Shown piece after piece: positions 1 to 64,000 of a stretch of DNA of 64,000 nucleotides. The notes beneath the pieces are model-generated. The model saw nothing but the letters and a program-made list of their open reading frames with translations, did not search any database and was not told the origin of the DNA. How positions within the stretch are numbered: position 1 is the first letter of the stretch; each line of letters starts with the position of its first letter. The position numbers were made by a program, and so were the translations under genes. The stretch covers positions 1 through 64,000 of the IMG/VR virus record IMGVR_UViG_3300032287_003113; one strand, given 5' to 3'.

Positions 1-1612
1 CATTTGATAATCTAACTCCTGTTGGGAATGTTGTGGTACCAGTGTTGCTAAATGTCCAGGTGTATCCATTCTTGACAATGTTGGCAGCAATGTTGCCTGA
101 GTATGTGGGCAAGTATTCAGCCACATTGGCGTTGGCATAGGTGCCAGCCACTGTGCTCAAGATGTTCACCCCATTGGCAAAGTTGTATTGATTGGCATTG
201 ATGTTGCCTGCTGTGACATTACCTGTTATATAGGCGCCACGGTTGGCAACTAAATTGCCAGATGCACTGATGTTGCCTTCGTTGACCGCATTTCCAGCTG
301 TGGAAATTGAGCTAAATCCAGATATACTTGGTGCCGGACTAGCACCGGTTGTGATGAGTCCAAAAGATAGTTGCACATATTCGGCTCGTACATTACCTGA
401 GTATGTGGGCAGGTATTCAGCCACGTTGGCATTGGCATACACTTGTGTTTGTAATGTGGCAATACTTGTGGCTTGTGTGGCCGCATTGGAGAACAATGTG
501 GCAATGTTGGCTGACTGTACAGCGGCATTGGCATATAGATCTGTAACAGTAGGACTAGAGATAGCACCAACCTGTATATCATCATATACGGCATTGGTAA
601 AGTCGATAGTGGCGCCAGGCTGTGCTGTTACATTGCTAAACAGTCGCCAGTTGCCGGCACTGGCGTCACGTACCAAGCCGGTATGTTGTAATACAGCACC
701 CGCTGTGCGATGACCAACAAAACCTAGATCCAACGAGTCAGCTGGATTGCCATCTGCTATCTGTAGGATATTGTCATCAATGGTGTAAGTGGTTGTATTG
801 ATAATGGTGCTATTTCCGTTAACAATTAGATTGCCACCCACTGTCAAGTTACCGCTGGTTGACAATGATCCAATCACGCTGGATGACAGATATGTGTCGA
901 CATTGGCATTGGCATACACTTGTGTTTGTAATGTGGCAATACTTGTTGCCTGTGTGGCCGCATTGGCCACAGTACTGAAGGTTAGGTTACCATAAGTTTG
1001 ATATGCACCCAGGTTGGCATTGACGGTGTTGATACCGGTTGCTTGTGTTGCGGCGTTGGCATTGGCAAAAGTTTGATATGCACCCAAGTTGGCTGAGACA
1101 GTATTAACTTGTGTGTTTGCGTAGGTTTGACTGCCACCAATGTTGGCATTAACTGCATTGATGCTGGTGGCTTGTGTGGCCGCATTGGTATGCAATGTGC
1201 CAATATTGGCACCAATGTAAGATTCAACGTTGGCGTTGCCATAAGTTCCGGCGGCATTGGCAATGGCCTGAGCCTGTATGGCCGCATTTGATGTCAGACT
1301 GGTTATGGCCGCATTGGCCGCTGTGATGTTTGCGTTGATGTTGCCAATAATGCTGGATGTCAACAAGTGCAAGGCCACGTTGGCATTGCCGTAACTGCTG
1401 GTACCAAATGTGGCATTAGCATAGGTTCCTAGTGCTTGTAATTGTACATTGGTGGCCAGGGTGCTCATGCCACCCGGAGTTACGCCATCCTGTACACGTA
1501 CAGTACGCAATCCAGTGTCCACAACCAATTCACCCAATGGACCCACGTAGGTATTTGCCGCGGTGGTATTACCACGCTTCATTAAAATCTGTGATATATT
1601 GATACGTGCCAT
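1..1612 (-). CDS. Tail fibre/receptor-binding protein with Mtd-type N-terminal domain (partial, runs off window start)
   Basis: ATG at 1610-1612 translates MARINISQILMKRGNTTAANTYVGPLGELVVDTGLRTVRVQDGVTPGG (RG...GEL..DT....+.DG.T.GG pattern of Mtd_N/hyaluronidase N-termini), then NAATQATSI/YxNANV repeats. Absent from the ORF track, consistent with the stop lying outside the window. Confidence 0.8.
   Translation of the reverse strand, partial: MARINISQILMKRGNTTAANTYVGPLGELVVDTGLRTVRVQDGVTPGGMSTLATNVQLQALGTYANATFGTSSYGNANVALHLLTSSIIGNINANITAANAAITSLTSNAAIQAQAIANAAGTYGNANVESYIGANIGTLHTNAATQATSINAVNANIGGSQTYANTQVNTVSANLGAYQTFANANAATQATGINTVNANLGAYQTYGNLTFSTVANAATQATSIATLQTQVYANANVDTYLSSSVIGSLSTSGNLTVGGNLIVNGNSTIINTTTYTIDDNILQIADGNPADSLDLGFVGHRTAGAVLQHTGLVRDASAGNWRLFSNVTAQPGATIDFTNAVYDDIQVGAISSPTVTDLYANAAVQSANIATLFSNAATQATSIATLQTQVYANANVAEYLPTYSGNVRAEYVQLSFGLITTGASPAPSISGFSSISTAGNAVNEGNISASGNLVANRGAYITGNVTAGNINANQYNFANGVNILSTVAGTYANANVAEYLPTYSGNIAANIVKNGYTWTFSNTGTTTFPTGVRLSN
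94..966. repeat. Internal direct repeats in the tail-fibre gene
   Basis: ~65-bp near-identical copies at ~425-489 and ~903-966; ~45-bp copies at ~94-139 and ~394-438. Confidence 0.85.
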
Positions 1613-1613
1613 C

Positions 1614-2123
1614 TTAGATTGAACCGCCGTCTAGGGTGTAAGTGTCTGATTGTGCAGGTGGTGTTGAGTTGGCATAGTAAGCTGGTAACACTTCTAAATC
1701 CAACGGAACTCCATAATTGTCATCAATGTATACTGGACGTGTCACGTCTGTACTGGTAACTGTGGTACTGAATGCCAACTTGTAAAAACGCTGTTCTAGG
1801 CCGTTGATGGTGTTGGCATCAAAGGTAAATGTGCCACGTCCCAACTGGATATTTCCGCCCACATTGGCGCCAAACAACACAGGATAGCTTTTGACAGTCA
1901 ACTGATTGGTTGGATCTTGTATACTGGCAGTAACACTACTACCAGACAAATCAACTTTTTTCTGGTCTTGATTTCGTATGATAACTTGGATAGGATTGTC
2001 TACACCTTGGTAGACTTTGATTGGGCGGCTGTACACTTGGCGGTTCCTTGTTGTAAATATTGCGGGGTCAAAAACCTGCACCTCGGCAAGATTTGGATAT
2101 AAATATGCTTTGACAGTAATCAT
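1614..2123 (-). CDS. Hypothetical protein, probably virion/baseplate-associated
   Basis: 169 aa, beta-rich, directly upstream of the fibre gene; ATAAATA late-type motif upstream (~2144-2150). Confidence 0.5.
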   Translation of the reverse strand: MITVKAYLYPNLAEVQVFDPAIFTTRNRQVYSRPIKVYQGVDNPIQVIIRNQDQKKVDLSGSSVTASIQDPTNQLTVKSYPVLFGANVGGNIQLGRGTFTFDANTINGLEQRFYKLAFSTTVTSTDVTRPVYIDDNYGVPLDLEVLPAYYANSTPPAQSDTYTLDGGSI

Positions 2124-2158
2124 TTATTTGCTCGTCTTTAACATATTTATCGGACAAC

Positions 2159-2533
2159 GTGGAAGAACACTACAAGCAACTGCTCGCACAATACCCATAC
2201 CTAAGCCATATCACCTATGGCGGTAATGACTACATTGGCATCATACAAAATTCAGACGAAGTTATAACTACACTTTATGATTTTGGTCTACTCAAGGACA
2301 CTGAAGTCAAGAAGACCTTCTTGAGCCTGGGCGAAACATGGTGGTGGGAAAGCAACAGGCTCATGCCCATCAATGTGTTTTTAAAGCAAGATTGGAGTAT
2401 ATTCCGAGTGTGTCTACGTACCATGAACAGCAAGGACGTAGAAATCAAAATGGGCCCTTATGTGAGCCTGAAAGAAATGGCTACCAAACGTAGCAAACGC
2501 AAATCAATAACCCTAGTTCGTAAAGTTAGTTAA
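2159..2533 (+). CDS. Hypothetical phage protein
   Basis: 124-aa ORF with WWWESNR motif; fills the gap between neighbouring genes. Confidence 0.6.
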   Translation: MEEHYKQLLAQYPYLSHITYGGNDYIGIIQNSDEVITTLYDFGLLKDTEVKKTFLSLGETWWWESNRLMPINVFLKQDWSIFRVCLRTMNSKDVEIKMGPYVSLKEMATKRSKRKSITLVRKVS

Positions 2534-3094
2534 CAAATTCATATTGACCACAACTAAATGGCTGTACGCACAACTGTGGCTCTTCTTGAACGCATATTGC
2601 CCATCATCTGTTTGATCCCAAATTGTTCGAGCAACTTCTGCCCAGGGCCGGCCTATCAAGTGACGCTTGGCCGGACGGATTATGGCCATAAACATCATTA
2701 GTCTGGGTATTGAGTTTACTGCTTCGGGCATTTGAATCAGAGTCTTATAGTGATTGCCAATGTGTATTAATCGTCCACAGAACTCAGGATCATACAATCT
2801 ATCCCACTCGGGTTCTTGAGTCATCAATTGCTGTAAATGTTCTTCATTCTTTATCTGCGTATATAATGATACGTTTAGGAAATCCAACTTTGTATAACCA
2901 CGTGCCTCTGCTGACTCATAATCAATGCTGGCACGCCCTGTAAAAGGATCCATGGGAATGTCTGTGACATAAACACCTGTGTTGTGTGCTACCCAGACGC
3001 CATCCCGGTTGATACTGGCAGGGGTATGTTTGAGCAATCGTAATGCTTGAGTACGATCCGCAAAGTCAATGTCAATGTCTGACTGAAACTTCAT
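2513..3094 (-). CDS. DNA polymerase III alpha (DnaE)-like stand-alone fragment
   Basis: DIDIDFADR, HNTGVYV, KLDFLN, IIRPA and YAFKKSHSCAY match C-family polymerase motifs; likely start ATG 3094 (193 aa). Confidence 0.75.
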   Translation of the reverse strand: MKFQSDIDIDFADRTQALRLLKHTPASINRDGVWVAHNTGVYVTDIPMDPFTGRASIDYESAEARGYTKLDFLNVSLYTQIKNEEHLQQLMTQEPEWDRLYDPEFCGRLIHIGNHYKTLIQMPEAVNSIPRLMMFMAIIRPAKRHLIGRPWAEVARTIWDQTDDGQYAFKKSHSCAYSHLVVVNMNLLTNFTN

Positions 3095-3210
3095 AGTCCT
3101 GAGCCCGGTAATGCATTCAGCATGGATATTGGCATGTTTGTCACTGCAAAATAAAATGCTATGATTGCCAGTATACATAATGTCCAAAAGTAAATTTCGT
3201 CCCACTTCAT
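3091..3210 (-). CDS. Small membrane protein
   Basis: MKWDEIYFWTLCILAIIAFYFAV has one hydrophobic helix; ATGA overlaps with both neighbours. Confidence 0.5.
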   Translation of the reverse strand: MKWDEIYFWTLCILAIIAFYFAVTNMPISMLNALPGSGL

Positions 3211-3887
3211 AAGCCAGCCTTTGCTAATATATCTTTGACCCATTCGGTATCCGCCAGATAGTCTTTGAATTTGCGTTGCCAATGATCAGGATCAATCCAA
3301 GGTAGAATCATTCCTACTTGCTCCTCGGTAAGATTTTCCAAGCATTCCACCCCTGACTGGGCATTAAACACAATCCAAGGACTAATGCGGCCAGTAGCAA
3401 TATGATGACAGATACGATTGCTATTGCCATAGCGAAAATAATCACTAAAACCGTTTTTGAGTTCCGGATGGTCGTCTGCATAATCTTGCATTTCCTTTAG
3501 GGCACGTTCAAGTGCATCTTGTGTGGCTTCTCTGCGTAGGTACTCGTGCAAGTACTCAACATAAAAATCGTCTTTGAGCCATTGATCTATTTTCTTGTTG
3601 TTCTTCAACAGCCACTCCAAGAACGCCGGCGGATTAATGCCACGAATACCCACCATGTGCCTGCCCCATTTGACAAAAGCATTATAGTAAGGGCTCTTAA
3701 CAAAATCATCATAGCTCTTTAGCTTGGCACTACCTTGCGTTATTTCATAAAAACGCAAGTAAGCCCTGAGTCCCAGTTGCACACCAGTTTCCTTTTCTTG
3801 TTGCCAACGTCGCTTGGGTTCACACAGATGCACAGCCAAGGTACTTTCTTTGCTGAAATCTTTTTCGCAATAACGACACTTATACAT
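3207..3887 (-). CDS. Hypothetical protein with N-terminal zinc finger
   Basis: YKCRYCEKDF...LAVHLC is C2H2/C2HC-like. Confidence 0.6.
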   Translation of the reverse strand: MYKCRYCEKDFSKESTLAVHLCEPKRRWQQEKETGVQLGLRAYLRFYEITQGSAKLKSYDDFVKSPYYNAFVKWGRHMVGIRGINPPAFLEWLLKNNKKIDQWLKDDFYVEYLHEYLRREATQDALERALKEMQDYADDHPELKNGFSDYFRYGNSNRICHHIATGRISPWIVFNAQSGVECLENLTEEQVGMILPWIDPDHWQRKFKDYLADTEWVKDILAKAGL

Positions 3888-4533
3888 TCTTTACGTAATC
3901 CACCAAATACCGAACTAGTATTATAACATCTTCGCTGTAGTGATGTCTAGCGTTGGCGGGTAAATCTAGATCTTTTTCAAAAGGTTTGCAACCATTTTGT
4001 TCTAGATATTCATTGCCAATAAACGAAAATGGAACAAATCCTGTTCCCAGATCTATGTTTTGATGGTGGCGCTCGCAAGTGTTAAAAATACAAAAGCCTA
4101 TACCTTTGTTTTTTAAGTAACCCGAAAACATACGCAGATCCAAATACAATTGATTTAAATACTGCATGCCAATGTCGTAACGATAACGATCCAGTATGTA
4201 ATCACCAATCATTTTGTGTTCCACTGTGCTGTCAAAGTCATTGACATCGCAAAAAGTGGCCTGCATGCCCTGGCGATTATAACTGACCCAATGTCCTTCT
4301 CTGGGTTTAGGTATGGTCAGAAACGGACTTTCTTGACGATCATAAAAGGTCAGGCCCAAGACAACAAAATCCACTGGATTTGTTTCTATGTAGTCCACAG
4401 TGGTGCGTATGATACGTCTATTACTGCTACCAGCTTTGGCTATGTTTACAGCTGAGCCGCCAAGCAGTTGACCAAACTGATTTTGATAGTGATAGCTGTC
4501 CATAAAACTACAGCCATTGATCAAAATGTTCAT
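3880..4533 (-). CDS. SGNH-like hypothetical protein
   Basis: NGCSF, N.AKAGSSN and C-terminal RHH motifs. Confidence 0.5.
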   Translation of the reverse strand: MNILINGCSFMDSYHYQNQFGQLLGGSAVNIAKAGSSNRRIIRTTVDYIETNPVDFVVLGLTFYDRQESPFLTIPKPREGHWVSYNRQGMQATFCDVNDFDSTVEHKMIGDYILDRYRYDIGMQYLNQLYLDLRMFSGYLKNKGIGFCIFNTCERHHQNIDLGTGFVPFSFIGNEYLEQNGCKPFEKDLDLPANARHHYSEDVIILVRYLVDYVKNV

Positions 4534-5000
4534 AGCTCTTTCTTGATATCTTTGTCTGCCCAGCCCATGCCTTTGGCGTAGGCTTTAAGATCATCTTTGT
4601 CGTTGAGTTCACTCATCAGCTTGAGATCATCTTCTTTCAAATGCGGATACAGTTCACGCAAAAACTTGATTGACTTGTTGTCGTTGGTTTTCTTTTTTGG
4701 GGCAATCCATTGATGATACTGATTGCCCATGCCTGGACTTACAGTTGTGGCCAGCAACCATTGTAGTTTTTTGTGTTGTGCGGTGTTTACATCAAAGAAA
4801 TGTTTGTTAAGACGCTCGTTACAACTCATCAAGTAGTAGGCCTGCAAGTCTGGGTTACCTGTCACAGTTGCGCCATAACGAATCATCAAGAACGGGCTAA
4901 ACTTTTTCTTTTCTTCGTCAGTTAAACTGTCGTAAAAGTTCCTGTCTTTGCGATCAAATGCAGACATTTCACTCTTGATGCTTAACTTATCTTCACTCAT
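4530..5000 (-). CDS. Clamp loader small subunit (T4 gp62-like)
   Basis: KKFSPFLMIRY...N....H.KLQW...YHQWI pattern and size. Confidence 0.6.
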   Translation of the reverse strand: MSEDKLSIKSEMSAFDRKDRNFYDSLTDEEKKKFSPFLMIRYGATVTGNPDLQAYYLMSCNERLNKHFFDVNTAQHKKLQWLLATTVSPGMGNQYHQWIAPKKKTNDNKSIKFLRELYPHLKEDDLKLMSELNDKDDLKAYAKGMGWADKDIKKEL

Positions 5001-5277
5001 CTTGGGCTTTTTGATTGTTGCGACGTTCTTGGATGGTTAACTTTTCTTCGCCTTTGGTACGTTTGTTGTGTCTTGGATTACCGCATAGGGTACAATGTGC
5101 TTGTCCGCAATCCATTGCATGATGTTTGGCTAACCTATGCGGTTGTGCTTCGTCAATACGTTTTGAAGCTTCGCCAAAATTCTTGTGTGCTTTGATAATG
5201 TTAAGTTGCTTTTTAATTGCAGTCCACGCACGATGCATACGATCGCCGTGTTTGATTTTATCTTCTTCTTTGCTCAT
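4993..5277 (-). CDS. Hypothetical protein with Cys/His motif
   Basis: CGQAHCTLCGNPR. Confidence 0.55.
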   Translation of the reverse strand: MSKEEDKIKHGDRMHRAWTAIKKQLNIIKAHKNFGEASKRIDEAQPHRLAKHHAMDCGQAHCTLCGNPRHNKRTKGEEKLTIQERRNNQKAQDE

Positions 5278-5286
5278 ACTGTCTCC

Positions 5287-5562
5287 TTAAACTGGATGCC
5301 ACCCAGGCGGATCTTCGCCTCTTTGTAATTCATATATAACTATAACACGTTCTATAGCTTCTTGTAAAGCAGGATTTGTTTTGGCCGCATGATGTATCTG
5401 ATCCCATAAAGCAACACGCTGGGCTCTTGCATCTTTCTCTAACCTATCATAAGTCCAACCAATGGCTATTCTATCACCAGGATGGGCACCCGATTCTCTA
5501 GCGTAAGTTACACCATCTGCATGTTCGTAAATGTATGTGGCACCTGGTTTGAGTCTGCCCAT
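5287..5562 (-). CDS. Hypothetical protein
   Basis: 91-aa ORF packed within the operon. Confidence 0.55.
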   Translation of the reverse strand: MGRLKPGATYIYEHADGVTYARESGAHPGDRIAIGWTYDRLEKDARAQRVALWDQIHHAAKTNPALQEAIERVIVIYELQRGEDPPGWHPV

Positions 5563-5563
5563 G

Positions 5564-6064
5564 TTACCATACTTTTCCGTAATCGACTACTTCACTTTGG
5601 CGGCTGATATCTTTGATAAAGAAAGCACACATGGGCTTTGGGCCTTCAGTCAAGGGAATAGCCAATAGTTGTCCAGGTTTGAGTTTGGGAAAATACCATT
5701 TGACGTCTTGATAAATGTCCACGATCTCTACAGGATGGAACTCGGGCATGTAACTGGTCAGGGGATTGAATGTAAACACGTTGAATCCGCGATCATTGAT
5801 GCTGGTCAATGGTACAACTTCCAGGTCGCCAAAGTCGGGTTCGCCTATTAGGATTTGCCAATCCACCGGCATGCGAATAGTGTTGTTGCCGATGCGTAGT
5901 ACTAGTGCAGGACTGTTAAACGATTCCAAAAAAATCAAAGGTATATAAAAGTAATCGGGATCTTTGGGATCACTGTTGTCCAGTACACAAAATCGTACTT
6001 CGTCTATCTCGTCTGGAATTGAATCCATTGAGTAACTGGTGTTGTCTAGGGTTAGTATTCTCAT
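5564..6064 (-). CDS. Hypothetical protein (possible degenerate Hint-like fold)
   Basis: Start MRILTLDN overlaps the uvsW stop (ATGA); beta-strand pattern. Confidence 0.55.
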   Translation of the reverse strand: MRILTLDNTSYSMDSIPDEIDEVRFCVLDNSDPKDPDYFYIPLIFLESFNSPALVLRIGNNTIRMPVDWQILIGEPDFGDLEVVPLTSINDRGFNVFTFNPLTSYMPEFHPVEIVDIYQDVKWYFPKLKPGQLLAIPLTEGPKPMCAFFIKDISRQSEVVDYGKVW

Positions 6065-7518
6065 TGCCAATCGGCCTTCTCTAATGTAAATGGGTAGTTG
6101 GCTTCCTTGTAAAAAGCCTTGCGTCGTGTCAGGTGTCGCTTGGCAAATTTGCAAGTGCTGGTTATGTCCCAGATTTGGACGTGATCTTTGTCTTCCGCCT
6201 TGCGGATGCCACGACCGATCGACTGGATGACGCGAACAAAAGACTTACCGGGCTCAATAAGCACAAGATTAAATATCCTAGGGATATTAATGCCCACAGC
6301 AGCAACACCATAGGTAGCCACAATAATCTTATCACTGCTAATCGCAACTTCATCATATTCATCTTTCCTGTCTTTGGCTTTGGTGGCCCCCGACACAAAT
6401 ACTGCACGATCGCCTAGTCGTTCCACCAGTAATTTACCAGTGGCAATGCGATCTACTAGAACTAGCGTATTGCCGGTGCCGTTTACCCGAGCGACCAAAT
6501 CGGATATGTAATCCAATCTCTCGGATGTTTCTACTAGATATTTTAATTCTGTTTGATAATTTGTATACTCCACATGATCAACCAACTGTACTATATTTAC
6601 ATGACAGTTTGCAAGATGACCAGCTTCTTGAAGTTCACTTGCACTGAGCTTGCCCACCACATTACCTAGGCTACAGAAAATACTGACCGCGGCATAGTCT
6701 TCCTTGGGTATAGTGCCGGTCAGTCCCCAGCGGATGGGCACATGACTGAACACACCGGTCAGCAAGGTCTTCAATGCATCGGCCTTGGCCATGTGTACTT
6801 CGTCAACCATGATACATACCACATCTTCAATGAAGTCGCCGATGGTACATTCGGCTTCGTGATTCCGTGTGTTCTTTAATAAGATATTTAGACTTTGCCA
6901 AGTGCAAATGGTATGTGTCCGGCCAAATTCTTTACGGTCGCCAAAATACACACCCACATCTAGTCCTAGATTCCGATAATCATCTTCGGTCTGTGTGACC
7001 AAGCTCTTGTTAGGAACAATAATGATGCTACGTCCATAGGGCTCTATGCTCTTACTTAGGGCCGCAGTCATGATAGTTTTACCTGCTCCGGTGGCAATTT
7101 CTTGTATGCTTTGTGGATTGGTTAAAAAGTTATTCAAGATTTCTACTTGATAGTCACGCAACATAATGGGTTCACCGGCTCTAGGGTGTCCCGCAGGCCA
7201 TGCTGTGCCGGCAAAGGTATCTTCTGCAATTTGATCAAATGCAAATGAAGTTGAATATTCTCTAGTGTCTTCTACTTCAATATCGTAGCCTTGCTCTTCC
7301 AAGTAAGGCAAAATTTCTGGCAATAGATTAATATAAGTGCTACCGCCCAGCTGAAAAAACGCAACCTTGCCATCCCAGCGGCCAAGACGAACACTGGGTT
7401 GATACCTTGCCCCGGGAATTTCATATTTGAATTTATTAACGAGATTTTTACGTGTGGTCAAATCCAGTCCTTCTATTTTGACATTGACTTCATCACGTAT
7501 AATTAGTTTAGCTTGCAA
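6061..7518 (-). CDS. uvsW: UvsW-like SF2 DNA helicase
   Basis: RWDGK, LRDYQ, ATGAGKT, DEVH, GLTGT, QSIGRGIR. Confidence 0.9.
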   Translation of the reverse strand: MQAKLIIRDEVNVKIEGLDLTTRKNLVNKFKYEIPGARYQPSVRLGRWDGKVAFFQLGGSTYINLLPEILPYLEEQGYDIEVEDTREYSTSFAFDQIAEDTFAGTAWPAGHPRAGEPIMLRDYQVEILNNFLTNPQSIQEIATGAGKTIMTAALSKSIEPYGRSIIIVPNKSLVTQTEDDYRNLGLDVGVYFGDRKEFGRTHTICTWQSLNILLKNTRNHEAECTIGDFIEDVVCIMVDEVHMAKADALKTLLTGVFSHVPIRWGLTGTIPKEDYAAVSIFCSLGNVVGKLSASELQEAGHLANCHVNIVQLVDHVEYTNYQTELKYLVETSERLDYISDLVARVNGTGNTLVLVDRIATGKLLVERLGDRAVFVSGATKAKDRKDEYDEVAISSDKIIVATYGVAAVGINIPRIFNLVLIEPGKSFVRVIQSIGRGIRKAEDKDHVQIWDITSTCKFAKRHLTRRKAFYKEANYPFTLEKADWQ

Positions 7519-8693
7519 ACTTCTGGCCCTTTAGTGTTTTTATTATACACATCTTTAGTGAAGTACACAACCTTTTCGGCGGCCTGTATCCACATCTGTC
7601 TGTCGCCACCATACAGCATACCAGCACCGCTGACCATGAGTGGAATACGTTCAACTGGTTGTTTGGGTATTTTACTGGTATAGACGATTTTGGTATTGCT
7701 GTCAATGATATTGTTCGCACTCTTGTTGGTAAAATTAACTATTTGGTCAGGAAAGAACTTTGTGAATTCCGCTAACAGTCTACCACTCAGGTCAGGTTCA
7801 TACACAAATATAGGAAATCTACAGGTAAGTTCTGCATAATCAATCAAGTCTTTGATCAAGTTACCAGAAGTACCGGTATCCACTTTGAGCTGACGGTTAG
7901 CACACAGACTCCAAAATCTGGTATTAAAGTTTCTAATTACATCTGTTTCTATGTCTTTGTGTACCGAATATCCCAGCACAGGAGCATGGTCGCACAAGGT
8001 AAGAATGTTGCTTAACGCAAATCCACCCAAAGAATCGGTCACATAATCTATCAAACTTGCTTCGGCATTGGCCACAGTTAGTCCTTGATTGGCATACTGC
8101 AATTCAATCTTGAAGTCTGTTTGTTCTGTTGCCAATACCAATTTCATCAGATCTTTGACGCTGACGTCAATGTTAAAATTGTGTTGTTGGGCAAATGCAT
8201 GAATCCAGTTCAAATTCCATTCAGTCAGTGCGGCTTCGTGTATTCTAGTGTCTCGATTGTATTTAAATTGCCCTTTGCTTTCTTTGGTGGCTGTTCTTAC
8301 TGTGTCTATCAATTCTGGATCGTAAGGAAATTTAAGTTTGATTGTGTCGGTTTCAACCCAGACTCGAGTACTGCGGTCAATTTCTCTGATGGGCAATCGG
8401 TATTGAGGTGTGCGGACCGGCTCTACATCAATGCCAAGTTTAAATAATTGTCGTTCGTATTTTAGCACCAAATCCGCGGCCAACCGGGCCTGCTTGTCAG
8501 TGTAGCCCTTTTTTTGTCCCAGTGTCTGTTCAGCCAAGCTGGGTACAATTTTCATATCGTATCTGGCCAGGCTAATCGGACTTTCGCTCACTGCGAAAAT
8601 ACTGTAGTTGCTTTTACCGTCGGGCTTGCGATAACCGGCAATGATTTCAATGTAGTCTTCCACGTGAGGATGTTTAAATAATGTCAGTGCCAT
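7503..8693 (-). CDS. Hypothetical protein
   Basis: ~396-aa ORF; likely start MALTLF. Confidence 0.6.
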   Translation of the reverse strand: MALTLFKHPHVEDYIEIIAGYRKPDGKSNYSIFAVSESPISLARYDMKIVPSLAEQTLGQKKGYTDKQARLAADLVLKYERQLFKLGIDVEPVRTPQYRLPIREIDRSTRVWVETDTIKLKFPYDPELIDTVRTATKESKGQFKYNRDTRIHEAALTEWNLNWIHAFAQQHNFNIDVSVKDLMKLVLATEQTDFKIELQYANQGLTVANAEASLIDYVTDSLGGFALSNILTLCDHAPVLGYSVHKDIETDVIRNFNTRFWSLCANRQLKVDTGTSGNLIKDLIDYAELTCRFPIFVYEPDLSGRLLAEFTKFFPDQIVNFTNKSANNIIDSNTKIVYTSKIPKQPVERIPLMVSGAGMLYGGDRQMWIQAAEKVVYFTKDVYNKNTKGPEVCKLN

Positions 8694-8729
8694 GTTGCTA
8701 TTGTAACATATATTTACAGCAAAATCAAA

Positions 8730-8763
8730 TAAAAAAATCCCCGAGCGATTAAACCCGGGGATT
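8730..8763 (-). terminator. Intrinsic terminator after the AAA ATPase gene
   Basis: ATCCCCG...CGGGGAT stem followed by a T-run on the minus strand. Confidence 0.7.
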
Positions 8764-8828
8764 GTCAAACCATAACTCAGGAGCTAAAAAGAGTCATGGG
8801 CCACAGTCTAGGTGACTGTGGAAACCGT

Positions 8829-9875
8829 TTATGCTGCGGCCTTCATACAAGTTACTTCGGCCATGGCCTTCCATTTGAGTGGGAAACTCTTACGCAAGTC
8901 TGCAATCTTGATAGCCATACGCAGGCTCATTTCGCGGAACTTGTTCTTGTTGGACTCAAGGAACTCAATGATTTCATCTTGTTCACATTGAGCAAAATCG
9001 TACTCTGCAAACAACTCACCATCTTTGGCAATCTGCTTGATACGGAGTACCTTGTCACGCATGGTGTCAAGAGTCAAGTCAAGATAGTGACAACGACTTT
9101 GTAATGCATCCAAGTGATCACGCAACTTCTGGCTTTTCATTTGATCAAACTTAAGGTTGGTGATAAACACCACAGAGCCATTGAAGTTGAAGCTGTCTGG
9201 AATGCCTTCGCGACGCAACAAACTGCTATCACTCAACCACGAAATCTTACGCTTCTTACCCGAGTCCAAGGCGCCTTTGAGCAGGTTCAAGGCCACGTCA
9301 TCCAGCAAGATACTGTCACAGTCATCAAACACCAACATACAGTTGGCATCTGAATACTTGTAGAGTGTACTGTACAAACCTAGGGCAGTGGCTGAACCTT
9401 TGACAACTTCGGCACGGAGACGCTTGCCTGAGATCTGATCAAACAAACAGGCCTTTTCAACGATGCGTTCTACACCAAACGATTTACCAACGCCCGGAGG
9501 ACCTGATACGATCATGGCACGGATCTCGCCATTGGTGGCGGCCGTGGTCATTTCATCCAATATTTCAAAACGCTGACGGATACGCTCAATCACTTGTTCG
9601 TCACTTTCGGCTGCTGTTTCAAGTGCAACGGCTTCAGCCACAGGAGTGTTACCAGCTTCAACAAAATCTGCTTCTGTTACAAAATCGTAGTCACTCATGC
9701 CATCAACCTTGACACGGATTTCTTCTGGAAAGCCAGGAAACCGGCCACCATTTTTGACAGTGACATAGCCACCTTTGGCTGTGAATTTATATTGTTCTAC
9801 CAATTGGAATACCTGACCGCTCACATCTGTTGTGCGATATGCGCCAGATTTAATGCGAATAAATGATACTGACAT
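8829..9875 (-). CDS. AAA+/P-loop ATPase
   Basis: GPPGVGKS Walker A, LVFDDCD Walker B, FITN, ALQSR. Confidence 0.8.
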   Translation of the reverse strand: MSVSFIRIKSGAYRTTDVSGQVFQLVEQYKFTAKGGYVTVKNGGRFPGFPEEIRVKVDGMSDYDFVTEADFVEAGNTPVAEAVALETAAESDEQVIERIRQRFEILDEMTTAATNGEIRAMIVSGPPGVGKSFGVERIVEKACLFDQISGKRLRAEVVKGSATALGLYSTLYKYSDANCMLVFDDCDSILLDDVALNLLKGALDSGKKRKISWLSDSSLLRREGIPDSFNFNGSVVFITNLKFDQMKSQKLRDHLDALQSRCHYLDLTLDTMRDKVLRIKQIAKDGELFAEYDFAQCEQDEIIEFLESNKNKFREMSLRMAIKIADLRKSFPLKWKAMAEVTCMKAAA

Positions 9876-9907
9876 ACTTAGCTCCTTCTTATTAACTTAA
9901 TACAACT

Positions 9908-9936
9908 ATTATACATTAATGGGAATTATTGGTCAA
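9908..9936 (-). promoter_or_regulatory. sigma70-type promoter
   Basis: TTGACC-N17-TATAAT. Confidence 0.8.
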
Positions 9937-10124
9937 CTGTTTACAGTAGCGTAAGGGCTGTATTGTTCCGTGTTGTCTTTATGCAACACTATATTTGTAC
10001 GGTCAGTGACCACTAACTTAGGGGCAGAATATTCCGTTTCCATACAGTTGATCCAATCAATGTATTCTGATTCAAAAGGAAATGCCTGTTCGTATTCGTT
10101 GATAATCATGTCTTTGAGTTTCAT
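9933..10124 (-). CDS. Hypothetical protein
   Basis: 63-aa ORF with ATGA overlap. Confidence 0.5.
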   Translation of the reverse strand: MKLKDMIINEYEQAFPFESEYIDWINCMETEYSAPKLVVTDRTNIVLHKDNTEQYSPYATVNS

Positions 10125-10342
10125 AATAGTTTTATTGTTAATCCAATTGAGTAAATCATTAATAATCCAAGATTGACTGTGATCATTGCACGGTCACGAA
10201 TCAATATGGCCCATATTAAAAATATGAAACTGCCTGCATTTAATACAATAGCCGAATATGGATATATTCCCAAACTGGCCAATACTGCACCCGATAATGT
10301 CACTGCGGTGGCAGTCCATTTTATTATATTAACGGTGTTCAT
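10121..10342 (-). CDS. Small membrane protein
   Basis: About three hydrophobic segments. Confidence 0.65.
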   Translation of the reverse strand: MNTVNIIKWTATAVTLSGAVLASLGIYPYSAIVLNAGSFIFLIWAILIRDRAMITVNLGLLMIYSIGLTIKLL

Positions 10343-10806
10343 TAATTAAAATATTGAAAGTACGTTTTTTCTGCTTCGATACGTCTTTTTTCAATTTGTT
10401 GAATTAATAATAGACTTGAATACAACTGAGTATTATCCACTCCATGCTCTTTGTATCCTTCCATTAACATTTCTAAATATCCATCGCTGGGATATTCGTC
10501 GGGTAAATCTCCGGTCATATAATATGTCATACATTCCACTGATTTACCATTATGTAATACACGAACCGTCTTCTTTAGATAATATGCAGGATAACCCTCT
10601 AGGGCATCTAATGCCAGTTCGCAATCAGGAGTAATTTCCCATAATACTCCCTGAGTAACAAACTCAGGATCAGTAATTATGTCCGCATGACGTGCAAAAC
10701 GGAATTCATGTCCCATTAATGTGGCTCGGCCCAAACTCTGAGCTTTGGGGCAACGACTAGCCATTTGGGAGGTGTTGGTATTCATACCATATGCGAAATA
10801 TTTCAT
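10342..10806 (-). CDS. Gamma-glutamylcyclotransferase family protein
   Basis: YFAYGMN, GVLWEI, LDALEGYP. Confidence 0.85.
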   Translation of the reverse strand: MKYFAYGMNTNTSQMASRCPKAQSLGRATLMGHEFRFARHADIITDPEFVTQGVLWEITPDCELALDALEGYPAYYLKKTVRVLHNGKSVECMTYYMTGDLPDEYPSDGYLEMLMEGYKEHGVDNTQLYSSLLLIQQIEKRRIEAEKTYFQYFN

Positions 10807-10812
10807 AATACA

Positions 10813-10841
10813 ATTATATATTAAAAGGATTTATTGGTCAA
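10813..10841 (-). promoter_or_regulatory. sigma70-type promoter, probably giving a leaderless mRNA
   Basis: TTGACC-N17-TATAAT with the ATG only 6 nt after the -10 box. Confidence 0.75.
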
Positions 10842-10842
10842 C

Positions 10843-10866
10843 AAAAAACCCGCTGTAGCGGGTTTG
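10843..10866 (-). terminator. Intrinsic terminator after groEL
   Basis: AAACCCGC-TACA-GCGGGTTTTTT. Confidence 0.85.
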
Positions 10867-10884
10867 ATGTTAGTACACACTAAC

Positions 10885-12507
<1,623 letters not shown>

Positions 12508-12807
12508 TTATTCTCCTTGAATAACAGCGAGGATATCTTCCTCTTTTAAAATTAATAGTTCTTCTCCGTCGACTTTGACAGTCTGTCCAGAAAATTTACC
12601 AAATAAGACTCGATCTTCGACAGCGACACCAAGTGCAGAAATCTCACCTGTGGTTGCATTGCGTTTACCTGGTCCAACAGCAAGTACTCGTCCTTGATCG
12701 GCTTTCTCTGTGGCTGCATCAGGAATAAAGATGCCGCCCTTGGTTACAGTTTCACTGTCAACACGGCGAACTACGACCCTATCAGATAGCGGTTTTAGAT
12801 TCATCAT
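12508..12807 (-). CDS. groES: Co-chaperonin GroES
   Basis: [31 protein letters not shown]. Confidence 0.97.
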
Positions 12808-12844
12808 AATCTCCTTTAAATGAAATGATATAAAATAGTTTTTT

Positions 12845-12873
12845 ATTGTACTACAAGATTGTGGCATTGTCAA
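12845..12873 (-). promoter_or_regulatory. sigma70-type promoter for groES-groEL
   Basis: TTGACA-N17-TACAAT. Confidence 0.7.
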
Positions 12874-12898
12874 CAACTACCACAAATTTATTTATACT

Positions 12899-13660
12899 TC
12901 AAAAATACTGGGCATTGGCTCTTGGGAAGAAACATTCGTTATTTTGTAGTGGTTTAATTTTGATAGTTTCTAGTACAGTTTGCTTGCCCAGGCCCATGGC
13001 CAGGCTGTAAACAAAGTTTTGGTTGGCCATAATTAGGTTAGCACCAGCCACAATGTTGGCCAGTTCTAAAAAGTTATTGACTGGATGATATGGGATGGCA
13101 ACTCCGGTTACCTGTACAAAATCCGCATGCTCTTCTTTGGTTCCTACAAAAATACCCAGCCGATCTAACACACCATCTTCGGCCATTTTTTTCCATGTAG
13201 CATCAGCGGCAGGGTCACGATAACGGAATGTACGGCTTACTACCATAGGTTTGGTTGTGACTGGATCTGCTTCTAGCCAAGGAGTATCATAATCTGCCAA
13301 GGTAAATGGCAAACCAAATGCTATGTGATATGCTTGTACATAGTTACCTTCAAACCCACGGAACAAGGTACCACGGAACCGATCTAGGTCCACCGCAGGT
13401 TCAGCATCGCCTTGGCGCCAGGTACCCACTGATTCGATATAACTCTGACGCTTGAGCAGGGGCTTTAACCATTCAAAGTCTTGTTCGGTAAAGCGACCCT
13501 TGTGTGCAGGATCTACTTCGTCGGGTCTATATCCATATTGGCTTACGCAATTTTCAATGTTGTTTAAGGCAACTAAAAATTGCCCCGATTCCATTTTTTT
13601 TACCACGCTTAGGCTGTAGATAAGGTCGCCTAGTGTACCTGAATGTCTGTATGTTTTCAT
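12899..13660 (-). CDS. GT-B (GT9-like) glycosyltransferase-related protein
   Basis: HSGTLGDLIY and ELANIVAGA...NQ..YSLA motifs; glycan-cluster context. Confidence 0.55.
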   Translation of the reverse strand: MKTYRHSGTLGDLIYSLSVVKKMESGQFLVALNNIENCVSQYGYRPDEVDPAHKGRFTEQDFEWLKPLLKRQSYIESVGTWRQGDAEPAVDLDRFRGTLFRGFEGNYVQAYHIAFGLPFTLADYDTPWLEADPVTTKPMVVSRTFRYRDPAADATWKKMAEDGVLDRLGIFVGTKEEHADFVQVTGVAIPYHPVNNFLELANIVAGANLIMANQNFVYSLAMGLGKQTVLETIKIKPLQNNECFFPRANAQYF

Positions 13661-14547
13661 AATTGTCCTAAAATAGCTGTAGCAATTTTTTCTGTGTCAA
13701 AGTTGTTGTTACAAGGTGTCTCACCTTTTTTACATACTAATTGGCGTACAGGACGGGCCTGGTCCCGATTACACCCGCGACAATCTTCCATGGTTGTAAT
13801 GGCTGTAGAATTATAGGCAGGTTCAAAACGTCGATATGGCATAATACATTCAGGATCCAAGTGTGTCAGCAAAGCGACAATATGAGTGCTACTTGCGGCA
13901 GCACATTGAAATGGCCCTGAATCTATGCCAACAAAACATTGTGCATGATCGCACAGATATTTCATTTGTTGACTATTGTATTTTGCACGGAGATCAACAA
14001 ACAGCGGATGATCAATGTAGTGATCTGTCGCCCCACCTACGCATACCACTTTGAAATCTGTGCGGGATTCAAACAATTGAGCATATACATCAAGCCATAT
14101 ATCCAAGGTAATGTTTTTGGCAGTCCAATGCCAGTTACGCATGTGAACCACAATGAACCGGTCTCCTATGTCTGTCAAGTCTGCGTCTACCGCTTGTTTA
14201 TCTTCATCAGTGGGAAATAACTCTACCGCCATGTTTTTATTTGTGTCCGCAAACACACGATAAAAGTAATTTTTTACATAGTGTTCTGTGGGATTGAGCT
14301 CGTAGGCATCATCAAGGTTGTAGTACAAGTCCCATCGACCTTTGACATCAGGAACTTGATCAACTGGGAACACATTGCGAACGTGCGGATTGTTGCGGTA
14401 AGGTTCTGCAAAGTCTGTGGCTATGTCAATGTTGGCATCGGCGCCATATCGACGTTTGAGTTCACGTACAACGCCTGTGGTCATGATGACATCGCCAATG
14501 GCGGCACGTCTCTGTACTAGGATGTTTATTGGTTTTTCAATCTTCAC
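13657..14547 (-). CDS. Glycosyltransferase family 9 (heptosyltransferase-like)
   Basis: AIGDVIMT, FVGIDSGP. Confidence 0.85.
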   Translation of the reverse strand: MKIEKPINILVQRRAAIGDVIMTTGVVRELKRRYGADANIDIATDFAEPYRNNPHVRNVFPVDQVPDVKGRWDLYYNLDDAYELNPTEHYVKNYFYRVFADTNKNMAVELFPTDEDKQAVDADLTDIGDRFIVVHMRNWHWTAKNITLDIWLDVYAQLFESRTDFKVVCVGGATDHYIDHPLFVDLRAKYNSQQMKYLCDHAQCFVGIDSGPFQCAAASSTHIVALLTHLDPECIMPYRRFEPAYNSTAITTMEDCRGCNRDQARPVRQLVCKKGETPCNNNFDTEKIATAILGQL

Positions 14548-14908
14548 TGGTATGGTCTTGTTTGATTTCTCGAACAGGGTCGTTGAGCTTGTCTGCTATT
14601 GAATTTTTGTATTGCACTCTATAATTGTTTAGGTCTCTTATGTCTAATGCACGTTTCCCAATTTCTGCTAGATCAGCACCGTCAATACGACATTTTTTAA
14701 AATCATCTTCCATGGCCCAAATACGTCGATGTATATCTTCTAATGCCGATAGCTCTGCTTGTATCAACTGTACATCCAATTTGGCTATTTGTGCAGAGTA
14801 GAAATCCAATTCAGCTGTGTTGGAGCCACGGGTTTTGTCGTATTTTACACGAGCTATGGTATATCTGTCAACCAGCTCAATCACAGGAAAACTAAACTCA
14901 GTCGTCAT
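14537..14908 (-). CDS. Hypothetical helical protein
   Basis: ELVDRYTI...IWAMED...N.YR...K..I motif; glycan-cluster context. Confidence 0.55.
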   Translation of the reverse strand: MTTEFSFPVIELVDRYTIARVKYDKTRGSNTAELDFYSAQIAKLDVQLIQAELSALEDIHRRIWAMEDDFKKCRIDGADLAEIGKRALDIRDLNNYRVQYKNSIADKLNDPVREIKQDHTSED

Positions 14909-16121
14909 TGAAATCGGTTTTTAATTTGGGAAAGTAACGCATAAATCCGTCGCCGGGCTGATTTCGTATTGCCTTGATCTTGTTTGTAATCTCTGTGTAA
15001 AAATTCCAGGCCAACGGAACAAATATGACTTTTTTATCTGCAGGCATCTGTTGAATGTAGTCACTGCTGACCACAGGTATTTCTGTGCCCGGGCAGTACA
15101 ATCCTTGTTTGAGAGGATTATCATCTATCACAACATCAAGATCAATGCCCGACGCATTGATCAAAGTCATGCCCTTGGCCGCAGCCCCATAGCCTATTAC
15201 TGTATAACCAAATCCGCGATACTCATCAATTTGATCTTTTAATCGTGTTAATAAATCTTTTACATTGGTAGACCAGGTGTGATATGTGTCTGGTTGATGT
15301 AGTCGTGTTTCTGTAGCCAATATGTTTTTTACTCTGTGCTCGTTGCGTGGTTGCTTGGCCAGCACAAAAATATAACTTGTACCGTGTATAGGAGTCTTGA
15401 CCACATCTATTAGATACATGCCGGCACGTTCAGCCAACTGCTTCATTGATTCAGCATTGTAATAACTGATATGTTCGTGATAGATTGTGTCAAATTCTCC
15501 GTTTACAACCATGTCGGCTTGACTTGTACTGATAAAAAGTCTGCCATCGGGTCGCAAATATTCTGCAGCCAACTTTAAATAACTCAAGGGATCAGGAATA
15601 TGACTAAAAGCATTTTGACTGGTAATTGCATCAAAACTGTCCTGACCCAACTGTTTAGCTGTTTCTGCGTTCCAGAATCCACACACCACTGAGTGGTTGG
15701 CACTGGATATAGGATACAAGTTTTCTGCAGGATCTATGCCCCAGGTTTGAAACTGTGCTTGACGGAATGCGTCAAGTTGACTGCCATCGTTACAGCCAAT
15801 GTCTAATACTGTGGTGGGCCAATAGCTAAATTGCTCACGCACAAACCAAGCATACCAAGCACTATACTCTCTCAGTGTGGCACTAGTACCTGATACGTAC
15901 AGATAGTGTTTGTAGATCAACTCAGGGTTTACTGCATGAGTCAATTGTAGGTGATCGCAAGACTCACAGCGATTGATACTTAATGGATAGCGTGATTCAT
16001 GTATGGTGGTACGGATTTCTCTAAAAGCGTTGGCTAGAGGTTGCGGCTCAAAATTCAAAGTGGGTGTCAGCACATGGTGACCACATGCTAGACATTCTGT
16101 TATAGGCTTAAATTTTTCCAT
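14898..16121 (-). CDS. NDP-sugar C-methyltransferase (class I SAM)
   Basis: Zn-finger CxxC, YLYVSG, DIGCNDG, FDTIYHEH, GYGAAAKG, LAWNF. Confidence 0.85.
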   Translation of the reverse strand: MEKFKPITECLACGHHVLTPTLNFEPQPLANAFREIRTTIHESRYPLSINRCESCDHLQLTHAVNPELIYKHYLYVSGTSATLREYSAWYAWFVREQFSYWPTTVLDIGCNDGSQLDAFRQAQFQTWGIDPAENLYPISSANHSVVCGFWNAETAKQLGQDSFDAITSQNAFSHIPDPLSYLKLAAEYLRPDGRLFISTSQADMVVNGEFDTIYHEHISYYNAESMKQLAERAGMYLIDVVKTPIHGTSYIFVLAKQPRNEHRVKNILATETRLHQPDTYHTWSTNVKDLLTRLKDQIDEYRGFGYTVIGYGAAAKGMTLINASGIDLDVVIDDNPLKQGLYCPGTEIPVVSSDYIQQMPADKKVIFVPLAWNFYTEITNKIKAIRNQPGDGFMRYFPKLKTDFNDD

Positions 16122-16846
16122 TAGTTTTTAATTGCTGTACCGTTGGGTGCAATACAACCTTCTACGCCCAGGTTTTGTATTTCGTGTACATGCGGTTGTG
16201 GCAAAAATTTATACAACACATGCTCAATATCTACATATCCGCCTGCGGCTACACGTTGAGCAAAGAACACAAAACTGTCTTGATAAATCTGTATAGTTTC
16301 ATCAAGCCTGGCAACGGGCCACGACCATAAACGTGCCATGTACTGTAGCGGAACTGTGGTTACTTCTATGGGAAATTGACTTTTATACTTAGGACCAATG
16401 ATAAACTTGTCTGCTATGTCAGTTTGCTCATAGGTCTCTGGATCAAACATGTCATTCAATACGTAACGTCCAGACATTTTGTGTATACGATCAACACCTG
16501 CAAATTGACCAGAATCTTTTAGCATGGTCAATGCACGACTAAAACACATGATTTCTGTGCCATTTTTGACCACGTCCCAGTTGTCGCTGTCGTACATGTC
16601 TTGTACGTCTGGGTCTGTACTAAAATTAATCACTGTGTCACAGGATTTTGCCAACGCTATTAGTTGTTCTTCGGTTACCGGAGTACCACAACATTCCATG
16701 ATAAAGATCTTGGCTGTGGGTATTTTACTCTTAATACTCTTAACAGTATCTAGTGTCTGTTGCAATCGTTCTGCAGGAGTAAACACACCAAACTTACTAT
16801 TAACAGCACTTGTTACCACAAATGCATGTTTTATTTGCTGAGCCAT
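16121..16846 (-). CDS. Hypothetical protein, possible glycosyltransferase
   Basis: ERLQQTLDTV, KNGTE, KMSGRY, DIEH. Confidence 0.5.
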   Translation of the reverse strand: MAQQIKHAFVVTSAVNSKFGVFTPAERLQQTLDTVKSIKSKIPTAKIFIMECCGTPVTEEQLIALAKSCDTVINFSTDPDVQDMYDSDNWDVVKNGTEIMCFSRALTMLKDSGQFAGVDRIHKMSGRYVLNDMFDPETYEQTDIADKFIIGPKYKSQFPIEVTTVPLQYMARLWSWPVARLDETIQIYQDSFVFFAQRVAAGGYVDIEHVLYKFLPQPHVHEIQNLGVEGCIAPNGTAIKN

Positions 16847-17871
16847 CTGTGATTCTCCAAAGTCCATTTAGTCATTTCTGCGATGCGTTCGCTTAGTTTA
16901 ATCTTTGGCTCCCATCCCAGTTGTTTTAACAGGCCGCCATCTAGGGCGTAACGTAGATCATGTCCAGGTCTGCTTCCGTGGAAGTCGACCATTTCATAGT
17001 TTAATTCTCGGCCTTGTGCAGCCGCAACCATTTTAGCCAAGGTCAAGTTATCAATTTCTTCTGTGCCTACCAGGTTAAACTTGGGGCAATGAGCCCAACC
17101 ATAGTCTCCGGTGTGTTTGTAATTGTGTGGCAAGGTTTCAAGAATAAACATCAGGCCTTCGGCCACATCCTTGGCATGGATATACATGCGTGTGCCAGCT
17201 TCTGTACAATCTTCGTTGGCATGGATATACACTTTTTCGCCATCCCTGGCACGTTGGATGCACATGGGAATGAACTTCTCTGGATGTTGGCGTTCACCAA
17301 ACACGTTCATGGTGTGGGTTACCACGATAGGCATCTTGTAGGTGTTTTCATAAGCCACACAAAACTCTTCCGCGGCTGCTTTACTGGCTGAATACGGATT
17401 TGTTGAGTTATAACGATCATATTCTCGATAGCTGACTCCCGGAGGAGCAACACCAAAGATTTCGTCTGTGGAGAAATAAACAAAACGTTCCAGGTTGGGC
17501 AAGTGTTTACGAGTATAGTCTAACAGGTGTACTGTGCCAACCACGTTGTCTTGCACAAACTCCATGGGATATTGGATACTGCGATCCACGTGCGATCCTG
17601 CAGCCAAGTGTAACACAATGTCCACAGGACCAATGTCCTTGACAATCATTTCGTTGAGTTCGGCTTTGAGGTCGTGGAATACAATGCGTAGTCGCTGGCT
17701 TACTTTGACCGGATCATGGTCTTGTAGCATGTCGTGTAAACGATTTAGGTTACCTGAAATATCCAGGCGATCCAGACATACGATCCGCCAGTCGGTGTCG
17801 TTTAAAATTTTATCAATTACATGATGTGCGATGAATCCGGCACCGCCGGTGATTAATACTGTCTTTGACAT
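16831..17871 (-). CDS. rmlB: NDP-glucose 4,6-dehydratase (RmlB-like)
   Basis: TGGAGFI, HLAAGSHVDRS, STDE, PYSASK, RPGHDLRY. Confidence 0.9.
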   Translation of the reverse strand: MSKTVLITGGAGFIAHHVIDKILNDTDWRIVCLDRLDISGNLNRLHDMLQDHDPVKVSQRLRIVFHDLKAELNEMIVKDIGPVDIVLHLAAGSHVDRSIQYPMEFVQDNVVGTVHLLDYTRKHLPNLERFVYFSTDEIFGVAPPGVSYREYDRYNSTNPYSASKAAAEEFCVAYENTYKMPIVVTHTMNVFGERQHPEKFIPMCIQRARDGEKVYIHANEDCTEAGTRMYIHAKDVAEGLMFILETLPHNYKHTGDYGWAHCPKFNLVGTEEIDNLTLAKMVAAAQGRELNYEMVDFHGSRPGHDLRYALDGGLLKQLGWEPKIKLSERIAEMTKWTLENHRWLSK

Positions 17872-17918
17872 GTTGTTCCTAATTGAATTTTATATTATAT
17901 ACTAGTTGAAATGCAATG

Positions 17919-18776
17919 TCAAGCACGACAAGCATCTGTACAGCTCTTACACAGGCTTTCATCTGTGTAATGTGGTAAAGCATTTAATTCTAACAAGCGT
18001 TGCATGGCCGGATTGGTCGGTAGATCCGCATAGTCTTGTTCGAGCAAATTGCCCATAACATGTTTTTTATCATAGTCCATACAGCACAGCAGTACTTCGC
18101 CGTTTGGTAACAGTACTCCCTGATTGTACAGATCGGTTTTGCTACATTTGACGGGATAGTTGTGTTTGGGACTGAACGCAATTGGTTGCTCTTTGACCGA
18201 CTCTGTATCCAAGGTACCAGCACGATCATGTGCAGCAATTGACCATGAGTGACTGACACCGACCCCGGGAAGATTTTGGATTGCAGGATGAACTCCGTGA
18301 TCGCTCATGGTCATGGCTTCGTAGTGTATGCCAGCGGCTTGTACCACAGCAGTTACACCAGCAAATGCATAGTTCCATTCTTCACTGGGTTTCCAACCTT
18401 TCATGTTGCCTTGGTCGTCGGGGAAGTGTATTTTGACAATATCCACCTGACTGGCATAGTTGATCAACAACTCGCCCATGCGGTGCACAGTTGCTTCGTC
18501 CCAGTTGTACAATGTGGTAAAAATTGCTGCTCTAAATCCCTGTTGCATGGCATATTCAAACATGTCGGTGCAGTTGGGATTTACCCAGGGTTCTGCTTGT
18601 CCCGAAAAGTCCAGTCGCACATGAGTGGGTATTTTGTCTACTATGGTTTTAAAGTCTGCCAGCGTCATGTATTTTACATCATCGCCGTAGGCATCTCGTA
18701 AACTGTCCTGCGGACAGTAGTTGCACATCAATGGGCAACCAATCATTGTGGTAATTTCTAAGGTGTATGCGTTCAT
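17919..18776 (-). CDS. Radical SAM protein with C-terminal SPASM/twitch domain
   Basis: CPLMCNYC; C...CC.D...GNL...CKSC. Confidence 0.85.
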   Translation of the reverse strand: MNAYTLEITTMIGCPLMCNYCPQDSLRDAYGDDVKYMTLADFKTIVDKIPTHVRLDFSGQAEPWVNPNCTDMFEYAMQQGFRAAIFTTLYNWDEATVHRMGELLINYASQVDIVKIHFPDDQGNMKGWKPSEEWNYAFAGVTAVVQAAGIHYEAMTMSDHGVHPAIQNLPGVGVSHSWSIAAHDRAGTLDTESVKEQPIAFSPKHNYPVKCSKTDLYNQGVLLPNGEVLLCCMDYDKKHVMGNLLEQDYADLPTNPAMQRLLELNALPHYTDESLCKSCTDACRA

Positions 18777-19642
18777 CTGATTGTGTATGGAAACTCTGGT
18801 AATAGGGCTCTGGCCTGTGTGACTGGATTATTTAAAATGTACTGTTGATATTTATTCTGATTGTCGCACAGGTATTTTGGAAAGTAGTTGTCCAACTCTA
18901 CAATTTCATAACTGTCGTCGCTGTCTTGTTTCCAACTGGTGCGTTTGGCGATGCTGGCTTCGGGGTCTATTTGTGCCAAAAATTCTGGTGTGTTTACTTC
19001 CTGATGGCTAAAACTCTGGGCTTTGTCTATCAAATAGTCTCTATCACCCATGTAACCAAAATGCCACCCGGCATGTTCTACCACTTCACATCCATTGTTA
19101 CTAAACTGATATTCACTGCCAAAAAAACTAAAACGCATGTCTCTTAGGCTGTTGGCTGTGATATCTTTGAGCACACGGCATCTAGCAGCCATGCCCCAAA
19201 TGTTATATCTATCGGGACTGAGCTTCATATAATTAAATTTAAAATTAAATATGGGCATACGCATAGCAAACAGAGTCTGATCACTACGACGCATATAATC
19301 AACAGCCTGTGTTCGCGGTATTTCATCAACATCCGAAATGATAATGATATCGTTGTCATCGGCCTTGGTTAACCCGCGAACAATGGCATTTCGTTGAAAG
19401 TGTTCGTTGTCCCAGGGATTGGCACTGGCCGGCATATCGGTCACTTGTACATAGATCACTTTGTCCAAATAGGGCTTAAAGCGGTCTGTATGATCGTACA
19501 AGTTGAATGGTTTGGCTCGATTTGTAAAGGTTTGGTTAGATTCAACAATGACAAAGTGGTCTACTTTGTCGTATAATTCACTTAAACGCAGTTCCAGTAG
19601 GTCAAGCTCATTGTAAAATGTAAAGCAATCATATATTTTCAT
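18773..19642 (-). CDS. Glycosyltransferase family 17 (GnT-III-like)
   Basis: IYDCFTFYNELDLLELRL, SDVDEIP, AGWHF. Confidence 0.85.
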   Translation of the reverse strand: MKIYDCFTFYNELDLLELRLSELYDKVDHFVIVESNQTFTNRAKPFNLYDHTDRFKPYLDKVIYVQVTDMPASANPWDNEHFQRNAIVRGLTKADDNDIIIISDVDEIPRTQAVDYMRRSDQTLFAMRMPIFNFKFNYMKLSPDRYNIWGMAARCRVLKDITANSLRDMRFSFFGSEYQFSNNGCEVVEHAGWHFGYMGDRDYLIDKAQSFSHQEVNTPEFLAQIDPEASIAKRTSWKQDSDDSYEIVELDNYFPKYLCDNQNKYQQYILNNPVTQARALLPEFPYTIR

Positions 19643-19645
19643 AGC

Positions 19646-19668
19646 TGTATTTAAGCATAATAAATACC
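19646..19668. promoter_or_regulatory. Back-to-back TAAATAC late-type promoter motifs between divergent glycan operons
   Basis: GTATTTA (minus-strand TAAATAC) and TAAATAC on the plus strand within 52 bp. Confidence 0.5.
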
Positions 19669-19693
19669 TTACTGTCAAATTTTCAAGGATCAT

Positions 19694-20335
19694 ATGTACG
19701 CTGTCGCAAGTATCAACACACTAGACTATCAAGATTTAGCCGATTTAACTGATGCACCCAAACAGGAATACTGTGATCTACACGGATACGAATTCCATGT
19801 ACTCAAGGAAACACGGTACAGTCCTATTATGGGCTTTAACAAAATCCACTATGTATTAGACATTTTTAAACAACGCCCTGATATCGAGTGGTTGTTGTTT
19901 AGTGAATGCGATGCCATGATTACCAACATGACTATCCGAATGGAAGATCGGATTGATAACGATTATCATTTTATTGTACCCGTAGATAGATTAAACATCA
20001 ACTCAGGCAACTTCTTGGCTCGTAACAGTGAAGAAGGTCGTGCTTACTTACAAATGATTGTGGACTTGGAAGAAAGCTATAAAGACGTTGAGTGGGCCGA
20101 ACAACAGGTTATCATTGACACAGTATCAGACCTGTCTGCTATTGTTAAAATTGTTCCACAGCGTTACATGAACAGCTATGAACCGCAGATTTATGATTAC
20201 TGCGATGCACGTTTTGATATCATGGGTAACTCAGGCGCTTGGGAACCCGGAGATTGGATTGTACACTGGCCCGGCACATATAAACCGGCTCGTATTGAAC
20301 GAGCAACTGAATTAAGCAAACAAATTGTTAGATGA
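19694..20335 (+). CDS. Glycosyltransferase family 34-like
   Basis: K.EYC..HGY, ECDA, INSGNFL, WAEQ, WEPGDWIVHWPG. Confidence 0.8.
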   Translation: MYAVASINTLDYQDLADLTDAPKQEYCDLHGYEFHVLKETRYSPIMGFNKIHYVLDIFKQRPDIEWLLFSECDAMITNMTIRMEDRIDNDYHFIVPVDRLNINSGNFLARNSEEGRAYLQMIVDLEESYKDVEWAEQQVIIDTVSDLSAIVKIVPQRYMNSYEPQIYDYCDARFDIMGNSGAWEPGDWIVHWPGTYKPARIERATELSKQIVR

Positions 20336-21147
20336 TGGAACACATTTTTAAACTGCCGCCTATCAGGCAAGCCTACAGCAACGATTATACACAGTATGGT
20401 CGTCCGGGTGTGATTGGTTATTGGTTTGAAATGGATCATCCCTATGAAGGGCATAGAGATTTTAGTCAAACCCTAGATATCTATCTCAATGACTACAACT
20501 GGAGTAAAATATTAAAACCCGGTACTACTATTGTAGACATTGGTGCACACAGTGGAGATACTGCTGTACCCATGATGGCCATGAGTGGCTATTGTGTACT
20601 GACTGTAGAATGTAATCCTACCATATATCCTTGGTTGGAGTTTGCCTGCAACATGAATCGCCATCTGGGCAAGTTTGTGGTTGCCAGTGAAGCTGTGACC
20701 ACAGAAGATAACGTCACAGTAACATTCAGTGATCACAACAACGGTATGTGTAACGGAGGCCTAGTAAATCATAACTGGGGCATCGGCGCTGGATCAGGTT
20801 CTATTGATGTGCCGGGTATCCGGTTAGAAACCCTGTGTCGTAGATATTTAAATGCGGAAGAAATTGCCCGCATTGATCTTATCAAGGTTGACACCGAGGG
20901 TCATGATTTTGTAATATTAGACAGTAGCCGTGAGTTTATTGACAGCTTACGTCCAAAGTTGTTTGTAGAGTGGTTTAGTGGCTTTGGTGCAGATGAAGTC
21001 CGGCGTATGTTTGATATTGTTGCCAGCATGGACTATGTTCCGTTATATCCAAAAACATTCGAGACAGCTGATCCAGCTCGACCCAGCGAAGATTTGTTGT
21101 TGATACACAGTACAAAATTACAAGAGTTTTTACAAGAAGTACGATAA
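20332..21147 (+). CDS. FkbM family methyltransferase
   Basis: VDIGAHSG, IKVDTEGHD. Confidence 0.85.
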   Translation: MMEHIFKLPPIRQAYSNDYTQYGRPGVIGYWFEMDHPYEGHRDFSQTLDIYLNDYNWSKILKPGTTIVDIGAHSGDTAVPMMAMSGYCVLTVECNPTIYPWLEFACNMNRHLGKFVVASEAVTTEDNVTVTFSDHNNGMCNGGLVNHNWGIGAGSGSIDVPGIRLETLCRRYLNAEEIARIDLIKVDTEGHDFVILDSSREFIDSLRPKLFVEWFSGFGADEVRRMFDIVASMDYVPLYPKTFETADPARPSEDLLLIHSTKLQEFLQEVR

Positions 21148-21983
21148 TGAAAATTTTAATCACCGGCACCACAGGATTTTTAGGACGCAGCCTGGCCGAC
21201 TATTTTGGTACCACTCACGAGGTCATTGAACACACCAGAACCAGTGTTAGACTCAGTGGAGCCATTTACATACACAAGCCCGATCTAATTATTCATTGTG
21301 CTGGCGAAATATACAAAACTGACGTTATGTATGATACCAATGTTGGCATGGTCAACGAAATACTGGAAAGTGTGCGTGAATACTGTCCTGGTTGCCGAGT
21401 TATACAGATAGGCAGTAGTGCCGAATATGGCCCAATGAATCGTGCTACATCAGAAACAGATCCAATCAATCCAGTGGACGTGTATCAAGCCACCAAGGGT
21501 GCTGCTACACTATTATGTCAAGCCTATGCCCGACAGTACGGGCTTAAAACCATGGTAGCAAGAATATACTCAGGTTATGGCATACACGAAAGACCACACA
21601 GGTTATTTCCCACACTATATCGTGCGTTTTTCAATGATGAGCCAATGACCTTGTATCAAGGCTATCACGACTTTATCTACATTGAAGACTTTGTACGTGC
21701 CATAGATCAAGTCAAAGATTTTGTTTGGGAACCAGGTGAAATCATAAACTTTGGCTCCGGTCGACAGCACAGCAATTTTGAAGTACTAGAAGCCTGGGAA
21801 CGAATTACTGGTCGTACAGCACCAGTAGAAAAACGTGATCAACTCAGCAAAGCCTACGAAAGCACAGTATGGGTGTGTGACAACACCAAGCTACGCATCA
21901 GGTGCGGATTTCAATTGCAATATGACCTAGAAGCAGGCATACAAGATTTTATAAAGAAAATGCAAAATGTTAAAACAAATTAA
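21147..21983 (+). CDS. NAD-dependent epimerase/dehydratase
   Basis: TGTTGFLG, GSSAEYG, YQATK. Confidence 0.85.
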   Translation: MKILITGTTGFLGRSLADYFGTTHEVIEHTRTSVRLSGAIYIHKPDLIIHCAGEIYKTDVMYDTNVGMVNEILESVREYCPGCRVIQIGSSAEYGPMNRATSETDPINPVDVYQATKGAATLLCQAYARQYGLKTMVARIYSGYGIHERPHRLFPTLYRAFFNDEPMTLYQGYHDFIYIEDFVRAIDQVKDFVWEPGEIINFGSGRQHSNFEVLEAWERITGRTAPVEKRDQLSKAYESTVWVCDNTKLRIRCGFQLQYDLEAGIQDFIKKMQNVKTN

Positions 21984-22677
21984 AACAACAAAAGATAGAA
22001 TTCACAATATTGAAACCGACGATGCAGAAATTGTTGATTGGTTTGATCGTCCAGACGTGACCATGACTGACTGCATTCTAGATCAGCTCAACAATGAACG
22101 TCTATACGATCCGGTACTGGCCAACAAAGAAAATTTAATCATGCTCGATGTTGGGGCAAACATAGGACTGTTTAGTTTGTATGCTCAGGACAGCGCCAAA
22201 CAGATCATTTGCCTAGAGCCAACTCCTAACACACTTGGCATTTTAGAAAAACTCACAGCCGGCATTGACTGTATTAAAATAGCACCTGTTGCTCTCAGCG
22301 ACAGTGATGGAGAAATTATATTTTACATCAATGAAAACCCCACAATCAATTCCGTGGTAAATCAAGTTGGTACAGAAGTTCGAGTACAAGCTCGCACCAT
22401 TGAAACTGTGCTACGAGAGCAGGCTCTTGACTGGGTGGACTTTGTCAAATGCGATATTGAAGGCTCAGAAATGTTGGCCATTACTGAAGCCACAATTGAT
22501 CCAGTCAAGGACAAGATTGGTAGTTGGTTCATTGAAGTGCATCAAACCAATGGCAACACTGGTGCACCATGGCCTGGAAACTTGGAAGATAACAGACAGC
22601 AACTACTTGCTGTTTTACGCAATGCTGGATACTCAGCAGAACCAATTATTCACGATCAAATATTTGCATGGAAATGA
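21967..22677 (+). CDS. FkbM family methyltransferase
   Basis: DVGANIG, VKCDIEGSE. Confidence 0.85.
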   Translation: MLKQIKTTKDRIHNIETDDAEIVDWFDRPDVTMTDCILDQLNNERLYDPVLANKENLIMLDVGANIGLFSLYAQDSAKQIICLEPTPNTLGILEKLTAGIDCIKIAPVALSDSDGEIIFYINENPTINSVVNQVGTEVRVQARTIETVLREQALDWVDFVKCDIEGSEMLAITEATIDPVKDKIGSWFIEVHQTNGNTGAPWPGNLEDNRQQLLAVLRNAGYSAEPIIHDQIFAWK

Positions 22678-23288
22678 CACCTTTACAACGCAGAGTAGTT
22701 GACATTACATATCAGGAAAGACTGAGTCATCTCAGTTCAACCTTGAGTGCTTTGCCTATCATTGAAGAAATTTATGCTGAACGCCAAGCGGATGAAGTAT
22801 TCATCCTGAGCAACGGTCATGCTGGATTGGCCCTGTATGTTGTGTTAGAAAAATATTACGGAGTAGATCCTGTTGCCTTGTTACATAAACACGGTATACA
22901 CCCAGGTAAAGATTTAGAAAATCATTTGTACTGTAGTACAGGCAGTTTGGGGTCAGGATTACCTATTGCTGTAGGACACGCACTGGCTACTCCACACAAG
23001 AAGGTCTACTGTATGATTTCAGACGGCGAGTGTGCCGAAGGTAGTATTTGGGAAAGTTTACGTTTTATTAACGAGCATCCGGTTGATAATTTAGAAGTGT
23101 ATGTGAATGTCAACGGACTGGGTGCATACGATAGCATTGACTCTGCGTACCTAATTCAACGCTTACAATGTTTTTTACCACGCATCCGCATCAAACAAAG
23201 TGATCCACTGAGATGGTCATTTGCCCAAGATTTGCTGACACACTACTATGTATTAAATGAAGAAAATTATCAGGAGATCGTCAGATGA
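22668..23288 (+). CDS. Transketolase-like, ThDP-binding N-terminal subunit
   Basis: LSNGHA, STGSLGSGL, SDGECAEGSIWE. Confidence 0.85.
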   Translation: MEMTPLQRRVVDITYQERLSHLSSTLSALPIIEEIYAERQADEVFILSNGHAGLALYVVLEKYYGVDPVALLHKHGIHPGKDLENHLYCSTGSLGSGLPIAVGHALATPHKKVYCMISDGECAEGSIWESLRFINEHPVDNLEVYVNVNGLGAYDSIDSAYLIQRLQCFLPRIRIKQSDPLRWSFAQDLLTHYYVLNEENYQEIVR

Positions 23289-23767
23289 GAAAAGAATGTG
23301 CTCAGTTACTCCTGGAAGAAATGAGTGTGAACGATCGCATACGTGTGGTCACTGCCGACTTGGGTTTTGGTATCTTAGATCATATCCGTAATGCATACCC
23401 GGATCGTTTTTATAACGTGGGTGCTGCAGAACAACTGATGATTGGTGTGGCTGTGGGCATGGCCGAGAATGGATTGATTCCTGTGTGTTATTCAATGAGT
23501 AGTTTCTTGTTGTATCGTCCATTTGAATTCTTACGTAATTATGTTGACTACGAAGGCATCAATGTCAAACTGTTAGGATCAGGTCGCAACAAAGATTATA
23601 GTCATGATGGAATTAGCCATTGGGCACACGATGATGAAAAAGTATTACAGGCATTGCCAAACATTGAAATGTACAAGCCAGGTAGTTTAGAAGAACTTGA
23701 TATGAATTTTGATCAATGGATCAACAGCACCAAACCTGGCTACTTAAACTTAACGAGAAAAATATGA
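23285..23767 (+). CDS. Transketolase-like, pyrimidine-binding subunit
   Basis: TADLG, NVGAAEQ, DGISH. Confidence 0.85.
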   Translation: MRKECAQLLLEEMSVNDRIRVVTADLGFGILDHIRNAYPDRFYNVGAAEQLMIGVAVGMAENGLIPVCYSMSSFLLYRPFEFLRNYVDYEGINVKLLGSGRNKDYSHDGISHWAHDDEKVLQALPNIEMYKPGSLEELDMNFDQWINSTKPGYLNLTRKI

Positions 23768-24708
23768 AACGTGTAGTATATGTAACCGGATGTTTGGGAT
23801 TGATAGGCAGTCACGTGACTCGTGCTTGTTTAAATAAAGGATGGTATGTTCGCGGAGTAGACAGCGTGACCTATGCGGCCACTGCCAACATAGATGAATT
23901 TTTTGATTATGAAAATTTTACGTTTGAAGAGTCGGATATCAACGATATTGAACGCCTATACAACTGTGATTACATTATTAATACAGCCGCAGAAACACAC
24001 GTGGACAACTCAATACTTTCCAGTGATGTGTTCCTAAAGAGCAACATCAATGGTGTACACCATTTGCTAGAACTCATCAAAGAGGCCAAACACAAGCCAA
24101 CTCTGCTACACTTTAGCACAGACGAAGTTTACGGCGATCTAGTTGACGGTTTTCACCAAGAAACTGACCTGCTCAAGCCAAGTAATCCTTATAGTGCTAC
24201 CAAGGCAGCCGCAGATCAATTGATACTGGCTTGGGCTCGTACATTCAATGTGCCTTATGTGATTGTGCGTCCAACCAACAACTATGGTATTGGACAATAC
24301 ATTGAAAAATTTATTCCTACCAGCATCAAGGCACTGAGCTTGGGTCGTCCTATTCCCTTACACGATGCTGGTTTACCCAAGCGTACCTGGCTACACGCAA
24401 GTGACACAGCCGAAGCCATTATTACTTTAATCGAAGCCGGTGTGCAAAACGATATCTTTAACATTTCAGGCAACTACGAAGAACAAAACATTGTGGTTGC
24501 TAAAAAGATTATCGACATGTACTACTTGGGTGGATGTAAAGGATTGTATGATGAGCATCTCGATACAGGTATCAAGCGTCAAGGACAGGATGTGCGTTAT
24601 GCAATTGATGACGCCAAAATAAAAGCCCTGGGTTGGATGCCCCGGGCCAATTTTGATACAGAACTACGAGCAATAGTGGATCACTACGCTAAAAACTTCG
24701 TCTGGTAA
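23764..24708 (+). CDS. NDP-sugar 4,6-dehydratase (second RmlB-like gene)
   Basis: AAETHVDNS, STDEVYG, PYSATK, RQGQDVRY. Confidence 0.85.
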   Translation: MKRVVYVTGCLGLIGSHVTRACLNKGWYVRGVDSVTYAATANIDEFFDYENFTFEESDINDIERLYNCDYIINTAAETHVDNSILSSDVFLKSNINGVHHLLELIKEAKHKPTLLHFSTDEVYGDLVDGFHQETDLLKPSNPYSATKAAADQLILAWARTFNVPYVIVRPTNNYGIGQYIEKFIPTSIKALSLGRPIPLHDAGLPKRTWLHASDTAEAIITLIEAGVQNDIFNISGNYEEQNIVVAKKIIDMYYLGGCKGLYDEHLDTGIKRQGQDVRYAIDDAKIKALGWMPRANFDTELRAIVDHYAKNFVW

Positions 24709-24870
24709 TTACTCTGCTTCATTGGAACTAACACGTTCACCAAGATACTGTTTGACAACACGAACCAATTTGCGTTCAGTATCATAAACAAACTCTTTGG
24801 CTTCTTCTTCGGTATTGACTACCAAAATAAAACCATTTGCCGCACGGCGAATTTCAAGTGATTCAAACAT
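24709..24870 (-). CDS. Small hypothetical protein (53 aa)
   Basis: MFESLEIRRAANGFILVV... with GGAG RBS and a promoter upstream; below the ORF-track cutoff. Confidence 0.6.
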   Translation of the reverse strand: MFESLEIRRAANGFILVVNTEEEAKEFVYDTERKLVRVVKQYLGERVSSNEAE

Positions 24871-24901
24871 ATACTACTCCAATAAGGGTTGACTAGTAGC
24901 T

Positions 24902-24930
24902 AGTATAGCACGGTTGCCATTAAAGGTCAA
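24902..24930 (-). promoter_or_regulatory. sigma70-type promoter
   Basis: TTGACC-N17-TATACT. Confidence 0.7.
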
Positions 24931-24939
24931 TGCCTTTGG

Positions 24940-25116
24940 TTATCTGCCGCGACCGGCGGATTTTTTGGCTGGTTTGTTTGTGCTGACTTGACCGCCGTGT
25001 TTGGCGGCTTGTACATGTGCTGTTTTGGTTCCGGGCACTCGTGGATTGGCTGCTACAGCCTTGGCGGCGTTGGCCATGTTGATAAAAGGATTTTTGGATT
25101 TTTTAGTGTCTGTCAT
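24940..25116 (-). CDS. Small basic Lys/Ala-rich protein (58 aa)
   Basis: MTDTKKSKNPFINMANAAKAV...SAGRGR. Confidence 0.55.
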   Translation of the reverse strand: MTDTKKSKNPFINMANAAKAVAANPRVPGTKTAHVQAAKHGGQVSTNKPAKKSAGRGR

Positions 25117-25118
25117 AA

Positions 25119-25607
25119 TTAGAAAGTGTATTTAAAATTCATTCCGGTATAAGTTGCTTTGTCGTAAGTTCCTTGTTGCCATAAAAATGTGCTTATACAA
25201 GCACTAAATTTGGTTTCATCAAATCTTCTGCATACTTGTCCGAATACCATTGCTTTGGTTTCGTGGTTCCATCTAGATGTTTGATACCCGGTTGAAATCT
25301 GTGGTGTCAAGTGTATACTCCAGTTGTTTTTTGACCATACATCAAATGTGGACACAAGACTTTTAGCAGTTCTTCCCATACTGTTATTGTTTACTTTGAC
25401 TCCGATGGCAATGCCATCTGTAAAATAATATCCAACACCAACACCAAAATTCATGTTGTCTCCACCAAAGGAAGCACGAGTGGTCTCTTTTTCCCAGTGG
25501 TACCCAGGACCAATTGCTTGAATATACATATCGCCCTTGTTGCCGGCTGATGCCAAATTGGAAATTGTTAGAGCACTCAAAAACAGCAAAAAATAAATTT
25601 TTTTCAT
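25119..25607 (-). CDS. Small outer-membrane beta-barrel protein (PagP-like layout)
   Basis: Signal peptide, alternating aromatic strands, YH..N.N.G.G.GY..NS pattern, C-terminal Phe. Confidence 0.55.
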   Translation of the reverse strand: MKKIYFLLFLSALTISNLASAGNKGDMYIQAIGPGYHWEKETTRASFGGDNMNFGVGVGYYFTDGIAIGVKVNNNSMGRTAKSLVSTFDVWSKNNWSIHLTPQISTGYQTSRWNHETKAMVFGQVCRRFDETKFSACISTFLWQQGTYDKATYTGMNFKYTF

Positions 25608-25637
25608 TTTATATCTCAATTAGTTTATCGAGTTTAA

Positions 25638-25666
25638 ATTATACATTAAAATTTATTATAGGTCAA
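25638..25666 (-). promoter_or_regulatory. sigma70-type promoter
   Basis: TTGACC-N17-TATAAT. Confidence 0.75.
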
Positions 25667-25670
25667 CCTA

Positions 25671-25744
25671 TGGTGCCCCTTGACAGAATCGAACTGCCAA
25701 TTGATGATTACAAATCAACTGTTATACCATTTAACTAAAGGGGC
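25671..25744 (-). tRNA. tRNA-Thr(UGU)
   Basis: Cloverleaf, loop TT-TGT-AA, GTTCGA, encoded CCA. Confidence 0.92.
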
Positions 25745-25769
25745 CGTATAAAACTGTATTTTACTTGTT

Positions 25770-26297
25770 TTAGTTGGCTTTGTCAATGAGATCGGTTAAA
25801 ACAGCGTTACCCGATACTTTTCTGTATCTGTGCGATTGACTTTTAAGTATCTCCAATGGAGCACTTTCTTTAAAAGGGTTGTGCCAAATACGTTCTGGTT
25901 CGCCGTTGTTAATAATAATCACATATTGCCAGTATCTGGCCAAATCAAATGTTTCTTTTTTGTACTTATAATGTTCTGCCAATGCTTGTACAAATGCCAT
26001 GTCTCTGTCAGGTAGCCCTATTAAGGTTGGTGCTCTCTTTTCAATGTGCGGCCCTATTAACCAATCCGTTGAGTCAACTACATAAATTTTGTCAATGCCT
26101 AATTCTTTAAACTGAGCGTAGTTACTTGTAAAACTGTCTAGTTGTAACCCTGAACACATTGTACGAAAATTTGTTAAAGAAAAAACAATCACACGGAGAT
26201 TGGCAAACAGATCATCATAATCAAATGTTGCTATCTGATTATGATGAAATGTTTTAAATGTTAGTTGTTTAAGTGTTTGTTGAAACAGTGAGTTCAC
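25770..26297 (-). CDS. Redoxin/Prx5-like protein (divergent)
   Basis: VIVFSL..FRTMCS (cf. FTPTCS), ELGIDKIYVV, LPD. Confidence 0.55.
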   Translation of the reverse strand: MNSLFQQTLKQLTFKTFHHNQIATFDYDDLFANLRVIVFSLTNFRTMCSGLQLDSFTSNYAQFKELGIDKIYVVDSTDWLIGPHIEKRAPTLIGLPDRDMAFVQALAEHYKYKKETFDLARYWQYVIIINNGEPERIWHNPFKESAPLEILKSQSHRYRKVSGNAVLTDLIDKAN

Positions 26298-26300
26298 AAA

Positions 26301-27287
26301 TTATGCTTTGATAATTCCGTCGATTAGGCCTGGATAGAAGAAGTCGCGATACTTGTCGTATAGCGGAGCAACAGCTTGTTTGAATTTATCTGTATCTTCT
26401 TTGTTTAGTTCTGTGTAAGTTACGCCAATGTCGCTGTGATCTTTTTTAGCAGCAAACGCTTCAGCTTCCTCAACTGACCACTTGCGTTCTAGGCGACTAG
26501 CGTATTTGCATGCTTCGCTAAACTTGGCTTGTTCATCTTCGCTTAATGTAGCTAAGAATTTGTTGCCAATAATAATACTAGTCAAGAACAAATTGTGTTT
26601 GGTGTTGACCATGTACCTCTTGCTTGTATTCTTGAACTGTGCTAGGTAACGTGGAATAGTTGTTTCGAGAGCATCGGCACCAATGCCTTCTTGTTTGAAA
26701 AAGTCTGGGTCAAGATATAGATCTCGCATTGAAAAAACTTGCGGAATAGCACCAATGGCTTCGCAAGTGTCAACAGTTACAGGATTATTTGTTGTGGCGA
26801 ACCCAATACCGCTTAGACTATCTAAATCGCTGATTGGTTTTTCGCTAACGATACAGCGGAATCCACCTGAATATGTAAACTCCATACCTATAGCTGGACT
26901 TTTGTCTTTTAGGCCGTCTAACATCTTACGACCAATTGGGCCTTCTAGTACACGTTTTGCATGATCGTGATCTTGGAAAATAAACGGCATTTCCAATGCC
27001 AAAAACTCCGGGCTATGCCAACGAGCTAAATCAACAACATGCATTTGACTCATTTGAATATCGCCGGAGTCAATTAACATCATTGGGTCAGCTTTAAAAT
27101 ATAATGATGAATCTCTCATTTTTTTGTCAGGATATTTGTTGCTGTATTCTTTTAAAGTAAAAATTTCTACTTCAAATTTGCCGTCGGTTAATTCGGCAAT
27201 TTTTTCTTTAAATGCTTCGGCTGTGCGTAGGAACAAATTTATAGGTTCGTGTGCGATTAACCAGGTGATTTTTTTCTTTTGATTCAT
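26301..27287 (-). CDS. TRAP DctP-family solute-binding protein without signal peptide
   Basis: F.E.I.ELTDGKFEVEIF, GDIQM, LEMPFIFQD.DHA, GGFR. Confidence 0.8.
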   Translation of the reverse strand: MNQKKKITWLIAHEPINLFLRTAEAFKEKIAELTDGKFEVEIFTLKEYSNKYPDKKMRDSSLYFKADPMMLIDSGDIQMSQMHVVDLARWHSPEFLALEMPFIFQDHDHAKRVLEGPIGRKMLDGLKDKSPAIGMEFTYSGGFRCIVSEKPISDLDSLSGIGFATTNNPVTVDTCEAIGAIPQVFSMRDLYLDPDFFKQEGIGADALETTIPRYLAQFKNTSKRYMVNTKHNLFLTSIIIGNKFLATLSEDEQAKFSEACKYASRLERKWSVEEAEAFAAKKDHSDIGVTYTELNKEDTDKFKQAVAPLYDKYRDFFYPGLIDGIIKA

Positions 27288-27340
27288 GGGATTCTCCAAT
27301 AGGATTTTGTATTATATATTTATACTTGCGCCTAGGATTC

Positions 27341-27591
27341 AATAAGTTTGGGCACATTAAAATCTGCTTTTCGACTGTGGACCACAATGCCAACGGGTCG
27401 CTATCCCGCATTAAATGGCTTGCTCTCCCGAGCATTTTTCATGGAATCTCGATCGCTGTTGCTGTTTTAAAATTGCTTGTACCCTCGGGAGTACCCGATT
27501 TAACATGCCATGCCACGGGGCCAATACTACCTACTGCAACAGGACTACCACAAGTATCAGATGGTCGCCACACCATGTGCCCAAACTTATT
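27341..27591 (-). ncRNA. Candidate ~250-nt structured ncRNA
   Basis: Perfect 17-bp terminal inverted repeat, several internal helices, own promoter. Confidence 0.65.
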
Positions 27592-27603
27592 AACTCGTAT
27601 ACT

Positions 27604-27632
27604 AGTATACACTATATGTCTATGTTATGCAA
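27604..27632 (-). promoter_or_regulatory. sigma70-type promoter for the ncRNA candidate
   Basis: TTGCAT-N17-TATACT. Confidence 0.6.
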
Positions 27633-28008
27633 CCCAGCCCTGTCCGGAAATTGCATGGAACCAGGGATAAAATGAGCTGGGGATATCAAACTGCCATGTA
27701 CCTTCCTGATCAATCCATGCTGTTGGTGGCTGTGCCAAATGTTGATATCGTGGTAATACTTCTGTGCCGTTTACCGTTAATAGTTTGATCTCCACTGCAC
27801 CGCCGTTTGCGTCTACCACTGTACATTTTAAGTTTATAGGGCTAAACAAATCTATACTATAGTTAGTGTCTAGGTCCGTTATCAAATGTCCATTGAGACG
27901 CATACGATAATGTATGTTGCCGTGGGCAACTATGACCAATCGTACTTGCAATTGATCCGAGGTTTTAATATCCAATACGTCGGAGAAAGTGTTTATATCT
28001 TGGTGCAT
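27625..28008 (-). CDS. Hypothetical protein
   Basis: 127 aa; ends FYPWFHAISGQGW; overlaps the radical SAM gene. Confidence 0.55.
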   Translation of the reverse strand: MHQDINTFSDVLDIKTSDQLQVRLVIVAHGNIHYRMRLNGHLITDLDTNYSIDLFSPINLKCTVVDANGGAVEIKLLTVNGTEVLPRYQHLAQPPTAWIDQEGTWQFDIPSSFYPWFHAISGQGWVA

Positions 28009-29260
28009 AATCTAGTATCGTGTTGTTCCTGATTGTTTCAAAACTTTTTAAGAAACTGACTAATTCTTTCAGTGATTCCTCTGCATCTGCAGGCGGGGTG
28101 TATGTTTTAACAAACTCCAGGTACTCAGTGGCCAACTGTGCAATAATCTCGTGACTTAAATCACTTCTGCGAGTATTCACTTGCGGAGTATACGATCCTA
28201 ATCGATCAACCACAGCCTGTAACTTTGCAACGGTTTCTTGTCTGATATCGTCTGGCATCAGTTCCATACGCAAACAACGTGGTTGGTGCAATATGTTACA
28301 GCTCTCGGCGATAATGTTGTGTTCGATCATGAACTCAAAAACTTGGTCCAGTTCGCTGATAGTAAACAAGTTAGGAGTGATACGTAGTTCTAGTTTTAAT
28401 CCGGGATTACGATCACGCAAGGCCACAAACTTGAGAATGTTTGCCAAGATCTGATCAGTAGGTCCTGGATAACGCACATAATCGTTTAATGACGTAACTG
28501 ACTCTATACTGATACCTAGATGAAACTCTTGGAATCTAGGTATCAATTGTTCTATACGTTCATCGTATATTGTGCCGTTGGTAGTTGTGCCAACTATTAG
28601 ATCTTGTCCATCCAAGTGCTCGCAAATGTCGTAGAAGGCTTGATTATATAATGTTTCTCCACCCAGGAAGTGTATGTAACGTATGTATGGAAACGATTTT
28701 AACTCTGCAACAAAGCGATTGACTGTTGCTGAATCTTCAGTCCAAGACTGATACGGCTTGGGTTCAGCAAATAATCGACTATCCAGCTTGTTTAATTTTT
28801 TATAGTCTGCAACAAGACGTGAGCTTGCTGTGGGGTCGCACATGATACAGGCACTATTACAAGTATTACCTAGGTCTATTTGTAAATCTGTTGGAAAATG
28901 TGGGCTGGCACCCGCATGACTGTTGCTGTATTCAAATACAGGCAAGTGTGGGCTAGAACGAAAGGTTAATGGAAACTCTGCAAGACCAATAGCACTTTTG
29001 TTTAGTTGTCTAACACGACCCGAAAGTTTTCCAAACTGATCTTGGTAGTAACAAGGCTCACACTCTTTGGGTTTGTTGCCGGCTAATAGTTGTTGACGCA
29101 GGTCTCTCATGGGCCCACTGTTGTAAAAATCCATCAGCGAAGTTGTGCGTATGTTGAAGTCGGTAGCACCGTTTTTGCTCCAGCGACACACATCATAACT
29201 ACCATCGTAAGTTAATCTAATGTGGAACCAGGGACTTGAACAGAATGTGTTTTTTAACAT
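27965..29260 (-). CDS. Radical SAM protein with N-terminal twitch-like domain
   Basis: FCSSPW...C...CEPC; CNSACIMC; LGGETL. Confidence 0.88.
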   Translation of the reverse strand: MLKNTFCSSPWFHIRLTYDGSYDVCRWSKNGATDFNIRTTSLMDFYNSGPMRDLRQQLLAGNKPKECEPCYYQDQFGKLSGRVRQLNKSAIGLAEFPLTFRSSPHLPVFEYSNSHAGASPHFPTDLQIDLGNTCNSACIMCDPTASSRLVADYKKLNKLDSRLFAEPKPYQSWTEDSATVNRFVAELKSFPYIRYIHFLGGETLYNQAFYDICEHLDGQDLIVGTTTNGTIYDERIEQLIPRFQEFHLGISIESVTSLNDYVRYPGPTDQILANILKFVALRDRNPGLKLELRITPNLFTISELDQVFEFMIEHNIIAESCNILHQPRCLRMELMPDDIRQETVAKLQAVVDRLGSYTPQVNTRRSDLSHEIIAQLATEYLEFVKTYTPPADAEESLKELVSFLKSFETIRNNTILDYAPRYKHFLRRIGY

Positions 29261-29265
29261 ATATT

Positions 29266-29355
29266 TGGCGGAGAGTCAGGGATTCGAACCCTGGATAATA
29301 TTGCTACTATGCCGGTTTAGTAGACCGGTGCCTTCAGCCGCTCGGCCAACTCTCC
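29266..29355 (-). tRNA. tRNA-Ser(ACU), unusual A34 anticodon
   Basis: Long variable arm, G73, CCGGT-CTACTAA-ACCGG, CCA end. Confidence 0.9.
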
Positions 29356-29382
29356 ATAAATACTTTTTTATAAAGGCAAAAC

Positions 29383-29658
29383 ATGAAAAAATTAATATTT
29401 CTATTGGCAACATTCTTTTATGTTTCTGCCATGGCTTTTACTACTCAAAAACCTGTTGACTGTTTTGGAACACCTGAAGTTACCAAAATGCTACGAGAAG
29501 AATTCAACGAAGTCATCATATTTGACAGTATCAACAACCTGACCGGCAAAAGCAGAATTTCTTTGTTTGTAAATTCTAAAACTGGAACATGGACCTTGGT
29601 TGAATACGACAACGACAATGCCTGCATTTTAGGTGCTGGTCAAAGTCGTTCCACCTGA
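29383..29658 (+). CDS. Small secreted protein
   Basis: Signal peptide, two Cys, TGTWTLVE...ACIL. Confidence 0.65.
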   Translation: MKKLIFLLATFFYVSAMAFTTQKPVDCFGTPEVTKMLREEFNEVIIFDSINNLTGKSRISLFVNSKTGTWTLVEYDNDNACILGAGQSRST

Positions 29659-30080
29659 CTGACTTCCACGCCCGACTTAGTTAAAAAATCAACGCCGGTG
29701 GTATCTCTGTAGGCTGTGCCAAACCACACCCGAGCTATACCACTTTGATATATCAGTTTGGCACAGTCTAAGCAAGGGCTGTGAGTAACAAATAGATCAG
29801 CACCATGCCCAGACTCATTGCTACGTGCCAGTTTTGCGATAGCATTTGTTTCAGCATGGAGAACTTCTGGTTTGGTTTTAAGTTCATGATGTCCATCCTC
29901 TCTAAGTTCTATTATTTCTTCGCAGTCATTGTCCCAACCGGCGGGCATGCCATTATAACCAATACTGATGATCCTATCATCCTTGACCACAATAGCACCC
30001 ACATGCAATCTACGAGCGTGACTGAGTTCAGCAAATGTTCTTGCTGTTTGCATGTAGGCTTGTACTAACTTGTCTTTCAT
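29640..30080 (-). CDS. dCMP deaminase (ComEB-like)
   Basis: VGAIVV, SIGYNG, HAETNAI, SPCLDC. Confidence 0.88.
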   Translation of the reverse strand: MKDKLVQAYMQTARTFAELSHARRLHVGAIVVKDDRIISIGYNGMPAGWDNDCEEIIELREDGHHELKTKPEVLHAETNAIAKLARSNESGHGADLFVTHSPCLDCAKLIYQSGIARVWFGTAYRDTTGVDFLTKSGVEVSQVERL

Positions 30081-30295
30081 TTTACCTTGGCCAGATAATC
30101 GACTACATTTAAGTGGCCTTTTTGTGCTTCCAACAATGCGTCCACTGCTGTGACATGAGCTCCGGATTCTCTAGCACGGATTTTAAGTTCACGCACCCGC
30201 TGGGCGGCTGCAACAACTAGGTCAAACCGGCCAACACCTGTTTTGTCAATACATTTTTCAACATCTACTTCTGATGCACGAGTTTCTTTTCTCAT
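30077..30295 (-). CDS. rpoZ: RNA polymerase omega subunit-like protein
   Basis: VEKC...GRFDLVVAAAQRVREL...VDALLE. Confidence 0.7.
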   Translation of the reverse strand: MRKETRASEVDVEKCIDKTGVGRFDLVVAAAQRVRELKIRARESGAHVTAVDALLEAQKGHLNVVDYLAKVK

Positions 30296-30303
30296 TTTTT
30301 GCC

Positions 30304-31383
30304 TTAGTTTAAAAAATAATCATTTAGAATGGTTGTGTCTACTTTAAAGTTCTCTTTTATTATAACACGTTTATCTATATCTTGCAAGATCTTTATCAGA
30401 TTACCGTAAGCTGAGTTAGCCACTTTTTGGAAGTGTAGTCTATTATGGTAGCTTGGTGCAGGATTGCCTGCTGTGAGCAAACTCTTAACTAGATGGTCTG
30501 CACGTTCTTGTGGATATGGTACACTATCGTAGGTTTCATCTATAGTATCGCCGAAGGTTTCAAATCCTAACTCTCGGATCTTGGCCAGGCTATGTTGTCC
30601 ACCGTAGACCACAAACGGGTGACCTAGCATTAGACTCTTGTAGGTCTTTTCGGTTGGGAACCATTCGTTCTGTGTGGTTTCACTGGCTATGCTTATCGTG
30701 GTATTGTAGTAGTGACTAGGATAGTAGGCATAGAAACGAAAGTCCGGATGTACAAATGGATCAGGCCAATCTTGATCTGGTCCAAAGCCGTCTGCACTTT
30801 TACCTGACCTATGACTCCATATACTGGCATCAAGTAGCCCGGCTGTTTTAAATAATTCAAAGAATCGTTCTCTATTGGTGCGCCATTCTCCATTTAAGAA
30901 CAGGAACCGGTGCGTCTTTACTGCTGTGTCAATTTGATTGCATGTGTACTCTAATCTGGCACGATTAAACTCATTGTTGATAATCCACGCAAAGAACTCG
31001 GGCATGTTATAGTTCTTTGCATAACCGTCAATATCCCAATCGCCACACTTGATTAAGTATCCATCAATATTTTTTGCTTGCAGTTGCTCTGCGGTTGGGC
31101 AAAAACTTGCCGATAAGGTTGCATAGCTTTCACTTGGATAATAAAATACAATCTTGTTGTTGTGTCCTGCGGCACGATCAATTATGGCTTGAGCAATATC
31201 GTGTCCGGGATCACCACAGGCTGTCTCCATAACAAAGCAGTCTGTGACAATGGTAGCACCGTCAGGTATTGCACTCACATCAGACTCCACGTAATCCACA
31301 CCGTGCAGAGACAGAGTAGCACGTAATAAATCCGCTTGTTTTTCGGCTGGACGTTTGAGTGGATGTAATATTAGATATAACAT
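30304..31383 (-). CDS. Hypothetical protein, TEKT-motif family (GT10-like)
   Basis: FLFLNG..R, ISIASET, FPTEKTYKSL..GHPF, LGFETF...IDETYD. Confidence 0.6.
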   Translation of the reverse strand: MLYLILHPLKRPAEKQADLLRATLSLHGVDYVESDVSAIPDGATIVTDCFVMETACGDPGHDIAQAIIDRAAGHNNKIVFYYPSESYATLSASFCPTAEQLQAKNIDGYLIKCGDWDIDGYAKNYNMPEFFAWIINNEFNRARLEYTCNQIDTAVKTHRFLFLNGEWRTNRERFFELFKTAGLLDASIWSHRSGKSADGFGPDQDWPDPFVHPDFRFYAYYPSHYYNTTISIASETTQNEWFPTEKTYKSLMLGHPFVVYGGQHSLAKIRELGFETFGDTIDETYDSVPYPQERADHLVKSLLTAGNPAPSYHNRLHFQKVANSAYGNLIKILQDIDKRVIIKENFKVDTTILNDYFLN

Positions 31384-31432
31384 GGATTTTTCATAAATAT
31401 TTAATCAAACATTCCCCGTTGGAAAATATTAT

Positions 31433-32062
31433 ATGAAAAATCTTGTCTACTATCCAGATTTGCCCTCAATTCCTGAACACCTGTTGGTTGATGTTGAAAA
31501 AATAGTGTTAGAACGTATTGCCAATGATCCGCCACATCCAAATCCGTTGTGTCAAAGAGAAATGGCTGTTTCTCGCGGTGAAGAAAAAATTGTAGGTGGG
31601 CGATATCGCGGAGACGAAGCAGATGAACCACTACAATCTTGGGTTAGAGAAAATATTGGTGATGATCTAGCACCAAAAGCACGAGTACGGATTGCCAGCC
31701 ACGGGGAACAAGGAAATTTAAGTGTTCCACACAGTGATGCTTCTAGAGATTGGAGTCTGTTATATCTTGTCAATTTAGGTGGTGACAACGTGGAAACAAT
31801 TTTTTGGCAAGAAAAAAATCAACCAGTGAGACGACCAAATGCAACTTTTCCTCCTAGCTATGATGATTTGATTGAACTAGAACGTGTGACATTCCCTAGT
31901 CATACTTGGGTCATGCTTGACTCATTGGTTTTACACAGCATAGAAAACATGGAAAGTTTGCGTATAGCAGTACAGGTAGGATTCAAAGACGGTAGCACAA
32001 CTCTACAAAAAATTTGGCCTGAAAGAGATTGGTCTGAACTACAAGTGCCATATTCTAATTAA
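31433..32062 (+). CDS. 2OG-Fe(II)/cupin-like oxygenase
   Basis: PHSD...LHSIEN..R facial-triad pattern. Confidence 0.55.
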   Translation: MKNLVYYPDLPSIPEHLLVDVEKIVLERIANDPPHPNPLCQREMAVSRGEEKIVGGRYRGDEADEPLQSWVRENIGDDLAPKARVRIASHGEQGNLSVPHSDASRDWSLLYLVNLGGDNVETIFWQEKNQPVRRPNATFPPSYDDLIELERVTFPSHTWVMLDSLVLHSIENMESLRIAVQVGFKDGSTTLQKIWPERDWSELQVPYSN

Positions 32063-32064
32063 TT

Positions 32065-32295
32065 TTAAACAGCACCATTCTTTATTGTCAATAACATAGT
32101 TTCGTAGCTGGCATTAAATGCATGAATTGTTGTTGAGCAACAGGCCAAATAAGTTTGATTTTTTATTTCTTGACTGTTGCTAGCCACAAAACAATGTTGT
32201 CCAAACGCCGCAGGATAAAATTGCACAGTTGAATTTGTTTCAATATCAAATTTAATTGTTTGTCCAGGTTCCAGTATCAACTCCATATTTTGCAC
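32065..32295 (-). CDS. Hypothetical protein
   Basis: 76 aa, overlaps the upstream gene. Confidence 0.45.
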   Translation of the reverse strand: MQNMELILEPGQTIKFDIETNSTVQFYPAAFGQHCFVASNSQEIKNQTYLACCSTTIHAFNASYETMLLTIKNGAV

Positions 32296-33008
32296 CCTAG
32301 ATGTTGATTTTTTTGTGCATCAAAATTCATAATAAGAGTGTATCGTGGAAGATTGCTAAGATTGGCAGTATGATGCGGAATCCCCCAATCCCAGGTAAAC
32401 GCTTGCCCTTGTTTCCAAAAGCCAAAATTATGATTTCCAATGATAAAATATTGTCCGGGAACATGGTCTTCTAAAAATACTACCAACCTACGTTCTCCAG
32501 GATCTCGATAAGGATCTGTTTGATCTGTTGTGTTATTGTAAACATGATCTATGTGGTCCATGGTAACATCGCCTGGACGTTGGATAGCTACACGTAACAT
32601 AACATTGAGCATGTGATTACCGTGACTTTTTATAATCTTGACTCCCAATTGCTGTTCAACTGTGGCAACAATGTCAGGGCACTGGTCTGTGTCAATATAA
32701 TGACTGGTAAACCAAGGACGGCTTTTATCAAATATTTTACCTGTCAAATCCGGCAATGCTTTATCAAAGTCTGCTTGTAAAATTGGATTGTTAAATTTTT
32801 TAGAAGAGTCTGAATAAAAATTTCCATCAAATGTCTTTGATCTTGTTGATTTCGTTTTTAACTCCAACAGAGCCTGACAAACATCTGCTGACAAAGTACG
32901 ATCAATGTGTATATAGTCTGATCCATGTTGCGATGGCTTATTGATATCGAAATGCCAATGTCCTTTGTTAAAATGCACAATTGATCTTGGTGTAAGTTTA
33001 ACGGTCAT
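32277..33008 (-). CDS. 2OG-Fe(II)/Asp-beta-hydroxylase-like oxygenase
   Basis: QRPG...HID, VFLED..PGQ, W..G, PHHTAN....RYTL. Confidence 0.65.
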   Translation of the reverse strand: MTVKLTPRSIVHFNKGHWHFDINKPSQHGSDYIHIDRTLSADVCQALLELKTKSTRSKTFDGNFYSDSSKKFNNPILQADFDKALPDLTGKIFDKSRPWFTSHYIDTDQCPDIVATVEQQLGVKIIKSHGNHMLNVMLRVAIQRPGDVTMDHIDHVYNNTTDQTDPYRDPGERRLVVFLEDHVPGQYFIIGNHNFGFWKQGQAFTWDWGIPHHTANLSNLPRYTLIMNFDAQKNQHLGCKIWS

Positions 33009-33011
33009 GAT

Positions 33012-33959
33012 TTATTTTTGACCCAATGGTAGCCAAATTTTTCTTAGACGTTCTATGTGTCGATTAAATCCTGCAGTGGTTGTTTCGTCTGGATTTGAAA
33101 AAATAAAATTTTCATTATGATAGAGTTTTACTTCATCAGTTTCTAATGCCCGGCTAAACGTTGTTTGATACCAAGACACAATTTCAGGCGGTGTACCAGG
33201 AGGCAACATCAGTGCCCATGCTGCAAAAATATCAATGCCTTTTCCTTTGATCCTCAATGGTTCTACCATTGGTAGTTTGGCCAGTTTTTTATCTCCAGTA
33301 ATAGCAATAATTTTTACTTTACCAGCTTCTATCAACGGACGGGCAACACTAATTGGCATGATGCCAAATTCAATATTAGATTCCGATGCTACACCGGTCA
33401 CAGCTTGCAACGGACCTTGAAAGTTTACATGGCCGACTAAATTTTTATTTGCTTCTCCGTTGAGTATAATATATTCAAGCGCCAAGCGATGTACTGGACT
33501 ACCTACTGCAACATTAACTGGTTTTCCAGGACTTTTTATATATGATAAAAATTCAACAGGTGTATTTACACGACTACCGGGGTGTGCCACTATCGCTAAT
33601 GGACTTTTTGCCATGCCCATCACATTGGTAAAACTGTTGTATTCCCAACGCTTCAGATCTTTTTGCCAGATATCATTGCCTATGTAGGTTGCAAAATAAC
33701 TGGGAACACTGATGGTGTATCCATCAGGTGCAGCTTCATACAATGCATTACTGGCCAACACAGTATCTGCACCAGGTTTGTGTTCTATTATATATTGAAA
33801 GGTTGGATGACTTTTCTGTACTTGCGTGGCCAGCAATCGAAACTGAATTTCGTTGCCGCTGCCGGGAGCGAATCCAATTATTACTCTCACGGGTTTGGTG
33901 GGTTCCCATGCCCAGGCCATGATAGGAACCATAAGAAAAACAAACAATAATTTTTTCAT
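33012..33959 (-). CDS. Bug/TctC tripartite tricarboxylate transporter substrate-binding protein
   Basis: Signal peptide, PTKPVRVIIGFAPG, EHKPGA, APDGYT, PPGTP. Confidence 0.88.
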   Translation of the reverse strand: MKKLLFVFLMVPIMAWAWEPTKPVRVIIGFAPGSGNEIQFRLLATQVQKSHPTFQYIIEHKPGADTVLASNALYEAAPDGYTISVPSYFATYIGNDIWQKDLKRWEYNSFTNVMGMAKSPLAIVAHPGSRVNTPVEFLSYIKSPGKPVNVAVGSPVHRLALEYIILNGEANKNLVGHVNFQGPLQAVTGVASESNIEFGIMPISVARPLIEAGKVKIIAITGDKKLAKLPMVEPLRIKGKGIDIFAAWALMLPPGTPPEIVSWYQTTFSRALETDEVKLYHNENFIFSNPDETTTAGFNRHIERLRKIWLPLGQK

Positions 33960-33981
33960 TTTTTCTCCGATTAATTGATTT

Positions 33982-34530
33982 TTACAACAAAAACAAATTT
34001 GATATTTCAGTCGGTAACCAAGGTGTGTTCATACGTTCTGGATGCCAAACTACACCTGCAATACGTTGATCGATCCAAGCTTCGCAGTGACCACTGCTGT
34101 CATACACTAGTCCAGTTGCAGTTGAATGTAGTTGTGCAATAGCCTGGGTGTGATACGAATTTACTGTGTGTTCTTGTCCAAAATATTCAACGGCGTGTTC
34201 TGTGTCCATGTGACCTTCACATGCATTAACCTGTCCGCCCAGTGCATCTGTAAGTAAAAATGCGCCATGACAAACTCCCAAAATTGGTTTCTGTTGTTTC
34301 ATCACAGCAGTGGCCAATTTAAATTCAACAGTTCGTCTGATTGCACTATCGTCACCGCCGGTGATAATCAAACAGTCGTGACCGTCGGCTAATTGTTCAA
34401 AATCTTGATCGAGTCTATTGGGAATAAAAGAAAGCGTGTGATTTTTTAAATAACGATACCAACCGTGTTCTATGCTATCGTATGCCCTACCTTTGTGATA
34501 CAGAACTCTTTGTGTAAGAGCTATCTTCAA
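33982..34530 (-). CDS. Class I glutamine amidotransferase (peptidase C26/PuuD-like)
   Basis: ITGGD, ILGVCHG, VNSYH, WHPE. Confidence 0.88.
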   Translation of the reverse strand: MKIALTQRVLYHKGRAYDSIEHGWYRYLKNHTLSFIPNRLDQDFEQLADGHDCLIITGGDDSAIRRTVEFKLATAVMKQQKPILGVCHGAFLLTDALGGQVNACEGHMDTEHAVEYFGQEHTVNSYHTQAIAQLHSTATGLVYDSSGHCEAWIDQRIAGVVWHPERMNTPWLPTEISNLFLL

Positions 34531-34531
34531 A

Positions 34532-35242
34532 TTACCAACCGTAGGCTTCTGCTGCTAATTCACGAGCGCCAGGACTATCGCAAGTATTGCCAACAATAAT
34601 GTCGTATAACTCTTTACGCATTTTAGCAGCCATGGCCAAAGCACGTTCAGCAACTTCTGGGTTTTCGTCTTGCAACCGTTCTAAACGAAGTGCACCAATG
34701 TTGGCATGGAATGCTTCATCTTTGCCAATGCGATTGTATTTTTCAGCAACAAAAGAATCATAGGCACCAATTTCACTCATTGTTAACCAGCTGGTACTGG
34801 CACGACCTTCGGCAATTATTTGATAAACAGCCAAGGCCACTTCGTCTTGGGCAGTTTCGTACGATTTCATTGTGGCAGCACCTTTGTCGTTGGCTTTGCG
34901 ACTAAATTCACGATCTAAATATTCTTGAGTGTTGACTTCTGCACCGGTAATGTGCTCTAACACTTCCTTGACCAAACGGAAGTGTGTCGCTTCATCTTGA
35001 GCTTGTTTGGCCAACAGCAACATTTCTTCAGCAGGAGCTGAAGTTGGAAGATTGGCAATTGCTTCAGCGACACCGACCATGTTCATGTATTCATTGGCTA
35101 AACGACCTTGGAAATGCAACAGGTATTCTTCTTTTGTGCGTGCCGGATCGTTGAACCAATGGCGAATGTTCATTTTGCTTGCTTCAAATAATGGCTTGTT
35201 TTCTTCTTGTATTTTTAGTACTAGTTCTTTGCCGGTCAGCAT
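34532..35242 (-). CDS. Ferritin-like diiron protein
   Basis: NE...DEATH...AE...DEAFH paired ExxH motifs. Confidence 0.8.
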   Translation of the reverse strand: MLTGKELVLKIQEENKPLFEASKMNIRHWFNDPARTKEEYLLHFQGRLANEYMNMVGVAEAIANLPTSAPAEEMLLLAKQAQDEATHFRLVKEVLEHITGAEVNTQEYLDREFSRKANDKGAATMKSYETAQDEVALAVYQIIAEGRASTSWLTMSEIGAYDSFVAEKYNRIGKDEAFHANIGALRLERLQDENPEVAERALAMAAKMRKELYDIIVGNTCDSPGARELAAEAYGW

Positions 35243-35317
35243 AGGAATCTCTCCAAATTAATTCAGTATATGTATTTATGTTTATTTGCAATTTATAAAA
35301 CATAAATAGTTTACTCA

Positions 35318-35911
35318 ATGGATAAAAAATGGTTTTTTTACGGCTGTGCTGACAATGAGTTTACTGTTACGTATGCTCTGTATGAGCACACTTCTGACTG
35401 TTTTTTTCTAGTAGATACAGACGAAAAATCCATGAAAGATTTGGCTTTTTTGTTTTCCAGTAGATATCAACTAACAATTTGCCAGCTTAACACCGCACAC
35501 AATTATTTACCTGAGCTAATAGACAATACAGTATGTGTAAATTGGACTTTGACCAACAAACAAGACATTCCTATCGCTAGATTTCCACGTCCACATATGA
35601 TTGTTTCCGCAGAAGGCCTGGTTGAAAAATCGAATAACAATTTGCCATGGAATTACAACAACGAACAAAATTACTTGATGGCTGCAAAACATTGGTTGTC
35701 CCACCCTGCACTCAAAGGATATCCTACTGCTCTTGCTCACTGGGGTGATTTTTACCACACTTCTTCAATGGTGCCAGGAGCACCATTTGAAAATCGATTT
35801 GTATATACATTGTCCCAAATTAAAAAAATAATTTATCAAGAATTCGATCTACCAACTGCTCACCAAAAAATTAATCAACTGTTGACGACATATGAATTTG
35901 ATATACATTAA
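35318..35911 (+). CDS. Hypothetical protein
   Basis: 197 aa; CATAAATA late-type motif upstream. Confidence 0.55.
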   Translation: MDKKWFFYGCADNEFTVTYALYEHTSDCFFLVDTDEKSMKDLAFLFSSRYQLTICQLNTAHNYLPELIDNTVCVNWTLTNKQDIPIARFPRPHMIVSAEGLVEKSNNNLPWNYNNEQNYLMAAKHWLSHPALKGYPTALAHWGDFYHTSSMVPGAPFENRFVYTLSQIKKIIYQEFDLPTAHQKINQLLTTYEFDIH

Positions 35912-37043
35912 TAGCAGAGTCGATTTGACTGCATACGAAAAACAGCTAGGCATTCAGTTCTGTCAAGAGTTTACAAACTATCAAACTATTTCTCAACAGC
36001 TATGGTATGAACAACATTTCCCACACAATCGTTCTGGAGTTGATCCAATTTGGAGTCTTCAAACCCCCAAAAAATACCAACTGTGTTTGCCCTCCTTTTG
36101 TCATAACAAAACATTTGAGGATATCACAGATCAACGTGCAATCGAATTAATCAATCGTTGCCAACAAAAAAATCAACCCATGTTTATTACGTGGTCGGGC
36201 GGGATTGACAGTACTTTGATAGTTGCTGCATTATTTAAACATGCCGATCGAGAATATCTAAAACAGATAACTGTGCTAATGAACAATTCCAGTTATTATG
36301 AGAATCCTGTATTTTTTGATCGTATAATTTCTCCTTATTTTTCCTACAACAATATTGATCATGCAATTTGTCATTGGAAAGATTCTGTTGTTGTTAGCGG
36401 ACAACCGGCAGATCAAATGTGGATTCACGCAGATATTGTCAAACTTGAAAATCGCTTTCCAGGGGCCGGAGATATTGACCCACACACTGATCCGGATTTG
36501 CTATTGGATTTTCTTTCAAAAAAAAGCAATAAGAATCATGCTGAATGGTTTTATTGGCTAGTTTTAAATACTGCTGCCGAAGCAAAAATTTCAATTGTTA
36601 GCTATAGAGATTTTTTCTGGTGGGCAAATTTTAATTTTTACACCGTGGGAAACTGTTTAAAATCATACCTGGCTGAAGCTGAATGTTTCAACAACGAACA
36701 GTTTTTATTGTATCAGCAAAATTACATACCCTGGTTCTTGACAGACGACTACCAATTTTGGAGCATACACAATAACAATACTGGAGTTAAAATGTTGCAG
36801 GGCCTAGGAAGCTACAAATTGGTTGCAAAAAAATATATACTGGAAGTAGATAATAATCAATACTACTATCATTACAAATACAAAACAGGCAGTCCCAACC
36901 AGCATTTGTTTGCACAGAAAAAAACTACCGAAGATAAAATTAAAAAAGTTTTTGCGTTATATGATGATGGATCTGCTGTTATGTCAGATGATTCCAAGTC
37001 AATTGGTCAATTAATTTTGAACAATATCAATCTTTATCATTGA
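35892..37043 (+). CDS. Adenine-nucleotide alpha-hydrolase (PP-loop) protein
   Basis: WSGGIDST, VVSGQPADQ, K..AKKYI; resembles asparagine synthetase C-domain. Confidence 0.7.
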   Translation: MNLIYINSRVDLTAYEKQLGIQFCQEFTNYQTISQQLWYEQHFPHNRSGVDPIWSLQTPKKYQLCLPSFCHNKTFEDITDQRAIELINRCQQKNQPMFITWSGGIDSTLIVAALFKHADREYLKQITVLMNNSSYYENPVFFDRIISPYFSYNNIDHAICHWKDSVVVSGQPADQMWIHADIVKLENRFPGAGDIDPHTDPDLLLDFLSKKSNKNHAEWFYWLVLNTAAEAKISIVSYRDFFWWANFNFYTVGNCLKSYLAEAECFNNEQFLLYQQNYIPWFLTDDYQFWSIHNNNTGVKMLQGLGSYKLVAKKYILEVDNNQYYYHYKYKTGSPNQHLFAQKKTTEDKIKKVFALYDDGSAVMSDDSKSIGQLILNNINLYH

Positions 37044-37066
37044 TCAAATAATAAATACCTATTCCC

Positions 37067-38362
37067 ATGCAAAACAAAATAGAACATACCTCCGTTGCCG
37101 GTGTTAACTTTGAACCTAATAAAAAACTGGGCTACTATTTGGTCGACAACCAAATCTATTACAACAAATATCATGCGTTATTAAACGCATCTAAACAGAA
37201 ACAATCTATAAAATGGTTCTTTAACGAAGATGTGTTTGTACGTTACCCGTGGCACATTGAACCAGAAGAATCTTTAGATGAGTTGTATCGTCAAAGAGCA
37301 CAACAACTTAGAGATGAATATGATTATATTCGAGTGGAGTCCTCGGGTGGGTCTGATAGCACTACAGTTATTTTTAGTTTTCTACTTAATAACATACCAC
37401 TAGACGAAGTGGTATTTCGATATCCCAAAGGTGGAGACAAGGATGTAGTAGGAAATGCTCGAGACCTACGCAGTGAAAATACTCTAAGCGAATGGGAGTT
37501 TGCAGCAAAACCGTTGCTAGATTGGATTGCTACAAACTATCCTGGTGTTAAAATTACTGTGTATGATTACGCAGGAACTTTAGTGCGTGAAGCCGAAGAG
37601 AAGGATGAAAGTTGGGTGTTCCGTACTAGACACTATTTACAACCCGGTCACATAAACAAATACCAAGCCATAGCCATAGACGACCATAAACGGTTAGTTG
37701 AAAAGAACCTGCGGATTTGTGTGTTATGGGGTGTTGATAAACCTAAAATTACTGTCAAAGACGGAAAGTTTTTTTTATATTTTCATGACGGGCAAGCCAG
37801 TCATAGCGATCAAGCGATAGGCGAATACACCAACATAACCAATGAATTTTTTTATTGGAGCCCTGACGCCTGCAAATTATTGGCCAAACAAGCACATTCA
37901 ATAAAAAACTGGTTTGAAATGCCCGCCCACTATAATATGCAAAACGTATTACATTGGCCCAATTCAAACTTTAGTGGTAGAACTATCTACGAACAAATTG
38001 TTAAAAGTGTAATTTATTCTAAATACGATTTGCAAACATTTCAAACCAATAAGCCAACTAACAATATTTGGAACGAAATGGATTATTGGTTCCATCACAA
38101 TTTTAAAGATACTCAAGCATATCGTGTATGGGAATCTGGTATTGACTATTTGATCTCTACCTTGGATCCTGCATTTGTTGAAAACCTACACGGTCGACCG
38201 ACCAATATCATGATGTTTGAAACCCCAATGTATTATTTTGGAGATAGCAATATACCTAATTTGGCCTTGCCGTTCACTCCCGGGGCAGATCTTAAAGAGA
38301 AAAGAGTCGATTCTTCTAAGCAACATAGACACGTGATCAACGGACGCCTGGTAATTTATTAA
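37067..38362 (+). CDS. PP-loop (ANH) protein, paralog A
   Basis: LYRQRAQQLRDEYDYI..SGGSDS, GVDKP, EFFYW. Confidence 0.7.
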   Translation: MQNKIEHTSVAGVNFEPNKKLGYYLVDNQIYYNKYHALLNASKQKQSIKWFFNEDVFVRYPWHIEPEESLDELYRQRAQQLRDEYDYIRVESSGGSDSTTVIFSFLLNNIPLDEVVFRYPKGGDKDVVGNARDLRSENTLSEWEFAAKPLLDWIATNYPGVKITVYDYAGTLVREAEEKDESWVFRTRHYLQPGHINKYQAIAIDDHKRLVEKNLRICVLWGVDKPKITVKDGKFFLYFHDGQASHSDQAIGEYTNITNEFFYWSPDACKLLAKQAHSIKNWFEMPAHYNMQNVLHWPNSNFSGRTIYEQIVKSVIYSKYDLQTFQTNKPTNNIWNEMDYWFHHNFKDTQAYRVWESGIDYLISTLDPAFVENLHGRPTNIMMFETPMYYFGDSNIPNLALPFTPGADLKEKRVDSSKQHRHVINGRLVIY

Positions 38363-38363
38363 T

Positions 38364-38439
38364 TGGTGCCCTGGGTAGGATTCGAACCCACAATGTCCGC
38401 TCGGTAAAGCGGTGACTATACCATTTTGTCTACCAGGGT
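38364..38439 (-). tRNA. Non-canonical tRNA (6-nt anticodon loop, identity uncertain)
   Basis: T-arm GTGGGTTCGAATCCTAC, CCA end, anticodon arm CCGCT-TTACCG-AGCGG, A1:C72 mismatch. Confidence 0.7.
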
Positions 38440-38441
38440 GT

Positions 38442-38516
38442 TGGTTGCGGGGGACAGATTCGAACTGTCGATCTCCAGGTTATGAGCCTGACGGGTTGCC
38501 TCTTCCCTACCCCGCG
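38442..38516 (-). tRNA. tRNA-Met(CAU), initiator-like
   Basis: CGCGGGG 5' end, C1:A72 mismatch, CT-CAT-AA loop. Confidence 0.88.
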
Positions 38517-38521
38517 ATAAA

Positions 38522-39124
38522 CTACATTGCAGGACCGTTGCCGTTCCTAAATCCTATTTCACCGCCTTCAGCTTCGATACGCTTGACGACATCTTCGAAC
38601 AAGATAGGTGCAAAATCAGTTTGTTCCACACACACGCAATGATAACGGACATCAATCCATTGCCTTACTCCGCGGGTCATAAACTCGTGTGTGGTTTGTG
38701 CTGTTTTCATCACACGATTGGCGTGAGTGTGTCCGTGGATGTTGACACCAAAACGACCCAGGCTTTCCTCATGGATAGGGATATGACTGAGTATCATTCC
38801 GTTCATCACATGGTAAGCACGAAGCTCACGGAAGTGTTCACGATAGTCGGTGTCCTTGAAGATATCGTGGTTACCGCGGATAAGAACCTTGTCTCCGTTG
38901 AGCCTACGCATGATAGCAAGACTCTTGCGGCTCATAACAACATCGCCCAAGTGATACACTTTGTCGTTGGGCCTTACACGCTCGTTCCAGGCTGCGACCA
39001 TGAACTCGTCCATTTCCGCTGGATCGGTCCAAGGACGTAGTTTGGTCACACCATCGTTGCGTGTGAAGCGACATACACCTGCGTGTCCAAAATGCGTGTC
39101 GCTGACTAAAAATACTGCTGGCAT
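38522..39124 (-). CDS. Calcineurin-like metallophosphoesterase
   Basis: SDTHFGH, HLGD, GNHD, HGHTH. Confidence 0.9.
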   Translation of the reverse strand: MPAVFLVSDTHFGHAGVCRFTRNDGVTKLRPWTDPAEMDEFMVAAWNERVRPNDKVYHLGDVVMSRKSLAIMRRLNGDKVLIRGNHDIFKDTDYREHFRELRAYHVMNGMILSHIPIHEESLGRFGVNIHGHTHANRVMKTAQTTHEFMTRGVRQWIDVRYHCVCVEQTDFAPILFEDVVKRIEAEGGEIGFRNGNGPAM

Positions 39125-39147
39125 ACGTGCTTCCTTTCTTTAAAATT

Positions 39148-39225
39148 TGGAAGTGAGGGTCGGATTTGAACCGACGGTTTTAGGGATTTGCAGTCCCTTG
39201 CATTGGGCCACTCTGCCACCTCACT
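39148..39225 (-). tRNA. tRNA-Cys(GCA)
   Basis: AGGGA-CTGCAAA-TCCCT, U73, CCA. Confidence 0.92.
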
Positions 39226-39233
39226 ACTGTTAC

Positions 39234-39307
39234 TGGAGCGGGATATCGGAATCGAACCGATGACGAAAGATTGGAAATCTTTAGTTTTGCCCCTAAACTA
39301 ATCCCGC
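39234..39307 (-). tRNA. tRNA-Gly(UCC)
   Basis: AAAGA-TTTCCAA-TCTTT, U73, CCA. Confidence 0.92.
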
Positions 39308-39322
39308 TTAGGATTTACCACT

Positions 39323-39396
39323 TGGCGGGTCGCAAAGGAATCGAACCTCTACCCGCGGTTTTGGAGACCGCTGTTCTGCCACTAAACTAGCAACCC
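39323..39396 (-). tRNA. tRNA-Trp(CCA)
   Basis: GCGGT-CTCCAAA-ACCGC, G73, CCA. Confidence 0.92.
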
Positions 39397-39403
39397 ATAA
39401 TAC

Positions 39404-39479
39404 TGGCGCTCCCGACCGGATTCGAACCGGTGTACTCGCCGTGAAAGGGCGATGTCCTAGGCCTCTAGACGACGGGAGC
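39404..39479 (-). tRNA. tRNA-Glu(UUC)
   Basis: TCGCC-CTTTCAC-GGCGA, CCA. Confidence 0.92.
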
Positions 39480-39485
39480 CTAACT

Positions 39486-39569
39486 TGGTGGAGAATACTG
39501 GGATCGAACCAGTCGTGCCATAGGCGCCGGATTTACAGTCCAGTGCATCACCATTGATGCTTCTTCTCC
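39486..39569 (-). tRNA. tRNA-Tyr(GUA)
   Basis: CTGGA-CTGTAAA-TCCGG, long variable arm, CCA. Confidence 0.92.
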
Positions 39570-39575
39570 AAAACT

Positions 39576-39652
39576 TGGCGGAGTAGACGGGACTCGAACC
39601 CGCGACCCTCGGCGTGACAGGCCGATATTCTAACCAACTGAACTACCACTCC
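39576..39652 (-). tRNA. tRNA-Asp(GUC)
   Basis: TCGGC-CTGTCAC-GCCGA, CCA. Confidence 0.93.
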
Positions 39653-39661
39653 AATACTACT

Positions 39662-39690
39662 ATTATACATTAAACGGATTTAATGGTCGG
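39662..39690 (-). promoter_or_regulatory. Promoter for the tRNA array
   Basis: TATAAT ~9 nt before tRNA-Asp; degenerate -35 CCGACC at 17-bp spacing. Confidence 0.6.
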
Positions 39691-39760
39691 TACTCACTGC
39701 TTATCGTAGATTGTTTGCCCAAAAAACGTACCGGTCATTTTCATAACCTCAATCCACTTA

Positions 39761-39928
39761 TCAGCGTGGGGGGTATTTCGACCCCCTTGCAGAATTCTTT
39801 ACTGTTGCAAGTTCTGCCAACGCTTTTATTTGTGCTTCTACTCTTGCTAACTTTGCTTCTAGTAACGCCGCTTTATCTTCCGGTGAGAGGACAAAATGCG
39901 AAAACTCTTTTTTAATTTTGCGTTCCAT
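39761..39928 (-). CDS. Small coiled-coil protein
   Basis: MERKIKK... with AGGAG RBS. Confidence 0.55.
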   Translation of the reverse strand: MERKIKKEFSHFVLSPEDKAALLEAKLARVEAQIKALAELATVKNSARGSKYPPR

Positions 39929-39946
39929 TTGCTTCTCCTTTATAAA

Positions 39947-39980
39947 CAAAAAACCCCGGAGTGTTTAATTCCAGGGTTTT
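39947..39980 (-). terminator. Intrinsic terminator/attenuator hairpin
   Basis: AAAACCCTGGA...TCCGGGGTTTTTTG. Confidence 0.75.
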
Positions 39981-40005
39981 GGTTAAAATACGGTAATATG
40001 TATGT

Positions 40006-40104
40006 CTATCCAACACCCTTCAAGTGCTCTAAATTGCGATCAAGCCAACGGCCTAGCACACACAGCACTACGGTCGCATAAATTTCATGAAGGTAATTTT
40101 TCAT
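40006..40104 (-). CDS. Putative leader peptide (32 aa)
   Basis: MKNYLHEIYATVVLCVLGRWLDRNLEHLKGVG between a consensus promoter and a terminator. Confidence 0.45.
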   Translation of the reverse strand: MKNYLHEIYATVVLCVLGRWLDRNLEHLKGVG

Positions 40105-40113
40105 TGTTTTCAT

Positions 40114-40142
40114 ATTATACAATTATTTATCTTTATTGTCAA
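40114..40142 (-). promoter_or_regulatory. Consensus sigma70 promoter
   Basis: TTGACA-N17-TATAAT. Confidence 0.85.
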
Positions 40143-40145
40143 CCT

Positions 40146-40442
40146 CTAGGCTGACATAATAGCGATAGTGCTTTTAACAAACCTATATTTGGCAACAAAG
40201 GCATTGATAAAACTGATCCATTCTTCGGCGGCAGATTGATCAGTGAACAGCCTAGTCGATATCAATGATGAACCTTTGCTCTCAACCATCGTATCTGCGG
40301 ACATTTTGCCAACAGCAATCATTTCCGCAGTCTTTGCATCTAATTCGGCTAACGCTACAGAATCATTTTCATTTCTATCGTTTGGATTCGAGTTAATATA
40401 ATTATCTCTTTGCCAGGTAATTTTAACTTTTTTTGTGTACAT
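40146..40442 (-). CDS. Hypothetical protein
   Basis: 98 aa; R.FTDQSAAEEW motif; follows the split dctP. Confidence 0.55.
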   Translation of the reverse strand: MYTKKVKITWQRDNYINSNPNDRNENDSVALAELDAKTAEMIAVGKMSADTMVESKGSSLISTRLFTDQSAAEEWISFINAFVAKYRFVKSTIAIMSA

Positions 40443-40445
40443 ATT

Positions 40446-41401
40446 TTAAGCCTTTTTAATCTTGTCAATCAAACCAGGTGAAAATGTTGGTTCAAACTTT
40501 TCATAAACTGCTTGAGCTTTATGTTTCCACTCAGCTGTTTCTTCTTTGGAAAGTTCAATAACATCAATACCATCAGCAACCAATTGCTGTTTGGCATCTT
40601 CACCATCCTGGATCGTGACTTCACGTTCTCTACGTCCTGCTTTGATAGCAGCATCCTTGATCACGGCTTGAACCTCGGGACTCAATGTCTTCCAGAAGTC
40701 GTCACGCATGATCATGGTTGTCAAAAACAAACTGTGCTTTGAGTCAATCACGCTTTTGGTAACGTCATTCTGCTTCAAGGGATAGATACGACTGTAAACA
40801 GTTTCTCCACCTTCGCAATCACCTTCGATAATGTGGGCACGAGTGTCTTCGGTTTCACAAACAAACACGTCAACACCGCCCAAGACCTTGAATGTCTCTT
40901 GTGCTACTGGATTACGATTGGTTCTTAGCTTCATTTCTTGCCTAGATCATCTAGACCAGAGACTGGTTTGTCAACAATAATGTTACGGAAACCGCCTGAG
41001 TAAGTGAATGCCATACCGCGAACATTGGACTTTTCAGTGATCTTTTCTAATAGACCTTCGCCAACTTCACCCTCTAGCACACGAGTTGCATGATCGTGAT
41101 CTTCAAAAATAAATGGCATTTCTAAGGCCAACATATCGTGCTCAATATCTTCAGCCAACCATGTGGTGTACATTTGGCTCATTTCAATCTTGCCCTGTTC
41201 CATTAGGTCCAGTAGATCGTGTTTGGTAACCAACACACCGTCGTTGTACTTCATGCTGTACTCGCTTAGTGTCATAACTTCAACTTCGATCTTTTCTGCA
41301 CTTTGAGCTTCGTTTACAAAACGCTGAAAGTCTTCTGCTGCACGTACAAATAGGCTTAGTGGCTCGTGAGCAATTACCCAACGAATTTTAGTAGTTTTCA
41401 T
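40446..41401 (-). pseudogene. DctP-family solute-binding gene split by a 1-nt frameshift (40931-41401 plus 40446-40934)
   Basis: The halves are colinear with the intact paralog at 26301; the junction AAG AAA TGA AGC would read KKMKLR with one extra A. Confidence 0.7.
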
Positions 41402-41526
41402 GTGTATTTCCTTTATATATAAATTAAGGCGGCGTTCCGGTGTAACACACCAGTAAAAGGGTAGTTACCCTAGGCGTCTGACGTCAACTGAATGTCGGCG
41501 TTGCTACAATTATTTAGCTTTTCTTG

Positions 41527-42438
41527 TTATTTGTCCAGTTTAACTGTAGCACTCAAACGGCGCCATAGTACCAGCTGACTGTTGTACCAGTTGTCTAGCT
41601 CAGAATCTGGAATTTGATTGTTAGGAATACAAGTATCTGCGGCATTGGCATCACGTACACTTTTGCTACGTGCAGCTTCTACAAAAATCTTGCGAATTTC
41701 ACGAAACTTTTCTTCAGGAAATTTGCGTGGAATAAAGATCTGTTGCGAGCTACTCATGTCTGCAATTGCCGGTGCAAATCCTTGATTTTTCAACAAGGGA
41801 ATACCTTTAATACTTTCTTTGCCGGTCATGCCCAACCAATAAACCCGTTTGGTAGCGTCTGGCTTTGTGTACTGCTCGCTATCGCCAATGAATCCCACAG
41901 CAAAATCAGTTTGCCCACCCAAGACATTTAACAATGCTTCGTTGGTGCTTTTAAACGGAACAATCTGCATGTTTGGATATTGTGCAGCCACTTGCAAGGC
42001 TACCAGGTGCGTGGTTGCCCCAAGTCCACTGATACCAATGTTTAACTTGGCGTTTCGAGGAACATCCTTCCATGTTTTATACTTTGTGCTTGTGATAACA
42101 AACGGTGCAATACACATGGGCATTAGGCTTCTAAAGTCGGCCATGTTATGACTTTCCGTTGGAAACAGGTTGGGACGGATAAATCCTGCCGAACTGTTGA
42201 TCCAGATTGAGTTGGGAGTGTTTAACACATGGTTGGCTGCAACTGTGCCGCCTGCGCCAGGTTTAGCTTCAAAGATGAATGTGTATTTGTTTTGTAACTT
42301 GTTACTTTCGTCGGCTAGTGTGCGATAGAAGTTTGCTGCAATGTCAGCTGGAGACCAAGAATAATACATAACAATGTTTTCTTTGGCTGTTGCTGTTAAT
42401 GTAAATGTGGCTAGTAGTGCAACCAATAGTTTTTTCAT
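41527..42438 (-). CDS. Bug/TctC-family substrate-binding protein
   Basis: Signal peptide MKKLLVALL..., EAKPGAGG, G.G...HL, VPFK, VLGGQTD. Confidence 0.82.
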   Translation of the reverse strand: MKKLLVALLATFTLTATAKENIVMYYSWSPADIAANFYRTLADESNKLQNKYTFIFEAKPGAGGTVAANHVLNTPNSIWINSSAGFIRPNLFPTESHNMADFRSLMPMCIAPFVITSTKYKTWKDVPRNAKLNIGISGLGATTHLVALQVAAQYPNMQIVPFKSTNEALLNVLGGQTDFAVGFIGDSEQYTKPDATKRVYWLGMTGKESIKGIPLLKNQGFAPAIADMSSSQQIFIPRKFPEEKFREIRKIFVEAARSKSVRDANAADTCIPNNQIPDSELDNWYNSQLVLWRRLSATVKLDK

Positions 42439-42448
42439 TTGATTTTCC

Positions 42449-43639
42449 TTAAAATTTATAGTGTACGTTACGACCAGAGTCTTGATATACTGCATCGCCC
42501 AAGTAATAAAATGGACTGATAAATCCCACAAAGCCCACTGCTCGACCCATTTCGTAATTGAAATACTTGGCGTCAATCGAATCGGTTAATAATTTATGCC
42601 CAGCTTGCCATGCTCGGTAAGCATGAGTATCCTGAAAGTTTGTGTAAAACCAATAGTCCATTTCGTTATAAAAACTGTTGGTGGGCTTGCTGGTTTGGAA
42701 CGTTGTAGGATCGTAGTCGGGATAAATCAGGGGTTTAACAATGTGTTCGAATGTGGTACGTTGTGCAAAACTGTAGTTGGGCCAACGTACCAAGTGCTGT
42801 AGATATTTATTTGATTCTTGGTTGAACCAGTTTTTTATTGTGTGTGCTTGTTTGTTGACCAGGTCTGGCAAGTCTGGCGCCCAAAAGAAATACACATTGG
42901 CAATGTTGGTGTAGTGTTTGATGTCAGGGTTGGCAGCATTGGCCTGTATGTCCATGAAGTACAGATACCACTTTGAATCTCGGATACAGACCTTGGGCTT
43001 GTCAACACCCCATAACATACATATTCGCTTACCAGAGTCTAGCAATAGTTTATGTTCGTGTACTGCATCAACTGTGTGTTTGAACGGATGCCCGGGTTGG
43101 AAATAGTCTCTAGTTTTAAACACCCATGACTCATCATGTTCACTGGCCAGCATGTCCTCACTGTAGTCGTGTACTGTAATTTTGACTTGAGGATAGTTGG
43201 TAGCAATCCATTCTAGTGTAGGTCTGGCAGCATACTCCCATTCACTCAGTGTGTTCTCCGGTTTGGTGTTGAATGGATCTGCTGATACATTCTTTTCACC
43301 TGTTTTGGGATAACGAAATACCACTTCGTCTAACGGAATGTTATTGAGTAAAAACGAATACAATACTGTGTTGCCATCAGCACCGCCACTTAGTTCTAAA
43401 CGAATGTAATCGTATTCATCTCTAATTTGCTGTGCCCGTTGCCGATACAACTGTTGTAGATCAGTTTCAGGTTCTGTTAGCCAATCATGTGCGTCAAATA
43501 CTGTGCGGTTAAAATGCCACTCAGGAAAGACGTTGGTTTTTGTACCCGCAATTAGGGCTTCTACCTTGCTGTAGTATCGGGTATCTCCAACTTGGTAAAA
43601 GCCTAATTTAGGATTTTGTTCAATGGTGTACTGCATCAA
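42449..43639 (-). CDS. PP-loop (ANH) protein, paralog B
   Basis: SGGADG; shares LYRQRAQQ.RDEYDYIR, ENTLSEWE, WGVDKP and FQT.KPTN with 37067-38362. Confidence 0.7.
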   Translation of the reverse strand: MMQYTIEQNPKLGFYQVGDTRYYSKVEALIAGTKTNVFPEWHFNRTVFDAHDWLTEPETDLQQLYRQRAQQIRDEYDYIRLELSGGADGNTVLYSFLLNNIPLDEVVFRYPKTGEKNVSADPFNTKPENTLSEWEYAARPTLEWIATNYPQVKITVHDYSEDMLASEHDESWVFKTRDYFQPGHPFKHTVDAVHEHKLLLDSGKRICMLWGVDKPKVCIRDSKWYLYFMDIQANAANPDIKHYTNIANVYFFWAPDLPDLVNKQAHTIKNWFNQESNKYLQHLVRWPNYSFAQRTTFEHIVKPLIYPDYDPTTFQTSKPTNSFYNEMDYWFYTNFQDTHAYRAWQAGHKLLTDSIDAKYFNYEMGRAVGFVGFISPFYYLGDAVYQDSGRNVHYKF

Positions 43640-43647
43640 TTGTAGAA

Positions 43648-44154
43648 TTAACTGTTCAAAACTTTGGCAACACTATTCATAACACTAGCAATACGTCCGA
43701 TGTCACGTAGGTTTTCTACTGTGTATCCTTCTTGCTTGAGTGTTTCATAGTGTGCTTTCACACAGAAGTGGCACTTGCCAACAATACTAGCTGCCAGGCT
43801 AAATGCTTCAAAGTTTGACTTGGTAGTTCCGCCATGACTAGCAATAGCGTTCATGCGTAACTGTGCTGGCAGGCCTTTAAGAGCAGGATCGTCAGCCATT
43901 TCAACATATGGATACCACACATTGTTTTGTGCCATAATACTTGCGGCAGTCATTGCTGACTCTGCATGCACCGGTGCGTCTGCTAAAATCAAACTGACTA
44001 GTTTGCCGTTGCCTGTTGCGGCCAATGCGGCTACAGCACAACCCATAGCCACATCCGCATCCAATGTGCTACGCACTAGAACAGCATCAAGATTTAACTT
44101 GGTGTCCTTTGCGTAGTCTGGCAACGCTTCTTTGACGGCGTCGTTGAAAGCCAT
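43648..44154 (-). CDS. ahpD: Alkyl hydroperoxide reductase AhpD
   Basis: LPDYAKD.KLNL, NNVWY, LRMN, CHFCV.AH. Confidence 0.92.
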   Translation of the reverse strand: MAFNDAVKEALPDYAKDTKLNLDAVLVRSTLDADVAMGCAVAALAATGNGKLVSLILADAPVHAESAMTAASIMAQNNVWYPYVEMADDPALKGLPAQLRMNAIASHGGTTKSNFEAFSLAASIVGKCHFCVKAHYETLKQEGYTVENLRDIGRIASVMNSVAKVLNS

Positions 44155-44693
44155 TATAGTGTTTCTCCGCCCACTGTACGATTACATGCACACAGTTCGC
44201 CAGTTTGTAACGCATCTAATACACGCAATGTTTCTTCTGGTGAGCGACCAACATTCAAGTTGTTGACAGTAACGTGTTGGATAACGTTGTCTGGATCAAC
44301 AATGAATGTGGCGCGAAGTGCGGCACCTGCTGGCGCATAGAAGCAACCTAATTGTTCGATCAAGCTCAACTCACCACGCTGTGTGTCAGCAAACTGGGTG
44401 TGAGTAATTTTCTTCAAATCCGCATGTGCGTTTTGCCATGCTACCTTGCAGAACTCATTGTCTGTGCTACCTGTTAGCAGGACTGCATCACGATCTGCAA
44501 AGTCACCTGCTAGTTTATCGTATGCAACAATTTCTGTTGGGCATACGAATGTGAAGTCTTTTGGATAGTAAACAATTACTTTCCACTTGCCTTCAAATGA
44601 TTTTTCTGTAATATCAAAGAAAGCGTCTTCTGGTTGTCCTGGCTTAACGCCTGTGACTGTAAATGCTTCTAATTTATGTCCTACTGTTTTCAT
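44154..44693 (-). CDS. ahpC: Peroxiredoxin AhpC
   Basis: YPKDFTFVCPTE, RATFIVDP, VGRS, LCAC. Confidence 0.95.
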   Translation of the reverse strand: MKTVGHKLEAFTVTGVKPGQPEDAFFDITEKSFEGKWKVIVYYPKDFTFVCPTEIVAYDKLAGDFADRDAVLLTGSTDNEFCKVAWQNAHADLKKITHTQFADTQRGELSLIEQLGCFYAPAGAALRATFIVDPDNVIQHVTVNNLNVGRSPEETLRVLDALQTGELCACNRTVGGETL

Positions 44694-44727
44694 ACTATTC
44701 TCCTTAATTTAATTTTTGAATTTGTGT

Positions 44728-44812
44728 TGGTGCCCCAAGCGAGACTTGAACTCGCACACCTTGCGGTACCGGCTTCTAAGACCGGCGTGTCTGCCAATTC
44801 CACCATCGGGGC
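44728..44812 (-). tRNA. tRNA-Leu(UAG)
   Basis: CCGGT-CTTAGAA-GCCGG, long variable arm, CCA. Confidence 0.92.
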
Positions 44813-44817
44813 ATGTT

Positions 44818-44895
<78 letters not shown>

Positions 44896-44903
44896 ATGCT
44901 TGT

Positions 44904-44932
44904 ATTATATACTAATTGTGATTAAAGGTCAA
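44904..44932 (-). promoter_or_regulatory. sigma70-type promoter for tRNA-Ile2/Leu and ahpCD
   Basis: TTGACC-N17-TATAAT. Confidence 0.75.
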
Positions 44933-44937
44933 ACGAT

Positions 44938-46668
44938 TTAACGGCGCAGTCTGACCGGTTCTGCAGCAGTTCTGCGTTGTCTTGGCGCAGGTGTTGTTGA
45001 ATCAATTTCTGGTTCTTCTACGTCTGGCTCAATATCGGAACCAGCTGGTGTTGGCATTGCTGGTGCAACCGGTTCTGGTATTGCCTTAGCGGGTATTTTT
45101 GTTGGAGCAACTTTTTGTTGCGGTGCTGGTGTTGCTTGAACTTGTGGCGTTTCTAATTTTTGAACATCAGCAAGATCTTTTAAAAGACCACCGATTTCAA
45201 CTACGTTTCTAGCTGCACCATCTTGCAAATAAGAACGCATTTGTACAAACATACTTTTATCATTGTTGACTCGTTTGGCTTTTTGATCTTTTGGATAGCC
45301 ATAAACTAATAATTTATAATTGGTTTTTTCTACATCGAGCACAGGAACTAGATCATAGGACTCTAATGCTTTGTACAACTCTGTACCAAATTGTAATTCT
45401 GTATAGGCTTTTTTTGCACTGGGACTAATAACTACAACTCTAATATCCTCACCCAAGGTAGCATGGTGTACAACTCCTTTGGTGACTTCTGTTACAAAGT
45501 CGTACTCGCTCTTGGTATTATCGCCTTTGAGACGACGATTAATTTCCTTATACACCCAAGTATAAACAGCTTTAAGTGCTGTATAGTTATAATTCATTGC
45601 TGTTTGAATTGCTGCCGAGCGTTCGGCTTGAGACATCTTAACATATTCTGGGTTTGGCTGAGTCTTGTCTGCTTTGCCATCTGGGCCGGGTAGGTATTGT
45701 GTTGGGGGAGCTTTTTTAAATTTTTTACGGAACTCGTCCGGCAAATCAAAATTAACTACACTTCTAAAGAATTTATCAACGTGATCAAATTCGTATCCAC
45801 TTACTGCACCAATATGTTTTACTGTTGCGGTTTTAATACTTAACAGTCGTTCTTTCTTTCCACCAAGAGCGATCCATAAATCTGCCTTGGTACTGTGTTG
45901 AGCTTCAGCCGTAGCGCCATCGGCAGTGACTTCAATGACATCGTTTGCATTTGCCTGTCGTATTTTTTCTATAGCGGTAAAAACATTCGACGAATCGTTT
46001 ACATAAGTTGCACAATCTTCGTACAACCTGTATATTTCAGTTGAGTTTTCAAATTTAATAAACTCTTGAGGTTGTTTAGCCGACATCTCTAATGCACGAT
46101 AATCATTGCGACTTAAAACAATACGTAATTGTAATTTTTTACCAAATGATTTTGTAAGATAGTTACCTTCTGTTATTTTTTGCACAGTTTTAAATACATC
46201 CTGGCCTTGCAACTGTTTAGTGGGATTTTCAAATTTGGTAATGACCGCACAACTCATAATACCTTCTGCAACGTTACCTTTGTTCCACCATTTACTATTT
46301 GATTCTTCGCCTTCAGCACCAATTTTTTGTTTTATATCTTTGGTTTTTTCAATTTGATTTAATTTATATGCGTCACCAGCGGAATCTATCATGCGGAATG
46401 CTTGCATTTGAGATATTTGGTTTGGCGTTGCTGTTTCTTTTGGATCTGTGCCGGTTGGGTTCCAAATATTTTCTAGTTGTTTGGCAACAGGGGCAGGAAA
46501 TGTTACATCAATAATCTCATCGGGGATACCTTTACCTTTTTTAATTCTCAAGGTAACTGGCTGTTTATTTTTAATAAGATTGATTAGGTTCCGCCAATAA
46601 TTAGGATTTCGTGATTCAAAATTTTCTAAATTTATTGCGGCTTCGGGTAAAATTTGTTTGTATCTCAT
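44938..46668 (-). CDS. Large hypothetical protein, possibly a packaged internal protein
   Basis: MRYKQILPEA start just after an ATAAATA late-type motif; NKGNVAEG and KADL...SIK motifs; Pro/Ala-rich tail. Confidence 0.6.
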   Translation of the reverse strand: MRYKQILPEAAINLENFESRNPNYWRNLINLIKNKQPVTLRIKKGKGIPDEIIDVTFPAPVAKQLENIWNPTGTDPKETATPNQISQMQAFRMIDSAGDAYKLNQIEKTKDIKQKIGAEGEESNSKWWNKGNVAEGIMSCAVITKFENPTKQLQGQDVFKTVQKITEGNYLTKSFGKKLQLRIVLSRNDYRALEMSAKQPQEFIKFENSTEIYRLYEDCATYVNDSSNVFTAIEKIRQANANDVIEVTADGATAEAQHSTKADLWIALGGKKERLLSIKTATVKHIGAVSGYEFDHVDKFFRSVVNFDLPDEFRKKFKKAPPTQYLPGPDGKADKTQPNPEYVKMSQAERSAAIQTAMNYNYTALKAVYTWVYKEINRRLKGDNTKSEYDFVTEVTKGVVHHATLGEDIRVVVISPSAKKAYTELQFGTELYKALESYDLVPVLDVEKTNYKLLVYGYPKDQKAKRVNNDKSMFVQMRSYLQDGAARNVVEIGGLLKDLADVQKLETPQVQATPAPQQKVAPTKIPAKAIPEPVAPAMPTPAGSDIEPDVEEPEIDSTTPAPRQRRTAAEPVRLRR

Positions 46669-46678
46669 AGTGTAGTAT

Positions 46679-47437
46679 TTATCTACGCTCGATATCTTGT
46701 TCCACACAGGCTGTGCCGTACTGTATTTCCACCAGTTTGCAAGGCTCTTTAAATGGATTTGTTAGCTGGTGCCATTCGCCGACTCCCACCCTATAGGTAT
46801 CGTGTGTATGTAGATGTTTAGGTGGTAATGAATATCCATTTTCCATAGCAGAATTTACTACAGCTTGTCCACTGGTAACTAACCAATATTCTGCACGTAG
46901 CTGATGGCGTTGCATACTTAGGCTTTGCCCCGGCTCTACTGTGAGTTCCTTGACTTTGGTGCCTGCAACTTCGTGTAGCACACGATAATATCCCCAAGGA
47001 CGCTGGGTTTTAGGTGCTTTCCACTCCTCAAGGATCCAACTACTGCTGTTGGCTTTGTTTTCGCCACCAACACCAAATGCAAATTCAATGTTGGTATCTT
47101 GCACATCCATCTCAGGGATATTATCTTTTGTTCTATCGCCACCATTGGCAAAAATCAAGGTTGCTGCAGGATAGTGTGCTCTGACCTGTTGGATAAAATG
47201 TCGAGCTGATCCATCTTCATCATCAAAGGTGTAAACTTCATCTATCATGGCAAGATTGTTGACAACGCACAAGCGTTCGTTCCAAGGCATGAATGCACGA
47301 CCTTTCTTGCGTTCCAACCATTCGTCGCTGTTTAGGCCAACAATAAGCATATCGCCTAGAGATCGGGCTGCTTTGAAATAAGCGATATGTCCAGAGTGTA
47401 CAGGATCAAACCCGCCGGTTGCCATTACTATTTTCAT
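46679..47437 (-). CDS. Cytidylyltransferase-like domain fused to a mannose-6-phosphate isomerase-type cupin
   Basis: TGGFDPVHSGH, GLNSD, ANGGDR; RPWG.Y, SLSMQRH..RAEYW, EIQYG...EQDIER. Confidence 0.88.
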   Translation of the reverse strand: MKIVMATGGFDPVHSGHIAYFKAARSLGDMLIVGLNSDEWLERKKGRAFMPWNERLCVVNNLAMIDEVYTFDDEDGSARHFIQQVRAHYPAATLIFANGGDRTKDNIPEMDVQDTNIEFAFGVGGENKANSSSWILEEWKAPKTQRPWGYYRVLHEVAGTKVKELTVEPGQSLSMQRHQLRAEYWLVTSGQAVVNSAMENGYSLPPKHLHTHDTYRVGVGEWHQLTNPFKEPCKLVEIQYGTACVEQDIERR

Positions 47438-48192
47438 CAGTCTGTGATCTTGTAGTAGTCTTTGTCTAGCCAGGTCACAACTAAATCTTCCAGTCTAGCA
47501 TAGCCGTGCTGGCTTACGCTGTTGATTAAGCTGTCGTTGATGAGATTGCGTTCAGCCAAATCGTACCAGGTGGCCTGTTGTGTCAAGGGCTCGTGGCCGC
47601 TGGCATATACTGCTGCATACAACCAAGGCGTGCCACGTTTACGATAAAAATATGCATCTCTGCAATCAAATCCCGAGATGGCCAACATGTAAATTAGATT
47701 TAAAATATTGTAATTGTAATATTGGTGACTATGTTGTTCAACCACTAAACTGCTGTTTTTCACATAGGTGCCCTGAGGTACTGTCAAGATCAGCATGCCA
47801 TTTTCTTGCAAGGTTTCTTTCCATATCCGCAAACACTTGAATGGATCTAGAGCATATTGAAAACTATCGTGTGCCCAGATTAGATCCACTTGTCTGGGTA
47901 CTACCCGTTCTTCGAAATTTCGCTCAATCGGTATCAAGTTTGGGTTACGGGCTAATATGTCAGGATCAATCTTGTTCAAATCTTGGTCTATGGCATATAC
48001 TGTGTAATTTCTAGGCTCGGCCGGTTCATCTCTGGTCATAAGGCTGGCCCACCATTCGGCATCAAGGCCGGCTCCACAACCCATGTCTGCTACACTGGTC
48101 AAACTATCAAGAAAACTGTCGTAGCCGTACAACAAGTTTAATACTTCTAAACTGTGTTCGTGACTTAGGTAGGGATTTTTAAATAGACCCAT
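47437..48192 (-). CDS. Class I SAM-dependent methyltransferase
   Basis: ADMGCGAG, DLIWAHD, L.ENGML. Confidence 0.8.
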   Translation of the reverse strand: MGLFKNPYLSHEHSLEVLNLLYGYDSFLDSLTSVADMGCGAGLDAEWWASLMTRDEPAEPRNYTVYAIDQDLNKIDPDILARNPNLIPIERNFEERVVPRQVDLIWAHDSFQYALDPFKCLRIWKETLQENGMLILTVPQGTYVKNSSLVVEQHSHQYYNYNILNLIYMLAISGFDCRDAYFYRKRGTPWLYAAVYASGHEPLTQQATWYDLAERNLINDSLINSVSQHGYARLEDLVVTWLDKDYYKITD

Positions 48193-48433
48193 GTTGTAGA
48201 ATTTCCATCACCAATTTTTCTTTTAATTGCGTGAGTCTAAATTCCAATTGATGGCATGCTTCGGCTACTTCGGCATCTGTGCCCCAACCACGCTGTGTAT
48301 TTAGATGGTATGCAAATTTTGCTACTGTGTCTTTTTCTAACTGTATATTTACAGCATCGTGCTTAGGTTTGGCTTGACAACAAAGTTCAAACTCTCGCAA
48401 CAACTCATCGGCACGTTGACGCCAATCCGTCAT
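48179..48433 (-). CDS. Hypothetical protein
   Basis: 84-aa overlapping ORF. Confidence 0.5.
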   Translation of the reverse strand: MTDWRQRADELLREFELCCQAKPKHDAVNIQLEKDTVAKFAYHLNTQRGWGTDAEVAEACHQLEFRLTQLKEKLVMEILQHGSI

Positions 48434-48885
48434 ACCACAATGTCTTCCATTCCGGCTGTGCGTAGTCTGACCACATGTCCCAACATGAAGTTCTTTGACT
48501 CAATGCCTTTCATGACGCCCAGCCAGCGATTGCGTAACAAGGCTACTTCATTGATAATAGTTTCCATGTCGACCACTTCATCCTCGGCTTCGGCATACTT
48601 TTCGGCATCTCTTGATGTTAATGCTCTAGCATAGGCTTCTAAATACTTTTTATAATGACGTTGGCGGATTTTACGTAATTGTATGTTAAGAAATTCTAGC
48701 ACAGCTTCAATCTCTTGCAGTTGATTAAATCTGTGTTCAGTCATGCCTGGCAAGTCGGACAACTCTTTTTCTACGCGACCACGTATTTTAATTTCTGTTT
48801 TGGCTGACGTCATCTCGCCTTCGTAGTAGTCGATGAATTCAGGAATAACGCTTAGGTCAGCTACAATTCGATTATAAAACATCAA
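48430..48885 (-). CDS. uvsY: UvsY-like recombination mediator
   Basis: Helical ~150 aa, YLE.Y...LT..D..KY, LGHVVRLRTAG; near uvsX and gp32. Confidence 0.7.
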   Translation of the reverse strand: MMFYNRIVADLSVIPEFIDYYEGEMTSAKTEIKIRGRVEKELSDLPGMTEHRFNQLQEIEAVLEFLNIQLRKIRQRHYKKYLEAYARALTSRDAEKYAEAEDEVVDMETIINEVALLRNRWLGVMKGIESKNFMLGHVVRLRTAGMEDIVV

Positions 48886-50119
48886 GGACTCCGGTTAGCC
48901 AAGGAAAAGTTTCACGCCAGTTGGTGTTGCGTCTACGATCAAGTTCGTCAAGATAAGTACGCAACTTGTTGATTTCGGTGGGATTTTTTTTGGTACTAGC
49001 AATTTGTTGTCTAACACCTTGCATATACTTACGTGCTTCCTGTTGTTGCCAAGTGTCTGCAGGCATAACTTCTAGCACCTGTGCAAAGTACGGATCTAGC
49101 AGTTCGGAATCAAAGATGTCTGGGTTCATGTAAGTGGGTGTGTTTGCGGTTATCAAATGATGCCCTATTTCTCTATGTGGTCTAAATGTGTTTATGTAAT
49201 TGATCAATGCTGGCATGGTAGGCACAGCCAATGCAGTGACCACTTGGTTTATGTTCAAAGTTATCCAACGTTGATTGACCAAATATTCAAAATTCTTTTT
49301 CCATTTTTCTAAATCCAAGCCCGATCTAATATACTCTTGTTCTGGACCCCAACAATCTATACTGGCAGTCACTTCAAAACGTTTGATCTTGCGTTCAGCA
49401 ACCAAATGTTTGATACGTTCTACATGCTCTTGCAATCGTTTATTATCGATCATCAAGTTACTTACTACATTAAATTCCAAATCTTTGTTACTATGATTAT
49501 ACAGGAAATCCAAACAAGTGTCAAATTGTGCTTGATAAAATGGTTCTCCGCCCAACACATGAAATCTGCGTACAGTCAAATAATTATCGTCTAGCCAGGC
49601 CCATAACTGTTCAGTCAGCAGGGCCTTGTCTGGATGCGGCCGATATTGGTTGTCAATTACAACACCGCCCAATTCAAATCTGCCGTGTTGATCATTTTCG
49701 TGTTTGATGCGACTGCTAAACCCATCGTGGCAATATATACATCGTAGATTACAGGTATTGTCAAAATATACTTCTACAATTCTAGGGGTGACCATGATGG
49801 CCTCAGGATCTGTGTCTAGTTCTGGCGGTGTTAGGTCTGGTATTGCCAGGTGTAGCATACGATCACTACTACCACCCGCACGTTCTATTTTTTCACAGTA
49901 ATCGCAACCACCTGAGGGCCATGCACCCAACAACATGGTTTGCCGATCTTGTAATTTTTTAGCAGTATTATGAAACTGATCAAACGATTCAGTTGATAGC
50001 GAACTTTTTTCTACTCTATGACAACTGTTGGTAGTTCCTTCGTACAAATAGATACTGCTCCAGGTCCATTTGAGCTGGCATGCAGTCGCTGTCTGTATTG
50101 GAAAATACTTGTGTTGCAT
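48872..50119 (-). CDS. Radical SAM protein (N-terminal twitch-like domain)
   Basis: CQLKW, SCH, CDYC; CNLRCIYC; LGGEPF. Confidence 0.88.
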   Translation of the reverse strand: MQHKYFPIQTATACQLKWTWSSIYLYEGTTNSCHRVEKSSLSTESFDQFHNTAKKLQDRQTMLLGAWPSGGCDYCEKIERAGGSSDRMLHLAIPDLTPPELDTDPEAIMVTPRIVEVYFDNTCNLRCIYCHDGFSSRIKHENDQHGRFELGGVVIDNQYRPHPDKALLTEQLWAWLDDNYLTVRRFHVLGGEPFYQAQFDTCLDFLYNHSNKDLEFNVVSNLMIDNKRLQEHVERIKHLVAERKIKRFEVTASIDCWGPEQEYIRSGLDLEKWKKNFEYLVNQRWITLNINQVVTALAVPTMPALINYINTFRPHREIGHHLITANTPTYMNPDIFDSELLDPYFAQVLEVMPADTWQQQEARKYMQGVRQQIASTKKNPTEINKLRTYLDELDRRRNTNWRETFPWLTGVLDVL

Positions 50120-50352
50120 TACCAGTTGGAATCTTCGCCTTCGTCATCATCTTGTTCGTCATCGGCGGTGTATTCTTTGAGAGCTTTTTTCAAGGTGCTG
50201 TCTGTTGTACCAAACTCCTTGAGTTCTTGATCTCCTAGCATATCTACCATGACACTCATTAGGTTATCGGCACACTCTTGACGGTCCTTTGCAGGAACAT
50301 ACTGTTTCATAATGGTATATAGTTCGCTTAAAACTTCTGTATCGATGGTCAT
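50119..50352 (-). CDS. Hypothetical acidic protein
   Basis: 77 aa with acidic tail. Confidence 0.55.
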   Translation of the reverse strand: MTIDTEVLSELYTIMKQYVPAKDRQECADNLMSVMVDMLGDQELKEFGTTDSTLKKALKEYTADDEQDDDEGEDSNW

Positions 50353-51485
50353 ACTTTTTCCTCTTTGTTAATCCACGTTGTAAAATTTTCTGGAAATACG
50401 TCTAACAAAAGTGATCTGCGATGAGCAAATTCTGTTAGATAATGCTTTAACTTGGTTTTTTGTTCCATTGTTGATTCTACTGCTAAAGTTTCTTTGATTT
50501 CTTGGTCATGATATTTATATTCAATTTGACATAACTGTGTCTTGGACTCAGGATCTAACACACTGGCACTTAGATATGCAGGATCGTTGCAGGGATTTAA
50601 CAAATCTTTGTCAGTTGAATATTCCCGTTGAAAATCATCGAATCCATGCACAGTTAAATTACTCAACACACTACAAAATCTATAGTCAAACTGTGCGGCT
50701 ATCAAATCCAAGTTACGTCTAAACTGATCCCAGGTATTACCATGCCTGTTAAATTCGTATAATGCACCTGTGTTTTCTGCACTGACAGTAAATGTAGTGC
50801 TTTTAGGTAACTGTGACAATATCTGTGTTAATCGCTTGGTATTAACTCCTAGGCCTGTAAAAATATCAACGGATCCTGTTAGTCCTGTTACCAACTCTGT
50901 TAGTCCATTGTATAAAAATGGCTCGCCACCGGTAATTTCTATTTGCTTGACTGTTTTAAATCTTTTTATTTCTGACAAAATAGTTTGGTAACTATCGCTG
51001 GCTTTTATAGCAGGTTGTCCTAGTTGTAACACAATTCTATCGTTGGCTGTGATTTGATATCTTGGCTCATCAAAATATGCACCGTGATCTTTAACATCAC
51101 GTAACCAAGCAGTACTGTACTGTTTACAGCAATAACTACAGGTTAGATTGCAATCGCTACCAACATTGATGTGTAACACTTGAGGACCAGCATAGATATC
51201 TGTGTGTGTTCTTTCTCCAGAATTCATCAGAGTACGTCGGCTGGGCAATCCACGACGTTCAGCTGACCAACAAGTATCTTCGCAACTTGCCACAGGCTCG
51301 TTGTTTAACATTGCTTGTCGTTCTTGTATTAGTACGGGCGTGTTAAACAACTGTCCTGGGTTATTTCTAAGCCAGGACAAGTCAATCTTGGTAGCTGTAG
51401 CAGCACAGCACGAATTCATAGTTCTTCGTTCAGGCTCTACAGTTAACCACCAAAATTTTTGCGAGCAATAATTACTCTGCGACAT
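50349..51485 (-). CDS. Radical SAM protein (N-terminal twitch-like domain)
   Basis: YCSQKF, SCC, CEDTC; CNLTCSYC; TGGEPF. Confidence 0.88.
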   Translation of the reverse strand: MSQSNYCSQKFWWLTVEPERRTMNSCCAATATKIDLSWLRNNPGQLFNTPVLIQERQAMLNNEPVASCEDTCWSAERRGLPSRRTLMNSGERTHTDIYAGPQVLHINVGSDCNLTCSYCCKQYSTAWLRDVKDHGAYFDEPRYQITANDRIVLQLGQPAIKASDSYQTILSEIKRFKTVKQIEITGGEPFLYNGLTELVTGLTGSVDIFTGLGVNTKRLTQILSQLPKSTTFTVSAENTGALYEFNRHGNTWDQFRRNLDLIAAQFDYRFCSVLSNLTVHGFDDFQREYSTDKDLLNPCNDPAYLSASVLDPESKTQLCQIEYKYHDQEIKETLAVESTMEQKTKLKHYLTEFAHRRSLLLDVFPENFTTWINKEEKV

Positions 51486-52593
51486 CAACCTCTTTTTTAG
51501 ACTTCTTTGGCTTGTCTTCAACCACTGCGTCTAATTCAGCTTCTAGTTCTTCAATGTCCACTGACTTCTGATGTGGATTGGCAACAAAATCTACCATGGC
51601 CTTGTCCAAGCATGAATCTTCGTTGCGTTCCCATGCCTTGCGAAACTTCTTGATAATTTCACCTGTAGCCAGTGTATACACCAGGCTGTTGCCTTCTTTC
51701 TTCAGCAAGTCTTTGCCTTCAAATAGGTCAACCAAACCCGAGTAAGGATTCATACCTTCTTCGTACGGAATCTTGACCTGAACAGATTCAAATGGTTTGG
51801 CATAGCGTGTTTTCATGATCTTGCAAGCGGCACGGATGCCTTTTACTTCTGAAATCTTGTTGCCATCCTCATCTTCTTTGAGTTTTAACTTACGCATAGC
51901 TACAACAATAGAGCTTGCATAGATAAAACCTTGTCCTCCTGATATTTTGTCGTCCGGATCAAACATGTCCTGTGACGCATAAGTGTGTGCTGTTGTTACT
52001 AGGCCAATATTCAAGCTACCAAACATGTTTACGCAATTACGTACCAGGGCGGCCAGTGCCTTGGGCTTACGACCCATGTCACCTTTCATGTCCCCTGCTT
52101 CGAATTGATTTACATCCGTGGGGGTAAGTAGCATACCCAACGAATCTACTACAAATAGTACTTTGGGACGTTGATCTTCTGGTAGTGTTTTGTATTCTTT
52201 GACAAACTCCGAGATCATCTTGCCCACATCATCGATCATGGCCATGTTTAGTTTGAGTAACTTGTCCTCACTGGTATCTACATTTAATGCATGTAGCCAT
52301 TTCTCGTCGAGTGCGTTTTCGCTATCAACCAGGATCACATAAATGCCTTGCTTTTGTGCATTGGCTACCAAGTTGCCCGAACAAATAAAACTTTTACCTG
52401 CGCCAGACTCGCCAGCAAACACAGTAACTTTACCTAGTGGAACACCTTTGTTAAAGTCTCCTGAAATTAGATAGTTGAGAGCATAGTTATTTGTACTGAT
52501 CCAATCTGTGGGATCGGTAAAGCCAACGCTGATACCGTCAATACTTTTGGTAATGCTCTTGCGAAATTTTGATACGTCAAATGGTTTAGCCAT
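51472..52593 (-). CDS. uvsX: UvsX/RecA-like recombinase
   Basis: GESGAGKS, DSENA, VVDSLG, ISGGQG, KTRYAKPF. Confidence 0.92.
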   Translation of the reverse strand: MAKPFDVSKFRKSITKSIDGISVGFTDPTDWISTNNYALNYLISGDFNKGVPLGKVTVFAGESGAGKSFICSGNLVANAQKQGIYVILVDSENALDEKWLHALNVDTSEDKLLKLNMAMIDDVGKMISEFVKEYKTLPEDQRPKVLFVVDSLGMLLTPTDVNQFEAGDMKGDMGRKPKALAALVRNCVNMFGSLNIGLVTTAHTYASQDMFDPDDKISGGQGFIYASSIVVAMRKLKLKEDEDGNKISEVKGIRAACKIMKTRYAKPFESVQVKIPYEEGMNPYSGLVDLFEGKDLLKKEGNSLVYTLATGEIIKKFRKAWERNEDSCLDKAMVDFVANPHQKSVDIEELEAELDAVVEDKPKKSKKEVDVAE

Positions 52594-53740
52594 GATAGTT
52601 TTCCTTGATGTTATATAAATCTTTAAATATTTTACTGCTGTCTACTTTACGTCTTTGATCCAATGTATATAGCTCTGCCATTGAACCTAAGAAATCTTTT
52701 TCGAATGGTTGCTCAATGTAATGTAGCATGTTACGGTAACTATCTTCTAATAGATAGCCCGGGCTTTCATTGATCCTAGCTTCCAAAGTGCTCTTAACTG
52801 ATTGTAACACAGAGTCTGGCAAATGTCTAATGTTTAGGTATTCTGGCTCTAATAGTGCACCAATCACAAATGCATTATTATGGAATCCCTGTGCTTTTAG
52901 GAGATCCACACAACCAAATATGCTTTGGTAGTTTAATAGGAAGTGTAGCATATTAAACGTAATTTTATGATCAAGTGAGTTTATGTGTTTTAAATTGTCT
53001 TGGAAATCTTGCCAACGACCACCGTGTCTAACGTACTCAAACTCATCTTCCGTAGTTTCTACACTCACTGTCCAGTGTACATTACGAAACTCACATATAC
53101 GCTCAAATACTCGGGTATCTACTTTACTTAGATTTGTGTTGATACGTAAGTTTACATCAGGATCTAACAGGTCTAGCAACTCTAAGTTTTCCCGCATCAG
53201 CAGAGGCTCGCCGCCAGCTAGATAAACATGCTCAAGTTGATCGGCACGGTCAAATATATACTGTTTAAAATTGGCACGTTGTTCTTGTGTCGGTGTTTGT
53301 TGTTTGATATCCAATTCATCTGCCCAACGGCTGCTAAACTCTGGATTACAATATACACAAGCAAAGTTACACAAGTTGGTCCAACGTACATCAATGGTTT
53401 TTAAATCAAAGTTTCCAGCACGATATGTATCCAAGCTGACATTTTTTAATTCTCGTATGTAAAACTTACGATCGCTGATAATATCAAATCCTTTTTTACC
53501 ATGCTCTAAATCATAGCATGTGCGGCACGAAGGTACCGCAACATCTGATACAATTTTATTTTGTATCAGTACATTGGTGTTGCCATGTACTACTTGTTCT
53601 ATTGGAGTGTCTTTGATATTGCCAATAGTACCAGCACTACGAATACAATTTTTGACTGTACCATCAAATCCGTTGTACATGAGGCCAGTCCAAGGTATAG
53701 GACAAAAATATGGATTAGTTAATACGTCCTTGGGTGTCAT
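52586..53740 (-). CDS. Radical SAM protein (N-terminal twitch-like domain)
   Basis: FCPIPW, CRTC; CNFACVYC; AGGEPL. Confidence 0.88.
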   Translation of the reverse strand: MTPKDVLTNPYFCPIPWTGLMYNGFDGTVKNCIRSAGTIGNIKDTPIEQVVHGNTNVLIQNKIVSDVAVPSCRTCYDLEHGKKGFDIISDRKFYIRELKNVSLDTYRAGNFDLKTIDVRWTNLCNFACVYCNPEFSSRWADELDIKQQTPTQEQRANFKQYIFDRADQLEHVYLAGGEPLLMRENLELLDLLDPDVNLRINTNLSKVDTRVFERICEFRNVHWTVSVETTEDEFEYVRHGGRWQDFQDNLKHINSLDHKITFNMLHFLLNYQSIFGCVDLLKAQGFHNNAFVIGALLEPEYLNIRHLPDSVLQSVKSTLEARINESPGYLLEDSYRNMLHYIEQPFEKDFLGSMAELYTLDQRRKVDSSKIFKDLYNIKENYHG

Positions 53741-54228
53741 GTCAATGAGATGTCCGGTATAATAAATCCGTTAGCTTCTGCTGTAGAAAAAAGTTTAACT
53801 AGTGTACGTGCCCATTCTGCTGGATTGATTACTTTACCTGGACGCACCAAAGTTATATTTGGACCGGCGGCATTCATATAACGCAATTGATGTACTGCTT
53901 GTTCTAGTGCAACCTTTTGCAATCGATATTGATCCATGCCTTCTATAACACTAACTGGTTGCTGTGCCATCATTGTGCTAATAACAATAATATGCTTTTG
54001 CGTATTATTCCAGCGACGATACACTTCAAACAACAATTCAGTTTGTGCAAAACCTGCTTGTGCATTGTTAATAAACACATCGCACGGCTCAATCAAGCTG
54101 GCAATCTTGGGAGTGTTGCGTATGTTGTTACCTTCGCGAGTGCTCAAACCAACAATCTCGTTGCCATAGTATGCTTCGGCCAGAGCTTGACCAATGCCTG
54201 CTGTGTGTCCTGTGATTGCTATTTTCAT
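53737..54228 (-). CDS. Minimal short-chain dehydrogenase/reductase
   Basis: TGHTAGIG, FINNA, YRLQK. Confidence 0.75.
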   Translation of the reverse strand: MKIAITGHTAGIGQALAEAYYGNEIVGLSTREGNNIRNTPKIASLIEPCDVFINNAQAGFAQTELLFEVYRRWNNTQKHIIVISTMMAQQPVSVIEGMDQYRLQKVALEQAVHQLRYMNAAGPNITLVRPGKVINPAEWARTLVKLFSTAEANGFIIPDISLT

Positions 54229-55109
54229 TCGATACCCCGTAATTGTTTTTGTTGTTGTATATATGCTTGTACTTGTTCTTGATTCTTATTATTGACATCT
54301 AATTCTTTGGGCTCTTTTAAATAAGCATAGCCATGATCGATTCCGTGTTCCTCGGCAAACTTTTTTATATTGGGCAAATCGTGCAAGTTCAACACACTAA
54401 CTGTGGTCCACAAGTTTAGTTTCACAGGCATGGTTTTATATCGCATTAAGTTTTGATAAAATGTCGCCCACTTGATAGGCCAACGCACATATTCAAACAC
54501 TGAACCGATACCATCACAACTCGCTGTGACCGTGACTTCTATGCCACGGCCGGCAATCTCTGTTAGCTCTTCTAACACCACGTTACAATTGGTATTAAGT
54601 CTCAGTGTACGCAAGTTCGAAGGCAAGTTGGCCAATAGTCTTCGATAGTTTTTGCTATAACTGGGTTCGCCGCCGTTGATATCCAAATGCACAATACGAT
54701 CTTGTGGCAAATCCCAAAAACGATTACTGTTATCTATTATAGTAAAAGTGCCACTGGTCAACGCACCTATCCTGGTGCTACATTCAGGACTGCAAGTCAG
54801 ACAAGCGGCATTGCATACATTGTCTAATACTCCGCCTACTTGTAAATAATCCCTCTGCGTTTCTAGGGCATCCACAGCAATGGCGTGTATTCTTATACTG
54901 CTAGGCGACTCTTGCTCGACTTCTTGACAACGTCGACATTCTACCGGCCACTCACCTTGTTCAAACTGTTCACGTATTTTACGCAACCAGCGACTGTTAT
55001 TCATTTCTTCAAGGCTATCAAACTGTGCAGGATTGACCATGTGACCACAGCGGCTTACTGTGCCATTGGGGTTAAAGCGAACAAAGTGATCTAGTCTAGG
55101 ACATTGCAT
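54225..55109 (-). CDS. Radical SAM protein (N-terminal twitch-like domain)
   Basis: CPRL, RCGH, CRRC; CNAACLTC; NGGEPS. Confidence 0.85.
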   Translation of the reverse strand: MQCPRLDHFVRFNPNGTVSRCGHMVNPAQFDSLEEMNNSRWLRKIREQFEQGEWPVECRRCQEVEQESPSSIRIHAIAVDALETQRDYLQVGGVLDNVCNAACLTCSPECSTRIGALTSGTFTIIDNSNRFWDLPQDRIVHLDINGGEPSYSKNYRRLLANLPSNLRTLRLNTNCNVVLEELTEIAGRGIEVTVTASCDGIGSVFEYVRWPIKWATFYQNLMRYKTMPVKLNLWTTVSVLNLHDLPNIKKFAEEHGIDHGYAYLKEPKELDVNNKNQEQVQAYIQQQKQLRGIE

Positions 55110-55702
55110 ATTTGAATGCTCCGATCAATAACTTCATCGTACAAAGCATGATGATTGTCTTGAACGAATCTAACGATTTGTTTGAGTGGAACTGTTTGTC
55201 CCATAAAATCTTCGTAAAGTATTTTATCTAATTGTAGATAATATTTTAATTTTTGATTGGTGCCGAAATAGTCTATCAGCGTTCGATCTCGTGCCAGCAC
55301 ATTCCATGTGTGTTCTGTGGCCGTGTGTAATTCTTCTATGGGTCTAAAGTACATCCAAGCATCGGTAAACTTTTGCAGATTGACGATCCAATGGAACTGC
55401 AAACTAAAATGACTGTTTAAAAACAAATACTGGTCGATCATGGTCAGTGCAGTTGCACGATCAAGGTGTGGATTTTGTCTTAGGTATGTTTGCACTCCGC
55501 TGACATAGCGTTCAAAAGGTTCACGTAAAAATATTTCAACTGTACGCAACTCCCGCATTTCAAAGTAATTGAGTTTTCTAGGGTTGGCAGCAAGTAAACT
55601 ACTGCTACCATTTTTAAAAATAGGATAGACATAGCGATCGGTCCCTACTTCAAGGATCTCGCATTGGTCTGGAAAGAGTATGGGGTCTAGATAAGACAGC
55701 AT
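55091..55702 (-). CDS. Sulfotransferase-family-like protein
   Basis: IFKNGSSS (5'-PSB-like), REPFERYVS (3'-PB-like), HFSLQ. Confidence 0.55.
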   Translation of the reverse strand: MLSYLDPILFPDQCEILEVGTDRYVYPIFKNGSSSLLAANPRKLNYFEMRELRTVEIFLREPFERYVSGVQTYLRQNPHLDRATALTMIDQYLFLNSHFSLQFHWIVNLQKFTDAWMYFRPIEELHTATEHTWNVLARDRTLIDYFGTNQKLKYYLQLDKILYEDFMGQTVPLKQIVRFVQDNHHALYDEVIDRSIQICNVLD

Positions 55703-55708
55703 AGGAAA

Positions 55709-55731
55709 TGTGGGGGACCGTCTCCCCCACT
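55709..55731 (-). terminator. GC-rich hairpin after gp32
   Basis: GTGGGGGA-GACGG-TCCCCCAC followed by ATTT. Confidence 0.6.
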
Positions 55732-55744
55732 GACACAAGCAATA

Positions 55745-56719
55745 TTACTGTTTCTGACGGTTACGAATCATTGCCAAAATGTCTTCAGCACGTTGGCTGG
55801 ATGGTTTGGCTTCTGCAGCCGGAGTTGCTATCGGTGCAGTTGGAGCAGGTACATCATCTTCTTCCGCTGGTTCTGCCGCCACAGCTGGTGCTGGTGCACT
55901 TTCTGCGGCTGGTGCAACGTTAGGAACATCCAAGCCATATGGCTTGTAGTAAGCACCCCAACGATCTGGATCGTATGGTTGGCCATCTACTGATGCTTCA
56001 AACATTTCTTTGAGAACCTTGAGCTCTACTTCGCTGGGTTTCTTAGGCAAGAAGTCTGACAAGTTGAACAGGCCATGCTCATCAATTGCGGCTTGTTCTT
56101 CTGCTGTCAATGCTGACTCTTTGCGGCTCCACTTAGAAGTTGAGTAGTCTGCGTAGCCACCTTTGCTTGTTTTAACGATTTGGAAATCCAAACCACGTTG
56201 CAAGTCTGTTGGCAATTCTTCCATTTCTGGATCCATCAATGCAGCCTTGATGATGTTAAAAATCTGTGGGCTGATTGTAAAGCGACGGATTGGGTTGGCT
56301 GGAACCTTGTCGTCACTCAGTGCGTTTTCACGTACAAAGCCTTGGAACACATAAGATTTTTTCTTCCAGTACTTGCGACCCATTTCCTCTAGGCTAGGAT
56401 CTTTGAACCACGGACGAACTTCTGCCAAGATTGGGCAAGCTTCGCCGTACATTTCCATACATGGAACTTGTACAACCACAGGCTTACTATCTGCTTGACC
56501 TTTGACACCAGCAAATGGTAGTCGGATCATTGCACGTTCAGCCCAAAAGAAGCTGTTCTTGGTGTTGCCGTCTGGGAGGAATCTAATGCGTGTTGTGGAA
56601 CCTTCTGCGATGTTCCAGTGTGGATAGATAGCGTTGTCGCCACCTGATTGTCTGTTACCGCCTTTGTTGCCTTCTGATGCTTGGAGCTTTGCTCTGATTT
56701 CTGCTAATGTTGTAGCCAT
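55745..56719 (-). CDS. Single-stranded DNA-binding protein (T4 gp32-like)
   Basis: IRFLPDG, C...G.ACP, YWKK, G.DF.I.K...GY.DY..S.W. Confidence 0.88.
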   Translation of the reverse strand: MATTLAEIRAKLQASEGNKGGNRQSGGDNAIYPHWNIAEGSTTRIRFLPDGNTKNSFFWAERAMIRLPFAGVKGQADSKPVVVQVPCMEMYGEACPILAEVRPWFKDPSLEEMGRKYWKKKSYVFQGFVRENALSDDKVPANPIRRFTISPQIFNIIKAALMDPEMEELPTDLQRGLDFQIVKTSKGGYADYSTSKWSRKESALTAEEQAAIDEHGLFNLSDFLPKKPSEVELKVLKEMFEASVDGQPYDPDRWGAYYKPYGLDVPNVAPAAESAPAPAVAAEPAEEDDVPAPTAPIATPAAEAKPSSQRAEDILAMIRNRQKQ

Positions 56720-56820
56720 GATAATTTCCTTTTATAAAATGTGCCATAATATTTTTACTGCTTTGCCATGTTGCACATACCGTAGTATATGCTAATATAT
56801 TTAGTCCTGTCAAATGTTTT

Positions 56821-57795
56821 TTAAGACTTTTTTACAGTTTGGATATATTTGTTGTAGAGCTCGCAATTTTTGGATGCCAATTGATACAATGCGTCCATAT
56901 GTTGTTGCCTACTAGGACTAGTATACAACACTTGTAGGCTATGCGTCAACCTTTTTATTCGATCATATGGATGTTGGGCTTGATCATATGATTCATCGAT
57001 AATGCTATCAAATGTTTGGAATCCCATGTTGCGTAATCTAGCCAAACTGCCTTCGCCGCTGACCAATACAAATGGTTTTCCGGTTGCCAAACAGTTGGCA
57101 GTCTTTTCAGTAAACCAAAAATCACTGATGCTGTCTGTTTCGCTTATGATTTCGATTTGGTATCGATTCCATACGTTGTTGTAGTTGCGACAAGCATCAT
57201 ACCAATCAATCATGCCCATGAAATGGGTACTGTTTAAATCTCGATCAAAAGTTTTTTGTTCGAGCCAGGCCAATTCTTTGGTGTACTGATTGTTAAAGTG
57301 TTTTAATGAGTCTTGTATAAAAGAAACTTTGGGTTGAAATGTTATGTAAGTATCATCGGGAAATGCTTGATCTAATTCATATGCCAAGCGAAATCTATTT
57401 AAATTGTATCGGCCAAGCAAACTGCCCACAAACTTTGCGTTGCTAATATTGCGGTCAAATTCCTTAGGCAAGTATTGATTGACACTGACAAAGATGCCCA
57501 AAGACAAACAATCAATTTTAAAATTGCTATCAGGATCAGGATCGTGTGTTTCTATTGTTATTTTATTGTGTGGTATACCAACCTTGTTGCAGAGAAATTC
57601 AATAAACTGACCAAATCCGCTAAAATCAAAATTTTCCCCATCCCATAATCTAATTAATACTTGTTGTCCAGTATACTGTTGCCCAAGTATGTCTAATAGT
57701 ATGTCTTTTCTGGTGATAGAATAATCTTTATGTACAAAAAATTGTCCAAGTATTAAAATGTCTGTATCGGTTACGGTAACTGCTTGTTCTATCAT
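56821..57795 (-). CDS. Hypothetical protein, TEKT-motif family
   Basis: IEIISET, FTEKTANCL..GKPF, GFQTF..IIDESYD. Confidence 0.6.
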   Translation of the reverse strand: MIEQAVTVTDTDILILGQFFVHKDYSITRKDILLDILGQQYTGQQVLIRLWDGENFDFSGFGQFIEFLCNKVGIPHNKITIETHDPDPDSNFKIDCLSLGIFVSVNQYLPKEFDRNISNAKFVGSLLGRYNLNRFRLAYELDQAFPDDTYITFQPKVSFIQDSLKHFNNQYTKELAWLEQKTFDRDLNSTHFMGMIDWYDACRNYNNVWNRYQIEIISETDSISDFWFTEKTANCLATGKPFVLVSGEGSLARLRNMGFQTFDSIIDESYDQAQHPYDRIKRLTHSLQVLYTSPSRQQHMDALYQLASKNCELYNKYIQTVKKS

Positions 57796-58556
57796 ATTTG
57801 TTTTAGCAAGTAGTTGGCCCAAAGTTCATGACCATACTCTGTGGGATGACGGCTATCTTCTTTGTAAGTGTATTTGCAGGCGTCTAAAATATCAACTCTA
57901 GCCAATGCTTGATCAATCACAGCTGGAGTATCCGGATAGGTGTAATTGTAGTTTAGTTGTTTGATGTGCTCGCTGACCACTATGTGTGTGTCGTTTTGTA
58001 TGCGATTGTTGGTTATAACTTCTAGCCAATTGCGATCACACACGTTTAATTTTGTTGGGCGACTATCAGTAAAGTTGTGTGCTACAACAAATTTTATACT
58101 GGGATATTTTTTTTCCAGTTGCTCAATGTCACTGTAAGTACGATCTAACATTGCAATCAGATTGTTGTGTAATGTATCTAGTTCAGGTTTTAGCCAATTT
58201 ATTTCTTCGTGGCGTCCCGATTCTGTTAGAGTGATAATGCACACGGTATTTTTGCCATGCACATGTCTTGACAACAGTTGTGCCAACCAGGCGCACATCA
58301 TATGGTTACTAATGCCTGGCAAGGCCAAATTGATCCAATCTGCTCCAATTTCTTCTGCTATTAACCCGCCATACACATGGCATAATCTATGTTCTGGGTC
58401 ATCGCGGCCATCACGTACTCGTGTTTGGCCTAGGCTATCTCCGTATGTCCAACTATCGCCTACAGTTATAAGTAGTTGTTCGCTGTCAACACAACGATAA
58501 TGATACGGATTATTGACCTGGGACCATTTGGGAATATCAACTATAGTATTAAACAT
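57792..58556 (-). CDS. SGNH/GDSL hydrolase-like protein
   Basis: GDSWTYG, NLALPG.SN, DSRHP..YGH. Confidence 0.7.
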   Translation of the reverse strand: MFNTIVDIPKWSQVNNPYHYRCVDSEQLLITVGDSWTYGDSLGQTRVRDGRDDPEHRLCHVYGGLIAEEIGADWINLALPGISNHMMCAWLAQLLSRHVHGKNTVCIITLTESGRHEEINWLKPELDTLHNNLIAMLDRTYSDIEQLEKKYPSIKFVVAHNFTDSRPTKLNVCDRNWLEVITNNRIQNDTHIVVSEHIKQLNYNYTYPDTPAVIDQALARVDILDACKYTYKEDSRHPTEYGHELWANYLLKQI

Positions 58557-59577
58557 AGCTGGTTAAATCTAATTCATACAATCTTTTCCACTGATCGTAT
58601 GCATACTTCCTAAAATGATTTTTGTTGTATTGACAACGACCAAAATATTTTTGTTGATATTCTTGTGCAGGATTACCAACAGCATTTATAGCGGCAATAG
58701 CCACTTGAGCATATTGATACTGTCTACGTGGGTCGCCGGTGTTTTCATCAATAGTGGTATAGTTAAATACATCATCAAACACATCAAATCCCTGTTGCTT
58801 AAGGTGTTTACGTAAAGGTGCTTGTCCGTAGACAAAAAATGGTCGCATGCCAAGTATGGGCTTGAATGTTTTTTCACTGGCAAAAAAATTCTTGGGATAA
58901 TAGTTGTTGAATTCTGTTTCAGTAACCAAACATAACAAACTATTTTGCCAAATATTCATATCGCCTAGGCTAAAAATATCGTTGCGTATTTTATGACTGA
59001 CCCAAGTTTCGTCAGCGCCAAGTTGGCCGTATTCATCGTGTATGCCCTGTACATCGTCAAATGTTTCGTTTAATGTTATGGCACGATCACCCGGCAAGCC
59101 AAGACTTACAAATCCTTGTTGTTGTAGGCCAGCGGCCAACAATTCATTTACCAACGACACTCTGTGCGGATGTGGTTTGCGATTCAAGCATATAAACTTA
59201 CGAGCTGTGTCCATAACAGGAACATGATATTCTTCGTAGTTTTGAAAATACAAATCACACACCATGGCCCAGAAGTCCAAACGATATTGGTCAGCATTGC
59301 CCAATATAAGATACGGGCGACCCGATTGTTCAATGGTTCTAAATATTCTAGGCACAGCAGGATCTACAAAATTATGACAGATAATAAAATCAGGGTCAGC
59401 GGCTTCAATTTTTTTGGCTATGTCATTTTCGTGTAGCCAGGTAGGATTGATAAACATCACACGTTCGCAACCAAGCTGTTGTTGTGCTTTGTTTTCTAGT
59501 ATGTTACGTATTAGTTGTTCAACTCGGCCGGCTTTCCATGCATAGGGAAACCCGTTGGTATCTTTGATAATTTGCAT
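58549..59577 (-). CDS. Hypothetical protein, TEKT-motif family
   Basis: FICLNRKPHPHR, LVTET, FASEKTFKPI...RPF. Confidence 0.6.
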   Translation of the reverse strand: MQIIKDTNGFPYAWKAGRVEQLIRNILENKAQQQLGCERVMFINPTWLHENDIAKKIEAADPDFIICHNFVDPAVPRIFRTIEQSGRPYLILGNADQYRLDFWAMVCDLYFQNYEEYHVPVMDTARKFICLNRKPHPHRVSLVNELLAAGLQQQGFVSLGLPGDRAITLNETFDDVQGIHDEYGQLGADETWVSHKIRNDIFSLGDMNIWQNSLLCLVTETEFNNYYPKNFFASEKTFKPILGMRPFFVYGQAPLRKHLKQQGFDVFDDVFNYTTIDENTGDPRRQYQYAQVAIAAINAVGNPAQEYQQKYFGRCQYNKNHFRKYAYDQWKRLYELDLTSYV

Positions 59578-59599
59578 TTTGGATAACTTGTTTAATAAG

Positions 59600-61069
59600 T
59601 TATTTACGAATTCCTGCTAGACTACGAATAAAATCTAGGTCGGTGTTTTCCATGGTCATGTTGCTGACGTTTGGATGATCGGGTTGTGATCCGTATTGAT
59701 CTTGAGGATCGGCTTGTCTTGGACTCACTGGCAATGCCTGAGCTGTTTGTGCCGCATCTGCGTTGTTACGACCAAACTCAATTTGATTCAACAATGCGGG
59801 CATGTTGTCATTGATCCAGGTTTTGATCAAGGGTCTTGCATCAGCATCGGGCCCTTGACTGTCTGCCAAGTGATACACAGCATCATACAAGTCATCATCA
59901 CCAATGAGCGGTTGCAATGCAGATACTGCATCAACTCCGTCTATGCCAACAGGCACACTGGATTGCAACAATGCTTTTAATGCCAAAACTTTGTCTTTGT
60001 TGTCAGGGGTAGCCCAAGTGCCTTCTGTGACTGTGTCGGCCCATTCTTCCAGTTCTGCACCCAACTGCTCGGCCGATTCTGACTTGTATTTTTTGTAGGC
60101 TTTGAACACGATAGGAAGTGCTTCTGTAAAACGATCATCATAGATTTTTTTAACAAAACGTTCACGCAAGGCATCCACATCTACTTCGTCTTCGATAATG
60201 GTGTTTTCTGCTTGCCAATTTTCAAAGTAGCTACGATAGCCGCGTGCTCCACGCATTTGACGTAGTGTACGTTTTAATTCATCGTAATGATGAACAGCAG
60301 ATTTAGTCATGTCCATTGTTTCTTTATCTTCAAATTGACGATGTTTAGTGCTGCGAACAAAATGTCGCATGTCGGCCATTTCTTTTACAATACCGTTGAT
60401 GTGTTCAGCTATTTGATCATACATGGTGCCGCCGGCATTTAAATGTTCTGCCAAGGCATAGGCACCATGTAGGTTTGTATGGTCCAGTAAGAAGCGTTCG
60501 CCGCGGTCAGTTTCTAAGAAGATTTCTTGTATGCGTCGTGCCCGAGCACCATGTATATCGTCGTTTACTTTGTCTTTGTGACGGATTAAAATTTTGGTTG
60601 CGCCTTTGTCAGCAAAGCTGTTGTAAGGACGTCCCGGAGTTCCGTATAATCTGCTTTCGGTTACAGCAACATCTTTGCTCGAGAATGTGTCATCTGCTTT
60701 GCTTTGTTGTTTAACGTCTTTGAGATCTAGGTTAGATTTGTTAATATCACGTGTGTCAAATGTCAGCAAGTTACGCTTGGCAAACTTGCGTAGGCCGCGT
60801 AAAAATCCATACCATTCTTTGCGTTGTTCTCTATCCATCTCGCCTGAGATGTTCTGTCCAAAATATACTTTCAATGTGGTTTCATCAATAAGACTGATTG
60901 TCACTGTGCCAAATTCTGCACCATCTTCGCCGGTATAGGTAAAGTTAAAAAAACGAGCCTTAGAAGGGTCTGAGCTAGCCTTGGCTTTTTCGTCGCCCAG
61001 CGTTACGTTGCTGAAGCGTGAGCGAATTTTGTCAAATAGTGCAGAGGAGATTGATTCAATTTCTTTCAT
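59600..61069 (-). CDS. Conserved-looking phage hypothetical protein (likely late/virion)
   Basis: 489 aa downstream of terminase; TAAATA motif just upstream. Confidence 0.55.
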   Translation of the reverse strand: MKEIESISSALFDKIRSRFSNVTLGDEKAKASSDPSKARFFNFTYTGEDGAEFGTVTISLIDETTLKVYFGQNISGEMDREQRKEWYGFLRGLRKFAKRNLLTFDTRDINKSNLDLKDVKQQSKADDTFSSKDVAVTESRLYGTPGRPYNSFADKGATKILIRHKDKVNDDIHGARARRIQEIFLETDRGERFLLDHTNLHGAYALAEHLNAGGTMYDQIAEHINGIVKEMADMRHFVRSTKHRQFEDKETMDMTKSAVHHYDELKRTLRQMRGARGYRSYFENWQAENTIIEDEVDVDALRERFVKKIYDDRFTEALPIVFKAYKKYKSESAEQLGAELEEWADTVTEGTWATPDNKDKVLALKALLQSSVPVGIDGVDAVSALQPLIGDDDLYDAVYHLADSQGPDADARPLIKTWINDNMPALLNQIEFGRNNADAAQTAQALPVSPRQADPQDQYGSQPDHPNVSNMTMENTDLDFIRSLAGIRK

Positions 61070-61080
61070 AGTTATATTTA

Positions 61081-62643
61081 TCAGATCATGATAAAGGGCA
61101 TGGGCACTATAAACTCGTTGCTGTCTTTGATTTCAGCATCCAGATTTGCATCATAGTTTTGTAGGGTTTGCATCATGCGTAGGGCTAGTAAAGTTGACAT
61201 AACTAGGTCGTCGGTTTCACCTATTTTGGCTGCAAAACTATTGCCATGAGCAACAAAGGTTTTTAACTCTGATATCAGAGCTTTACTAGCAATAATCATA
61301 CGGCGGGTTTCTACTAGACTCTTGAGCTTGGAACAAGCAGTTAATTTTGATTTGTTGGTAGTGTTAAATCCTTTGCGGAATCTGCGTACATTGCCGGCTC
61401 GGGCAGTTTCACTTAGGAATACCCCACGTATGTTTTCTTCGCCAATTTCTTCGATCACGACCAATGCGGCTTCGCCTAAGGTGTTGTTCTCTACGCTGTA
61501 GTAAACATTGTTTGGTGATCCGCTGGCATCAGATATATACTGACAAATTTCTTGCAAGATACGTACCTGACGCTGTATAGGAGTTTTGTTATCACGCCAC
61601 TCGGCCACTTGTTTAAGTCCAGGCATTTCAAATACTTGTAAGGCCGCAGGATCTCCACCGGTACCTAAACTGGGATCAAGTGCTACAAAGTAAGTGTGAT
61701 CTCGTTCAGGACGTTTGTACCAACGCACTTGGCCCTGTCGTTCAAACGGATCGATGCCCGACATCTCAGCCAGGTGCAAGGGATTGATTAAGGTCTCATC
61801 AAAGATAATAAATTCACATTCCATCTCACGACGGAAACGTTCTTCACCCAGTTGTGCTCGCATGTTTGCAGCCCAGGCTTCATCTCGTTCAGGATGTTCT
61901 TCCCATTTGCTACGGAATGCTTTGAATCCGTTGACACCCACTTCTGTTTCATTGCCGTTGATGTCAATGCACTTGTTGGCGCCACGCCAGATCTGTGCAA
62001 ATTGATCTTCGTCACTGTTTGGTGTGCTTGTGATAATACATTTACCACCAGTGGCCAAGGTAGGAGTAATGGAAGTCCAAAAGTCTGCGGCAATGGTGGG
62101 GCGAACAAACGCAAACTCGTCGCAGTATAGGAGTGATATACTCATGCCTCGTCCGGTGTTTTCTGTTGTGGTTTGACTTACTATGCGGCTACCATTTTCA
62201 AAGTCTAAGCTACCTTTGTTGTAACTGGTTACACCGGCTCGGATATAATCCGGACAGTTTTCATAAGCATAACGGACACGTTGCATGATCTCTTGAGCAC
62301 CTAGGTACTTGTGAGCAGCTACCAAGATGGTTGTATCTGGCACAAACATGGCATACCATAGCAAGTAGCCAGCGGCCGTGGTCGATTTGCCCGTTTGTCT
62401 TGGCATTAGGCTTATACTGAATCTATAATGATGATAAGACTCAATCAATCGTTCTTGGTATTCAAAAGGATGATATTGTATGGCACCGCGGGTAGGGTGT
62501 TGTATAAAGAAATAGTTCTTCATAAAGTAATCTGGGCCTGTTACAGGATCAGCACAGCGGGCTAACTCTAAGATCTGTTGCTCAGTGTAAGACATCCGTT
62601 TGTACGGTGCCTTGATAATTGCAGTCTCTAACTCTTTACTCAT
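61081..62643 (-). CDS. terL: Terminase large subunit (T4 gp17-like)
   Basis: YQ, PRQTGKS, GRG.S, YCDEFAF, ITSTPN, ALDPSLG, VENN, DDLVM. Confidence 0.95.
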   Translation of the reverse strand: MSKELETAIIKAPYKRMSYTEQQILELARCADPVTGPDYFMKNYFFIQHPTRGAIQYHPFEYQERLIESYHHYRFSISLMPRQTGKSTTAAGYLLWYAMFVPDTTILVAAHKYLGAQEIMQRVRYAYENCPDYIRAGVTSYNKGSLDFENGSRIVSQTTTENTGRGMSISLLYCDEFAFVRPTIAADFWTSITPTLATGGKCIITSTPNSDEDQFAQIWRGANKCIDINGNETEVGVNGFKAFRSKWEEHPERDEAWAANMRAQLGEERFRREMECEFIIFDETLINPLHLAEMSGIDPFERQGQVRWYKRPERDHTYFVALDPSLGTGGDPAALQVFEMPGLKQVAEWRDNKTPIQRQVRILQEICQYISDASGSPNNVYYSVENNTLGEAALVVIEEIGEENIRGVFLSETARAGNVRRFRKGFNTTNKSKLTACSKLKSLVETRRMIIASKALISELKTFVAHGNSFAAKIGETDDLVMSTLLALRMMQTLQNYDANLDAEIKDSNEFIVPMPFIMI

Positions 62644-62656
62644 ATAAGTATATTTA

Positions 62657-63184
62657 ATGTCAGATACATTGTTACTCAATCAAAATTACCAACCAATTAG
62701 TGTGCTACCCCTTAGTGTTATCAATTGGCAACACGCAATCAAACTCATGTACCTGGGTCGTGTTCATGTGTTGGAAACCTATCCCAATTGGATAGTACAC
62801 TCAGAACGCCTGGCTCTAAATGTGCCCAGTGTTTGTGTGACCCGAGACTACTTTCACTACAAACAGGCTGTTAAATTCAGCAGATATAATCTTTACATGC
62901 GAGACTTATTCAAGTGTCAATATTGTGATGATGTGTTTGACTACGAAGATCTGACCATTGATCATGTGAAACCTCGTAGCCTGGGTGGCAAAACAGTCTG
63001 GGAAAATTGTGTTACCAGTTGTAAAACTTGTAATCATGCCAAAGGCAGTCATTTGCTATTGCCCAAGGTAAAACCGTACAAACCAGATTATTATAGTCTA
63101 GTTGGACAATGGAAGAAAATGCCGTTTACAGTTAAACAAGATTCGTGGAATCAATACTTGGGGTTAGATAAGCGAGTAGCTTAA
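62657..63184 (+). CDS. HNH endonuclease
   Basis: LLLN..Y.P, RD..CQYC, TIDHV.P.S.GG, W.N.V..C..CN..K. Confidence 0.9.
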   Translation: MSDTLLLNQNYQPISVLPLSVINWQHAIKLMYLGRVHVLETYPNWIVHSERLALNVPSVCVTRDYFHYKQAVKFSRYNLYMRDLFKCQYCDDVFDYEDLTIDHVKPRSLGGKTVWENCVTSCKTCNHAKGSHLLLPKVKPYKPDYYSLVGQWKKMPFTVKQDSWNQYLGLDKRVA

Positions 63185-63196
63185 AGGAAAATAAAA

Positions 63197-63754
63197 ATGA
63201 AAATAGCCATTACCGGACATACCCTGGGAATTGGAAAAGCCTTGGCAGAAGTATATCAACAACACGGACATGCTGTAGTTGGGTTTAGTCGATCCACAGG
63301 TCACGACATTTCGACTATTGATGGTCGCACACGTATTATTACAGAATCAGCCGATTGTGATTTATTTTTCAACAATGCTCATGCCGACTTTTCACAATGT
63401 GATTTATTATTTGAGTTATGGATGTCTTGGAAAAATCAAAAAAAATATATTGTAAACATTTCATCTGCTCACAGCGTAAAATGGGTATATTTTTTAAAAG
63501 ATCAGGTCAGTGATATCAAGTATTGTAGCGTTAAAAAAGCACTAGAGGAATCTGCAGAATTTTTGTGGAACCAATTGGATTGGCCCGCAGTATCAATCGT
63601 TTCTCCGTGTCGTACAGATACTCCCAGAGTAGCACATAGAGATTGGAGTAACAAAGTTGATCCGACGGAATTTGCTAACCTGGTATATACCACGTTGATT
63701 CAGAATAATTTTAGAGTGCAGAGATTAAGCCTGGCCAACAGACCCATCGATTAG
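63197..63754 (+). CDS. Minimal short-chain dehydrogenase/reductase
   Basis: TGHTLGIG, FFNNA, NISS, YCSVK; paralog of 53737-54228. Confidence 0.78.
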   Translation: MKIAITGHTLGIGKALAEVYQQHGHAVVGFSRSTGHDISTIDGRTRIITESADCDLFFNNAHADFSQCDLLFELWMSWKNQKKYIVNISSAHSVKWVYFLKDQVSDIKYCSVKKALEESAEFLWNQLDWPAVSIVSPCRTDTPRVAHRDWSNKVDPTEFANLVYTTLIQNNFRVQRLSLANRPID

Positions 63755-64000
63755 TTGTTGTTAGGGAAACTTCTGGGACGATACTCAGGATGTTTGGTTA
63801 GATATTCTTCTACCTTGTCACGCAGGCTACCTGTCATATAAGGCAAACTAAAATTAATCAAGAACCATAGATCAGTTCCAGGCATGACATGATATTCTTT
63901 TAATAGGTCATTGCGTTCTTTGGCGGTATAACTGATGTTACTGCCCACAGGACTCTGTATGCCTGCTTCGGCAGCTTGTGGTACTGTGTTATGACCGGTG
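63751..64000 (-). CDS. Hypothetical protein (C-terminal part; runs off window end)
   Basis: The frame stays open from 63948 to the window end. Confidence 0.5.
   Translation of the reverse strand, partial: TGHNTVPQAAEAGIQSPVGSNISYTAKERNDLLKEYHVMPGTDLWFLINFSLPYMTGSLRDKVEEYLTKHPEYRPRSFPNNN

What the first reader, a model, noticed from the sequence alone, without database searches (positions are those of the whole stretch)
29266..30080. tRNA-Ser with ACU anticodon (A34) near a deaminase gene
Seen: an intact long-arm Ser tRNA with loop CU-ACU-AA. Known: bacteria normally read AGY codons with tRNA-Ser(GCU), and A34 is largely confined to tRNA-Arg(ICG) made by TadA. Inference: it may favour AGU codons or escape host anticodon nucleases. 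The zinc deaminase ~300 bp away looks like a dCMP deaminase, so a role in A34-to-I editing is speculative.
Basis: partly seen in the sequence, partly recalled or inferred. Interest (0 to 1): 0.62.

Follow-up and report, generated by a model that had tools for sequence, protein, structure and literature searches.

The report
Phage serine tRNA with ACU anticodon
A large freshwater phage carries an intact serine tRNA whose anticodon begins with A, a kind that reviews call missing from all life; dozens of related phages, a few cultured phages and mobile islands of Polynucleobacter keep the same tRNA, most likely as a dedicated reader of the serine codon AGU.

Summary
Window 29266-29355 (minus strand) is a well-formed long-arm tRNA-Ser with anticodon loop CU-ACU-AA. 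A34 is plus-strand base 29321.

A34 is neither an error nor a private mutation:
- Independent metagenome assemblies from two other studies show the same base.
- 53 IMG/VR contigs carry Ser(ACU) tRNAs, mostly relatives of this roughly 357-kb freshwater phage. So do six cultured enterobacterial jumbo phages (7t3 group), five Rhizobium phages and mobile islands in seven Polynucleobacter species.
- Across 29 distinct copies, 24 of 26 stem pairs show compensatory changes.
- A34 arose at least three times.

AGU is the phage's commonest serine codon (23 per 1000 codons, 37% of Ser). Published E. coli data show that an ACU anticodon in this same loop context stays unmodified and reads AGU almost exclusively. 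My best reading is therefore a genuine A34, AGU-specific serine tRNA. SerRS ignores the anticodon, which would make this change possible.

The neighbouring deaminase is a dCMP deaminase (1e-36 to the cyanophage S-TIM5 structure), not TadA. Inosine would make AGA (Arg) codons read as Ser, and these phages do not avoid AGA.

The modification state and charging of the tRNA remain untested.

The parts
29266..29355 (-). tRNA-Ser(ACU), type II, encoded CCA, G73
   Evidence: ARAGORN; Rfam RF00005 56.2 bits; cloverleaf supported by covariation in 29 distinct homologues
29319..29321 (-). Anticodon ACU. A34 is plus-strand base 29321, C35 is 29320 and U36 is 29319. The loop C32-A38 spans 29317-29323.
   Evidence: Sequence read directly. 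No variant at 29321 in independent contigs X3 and X5, nor in one RNA-library contig, X19.
29640..30080 (-). dCMP deaminase (146 aa). It is a neighbour of the tRNA, not a functional partner.
   Evidence: PF00383 81.7 bits. PHROG 174 dCMP deaminase, 3e-52. PDB 4p9c (S-TIM5 dCMP deaminase), 1e-36 over the full length. TadA chains match only at 3e-5, on the zinc motif. TadA equivalog 34.3 bits against a 150-bit cut-off.
27965..29260 (-). Radical SAM protein (431 aa) that starts 5 nt after the tRNA 3' end. It is context only.
   Evidence: PF04055 and a SPASM-like motif; PHROG 14086
29383..29658 (+). 91-aa ORF with a signal-peptide-like N-terminus, divergent from the tRNA. It is context only.
   Evidence: only a weak PHROG hit
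25671..25744 (-). tRNA-Thr(UGU), part of the phage's 12-tRNA set
38364..39652 (-). tRNA cluster: an odd tRNA with a 6-nt loop, Met, Cys(GCA), Gly(UCC), Trp, Glu(UUC), Tyr(GUA) and Asp(GUC)
44728..44895 (-). tRNA-Leu(UAG) and a second tRNA-Met(CAU)

Best explanation
This is a functional, phage-encoded serine tRNA with a genuine, unmodified adenosine at wobble position 34. It is charged by the host SerRS, which recognises the long variable arm, G73 and the acceptor stem but not the anticodon. It reads AGU by a full Watson-Crick match, reads AGC hardly at all, and does not read AGA. AGU is the phage's most used serine codon, and in the cell it is otherwise served only by G:U wobble from a single tRNA-Ser(GCU). 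The tRNA therefore supplements AGU decoding.

Why Ser in particular: AGY is the only two-codon NNY box whose synthetase ignores the anticodon, so a G34-to-A34 change costs nothing in charging. That would explain why ACU, alone among the 'forbidden' split-box ANN anticodons, recurs in phages and mobile elements.

Shown here: the gene, its conservation, covariation, recurrence, codon usage, and the identity of the neighbouring genes.

Inferred: charging, the unmodified state of A34, the decoding range, and the fitness benefit.
For: (1) The tRNA is intact.

(2) A34 is real.
- It is present in independent assemblies from other studies.
- 53 IMG/VR contigs hold this type; ARAGORN of them Ser(act), with 27 distinct sequences. 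39 of the 53 share flanking similarity with this phage.
- It occurs in cultured phages: Salmonella phage 7t3 and five others at 97.8-100% identity, and Rhizobium phage RHph_TM2_3B, annotated 'tRNA-Ser(act)', with four siblings.
- A scan of 185,579 species genomes gave 13 Ser(ACU) genes. Almost all are in Polynucleobacter or related betaproteobacteria, beside TraG, P63C and HNH genes.

(3) Selection for function. Among 29 distinct copies, 99.1% of stem cells pair, and 24 of 26 pairs have double compensatory changes. No shuffle out of 500 reached this.

(4) Recurrence. With base 34 masked, the A34 label needs 6 changes on the tree, at least 3 of them forced by well-supported branches, against about 25 for shuffled labels.

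(5) Codon demand (per 1000 codons).
- This phage: AGT 23.3, which is 37% of Ser and the top Ser codon. AGY makes up 61% of Ser.
- Polynucleobacter core genes: AGT about 12, with AGY 31-35% of Ser.
- The independent carriers are also AGU-rich: 7t3 has AGT 21.5 against AGC 4.1, and the Rhizobium phage has 17.0 against 4.2.

(6) tRNA sets. The complete 356,865-nt relative G006 has the same 12 tRNAs. G006, 7t3 and the Rhizobium phage all carry Ser(ACU) without Ser(GCU). Relative L003 carries GCU, UGA and ACU together, so ACU is an addition and not merely a replacement.

(7) Published experiment (PMC11066159). An orthogonal tRNA with the ACU anticodon in the same CU-NNN-AA loop, tested in E. coli, decoded AGU at 9.4%. 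AGC and AGA were below detection and AGG was 0.36%. No inosine was seen in cDNA.

(8) No AGA avoidance, which argues against I34. AGA is 9.2 per 1000 here and 16.2 in the Rhizobium phage, which even encodes tRNA-Arg(UCU).
Against: - There are no direct data on charging, modification or decoding of this tRNA.
- The only RNA-library contig over the anticodon (X19, 29315-29465, depth 2) shows A. It looks like a precursor or carried-over DNA, so it says little about the mature tRNA.
- The host is unknown. Polynucleobacter is suggested only by near-identical ACU tRNAs and by habitat. The phage DctP is just 26% identical to Polynucleobacter proteins.
- AGT/(AGT+AGC) is 0.60, about the same as the phage's general T-over-C preference of 0.58.
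- Relatives that carry Ser(GCU) instead (L063, L067, L076, L096) are just as AGU-rich. ACU is therefore one of two workable solutions and is not required.
- The invariance of the loop CUACUAA is partly built into my search patterns. Only the BLAST-found cultured phages are free of that bias.
Confidence: 0.68

Rival explanations
1. A34 is deaminated to inosine by the host TadA or by a phage enzyme. The tRNA would then read AGU and AGC (and AGA) as a single broad AGY decoder.
For: - The loop CU-ACU-AA differs from the TadA substrate tRNA-Arg(ACG) loop only at position 36.
- Outside the window, the genome encodes a second, divergent deaminase of the cytidine-deaminase (CDA) fold, with a basic C-terminal module and unknown substrate. 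It is conserved in this phage lineage.
- Relatives also carry a type-I tRNA with anticodon AAG.
- The complete relative, 7t3 and the Rhizobium phage have no Ser(GCU) of their own.
Against: - E. coli TadA left an ACU anticodon unmodified in this same loop context, and AGC was not read.
- I34 would also pair with AGA (Arg), yet AGA is common in all three carriers. One of them encodes tRNA-Arg(UCU).
- The adjacent deaminase is a dCMP deaminase.
- The fold of the second deaminase cannot be told apart from RibD, dCMP deaminase, TadA or cytosine deaminase.
- The one RNA-library contig shows A.
Confidence: 0.12
2. The tRNA is an anti-defence spare. It replaces the host tRNA-Ser(GCU) when that is cleaved or depleted during infection, and the A34 change makes it invisible to an anticodon nuclease.
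For: - From my own knowledge, not checked here: phage tRNAs with altered anticodon loops are reported to evade tRNA-targeting toxins, and some VapC toxins cleave Ser tRNAs.
- ACU tRNAs sit on mobile islands and phages, the usual carriers of conflict systems.
- A34 arose repeatedly.
Against: - No nuclease or defence gene was found next to it.
- A tRNA that reads only AGU could not replace GCU for AGC codons, which are 15.4 per 1000 here.
- Codon matching explains the data without extra assumptions.
Confidence: 0.1
3. It is a decaying or non-translational element: a pseudo-tRNA, a remnant of an integration site, or a processing signal.
For: - In Polynucleobacter some copies have hybrid acceptor stems typical of integration-site remnants (L176-L178).
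- tRNA genes are common attachment sites.
Against: - All helices are kept by compensatory changes, and CCA, G73 and the tertiary-contact bases are conserved.
- The tRNA is retained in a complete 357-kb relative together with 11 other tRNAs.
- No integrase lies nearby.
Confidence: 0.04
4. It is a sequencing or assembly error, or a private G-to-A mutation.
For: None found. One distant relative (L065) has a Ser(GCU) in the same neighbourhood.
Against: The same base appears in contigs of other studies, in 51 IMG/VR tRNAs, in cultured phages and in bacterial genomes.
Confidence: 0.01

Closest known systems
Canonical bacterial and phage tRNA-Ser(GCU)
   Same: Type II architecture, G73, G1-C72/G2-C71/A3-U70, a 3-bp D stem, C35-U36-A37 and an encoded CCA. 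It clusters with Ser(GCU) tRNAs in the tree.
   Different: Position 34 is A instead of G. The expected reading is AGU only, instead of AGC plus AGU by wobble. It is only 69-71% identical to the Polynucleobacter chromosomal Ser(GCU).
tRNA-Arg(ACG) with TadA, the one regular bacterial A34 tRNA
   Same: A34 sits in the loop C32-U33-A34-C35-N36-A37-A38, which is identical except at position 36.
   Different: U36 replaces G36. E. coli TadA did not modify ACU. In a split box, I34 would misread AGA. No TadA is encoded here.
Natural unmodified A34 tRNAs, such as Mycoplasma tRNA-Thr(AGU) as cited in PMC11066159
   Same: A genuine adenosine at the wobble position is used in translation.
   Different: Those tRNAs sit in four-codon family boxes, where loose reading is harmless. 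This one sits in the Ser/Arg split box, where reviews say A34 is universally missing.
Engineered orthogonal tRNA with ACU anticodon (Schmitt, Tittle and Fisk 2024, PMC11066159)
   Same: The same anticodon and the same loop sequence. It gives the only measured decoding profile: AGU 9.4%, AGC and AGA below detection, AGG 0.36%, no inosine.
   Different: It has an archaeal tRNA-Tyr body, is charged with Tyr and is artificial. The phage tRNA is natural, Ser-type and conserved.
Ser(ACU) genes already in public records
   Same: The same anticodon on a viral tRNA-Ser. Rhizobium phage RHph_TM2_3B is annotated 'tRNA-Ser(act)'. The Salmonella phage 7t3 group carries one. Chlorovirus ATCV-1 has one listed in a review table.
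   Different: These are catalogue entries only. In six literature searches I found no paper that analyses them. The window's tRNA is 72-77% identical to the cultured ones.
Codon-compensating tRNA sets of AT-rich phages
   Same: The set is dominated by U34 anticodons and matches the phage's preferred A/U-ending codons: ACA, GAA, AGU.
   Different: The usual solution for NNY boxes is G34. Here the Watson-Crick partner of the U-ending codon is used instead.

Membership tests
Bacterial-type tRNA-Ser (type II) | Cloverleaf with a 7-bp acceptor stem, 5-bp anticodon and T stems, conserved U8, A14, G18G19 and a TΨC loop | tested here: met
   ARAGORN drawing; Rfam 56.2 bits; invariant columns in A1
Bacterial-type tRNA-Ser (type II) | Long variable arm with a paired stem, G73 discriminator, G1-C72, G2-C71 and A3-U70 (SerRS identity set; established knowledge) | tested here: met
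   6-bp variable stem, G73, GGA...UCC acceptor. The variable stem is kept by compensatory changes in all 6 pairs.
Bacterial-type tRNA-Ser (type II) | Serylation by SerRS | not testable with these tools
   Needs an aminoacylation assay or charged-tRNA sequencing
TadA substrate tRNA (A34 to I34) | A34 in a 7-nt loop with U33 and C35 | tested here: met
   Loop CUACUAA
TadA substrate tRNA (A34 to I34) | G36 (anticodon ACG), the natural substrate of bacterial TadA | tested here: not met
   U36. Published: ACU in the same loop was not deaminated in E. coli.
TadA substrate tRNA (A34 to I34) | A-to-G signal at position 34 in RNA | tested here: inconclusive
   One RNA-library contig (X19, depth 2) shows A, but it extends 110 nt upstream of the tRNA and may be precursor or DNA
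TadA / tRNA adenosine deaminase (neighbour gene 29640-30080) | Score above the NCBIfam TadA equivalog cut-off (150 bits) | tested here: not met
   34.3 bits, residues 9-64 only; 23.9 bits in the genome search
dCMP deaminase (neighbour gene 29640-30080) | CDA-fold domain with HAE and PCxxC zinc motifs | tested here: met
   PF00383 81.7 bits; HAETNA and SPCLDC are visible in the translation
dCMP deaminase (neighbour gene 29640-30080) | Full-length similarity to enzymes with a solved structure and shown dCMP deaminase activity | tested here: met
   4p9c (cyanophage S-TIM5), 1e-36, residues 1-142; also 2hvv, 1vq2 (T4) and 2w4l (human); PHROG 174
dCMP deaminase (neighbour gene 29640-30080) | Catalytic activity on dCMP | not testable with these tools
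   Needs an enzyme assay
Codon-compensating phage tRNA | The anticodon matches a codon that the phage uses much more than its host does | tested here: inconclusive
   AGU is 23.3 per 1000 in the phage against about 12 in Polynucleobacter core genes, but the host assignment is only inferred. Relatives with GCU are equally AGU-rich.

The most novel reading that the evidence does not exclude
The lineage-specific CDA-fold deaminase encoded elsewhere in this genome (L215:790-1860, with 191 metagenomic homologues, nearly all from uncultured sequence and many on contigs of 150-357 kb) is a phage tRNA wobble-adenosine deaminase. It would act on the lineage's unusual A34 tRNAs, namely Ser(ACU) and the type-I AAG tRNA. 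The phage would then install its own inosine decoding, independent of the host TadA.
Probability: 0.06. Interest if true: 0.85.

Novelty: new variant of a known kind. Interest (0 to 1): 0.6.

Why it matters
Reviews state that ANN anticodons in split codon boxes, including Ser/Arg, are missing from all cells and from phages, and treat them as 'prohibited' (PMC8007984). Here a natural Ser(ACU) tRNA family is shown to be under purifying selection. It evolved more than once, and it sits on phages and mobile islands, including cultured phages of Salmonella, Klebsiella, Erwinia and Rhizobium.

That turns a long-standing question into a bench experiment with existing strains. The question is why unmodified A34 is avoided, and what it costs in misreading.

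It also offers a simple rule for where the ban can be broken: where the synthetase ignores the anticodon. And it supplies a natural, near-AGU-specific decoder that could interest people who reassign sense codons.

Tried and rejected
- **Alternative register of the anticodon loop (CUA amber suppressor).** Rejected: it would need a non-pairing stem.
- **Megablast of the region against cultured phages.** No match. No cultured phage is a close relative at the nucleotide level.
- **Literature.** Six searches for Ser(ACU), A34 and phage tRNA found no analysis of phage Ser(ACU), only a table entry for chlorovirus ATCV-1 and the engineered-tRNA study.
- **Host assignment through the phage DctP protein.** Only 25-26% identity to Polynucleobacter proteins, so no support.
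- **The adjacent deaminase as TadA.** Rejected.
- **Adjacency of the tRNA and the deaminase as a sign of functional coupling.** Rejected. The adjacency is kept only in close relatives (L013, L032, L037, L107). Elsewhere the ACU tRNA sits among other tRNAs.
- **Second deaminase.** The sequence, the AlphaFold model (pLDDT 77.6) and Foldseek could not assign a substrate class. A shared C-terminal module with the neighbouring DUF6321 protein was not found.
- **A34 against G34 codon-usage contrast.** Significant (p about 2e-5), but confounded by GC content and by relatedness. GCU-carrying relatives are equally AGU-rich, so I do not use it as proof.
- **Promoter and terminator scan.** It found nothing convincing for the tRNA.

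Full report
**Observation**

The window is the first 64 kb of a 219,879-nt IMG/VR virus record (42.6% GC, CheckV 51% complete). ARAGORN finds tRNA-Ser(act) at 29266-29355 on the minus strand. Rfam's tRNA model scores it 56.2 bits, E 2e-9.

The drawn structure has these features:
- a 7-bp Watson-Crick acceptor stem (GGAGAGU/ACUCUCC) and G73;
- a 3-bp D stem;
- the anticodon stem CCGGU/ACCGG with the 7-nt loop C-U-A-C-U-A-A;
- a 6-bp variable arm, a standard T arm and an encoded CCA.

A shifted register that would give a CUA anticodon does not pair. A34 is plus-strand base 29321. The zinc deaminase ORF lies at 29640-30080, 285 nt from the tRNA 5' end.

**Is A34 real?**

The stretch is held by 18 DNA runs from about seven studies, all labelled freshwater or plain 'metagenome'. 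I laid 2001 letters on four runs.
- Contigs from two studies other than the likely source span the anticodon: X3 record 13 (29252-29888) and X5 record 20 (29298-29537). Neither shows a difference at 29321.
- An RNA-library contig (X19, 29315-29465, depth 2) also shows A. It runs 110 nt upstream of the tRNA and could be precursor or DNA, so it says little about the mature tRNA.

**Relatives and distribution**

An exact-pattern scan of IMG/VR for this anticodon stem-loop with any base at 34 gave 14 A34 Ser tRNAs and only 2 G34. The 37 T hits are Arg(UCU).

A scan for the Ser D arm plus CU-A-CUAA found 53 contigs among 2.9 million. ARAGORN of them Ser(act), with 27 distinct sequences. 39 of the 53 share at least 200 nt of flanking similarity with this genome. 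The bulk is therefore one lineage of large freshwater phages.

One member, G006, is 356,865 nt and rated complete. It is 99.3% identical around the locus and has the same 12 tRNAs.

Outside this lineage:
- Six cultured jumbo phages share one Ser(ACU) gene at 97.8-100% identity: Salmonella 7t3, SE_PL, Munch and PHA46, Klebsiella fENko-Kae01 and Erwinia Hallingskeid. The related RaK2, PBECO4 and SD-2_S15 phages have GCU.
- Rhizobium phage RHph_TM2_3B carries one, already annotated 'tRNA-Ser(act)'. Four sibling phages gave the same BLAST match; I did not check their anticodons.
- A scan of one genome for each of 185,579 species gave only 15 hits, of which 13 are real Ser(ACU) genes. They lie in seven Polynucleobacter species, four betaproteobacterial or Burkholderiaceae MAGs and one Succinatimonas MAG.

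In Polynucleobacter these genes sit beside a T4SS coupling protein and P63C and HNH genes. They reach up to four copies per genome, and some copies have hybrid acceptor stems, as at integration sites. Each of the five genomes I checked also keeps a canonical Ser(GCU) that is only 69-71% identical. The P. brandtiae copy differs by four bases from the copy of a relative of this phage (L186 against L077). That makes Polynucleobacter, or a close freshwater relative, a plausible host. This is an inference only, because a DctP comparison gave no support.

**Selection**

I aligned 29 distinct Ser(ACU) genes, leaving out three with hybrid acceptor stems (L176-L178). On that alignment 99.1% of stem cells pair. 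24 of 26 pairs show changes on both sides. No shuffle out of 500, and no slid register, comes close.

The anticodon loop is invariant, but my patterns required it. The cultured phages, found by BLAST, are the unbiased cases, and they have the same loop.

I built a tree of 90 Ser(NCU) tRNAs with base 34 masked. On it A34 needs 6 changes, at least 3 of them forced by well-supported branches, against about 25 for shuffled labels. There is one main A34 clade of 24 rows, plus separate origins (the L069 group, L121, L180) nested among G34 tRNAs. Resolution is low for 90 columns, but more than one origin is likely.

Within the phage lineage both states occur:
- L065, a 70-75% relative, has Ser(GCU) in the same neighbourhood.
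- L003 has GCU, UGA and ACU together among 27 tRNAs.

**Codon usage**

All figures below are per 1000 codons.

| Genome | AGT | AGC | AGA | AGG |
|---|---|---|---|---|
| This phage (203 long ORFs for the RSCU values) | 23.3 (RSCU 2.21, 37% of Ser) | 15.4 | 9.2 | 1.5 |
| Polynucleobacter core genes (80 kb) | about 12 | 7-13 | 4-6 | 3-5 |
| Salmonella phage 7t3 (35.5% GC) | 21.5 | 4.1 | 6.8 | 1.7 |
| Rhizobium phage RHph_TM2_3B (41% GC) | 17.0 | 4.2 | 16.2 | 3.0 |

AGT is the phage's commonest serine codon, and AGY makes up 61% of Ser. In Polynucleobacter core genes AGY is 31-35% of Ser.

The tRNA sets of 7t3 and the Rhizobium phage contain Ser(UGA) and Ser(ACU) but no Ser(GCU). Otherwise they hold U34 anticodons, with G34 for the remaining two-codon boxes.

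There are limits to this argument. The AGT share of AGY (0.60) equals the phage's general T-over-C bias (0.58). GCU-carrying relatives are just as AGU-rich. ACU is therefore an alternative solution, not a necessity.

**Mechanism**

Schmitt, Tittle and Fisk (PMC11066159) tested 15 A34 anticodons on one tRNA body whose loop is CU-NNN-AA, as here.
- ACU read AGU at 9.4%. AGC and AGA were below detection and AGG was 0.36%.
- cDNA sequencing showed only A at position 34.
- E. coli TadA proved very specific for ACG.

Inosine in a Ser/Arg split box would also pair with AGA. None of the carriers avoids AGA, and one encodes tRNA-Arg(UCU).

I therefore take A34 to be unmodified and the tRNA to be a near-exclusive AGU reader. 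Its small AGG misreading would be cheap, because AGG is rare in these phages.

From established identity rules, SerRS does not read the anticodon, whereas the synthetases for Asn, Asp, Tyr, His, Cys, Phe and Ile do. This explains why Ser is the split-box amino acid where A34 can appear. This last step is inference.

**The deaminases**

The neighbour (146 aa) matches as follows:
- PF00383, and PHROG 174 'dCMP deaminase' at 3e-52;
- the solved cyanophage S-TIM5 dCMP deaminase (4p9c) at 1e-36 over its whole length;
- TadA chains only at about 3e-5, on the zinc motif, and the TadA equivalog at 34 bits against a cut-off of 150.

It adjoins the tRNA only in the closest relatives. I reject a link to A34.

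A second CDA-fold protein lies 190 kb away (L215:790-1860, 356 aa). It has a weak RibD-like domain with HAE and PC-x11-C motifs, and a conserved basic C-terminal module. It has 191 metagenomic homologues, many on 150-357-kb contigs. Its model (pLDDT 77.6) matches RibD, dCMP deaminase, TadA and cytosine deaminase about equally, with TM about 0.5. Its substrate is open, and it is the basis of the low-probability novel case.

**Comparison with what is known, and novelty**

A 2021 review states that A34 is universally missing in the Ser-Arg split box and that phage tRNAs lack the same genes as bacteria (PMC8007984). Public records do contain Ser(ACU) annotations: the Rhizobium phages, and chlorovirus ATCV-1 in a review table. 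I found no analysis of them.

The thing itself is an ordinary kind of element, a phage tRNA, with an anticodon class thought to be excluded. It is shown here to be conserved, recurrent and mobile. I rate it a new variant of a known kind, with interest 0.6.

**Verdict**

The decisive experiments are tRNA sequencing, charging assays and codon-reporter assays, and they can be done with cultured carriers.

Noticed in passing
window 38364-38439 (-): A tRNA-like gene with a 6-nt anticodon loop, or an 8-nt loop UUUACCGA if the last stem pair opens. Rfam scores it 41 bits. It is identical in L032. Its homologues in relatives (L069, L107, L113, L118) are 77-nt type-I tRNAs that ARAGORN reads as 'Leu'(AAG), three of the four with C33. 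This would be a second unusual A34 tRNA family in the lineage.
   Followed up: partly
L215:790-1860 (-), which is G000 218165-219235, outside the window: A 356-aa divergent CDA-fold deaminase (HAE, PC-x11-C) with a low-complexity insert and a conserved basic C-terminal module. It has 191 metagenomic homologues, some fused to ParB-like or GNAT domains. Its substrate class is not resolved by sequence or fold.
   Followed up: partly
window 29266-29310 against L013:975-1064 and L032: The flanks are 99.3% identical, yet the T stem of the tRNA (CAGGG/CCCUG against GUGAG/CUCAC) and its variable arm differ by several compensatory changes. This suggests allele exchange within the tRNA gene between co-occurring phages.
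   Followed up: no
window 30077-30295 (-): A 72-aa protein with a weak match to RNA polymerase Rpb6/omega (20.4 bits, below the 26-bit cut-off). It sits directly upstream of the dCMP deaminase.
   Followed up: no
window 26301-27299 (-): A TRAP-transporter solute-binding protein (DctP, 128.6 bits) encoded by a phage. It is only 25-26% identical to Polynucleobacter proteins.
   Followed up: partly
window 27965-29260 (-): A radical SAM protein with an N-terminal SPASM-like cysteine motif. It starts 5 nt after the tRNA 3' end, so it is probably co-transcribed with the tRNA. Its function is unknown.
   Followed up: no
L184, L185, L188, L190, L183 (Polynucleobacter genomes): Mini-clusters of Ser(ACU)-Gly(CCC)-Thr(CGU) occur at the borders of conjugative or phage-like islands, in up to four copies in one genome. 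L176-L178 have hybrid acceptor stems, which look like integration-site remnants.
   Followed up: partly
L003:2111-10912: A 201-kb relative packs 27 tRNA genes into 11 kb. They include three Ser isoacceptors (GCU, UGA, ACU) and Arg(ACG), which needs TadA.
   Followed up: no
window 39489-39569 (-): tRNA-Tyr(GUA) with a G.A mismatch at the base of the acceptor stem. ARAGORN misses it at default settings. Rfam finds it at 37.3 bits, and ARAGORN finds it with -ps90.
   Followed up: no

What the first reader, a model, noticed from the sequence alone, without database searches (positions are those of the whole stretch)
31433..44693. Duplicated enzyme-plus-receptor module: candidate phage small-molecule synthesis and sensing system
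Seen: one operon of diiron ferritin-like enzyme, glutamine amidotransferase, Bug/TctC binding protein and 2OG-Fe(II)-like enzyme, divergent from hypothetical, PP-loop, PP-loop genes. A second operon runs ahpC-ahpD, PP-loop paralog, Bug, structured leader, DctP, small protein. A further DctP plus redoxin sits at 25770-27287. No TctA/B or DctQ/M membrane genes are in the window. Known: PP-loop ANH enzymes (AsnB, GuaA, NadE, TilS, lasso cyclases) adenylate substrates and often take ammonia from a glutamine amidotransferase; Bug and DctP bind small carboxylates. Inference: the phage makes or modifies a small carboxylate/amide metabolite (or tRNA/peptide) and carries dedicated binders, e.g. for signalling or counter-defence.
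Basis: partly seen in the sequence, partly recalled or inferred. Interest (0 to 1): 0.85.

Follow-up and report, generated by a model that had tools for sequence, protein, structure and literature searches.

The report
Phage organic-acid uptake and conversion cassettes
A jumbo freshwater phage carries two copies of a gene cassette, found in many aquatic phages, that pairs organic-acid binding proteins of a bacterial importer with uncharacterised enzymes; it looks like a nutrient uptake-and-conversion kit rather than a sensing system, and its substrate is unknown.

Summary
Operon 1 is diiron protein, GATase, Bug1 and a 2OG-like gene, divergent from a 197-aa gene, PP1 and PP2. Operon 2 is AhpC, AhpD, PP3, Bug2, a structured leader, DctP2 and a 98-aa gene. 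A redoxin-DctP1 pair lies upstream.

- DctP2 is split into two ORFs, and both are under purifying selection.
- Both DctPs lack signal peptides.
- tRNA genes and a phosphoesterase separate the two modules.

Main result: the same families recur around a phage-encoded TctA permease in 103 viral loci (20 TctA lineages at 70% identity). Examples are diiron-GATase-TctA-Bug-2OG, PP2-TctA-Bug-DctP and 197aa-PP1-TctA-Bug-DctP. The two window operons are these cassettes without TctA.

Family assignments:
- PP2/PP3 belong to a large, almost purely viral, unannotated PP-loop family with an AsnB/beta-lactam-synthetase-like fold.
- The diiron protein keeps all six metal ligands and resembles UndA, CADD and R2lox.

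Best reading: an auxiliary module that imports and chemically converts an unknown carboxylate. A sensing or signalling role has no support.

Novelty: a new variant of a known kind (phage transporter auxiliary genes). The leaderless, split DctP and the new PP-loop family are its unusual features.

The parts
25770..26297 (-). Prx5/redoxin-like protein, conserved partner of DctP1
   Evidence: Pfam Redoxin E 2.5e-5, below cutoff. Adjacency to DctP1 is kept in L004, L008, L009/L010 and L020 at 30-67% identity.
26301..27299 (-). DctP1: intact TRAP-type (DctP family) solute-binding protein without a signal peptide
   Evidence: Pfam DctP E 3.9e-37. Matches PDB TRAP binding proteins. 117 of 119 homologues have at most 13 residues before the first strand; the YSGG[FY]R arginine is invariant in 120/120.
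30304..31383 (-). 359-aa protein of unknown family, the conserved divergent neighbour of PP2 in relatives
   Evidence: Abuts PP2 in L004, L020, L021 and L022. Homologues occur in 14 TctA loci. No Pfam or PDB match.
31433..32062 (+). 209-aa protein of unknown family
   Evidence: No family match. Homologues lie near TctA in L036 and L048 and next to a PP-family gene in L020.
32277..33008 (-). 2OG/Fe(II)-oxygenase-like (AspH-like) protein; strain-variable
   Evidence: Pfam AspH E 4.5e-4, below cutoff. H152-x-D154, H212 and R222 are invariant in 19 homologues. The family is in 49 of 103 TctA loci. Absent from strains L002/L003 as a 948-bp indel, 32067-33014.
33012..33959 (-). Bug1: TctC/Bug-family binding protein with an N-terminal signal peptide
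   Evidence: Pfam TctC E 1.4e-26. Best PDB matches are Bug27 and other TTT binding proteins. The hydrophobic leader is visible in the translation.
33982..34530 (-). Class-I glutamine amidotransferase / peptidase C26-like protein
   Evidence: Pfam GATase E 8e-14 and Peptidase_C26 E 1e-12. Closest NCBIfam is gamma-glutamyl-CDP-amidate hydrolase at 66 bits, cutoff 250. Always next to the diiron gene.
34532..35242 (-). Ferritin-like / heme-oxygenase-like diiron oxidase
   Evidence: Six invariant ligands. AF2 pLDDT 90. Foldseek hits UndA, TenA-like, CADD, R2lox, HrmI and ADO at TM about 0.6. Homologues sit next to TctA in L023, L024, L065, L098, L106, L115, L121 and L123.
35318..35911 (+). 197-aa protein, conserved upstream partner of PP1
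   Evidence: No family match. Paired with PP1 in L015 and L073.
35892..37043 (+). PP1: PP-loop (SGGIDS) ATP-pyrophosphatase-like protein, a distinct subfamily
   Evidence: Weak NCBIfam AsnB and LarE hits. hhalign to the PP2 family gives probability 91.5% over the PP-loop region. Found next to TctA in L073, L091 and L106.
37067..38362 (+). PP2: member of a large phage-specific AsnB-like PP-loop family
   Evidence: 514 homologues, all unnamed and without Pfam. 1764 clusters at 50% identity. S93-G94-G95-x-D97 invariant. Fold evidence.
40146..40442 (-). 98-aa protein ending operon 2
   Evidence: Conserved downstream of the DctP2 C half in L001-L004. No family match.
40446..40934 (-). DctP2 C half (own start codon)
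   Evidence: Pfam DctP profile positions 138-284. Own ATG or GTG at the same residue in L004 and L006. dN/dS 0.04-0.10. Duplicated in L004 and L021.
40931..41401 (-). DctP2 N half, leaderless
   Evidence: Pfam DctP profile positions 11-134. dN/dS 0.05-0.15. An unsplit orthologue exists in L128.
41402..41537 (-). Conserved promoter-like site and structured leader upstream of DctP2
   Evidence: TGGACA-17-AATAAT at 41537-41509. 73-81% column identity across relatives. In two hairpins, 6 of 12 pairs show compensatory change; 95.8% of cells are paired against 34-44% in slid controls. No Rfam family.
41527..42438 (-). Bug2: divergent TctC/Bug-family binding protein with a signal peptide
   Evidence: Pfam TctC E 6.7e-7. 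The leader is visible in the translation. Conserved next to PP3 in L004 and L020, and next to the split DctP2 in L004, L020 and L021 (L021 ends before a PP3 position).
42449..43639 (-). PP3: paralogue of PP2 (53% identity), with SGGADG in place of SGGxDS
43648..44693 (-). AhpD (43648-44154) and AhpC (44154-44693), co-directional and upstream of PP3
   Evidence: Pfam CMD and AhpC-TSA. NCBIfam AhpD subfamily E 1.9e-32. The link to the cassette is seen only in close relatives.

Best explanation
The region holds two TctA-less copies of a modular cassette that many aquatic phages carry. In its complete form the cassette is built around a tripartite tricarboxylate (TTT) importer.

Proposed working:
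1. Bug1 and Bug2 are exported and capture an exogenous organic acid in the periplasm.
2. A TctA(B) permease takes the acid in. The permease would be the host's, or a phage copy outside the window.
3. In the cytoplasm the leaderless DctP proteins hold the ligand. DctP2 would act as an assembled N+C pair.
4. The AsnB-like PP-loop enzymes adenylate its carboxylate for amidation or ligation. PP1 would take ammonia from the neighbouring GATase.
5. The diiron and 2OG-type oxygenases oxidise it.

What is shown and what is inferred:
- Shown: family and fold assignments, signal-peptide status, the gene fission, and the recurrent gene linkage to TctA.
- Inferred: direction of transport, order of steps, the role of the cytoplasmic DctP, and all chemistry.
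- Unknown: the substrate.
For: 1. Complete cassettes exist in other viral contigs:
- L098: diiron-GATase-TctA-Bug-sulfotransferase-like-2OG.
- L054: desaturase-like-PP2 family-TctA-Bug-leaderless DctP.
- L073: 197aa-PP1-TctA-Bug-DctP.
- L024: diiron-GATase-TctA-Bug-like.
- L044: two PP2-family genes, then TctA and Bug-like.

2. Among 103 TctA-centred viral loci, the partner counts are: 2OG-like 49, Bug-like 28, diiron 8, GATase 7, PP2 family 8, PP1 3, DctP 3. These spread over 20 TctA clusters at 70% identity.

3. L054/L126 shares only the cassette genes with the window, at 35-52% identity, so the module moves between phage backgrounds.

4. Bug1 and Bug2 have signal peptides. The DctP family is leaderless in 117 of 119 members and keeps the arginine that aligns with the GFR motif of solved TRAP binding proteins.

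5. PP2 has a PP-loop fold closest to the carboxylate-adenylating AsnB, beta-lactam synthetase and carbapenam synthetase.

6. The diiron fold is closest to small-molecule oxidases that act on carboxylates or amino acids: UndA, CADD, HrmI and R2lox.

7. tctA and a 2OG-Fe(II) oxygenase were already listed as putative viral auxiliary genes of unknown role (PMC4164917).
Against: - No TctA or TctB is in the 64-kb window, nor in the +/-10 kb read in four relatives. Import by these Bug proteins therefore rests on an unseen permease.
- PP2-family genes also occur without any transporter gene nearby (L005, L007, L136, L138).
- Fold matches for PP2 are weak (E about 1e-3, TM about 0.3).
- A cytoplasmic DctP has no characterised precedent that I could find.
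- Many loci come from related aquatic phages, so part of the co-occurrence is shared ancestry.
- No ligand is identified.
Confidence: 0.55

Rival explanations
1. The phage synthesises its own small carboxylate or amide metabolite. The Bug and DctP proteins are dedicated receptors or sponges for signalling or counter-defence, not transporter parts.
For: - The DctP proteins are cytoplasmic and cannot feed a TRAP transporter.
- No permease is in the window.
- Binder and enzyme genes are tightly linked.
- A regulated, structured leader precedes DctP2.
Against: - In other phages the Bug gene directly follows, and often overlaps, a TctA permease gene on the same strand (28 of 28 same strand, median gap 0). 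That is the layout of an importer.
- Bug1 and Bug2 are exported, not cytoplasmic.
- No sensor, regulator or known defence or anti-defence family was seen among the genes scanned. PADLOC was not run.
Confidence: 0.12
2. The enzymes belong to the neighbouring glycan island. The PP-loop enzymes amidate, and the oxygenases tailor, acidic sugars (uronic or nonulosonic acids) for a phage-directed surface or virion glycan. The binding proteins handle that acid sugar.
For: - The window is rich in sugar-nucleotide and glycan genes: C-methyltransferase, dehydratases/epimerases, GT17, GT34, FkbM methyltransferases, a cytidylyl/adenylyltransferase-cupin fusion, and several N-twitch radical SAM proteins.
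- Cassettes elsewhere sit beside GT2, sulfotransferase-like, APS-kinase-like and carbamoyltransferase genes.
- The 359-aa neighbour of PP2 recurs in 14 TctA loci.
- TRAP binding proteins include sialic-acid binders.
Against: - No PP protein matches the known N-acetyl-sugar amidotransferase models in NCBIfam.
- The glycosyltransferase nature of the 359-aa protein is only my reading of a motif; neither Pfam nor PDB supports it.
- A TTT importer is not needed for an internal sugar-nucleotide pathway.
Confidence: 0.15
3. There is no functional unit. The genes are unrelated accessory genes collected in a hypervariable region of related jumbo phages, and the apparent linkage reflects shared ancestry.
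For: - The block 31433-37043 is absent in L004, where the 359-aa gene abuts PP2.
- The 2OG gene is strain-variable.
- PP2-family genes often occur apart from transporter genes.
Against: - The same families re-associate in different orders and in unrelated backgrounds: Bug then PP with overlapping stop/start in L006, PP then Bug in the window, and PP-TctA-Bug-DctP in L054, which shares only cassette genes with the window.
- The associations span several TctA lineages.
Confidence: 0.08

Closest known systems
Tripartite tricarboxylate transporter (TctABC / Bug family, e.g. Bug27, BugD, TphC)
   Same: Bug1 and Bug2 are TctC-family binding proteins with signal peptides. Related phage cassettes carry TctA immediately upstream of the Bug gene.
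   Different: The window has no TctA or TctB. The genes are phage-borne. They are linked to a fixed set of uncharacterised enzymes and to a cytoplasmic DctP.
TRAP transporter binding proteins (DctP, SiaP)
   Same: Full-length DctP-family fold by Pfam and PDB sequence matches. The arginine of the G-F-R motif is retained.
   Different: No signal peptide across the whole phage clade, and no DctQ or DctM. One copy is split into separately initiated N and C halves, with extra C-half paralogues in relatives.
Asparagine synthetase B-type synthetase domain (AsnB, beta-lactam synthetase, carbapenam synthetase, lasso cyclases)
   Same: SGGxDS PP-loop preceded by the usual helix. These are the best Foldseek matches. 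The implied chemistry is adenylation of a carboxylate followed by attack of an amine.
   Different: No Ntn glutaminase domain and no Pfam or NCBIfam membership. There is a small N-terminal beta domain. The family is almost purely viral and multiplies to 2-4 paralogues per genome.
Ferritin-like / heme-oxygenase-like diiron oxidases (UndA, CADD, HrmI, R2lox, ADO)
   Same: Helical bundle with an E, ExxH, E, ExxH ligand set. TM about 0.6 to these enzymes.
   Different: Sequence identity is only 12-17%. It is invariably paired with a C26/GATase gene. The substrate is unknown.
Phage auxiliary metabolic genes for nutrient capture (cyanophage PstS; viral tctA and 2OG-Fe(II) oxygenase noted in SUP05 viruses, PMC4164917)
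   Same: The phage carries the periplasmic binding component of a host-type importer. tctA and a 2OG oxygenase were already flagged in viral contigs.
   Different: Here there is a whole recurring cassette with dedicated cytoplasmic enzymes and a cytoplasmic binder. I found no description of that cassette in the searched literature.

Membership tests
TTT transporter (TctABC) | TctC-family periplasmic binding protein (PF03401) with a signal peptide | tested here: met
   Bug1 E 1.4e-26 and Bug2 E 6.7e-7. PDB Bug and TctC matches. Hydrophobic leaders visible.
TTT transporter (TctABC) | TctA permease (PF01970) encoded with the binding protein | tested here: not met
   No tblastn hit in the window and none among the large ORFs scanned with Pfam. 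TctA is present at the equivalent position in other phages. The rest of the 220-357 kb genome could not be read.
TTT transporter (TctABC) | TctB small membrane subunit | not tested
   Small hydrophobic ORFs lie near TctA in L050 and L065 but were not compared with TctB.
TRAP transporter (DctPQM) | DctP-family binding protein (PF03480) | tested here: met
   DctP1 E 3.9e-37; DctP2 halves E 2.9e-15 and 6.8e-23.
TRAP transporter (DctPQM) | Binding protein is exported (signal peptide) | tested here: not met
   8 residues precede the first strand motif in 111 of 119 homologues, and at most 13 in 117 of 119.
TRAP transporter (DctPQM) | DctQ and DctM membrane subunits | tested here: not met
   No such Pfam hit among the ORFs of 150 aa or more that were scanned. 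Not every small ORF was scanned.
PP-loop ATP pyrophosphatase, AsnB-like | SGGxDS pyrophosphate-binding loop | tested here: met
   S93, G94, G95 and D97 are invariant in 23 PP2-family sequences. SGGIDST is invariant in PP1 relatives. PP3 has G in place of the final S.
PP-loop ATP pyrophosphatase, AsnB-like | Fold similarity to solved PP-loop synthetases | tested here: met
   Foldseek probability 0.9-1.0 to CarA, beta-lactam synthetase, AsnB, GuaA and NadE, but E about 1e-3 and TM about 0.3. BFVD 'asparagine synthase' at E 2.4e-4.
PP-loop ATP pyrophosphatase, AsnB-like | Match to a curated AsnB/Asn_synthase model, and an N-terminal glutaminase domain | tested here: not met
   No Pfam hit. NCBIfam asn_synth_AEB only for PP1, at E 0.008 and 15 bits against a cutoff of 267. 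The N-terminal 65 residues form a small beta domain.
Ferritin-like / HDO diiron oxidase | Two ExxH motifs plus two further carboxylates on a helical bundle | tested here: met
   E51, E84, H87, E145, E176 and H179 are invariant. All-helical model with pLDDT 90. Foldseek matches.
Class-I glutamine amidotransferase / peptidase C26 | Pfam domain above the gathering score | tested here: met
   PF00117 at 52 bits (cutoff 22.8) and PF07722 at 48.7 bits (cutoff 20.5).
gamma-glutamyl-CDP-amidate hydrolase (Cj1417 equivalog) | NCBIfam NF045546 score above its cutoff | tested here: not met
   66 bits against a cutoff of 250. No other phosphoramidate-pathway equivalog was seen.
2OG/Fe(II) oxygenase (AspH-like) | H-x-D...H metal triad and a 2OG-binding arginine | tested here: met
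   H152, D154, H212 and R222 are invariant in 19 sequences.
2OG/Fe(II) oxygenase (AspH-like) | Pfam PF05118 above the gathering score | tested here: not met
   20.5 bits against 22.6, and only 1 of 19 family members hits at all.

The most novel reading that the evidence does not exclude
The leaderless DctP proteins, one of them a two-piece protein with exchangeable C halves, are cytoplasmic high-affinity sinks. Together with the new PP-loop ligases they let the phage import, sequester and convert one specific metabolite. That metabolite could be a cofactor precursor such as a pyridine carboxylate for NAD, or a host signalling acid. The purpose would be to overcome host starvation or an immune response, which would make this a new class of phage 'capture-and-convert' system and the first cytoplasmic use of a TRAP binding-protein fold.
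Probability: 0.12. Interest if true: 0.85.

Novelty: new variant of a known kind. Interest (0 to 1): 0.62.

Why it matters
- Phage genes for nutrient capture are known mainly from single binding proteins such as PstS. Here a whole importer-plus-enzyme cassette recurs across freshwater and marine phages. It would give a function to viral tctA and 2OG-oxygenase genes, which have been listed as auxiliary genes of unknown role since 2014.
- It brings to light a very large, almost purely viral PP-loop family (at least 1764 clusters at 50% identity) with no annotation.
- It shows a TRAP binding protein working in the cytoplasm, and a naturally split version of one. Both are useful for understanding and engineering this fold.
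- Identifying the ligand would show which organic acid large aquatic phages need during infection.

Tried and rejected
**Searches that found nothing useful**
- Nucleotide and protein searches of GenBank phages with the region, PP2 and Bug1 found only tRNA matches.
- PHROGs gave nothing for ten proteins.
- PDB sequence searches with PP2 and with profiles of PP2 and PP1 gave only tag artefacts or bare PP-loop matches.
- Close-relative scans for a TctA in the window's own contigs found none, but cannot exclude one.
- Three PP-family look-ups landed on short contigs and added little.
- The literature searches found no description of the cassette or of a cytoplasmic DctP.

**Ideas considered and dropped**
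- Programmed frameshift or sequencing error for the DctP2 split. The frame offset differs between relatives (+2 in the window, +1 in L004 and L006). Each C half keeps its own start codon at the same residue. Relatives carry two C halves. Both halves have dN/dS at or below 0.15.
- Intrinsic terminator for leader hairpin 1. The T-run is not conserved, and the minimum-free-energy z-score of the whole leader is only -0.87.
- O-methyl-phosphoramidate pathway, suggested by the Cj1417-like best hit of the GATase. No equivalog reaches its cutoff.
- QueC, TilS, NadE or sugar-amidotransferase identity for the PP proteins. No NCBIfam or Pfam support.

Full report
**Setting**

The window comes from a T4-like jumbo phage. 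It carries:
- a T4-type large terminase, a UvsW-like helicase, a RecA-like protein and a chaperonin;
- at least 12 tRNA genes;
- a long stretch of accessory genes for sugar-nucleotide and glycan chemistry, and several radical SAM proteins with an N-terminal twitch domain.

The same sequence is present in IMG/VR contigs of 219,879 and 356,865 bp. GenBank phages have no counterpart of the region apart from tRNA genes.

**The observation**

Operon 1, on the minus strand:
- a ferritin-like diiron protein, 34532-35242;
- a class-I GATase / C26 protein, 33982-34530;
- Bug1, a TctC-family binding protein with a signal peptide, 33012-33959;
- a 2OG-oxygenase-like protein, 32277-33008.

It diverges from a 197-aa gene, PP1 (SGGIDS) and PP2 (SGGSDS) on the plus strand.

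Operon 2, on the minus strand, runs AhpC, AhpD, PP3 (53% identical to PP2), Bug2, a 125-nt intergenic element, DctP2 and a 98-aa gene. A redoxin-DctP1 pair lies at 25770-27299.

Four points were missed or need correcting.
1. DctP2 is two ORFs, at 40931-41401 and 40446-40934, joined by an ATGA overlap.
2. Both DctPs start a few residues before the first strand of the mature fold, so they have no signal peptide.
3. tRNA genes and a metallophosphoesterase separate the two modules.
4. The 2OG-like gene is a 948-bp presence/absence difference between near-identical strains.

**Family assignments**

The PP proteins match no Pfam, PHROG or NCBIfam model.
- PP2 has 514 unnamed homologues.
- A profile search finds 1764 clusters at 50% identity.
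- A scan of 185,579 species genomes finds it on three MAG contigs only.
- The PP-loop residues are invariant.
- An AlphaFold model (pLDDT 83) matches carbapenam synthetase, beta-lactam synthetase and AsnB first, then GMP and NAD synthetases. The scores are weak.
- In BFVD the family members are 'uncharacterized', and the next matches are 'asparagine synthase'.
- PP1 is a remote relative over the PP-loop region (hhalign probability 91.5%).

The diiron protein keeps E, ExxH, E, ExxH in all 21 aligned homologues. It folds with pLDDT 90. It resembles UndA, a TenA-like protein, CADD, R2lox, HrmI and aldehyde-deformylating oxygenase at TM about 0.6.

The 2OG-like family keeps H-x-D, a distal H and an R invariant. 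It is below Pfam's AspH cutoff.

**The decisive comparison**

Homologues of the diiron gene in other large viral contigs sit next to a TctA permease gene. A distant PP2-family gene does too.

I collected 103 TctA-centred viral loci and searched them with profiles and sequences of the window's genes.

| Partner family | Loci out of 103 |
|---|---|
| 2OG-like | 49 |
| Bug-like | 28 |
| 359-aa family | 14 |
| diiron | 8 |
| PP2 family | 8 |
| GATase | 7 |
| PP1 | 3 |
| DctP | 3 |
| 209-aa family | 2 |
| 197-aa family | 1 |

The loci fall into 20 TctA clusters at 70% identity. Per cluster, Bug-like occurs in 11, 2OG-like in 8, diiron in 4, PP2 family in 4, GATase in 3, PP1 in 3 and DctP in 2.

Gene orders are telling:
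- L098: diiron, GATase, TctA, Bug, sulfotransferase-like, 2OG-like.
- L054: desaturase-like, PP2 family, TctA, Bug with signal peptide, leaderless DctP.
- L073: 197aa, PP1, TctA, Bug, DctP.
- L065: TctA, Bug, diiron, GATase, then an ammonium transporter.

The window's operon 1 is the L098 arrangement without TctA; only 22 nt separate the GATase and Bug1 genes. Operon 2 is the L054 arrangement without TctA. L054 shares nothing with the window except the cassette genes, so the module moves between phage backgrounds.

Within the window's own clade:
- the block 31433-37043 is an insertion relative to L004;
- the redoxin-DctP1 pair and the PP3-Bug2-DctP2 order are conserved.

**The DctP proteins**

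Of 119 DctP1 homologues down to 54% identity, 117 have at most 13 residues before the first strand. The single long one looks like a mis-called start.

The arginine of YSGG[FY]R is invariant in 120 of 120. It aligns with the G-F-R of a solved TRAP binding protein. I take it to be the carboxylate-selecting arginine described for this family (PMC4646407). I did not verify this by superposition.

The DctP2 split is old and functional.
- It is present in L004, L006, L020 and L021.
- The C half always has its own ATG or GTG at the same residue.
- The frame offset differs between lineages.
- L004 and L021 carry two C-half paralogues.
- dN/dS is 0.04-0.15 for both halves.
- An unsplit orthologue flanked by PP-family genes exists on L128.

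**The leader**

The stretch between Bug2 and DctP2 is more conserved than the flanking genes. It starts with a promoter-like TGGACA-17-AATAAT and contains a TGACGTCA palindrome and two hairpins.

In the hairpins, 6 of 12 pairs change on both sides and 95.8% of cells pair. Slid controls give 34-44%. There are only six sequences, so this is suggestive rather than proof. No Rfam family matches.

**Interpretation**

The layout of an exported TctC-type protein directly after a TctA gene is that of an importer. The Bug proteins are therefore best read as the periplasmic capture step of uptake, not as sensors.

The cytoplasmic partners fall into two sets:
- diiron plus GATase, sometimes with PP1-197aa and the 2OG enzyme;
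- the PP2 family plus a leaderless DctP.

The nearest characterised relatives of the PP enzymes adenylate carboxylates and form amides. The nearest relatives of the diiron protein oxidise small carboxylates or amino acids. I therefore propose import of an organic acid, followed by cytoplasmic capture, ATP-dependent amidation or ligation, and oxidative tailoring.

GATase pairs with the diiron gene everywhere and with PP1 in some cassettes, but never with PP2/PP3.

Limits of this reading:
- The substrate, the order of steps and the role of the cytoplasmic DctP are inferences.
- The lack of TctA in the window and in four relatives is a real gap. Either the host permease is used, or a phage copy lies elsewhere in the genome, which I could not read.

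**Rivals**

- A biosynthesis-plus-sensing system remains possible, chiefly because the DctPs are cytoplasmic.
- A role in tailoring acidic sugars of the adjacent glycan island is also possible. Cassettes elsewhere sit beside glycosyltransferase, sulfotransferase-like and APS-kinase-like genes.
- Pure hitch-hiking of unrelated accessory genes is unlikely, because the genes re-associate in different orders and backgrounds.

**Novelty**

tctA and a 2OG-Fe(II) oxygenase were noted as putative viral auxiliary genes of unknown role in SUP05 viruses (PMC4164917). I found no description of the cassette, of the PP-loop family, or of leaderless or split DctP proteins. I rate it a new variant of a known kind.

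Noticed in passing
window 38364-38516, 39148-39652, 44728-44895, 25671-25744, 29266-29355: At least 12 tRNA genes. One at 38364-38439 is reported by ARAGORN with a two-base anticodon. There is a tRNA-Ser with anticodon ACT. One at 39489-39569 is seen only by Rfam, at 37 bits.
   Followed up: no
window 40142-40114 (-) and 44932-44904 (-): A perfect sigma-70 consensus (TTGACA-17-TATAAT) lies just upstream of the tRNA array. An 11/12 match lies upstream of tRNA-Met/tRNA-Leu and operon 2. tRNAs and cassette genes may therefore share transcripts.
   Followed up: no
window 27965-29260, 48872-50119, 50349-51521, 52586-53740, 17919-18776: Five radical SAM genes. 27965-29260 passes the NCBIfam N-terminal-twitch model and 52586-53740 also has an N-terminal SPASM/twitch match. 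48872-50119 and 50349-51521 are weak Radical_SAM matches only, and 17919-18776 has a C-terminal SPASM domain. The 27965 copy and its overlapping 127-aa partner are conserved in all relatives.
   Followed up: partly
window 14898-24708 and 46679-48192: A sugar-nucleotide and glycan island: C-methyltransferase, three dehydratase/epimerase genes, GT17 and GT34 glycosyltransferases, two FkbM methyltransferases, and a nucleotidyltransferase fused to a mannose-6-phosphate-isomerase-type cupin.
   Followed up: partly
window 32067-33014 versus L002 5945-5949: A 948-bp indel carries the 2OG-like gene. Nucleotide identity drops from 98.3% on the left flank to 89.8% across Bug1 on the right, which suggests allele exchange at this spot between strains.
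   Followed up: partly
L004 15002-15977; L021 18895-20343: Relatives carry one DctP2 N half followed by two different C halves (about 70% and 80-91% identical to the window's C half). This could let one N half combine with alternative C halves.
   Followed up: partly
window 56821-57822 and 58549-59577: Two further paralogues of the 359-aa protein family, the conserved neighbour of PP2. They were found through their similarity to a gene in L044.
   Followed up: no
L006 5823-6425; L016 68-1553; L050 5327-5986; L098 8297-8911: A roughly 200-aa P-loop family with a GAPGSKWSS motif and a weak Sulfotransfer_3 hit recurs inside the cassettes of other phages, sometimes with an APS-kinase-like gene. 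It has no homologue in the window.
   Followed up: partly
window 25119-25619 (-): A small outer-membrane beta-barrel-like protein with a signal peptide (OMP_b-brl, below cutoff) is encoded just downstream of the redoxin-DctP1 pair.
   Followed up: no
window 41487-41480 (-), inside the leader: A perfect 8-bp palindrome, TGACGTCA, is flanked by two AACGCCG direct repeats 66 nt apart. The arrangement is conserved in L004, L020 and L021 and could be a protein-binding site rather than RNA structure.
   Followed up: partly

What the first reader, a model, noticed from the sequence alone, without database searches (positions are those of the whole stretch)
48430..56719. Four radical SAM genes, an SDR and a sulfotransferase-like gene interleaved with gp32, uvsX and uvsY
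Seen: order gp32, sulfotransferase-like, rSAM, SDR, rSAM, uvsX, rSAM, hypothetical, rSAM, uvsY, with overlapping starts and stops. These rSAMs, and the one at 27965, carry the Cys-rich twitch-like domain before the CxxxCxxC core, the reverse of usual SPASM proteins; 17919 has the usual order. Inference: an expanded phage-specific rSAM family modifying DNA, nucleotide sugars or virion glycans, or spreading into core operons.
Basis: partly seen in the sequence, partly recalled or inferred. Interest (0 to 1): 0.68.

Follow-up and report, generated by a model that had tools for sequence, protein, structure and literature searches.

The report
Permuted radical SAM genes in phage recombination operon
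A freshwater jumbo phage carries at least twelve copies of an uncharacterised radical SAM enzyme family whose iron-sulfur "twitch" domain sits at the front; four of them, with a sulfotransferase-like and a small reductase gene, lie as optional cargo between its DNA recombination genes and most likely tailor sugars rather than DNA.

Summary
On the minus strand, 48430-56719 reads gp32, sulfotransferase-like, rSAM (294 aa), mini-SDR, rSAM (384), UvsX, rSAM (378-390), a 77-aa protein, rSAM (415), UvsY, with overlapping starts and stops.

All four rSAMs, and the one at 27965, match NCBIfam NF033640 (N_Twi_rSAM). They have four invariant N-terminal Cys before the CxxxCxxC core. The gene at 17919 has the usual order.

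The record is about half a genome, and it holds 12 such genes at 20-45% identity. A relative holds 11.

Across 82 related loci the backbone is gp32-UvsX-u77-UvsY. Nine of 70 gp32-UvsX junctions hold the four-gene cassette (sulfotransferase-like, rSAM, SDR, rSAM). Single rSAM genes are variable inserts between UvsX and UvsY.

The family is not phage-specific. The 12 copies belong to old subfamilies shared with Bdellovibrionota and other bacteria.

Gene neighbours and fusions point to glycan or nucleotide-sugar tailoring: GT1, GT2 and GT7, a carbamoyltransferase, a DegT aminotransferase, epimerases and methyltransferases. Nothing points to DNA modification. No family member has a known reaction or a solved structure, so the chemistry is inferred, not shown.

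The parts
55745..56719 (-). gp32-type single-strand DNA binding protein (backbone gene)
   Evidence: phrog_1192 E 3.8e-65; present in nearly all of the 82 related loci
55710..55730 (-). G+C-rich hairpin just after the gp32 stop and before the cassette (terminator-like, weak T tail)
   Evidence: a consensus scan only
55091..55702 (-). sulfotransferase-like protein (203 aa from Met13 of the 215-aa ORF); first gene of the cassette
   Evidence: no HMM hit; invariant KNGSSS, RxPxxRxxSG and His98; AF2 pLDDT 86.9; top 16 VIA-align rows are sulfotransferases, Z 6.2-3.5; ESM features 0.95 to a PF03567 cluster
54225..55109 (-). short N-terminal-twitch radical SAM protein (294 aa, lacks the C-terminal helical part); cassette gene 2
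   Evidence: NF033640 E 7e-45, 153.8 bits, below the cut-off of 170; seven Cys conserved in 11 of 11 orthologues
53737..54228 (-). minimal SDR-like protein (163 aa); cassette gene 3
   Evidence: weak SDR hits, E 1e-4; TGxxxGIG, NNAQ and YxxxK motifs in the sequence; paralogue at 63197-63754 hits adh_short
52586..53740 (-). N-terminal-twitch radical SAM protein (384 aa); cassette gene 4
   Evidence: NF033640 228 bits; Pfam SPASM at residues 13-76 and Radical_SAM at 120-268; AF2 pLDDT 94.9
51472..52593 (-). UvsX recombinase (backbone gene)
   Evidence: phrog_97 E 1.4e-65, RecA Pfam; 61-69% identical to UvsX of Rak2/GAP32/Atu_ph07-like jumbo phages
50349..51485 (-). N-terminal-twitch radical SAM protein (378 aa from the called start; 390 aa from the TTG); variable insert
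   Evidence: NF033640 157.7 bits; same position in only 1 of 66 relatives
50119..50352 (-). 77-aa acidic protein, a backbone gene between UvsX and UvsY, not tied to the rSAMs
   Evidence: recognised (blastp E <= 1e-5) in 40 of 66 UvsX-UvsY junctions, 30 of them without any rSAM; 47 junctions leave only a ~216-270 nt gap that fits such a gene
48872..50119 (-). N-terminal-twitch radical SAM protein (415 aa); variable insert before UvsY
   Evidence: NF033640 242 bits; orthologues at this site in 6 of 66 junctions; 2561 metagenomic homologues
48430..48882 (-). UvsY recombination mediator (backbone gene)
   Evidence: phrog_231 E 5.9e-15
27965..29260 (-). fifth N-terminal-twitch rSAM in the window (431 aa)
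   Evidence: NF033640 231 bits
17919..18776 (-). conventional rSAM with C-terminal SPASM domain, beside GT17, an epimerase and a sugar C-methyltransferase
46679..48192 (-). backbone genes downstream of UvsY: a SAM methyltransferase (47437-48192) and a sugar-phosphate nucleotidyltransferase with a cupin domain (46679-47437)
   Evidence: conserved in relatives

Best explanation
The four genes belong to the N-terminal-twitch radical SAM family (NCBIfam NF033640). This is a circularly permuted form of the SPASM/twitch group. A four-Cys domain for an auxiliary [4Fe-4S] cluster comes before the CxxxCxxC/GGEP SAM-cleaving barrel.

The genes are not part of the recombination machinery. They are accessory cargo at two insertion hot spots, gp32|UvsX and UvsX|UvsY, in the conserved backbone of a clade of freshwater jumbo phages related to Rak2/GAP32-like phages, and they appear to be translationally coupled to the recombination genes.

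The unit at gp32|UvsX is a fixed four-gene cassette: sulfotransferase-like protein, short rSAM, mini-SDR, rSAM.

Most likely function (inferred): radical tailoring of sugars. The substrates would be nucleotide sugars or a glycan that the phage itself builds with its many glycosyltransferases, epimerases, aminotransferase, carbamoyltransferase and methyltransferases.

A plausible cassette mechanism (inferred):
1. The 5'-deoxyadenosyl radical abstracts a hydrogen from a sugar carbon.
2. The fully Cys-ligated auxiliary cluster takes the electron, as in BtrN, giving a keto-sugar.
3. The SDR reduces the ketone from the other face, so the net result is epimerisation.
4. The sulfotransferase-like protein decorates the product.

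The 12 paralogues are old, distinct subfamilies. Each probably handles a different step or substrate.
For: Shown:
- Family membership and motifs.
- Seven Cys conserved in all orthologues.
- Confident AF2 model with the order Cys, beta-hairpin, Cys, helix, CxxC ahead of the barrel.
- The BtrN twitch domain aligns, weakly, to the N-terminal part of the family profile.
- Variable-insert status in 82 relatives.
- The cassette is always complete: 9 of 9 junctions that hold any of its rSAM or SDR genes hold all four genes (one further locus, L029, has only a distant u215-like gene).

Context for sugars:
- Window and genome rich in NDP-sugar epimerases/dehydratases, a sugar C-methyltransferase, FkbM methyltransferases, split transketolase, GT8/9/17/25/34, DegT, a carbamoyltransferase and a nucleotidyltransferase.
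- A family member fused to GT2.
- A 22-kb contig with six N-twitch rSAMs (plus further rSAM-domain genes) interleaved with five GT2 genes.
- Among 149 neighbours in 29 bacterial loci, the most recurrent families besides further rSAM genes (4) are GT1 (5), carbamoyltransferase (4), DegT (3), GT2 (3), GT7 (3) and methyltransferases (3).
- The best structural core match is BlsE, a nucleoside-sugar decarboxylase (Z 12.6).

Exact-match contigs in an RNA library lie on rS390, u77, UvsX and the SDR.
Against: - No member of NF033640 has a known reaction or a solved structure.
- The structural core matches tie with RiPP maturases such as SkfB, anSME, CteB and SuiB (Z 11-12).
- Many neighbours are unknown proteins.
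- The neighbour counts have no formal background control.
- The bacterial sample was drawn with motifs from one subfamily.
- The SDR and sulfotransferase assignments rest on motifs and modest fold scores.
- The RNA-library contigs may be carried-over DNA.
- The glycan acceptor (virion, host surface or DNA) is unknown.
Confidence: 0.55

Rival explanations
1. The rSAMs are protein or peptide maturases. They would install crosslinks, epimerised residues or other marks on phage structural proteins, host proteins such as flagellin, or small peptides, as most SPASM/twitch enzymes do.
For: The closest solved cores include SkfB, anSME, CteB, SuiB and EpeE. One family member is fused to a subtilase-like domain and one to a GNAT domain. 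Flagellin genes lie beside the family in two bacterial loci.
Against: There is no RiPP recognition element; the N-terminus is the twitch domain itself. No precursor-like gene travels with the rSAMs: the 77-aa gene is a backbone gene present without any rSAM in 30 junctions. The recurrent partners are sugar enzymes.
Confidence: 0.2
2. The rSAMs modify phage DNA or nucleotide pools. Examples would be base hypermodification or sugar-decorated DNA, which would explain their place among gp32, UvsX and UvsY.
For: Position inside the recombination operon, with translational coupling. A dCMP deaminase lies beside the 27965 copy. There are weak viperin and QueE-like core hits. The record is only about 51% complete, so a hydroxymethylase could lie elsewhere.
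Against: The same junctions hold unrelated cargo or nothing in most relatives. A relative with 11 copies has none at this site. ThyA sits beside DHFR and scores 344 bits over its full length, which suggests ordinary dTMP synthesis. Bacterial homologues sit beside carbohydrate genes, not DNA-modification genes.
Confidence: 0.12
3. The copies are drifting or selfish cargo without a current function in this phage.
For: Patchy presence among close relatives. Two copies score below the family cut-off, and one is truncated.
Against: All frames are open. All seven Cys are conserved across orthologues at 35-83% identity. The truncated form is itself conserved in 11 loci. Orthologues of one copy stay 75-93% identical across more than 100 clusters. 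RNA-library contigs cover two of the cassette and insert genes.
Confidence: 0.05

Closest known systems
NCBIfam NF033640, N_Twi_rSAM (twitch domain-containing radical SAM protein)
   Same: Full-length matches over the curated cut-off for 10 of the 12 copies in the record. Same order: four-Cys twitch domain, then CxxxCxxC core, GGEP, and a C-terminal D..RR helix.
   Different: The family carries a name only; no reaction is assigned. Two copies here (rS390, rS294) fall below the cut-off, and rS294 lacks the C-terminal third.
BtrN, BlsE and other twitch-domain rSAMs acting on sugars (NeoN, AprD4 and DesII-type chemistry)
   Same: Partial TIM-barrel rSAM core. One auxiliary cluster site with four Cys in the pattern Cys, hairpin, Cys, helix, CxxC. 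The BtrN twitch aligns to the family's N-terminus (E 1e-3). BlsE is the best core match (Z 12.6, rmsd 3.8 A, 216 residues). The context is carbohydrate.
   Different: The auxiliary domain is N-terminal, not C-terminal. Sequence identity is 13-18%. Whole-chain TM is at most 0.43. Substrates are unknown.
SPASM/twitch RiPP maturases (SkfB, anSME, CteB, SuiB)
   Same: Core fold and auxiliary Fe-S domain type.
   Different: No RRE domain, no second auxiliary cluster motif, permuted order, and no precursor gene nearby.
Multi-rSAM T4-like environmental phages (marine EVG TARA_ERS488813_N000010 with 12 rSAM genes, PMC5332604) and cyanophage S-SCSM2R with adjacent DegT-like and rSAM genes (PMC12801897)
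   Same: T4-type phages that carry many rSAM genes, or an rSAM beside a sugar aminotransferase.
   Different: Those reports gave counts or generic labels only. They gave no family, permuted architecture, cassette or insertion sites. I did not test whether their rSAMs belong to NF033640.
Phage-encoded glycan gene clusters (LPS-like clusters of large cyanomyoviruses; virion glycosylation of mycobacteriophages)
   Same: A phage carrying many sugar-nucleotide and glycosyltransferase genes as accessory cargo. This comparison rests on established knowledge and was not tested here.
   Different: Here the set is dominated by a radical SAM family, and part of it is embedded in the recombination operon.

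Membership tests
NF033640 N_Twi_rSAM | HMM score over the curated cut-off (170 bits), full-length | tested here: met
   rS415 242.3 bits, rS384 228.4, the 27965 copy 231. rS390 (157.7) and rS294 (153.8) are below the cut-off, though at E 1e-45 or better. I therefore call these two divergent or truncated relatives.
NF033640 N_Twi_rSAM | Twitch-type auxiliary cluster motif N-terminal to the rSAM core | tested here: met
   Four invariant Cys before the core in 12 of 12 paralogues (3 invariant and 1 nearly invariant, at least 90%, in 108 family members). Pfam SPASM hit at residues 13-76 of rS384. The AF2 model shows a hairpin between Cys1 and Cys2.
Radical SAM superfamily | CxxxCxxC cluster motif and GGE SAM-binding motif | tested here: met
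   Invariant C123/C127/C130 and G190-G191-E192. PF04055 hits.
Radical SAM superfamily | Binds [4Fe-4S] clusters and cleaves SAM reductively | not testable with these tools
   Needs anaerobic protein chemistry.
PAPS-dependent sulfotransferases (Sulfotransfer_2-like) | 5'-phosphosulfate loop (PKxGxxS/T), 3'-phosphate motif (RxxxxRxxS) and a catalytic His | tested here: met
   K30-N-G-S-S-S, R60-x-P-x-x-R65-x-x-S68-G and H98 are invariant in 34 homologues.
PAPS-dependent sulfotransferases (Sulfotransfer_2-like) | Significant sequence or fold match to family members | tested here: inconclusive
   No Pfam, NCBIfam or PHROG hit. Foldseek is not significant. The top 16 VIA-align rows are all sulfotransferases, but Z is only 6.2-3.5. 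ESM features score 0.95 to a cluster in which 15% of members carry PF03567.
Classical SDR | TGxxxGxG, NNAG and YxxxK motifs on a Rossmann fold of about 250 aa | tested here: inconclusive
   The motifs are present in the sequence. The protein is only 163 aa, and HMM hits are far below the cut-offs (E 1e-4).
T4-type recombination module (gp32, UvsX, UvsY) | Profile matches to the three families, in one operon | tested here: met
   phrog_1192, phrog_97 and phrog_231. The order is conserved in 82 relatives.
RiPP maturase (rSAM/SPASM with RRE) | N-terminal RiPP recognition element and a co-located precursor peptide gene | tested here: not met
   The N-terminus is the twitch domain. The only small neighbouring gene is a backbone gene that is independent of the rSAMs.

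The most novel reading that the evidence does not exclude
The N-terminal-twitch rSAMs are a large, wholly uncharacterised class of radical carbohydrate-tailoring enzymes, for example epimerases, dehydrogenases or C-C bond formers. They would work as a multi-subfamily toolkit, exchanged between jumbo phages and predatory Bdellovibrionota, that builds highly decorated, possibly sulfated and carbamoylated glycans on virions or cell surfaces by radical chemistry not yet described for glycans.
Probability: 0.3. Interest if true: 0.78.

Novelty: new variant of a known kind. Interest (0 to 1): 0.6.

Why it matters
The family is very large: 8,516 clusters at 50% identity with E <= 1e-30. It has no characterised member and no solved structure, and it sits beside glycan enzymes in phages and bacteria.

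The four-gene cassette is a compact, testable unit of sulfotransferase-like protein, short rSAM, mini-SDR and rSAM. It is conserved in at least ten phages and could reveal the family's reaction.

For phage biology, the locus shows that the gp32-UvsX-UvsY module of a widespread freshwater jumbo-phage clade is a hot spot where oxygen-sensitive accessory enzymes are inserted and coupled to core gene expression.

Tried and rejected
- Megablast of the region against 50,697 phage records found nothing. By tblastn, only Ralstonia phage RsoM2USA, Vibrio phages K566/K567 and one marine fragment carry relatives.
A narrower alignment worked, but it biases the bacterial sample towards one subfamily.
- PDB sequence search with rS415 alone found nothing. 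The best profile hit, 8VPO, is TigE, an RRE-bearing cyclopropyl synthase and not an N-twitch protein.
- Foldseek for the sulfotransferase-like model gave nothing significant.
- The 77-aa gene as an rSAM substrate or partner is rejected: it is a backbone gene.
- Recent in-phage duplication is rejected: the copies are not a clade (this is a quick tree with several long branches, so only the starred groupings are relied on).
- Phage-encoded Fe-S assembly genes (IscA/ATC, IscU) were not found in this half genome.
- Literature searches for an N-terminal-twitch rSAM function found none.
Full report
**What is there.** The window is the first 64 kb of a 219,879-bp linear IMG/VR virus record that CheckV rates 51% complete. 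Identical proteins sit on 352-357 kb metagenome scaffolds, so the true genome is a jumbo phage.

From 56719 down to 48430, all genes lie on the minus strand:
- gp32 (324 aa; phrog_1192, E 4e-65)
- a 203/215-aa unknown protein
- an rSAM of 294 aa
- a 163-aa SDR-like protein
- an rSAM of 384 aa
- UvsX (373 aa; phrog_97, E 1e-65)
- an rSAM of 378/390 aa
- a 77-aa acidic protein
- an rSAM of 415 aa
- UvsY (phrog_231, E 6e-15)

Starts and stops overlap by 1-19 nt; the rS415 start overlaps the u77 stop as TAATG. A promoter-like site precedes gp32, and a G+C-rich hairpin follows it just before the cassette. These are consensus matches only.

UvsX is 61-69% identical to the recombinases of Rak2/GAP32/CBB/Atu_ph07-like jumbo phages.

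**The rSAM family.** All four rSAMs, and the one at 27965, match NCBIfam NF033640, 'N_Twi_rSAM, twitch domain-containing radical SAM protein'. rS415 (242 bits), rS384 (228) and the 27965 copy (231) pass the 170-bit cut-off. rS390 (158) and rS294 (154) fall just below it; rS294 lacks the C-terminal third.

The whole record holds 12 such genes. Five are in tandem at 158.7-165.2 kb; the others are at 116.8 and 207.2 kb. They are 20-45% identical to one another.

All 12 keep four N-terminal Cys, the CxxxCxxC motif, GGE(P), and several Arg and Ser positions. The same residues hold across 108 family members. All seven Cys are kept in every orthologue from related phages.

An AlphaFold2 model of rS384 is confident (pLDDT 94.9, pTM 0.91). 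It shows Cys, beta-hairpin, Cys, helices, CxxC ahead of the barrel, which is the twitch topology placed at the N-terminus.

No solved structure covers the architecture. Foldseek TM is at most 0.43. VIA-align finds only the core: BlsE Z 12.6, then SkfB, anSME, CteB, PFL-AE and MoaA at Z 11-12. The BtrN twitch domain aligns weakly to the N-terminal part of the family profile.

The gene at 17919 has the usual core-then-SPASM order. It corresponds to a catalogued but functionally unassigned family, for which I found no paper describing a reaction.

**The other two cassette genes.**

The 203-aa protein has no HMM hit. Evidence that it is sulfotransferase-like:
- In 34 homologues it keeps K-N-G-S-S-S, R-x-P-x-x-R-x-x-S-G and a His invariant, which match the PAPS-binding loops and catalytic base of sulfotransferases.
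- Its model (pLDDT 86.9) finds sulfotransferases in the top 16 rows of an all-against-PDB structural search. Carbohydrate sulfotransferases come first, at Z 6.2-3.5.
- Language-model features place it beside a viral cluster that partly carries PF03567.
- Foldseek alone was not significant.

I accept 'sulfotransferase-like' as likely but not proven.

The 163-aa protein has classical SDR motifs but is short, and it scores far below the family cut-offs.

**Backbone versus cargo.** I fetched 80 IMG/VR loci around UvsX orthologues at 78-95% identity, plus two metagenome loci, and mapped the window's genes onto them.

The shared order is TerL, a 489-aa protein, gp32, UvsX, the 77-aa gene, UvsY, an 84-aa gene, a methyltransferase, and a sugar-phosphate nucleotidyltransferase/cupin.

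At the gp32-UvsX junction, seen in 70 loci:
- 23 loci have the two genes fewer than 100 nt apart.
- 9 hold the complete four-gene cassette.
- 1 holds only a distant homologue of the sulfotransferase-like gene.
- The rest hold other small or unknown genes.

At the UvsX-UvsY junction, seen in 66 loci:
- 47 have only about 230 nt, enough for the 77-aa gene.
- 6 add an rS415 orthologue.
- 3 add an rS390-like gene after the small gene.
- 1 adds it before the small gene.

Only this window has both rSAM inserts.

The 77-aa gene is therefore part of the backbone, not an rSAM partner or precursor. The rSAMs are optional inserts at hot spots.

A 261-kb relative with no rSAM at these junctions still has 11 family members elsewhere in its genome.

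Contigs from two other freshwater studies reproduce the rS415-u77-rS390-UvsX arrangement almost exactly. Some contigs skip rS415 or rS390, as expected from co-occurring relatives.

One metatranscriptome library holds exact-match contigs on rS390, the 77-aa gene, UvsX and the SDR. This is suggestive of transcription, but DNA carry-over is not excluded.

**Distribution.**
- A profile of the 12 paralogues finds 8,516 clusters (50% identity) at E <= 1e-30 among 1.84 billion representatives. These include proteins with two or three tandem copies.
- The nearest ESM Atlas structure clusters are 90-100% viral.
- Among deposited phage genomes, only four records have relatives.
- In species-representative bacterial genomes, a motif-guided scan found 37 loci. 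About two thirds are from Bdellovibrionota MAGs, some with up to seven copies in 17 kb. One lies on a 936-kb contig flanked by gcvT and purT. Others are from Gammaproteobacteria (a 2.6-Mb contig) and Leptospiraceae. A few 'MAG' contigs are evidently mis-binned phages.
- In a maximum-likelihood tree of 90 sequences, the 12 copies need 12 label changes. Well-supported pairs join individual copies to copies from relatives, a marine virus or Bdellovibrionota. This is a quick search with several long branches.

The expansion is thus real but old. It is a set of distinct subfamilies that travel together, not a recent burst and not a phage-only family. Nishimura et al. had already noted a marine T4-like genome with 12 rSAM genes (PMC5332604).

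**Function.** The evidence is contextual. Within this genome:
- NDP-sugar epimerases/dehydratases (five paralogues), a two-domain sugar C-methyltransferase, FkbM-type methyltransferases, split transketolase, and GT8/9/17/25/34-type glycosyltransferases (some of these seen in a close relative's syntenic region).
- A DegT aminotransferase and a NodU/CmcH-type carbamoyltransferase next to the five-rSAM operon.
- SGNH/DUF6071 proteins and a heptose-type nucleotidyltransferase.

Outside this phage:
- One family member is fused to GT2 and one to a GNAT domain.
- One 22-kb contig interleaves six N-twitch rSAMs (plus further rSAM-domain genes) with five GT2 genes.
- The carbamoyltransferase and DegT genes recur beside the family in bacterial loci. 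One is 47% identical, in a gammaproteobacterial chromosome.
- Among 149 genes within 3.3 kb of family members in 29 bacterial loci, the most recurrent Pfam families besides further rSAM genes (4) are GT1 (5), carbamoyltransferase (4), DegT (3), GT2 (3), GT7 (3) and methyltransferases (3). Flagellin appears twice.

I therefore favour sugar or glycan tailoring. The step-by-step scheme is an inference by analogy with BtrN-type twitch enzymes, whose auxiliary cluster is also fully Cys-ligated. In that scheme the rSAM oxidises a sugar carbon, the SDR reduces it from the other face, and the sulfotransferase-like protein decorates the product.

The DNA-modification reading rests on position alone. 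Thymidylate synthase next to DHFR, plus a dCMP deaminase, suggest ordinary pyrimidines. Half of the genome is unseen, however.

The peptide-maturase reading is weakened by the lack of an RRE and of any co-travelling precursor.

**Verdict.** It is not phage-specific, and there is no sign of DNA modification.

The family is catalogued, and multi-rSAM T4-like phages have been noted before. New here are the family assignment, the conserved four-gene cassette, the hot-spot insertion pattern, the shared subfamily toolkit with Bdellovibrionota, and the glycan context.

Noticed in passing
window 56821-57822, 58549-59577, 30304-31383 (also G000 102778, 154932, 155914, 171217): A seven-copy family of unknown ~330-390 aa proteins sits next to rSAM genes and gp32. 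It has no Pfam or NCBIfam hit. The only lead is a weak language-model similarity (0.80) to GT10 fucosyltransferase clusters.
   Followed up: partly
window 57792-58556 (also G000 101904, 103739, 167131, 167750): A five-copy SGNH/GDSL-like, DUF6071-like family, also found beside the family in bacterial loci. These are possibly sugar O-acyl esterases or transferases.
   Followed up: partly
window 43648-44693; locus L002 19035-19612: Peroxiredoxin (AhpC) and a CMD/AhpD-like gene lie just downstream of the module. A relative carrying an identical rS384 protein and the same gene order has rubrerythrin plus rubredoxin at that place. This swappable oxidative-stress pair could protect the oxygen-labile Fe-S enzymes.
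   Followed up: no
window ~26300-27300, ~32050-33010, ~40450-41400 (by syntenic relative L010): The phage carries TRAP (DctP) and TTT (TctC) solute-binding protein genes and a GATase-like gene. TctC-type genes are typical of Betaproteobacteria, a possible host hint.
   Followed up: no
window 10885-12876: Phage-encoded GroEL (539 aa) and GroES.
   Followed up: no
window 19694-24708, plus strand: A sugar pathway block read from a syntenic relative: two FkbM-type methyltransferases, two NDP-sugar epimerases/dehydratases, split transketolase halves and another methyltransferase. This suggests a branched or methylated deoxysugar.
   Followed up: no
window 49524-49496, minus strand: A perfect 12/12 sigma-70 consensus (TTGACA-17-TATAAT) lies inside the rS415 coding region, about 600 nt upstream of UvsY. 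It is a consensus match only.
   Followed up: no
window 48739-50131 and 50150-51676: Contigs in DNA and RNA libraries join across these points with only 20-nt sides. They most likely come from co-occurring relatives that lack rS415 or rS390.
   Followed up: partly
G000 158667-165217 (locus L004 8668-15218): Five N-twitch rSAM genes lie in tandem with overlapping ends. They are preceded by a conventional rSAM and unknown genes, and followed by SGNH genes and a carbamoyltransferase. This looks like the main operon of the system.
   Followed up: partly
loci L098, L096, L120 (GTDB 'MAGs' of Fischerella, Neomarinimicrobiota, Pelagibacterales): L098 is syntenic with this phage's 143-181 kb region, and L096 and L120 share several of this phage's accessory genes. 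They look like phage contigs binned into bacterial MAGs.
   Followed up: partly
window 62657-63184: An HNH endonuclease gene on the opposite strand lies next to the large terminase gene.
   Followed up: no
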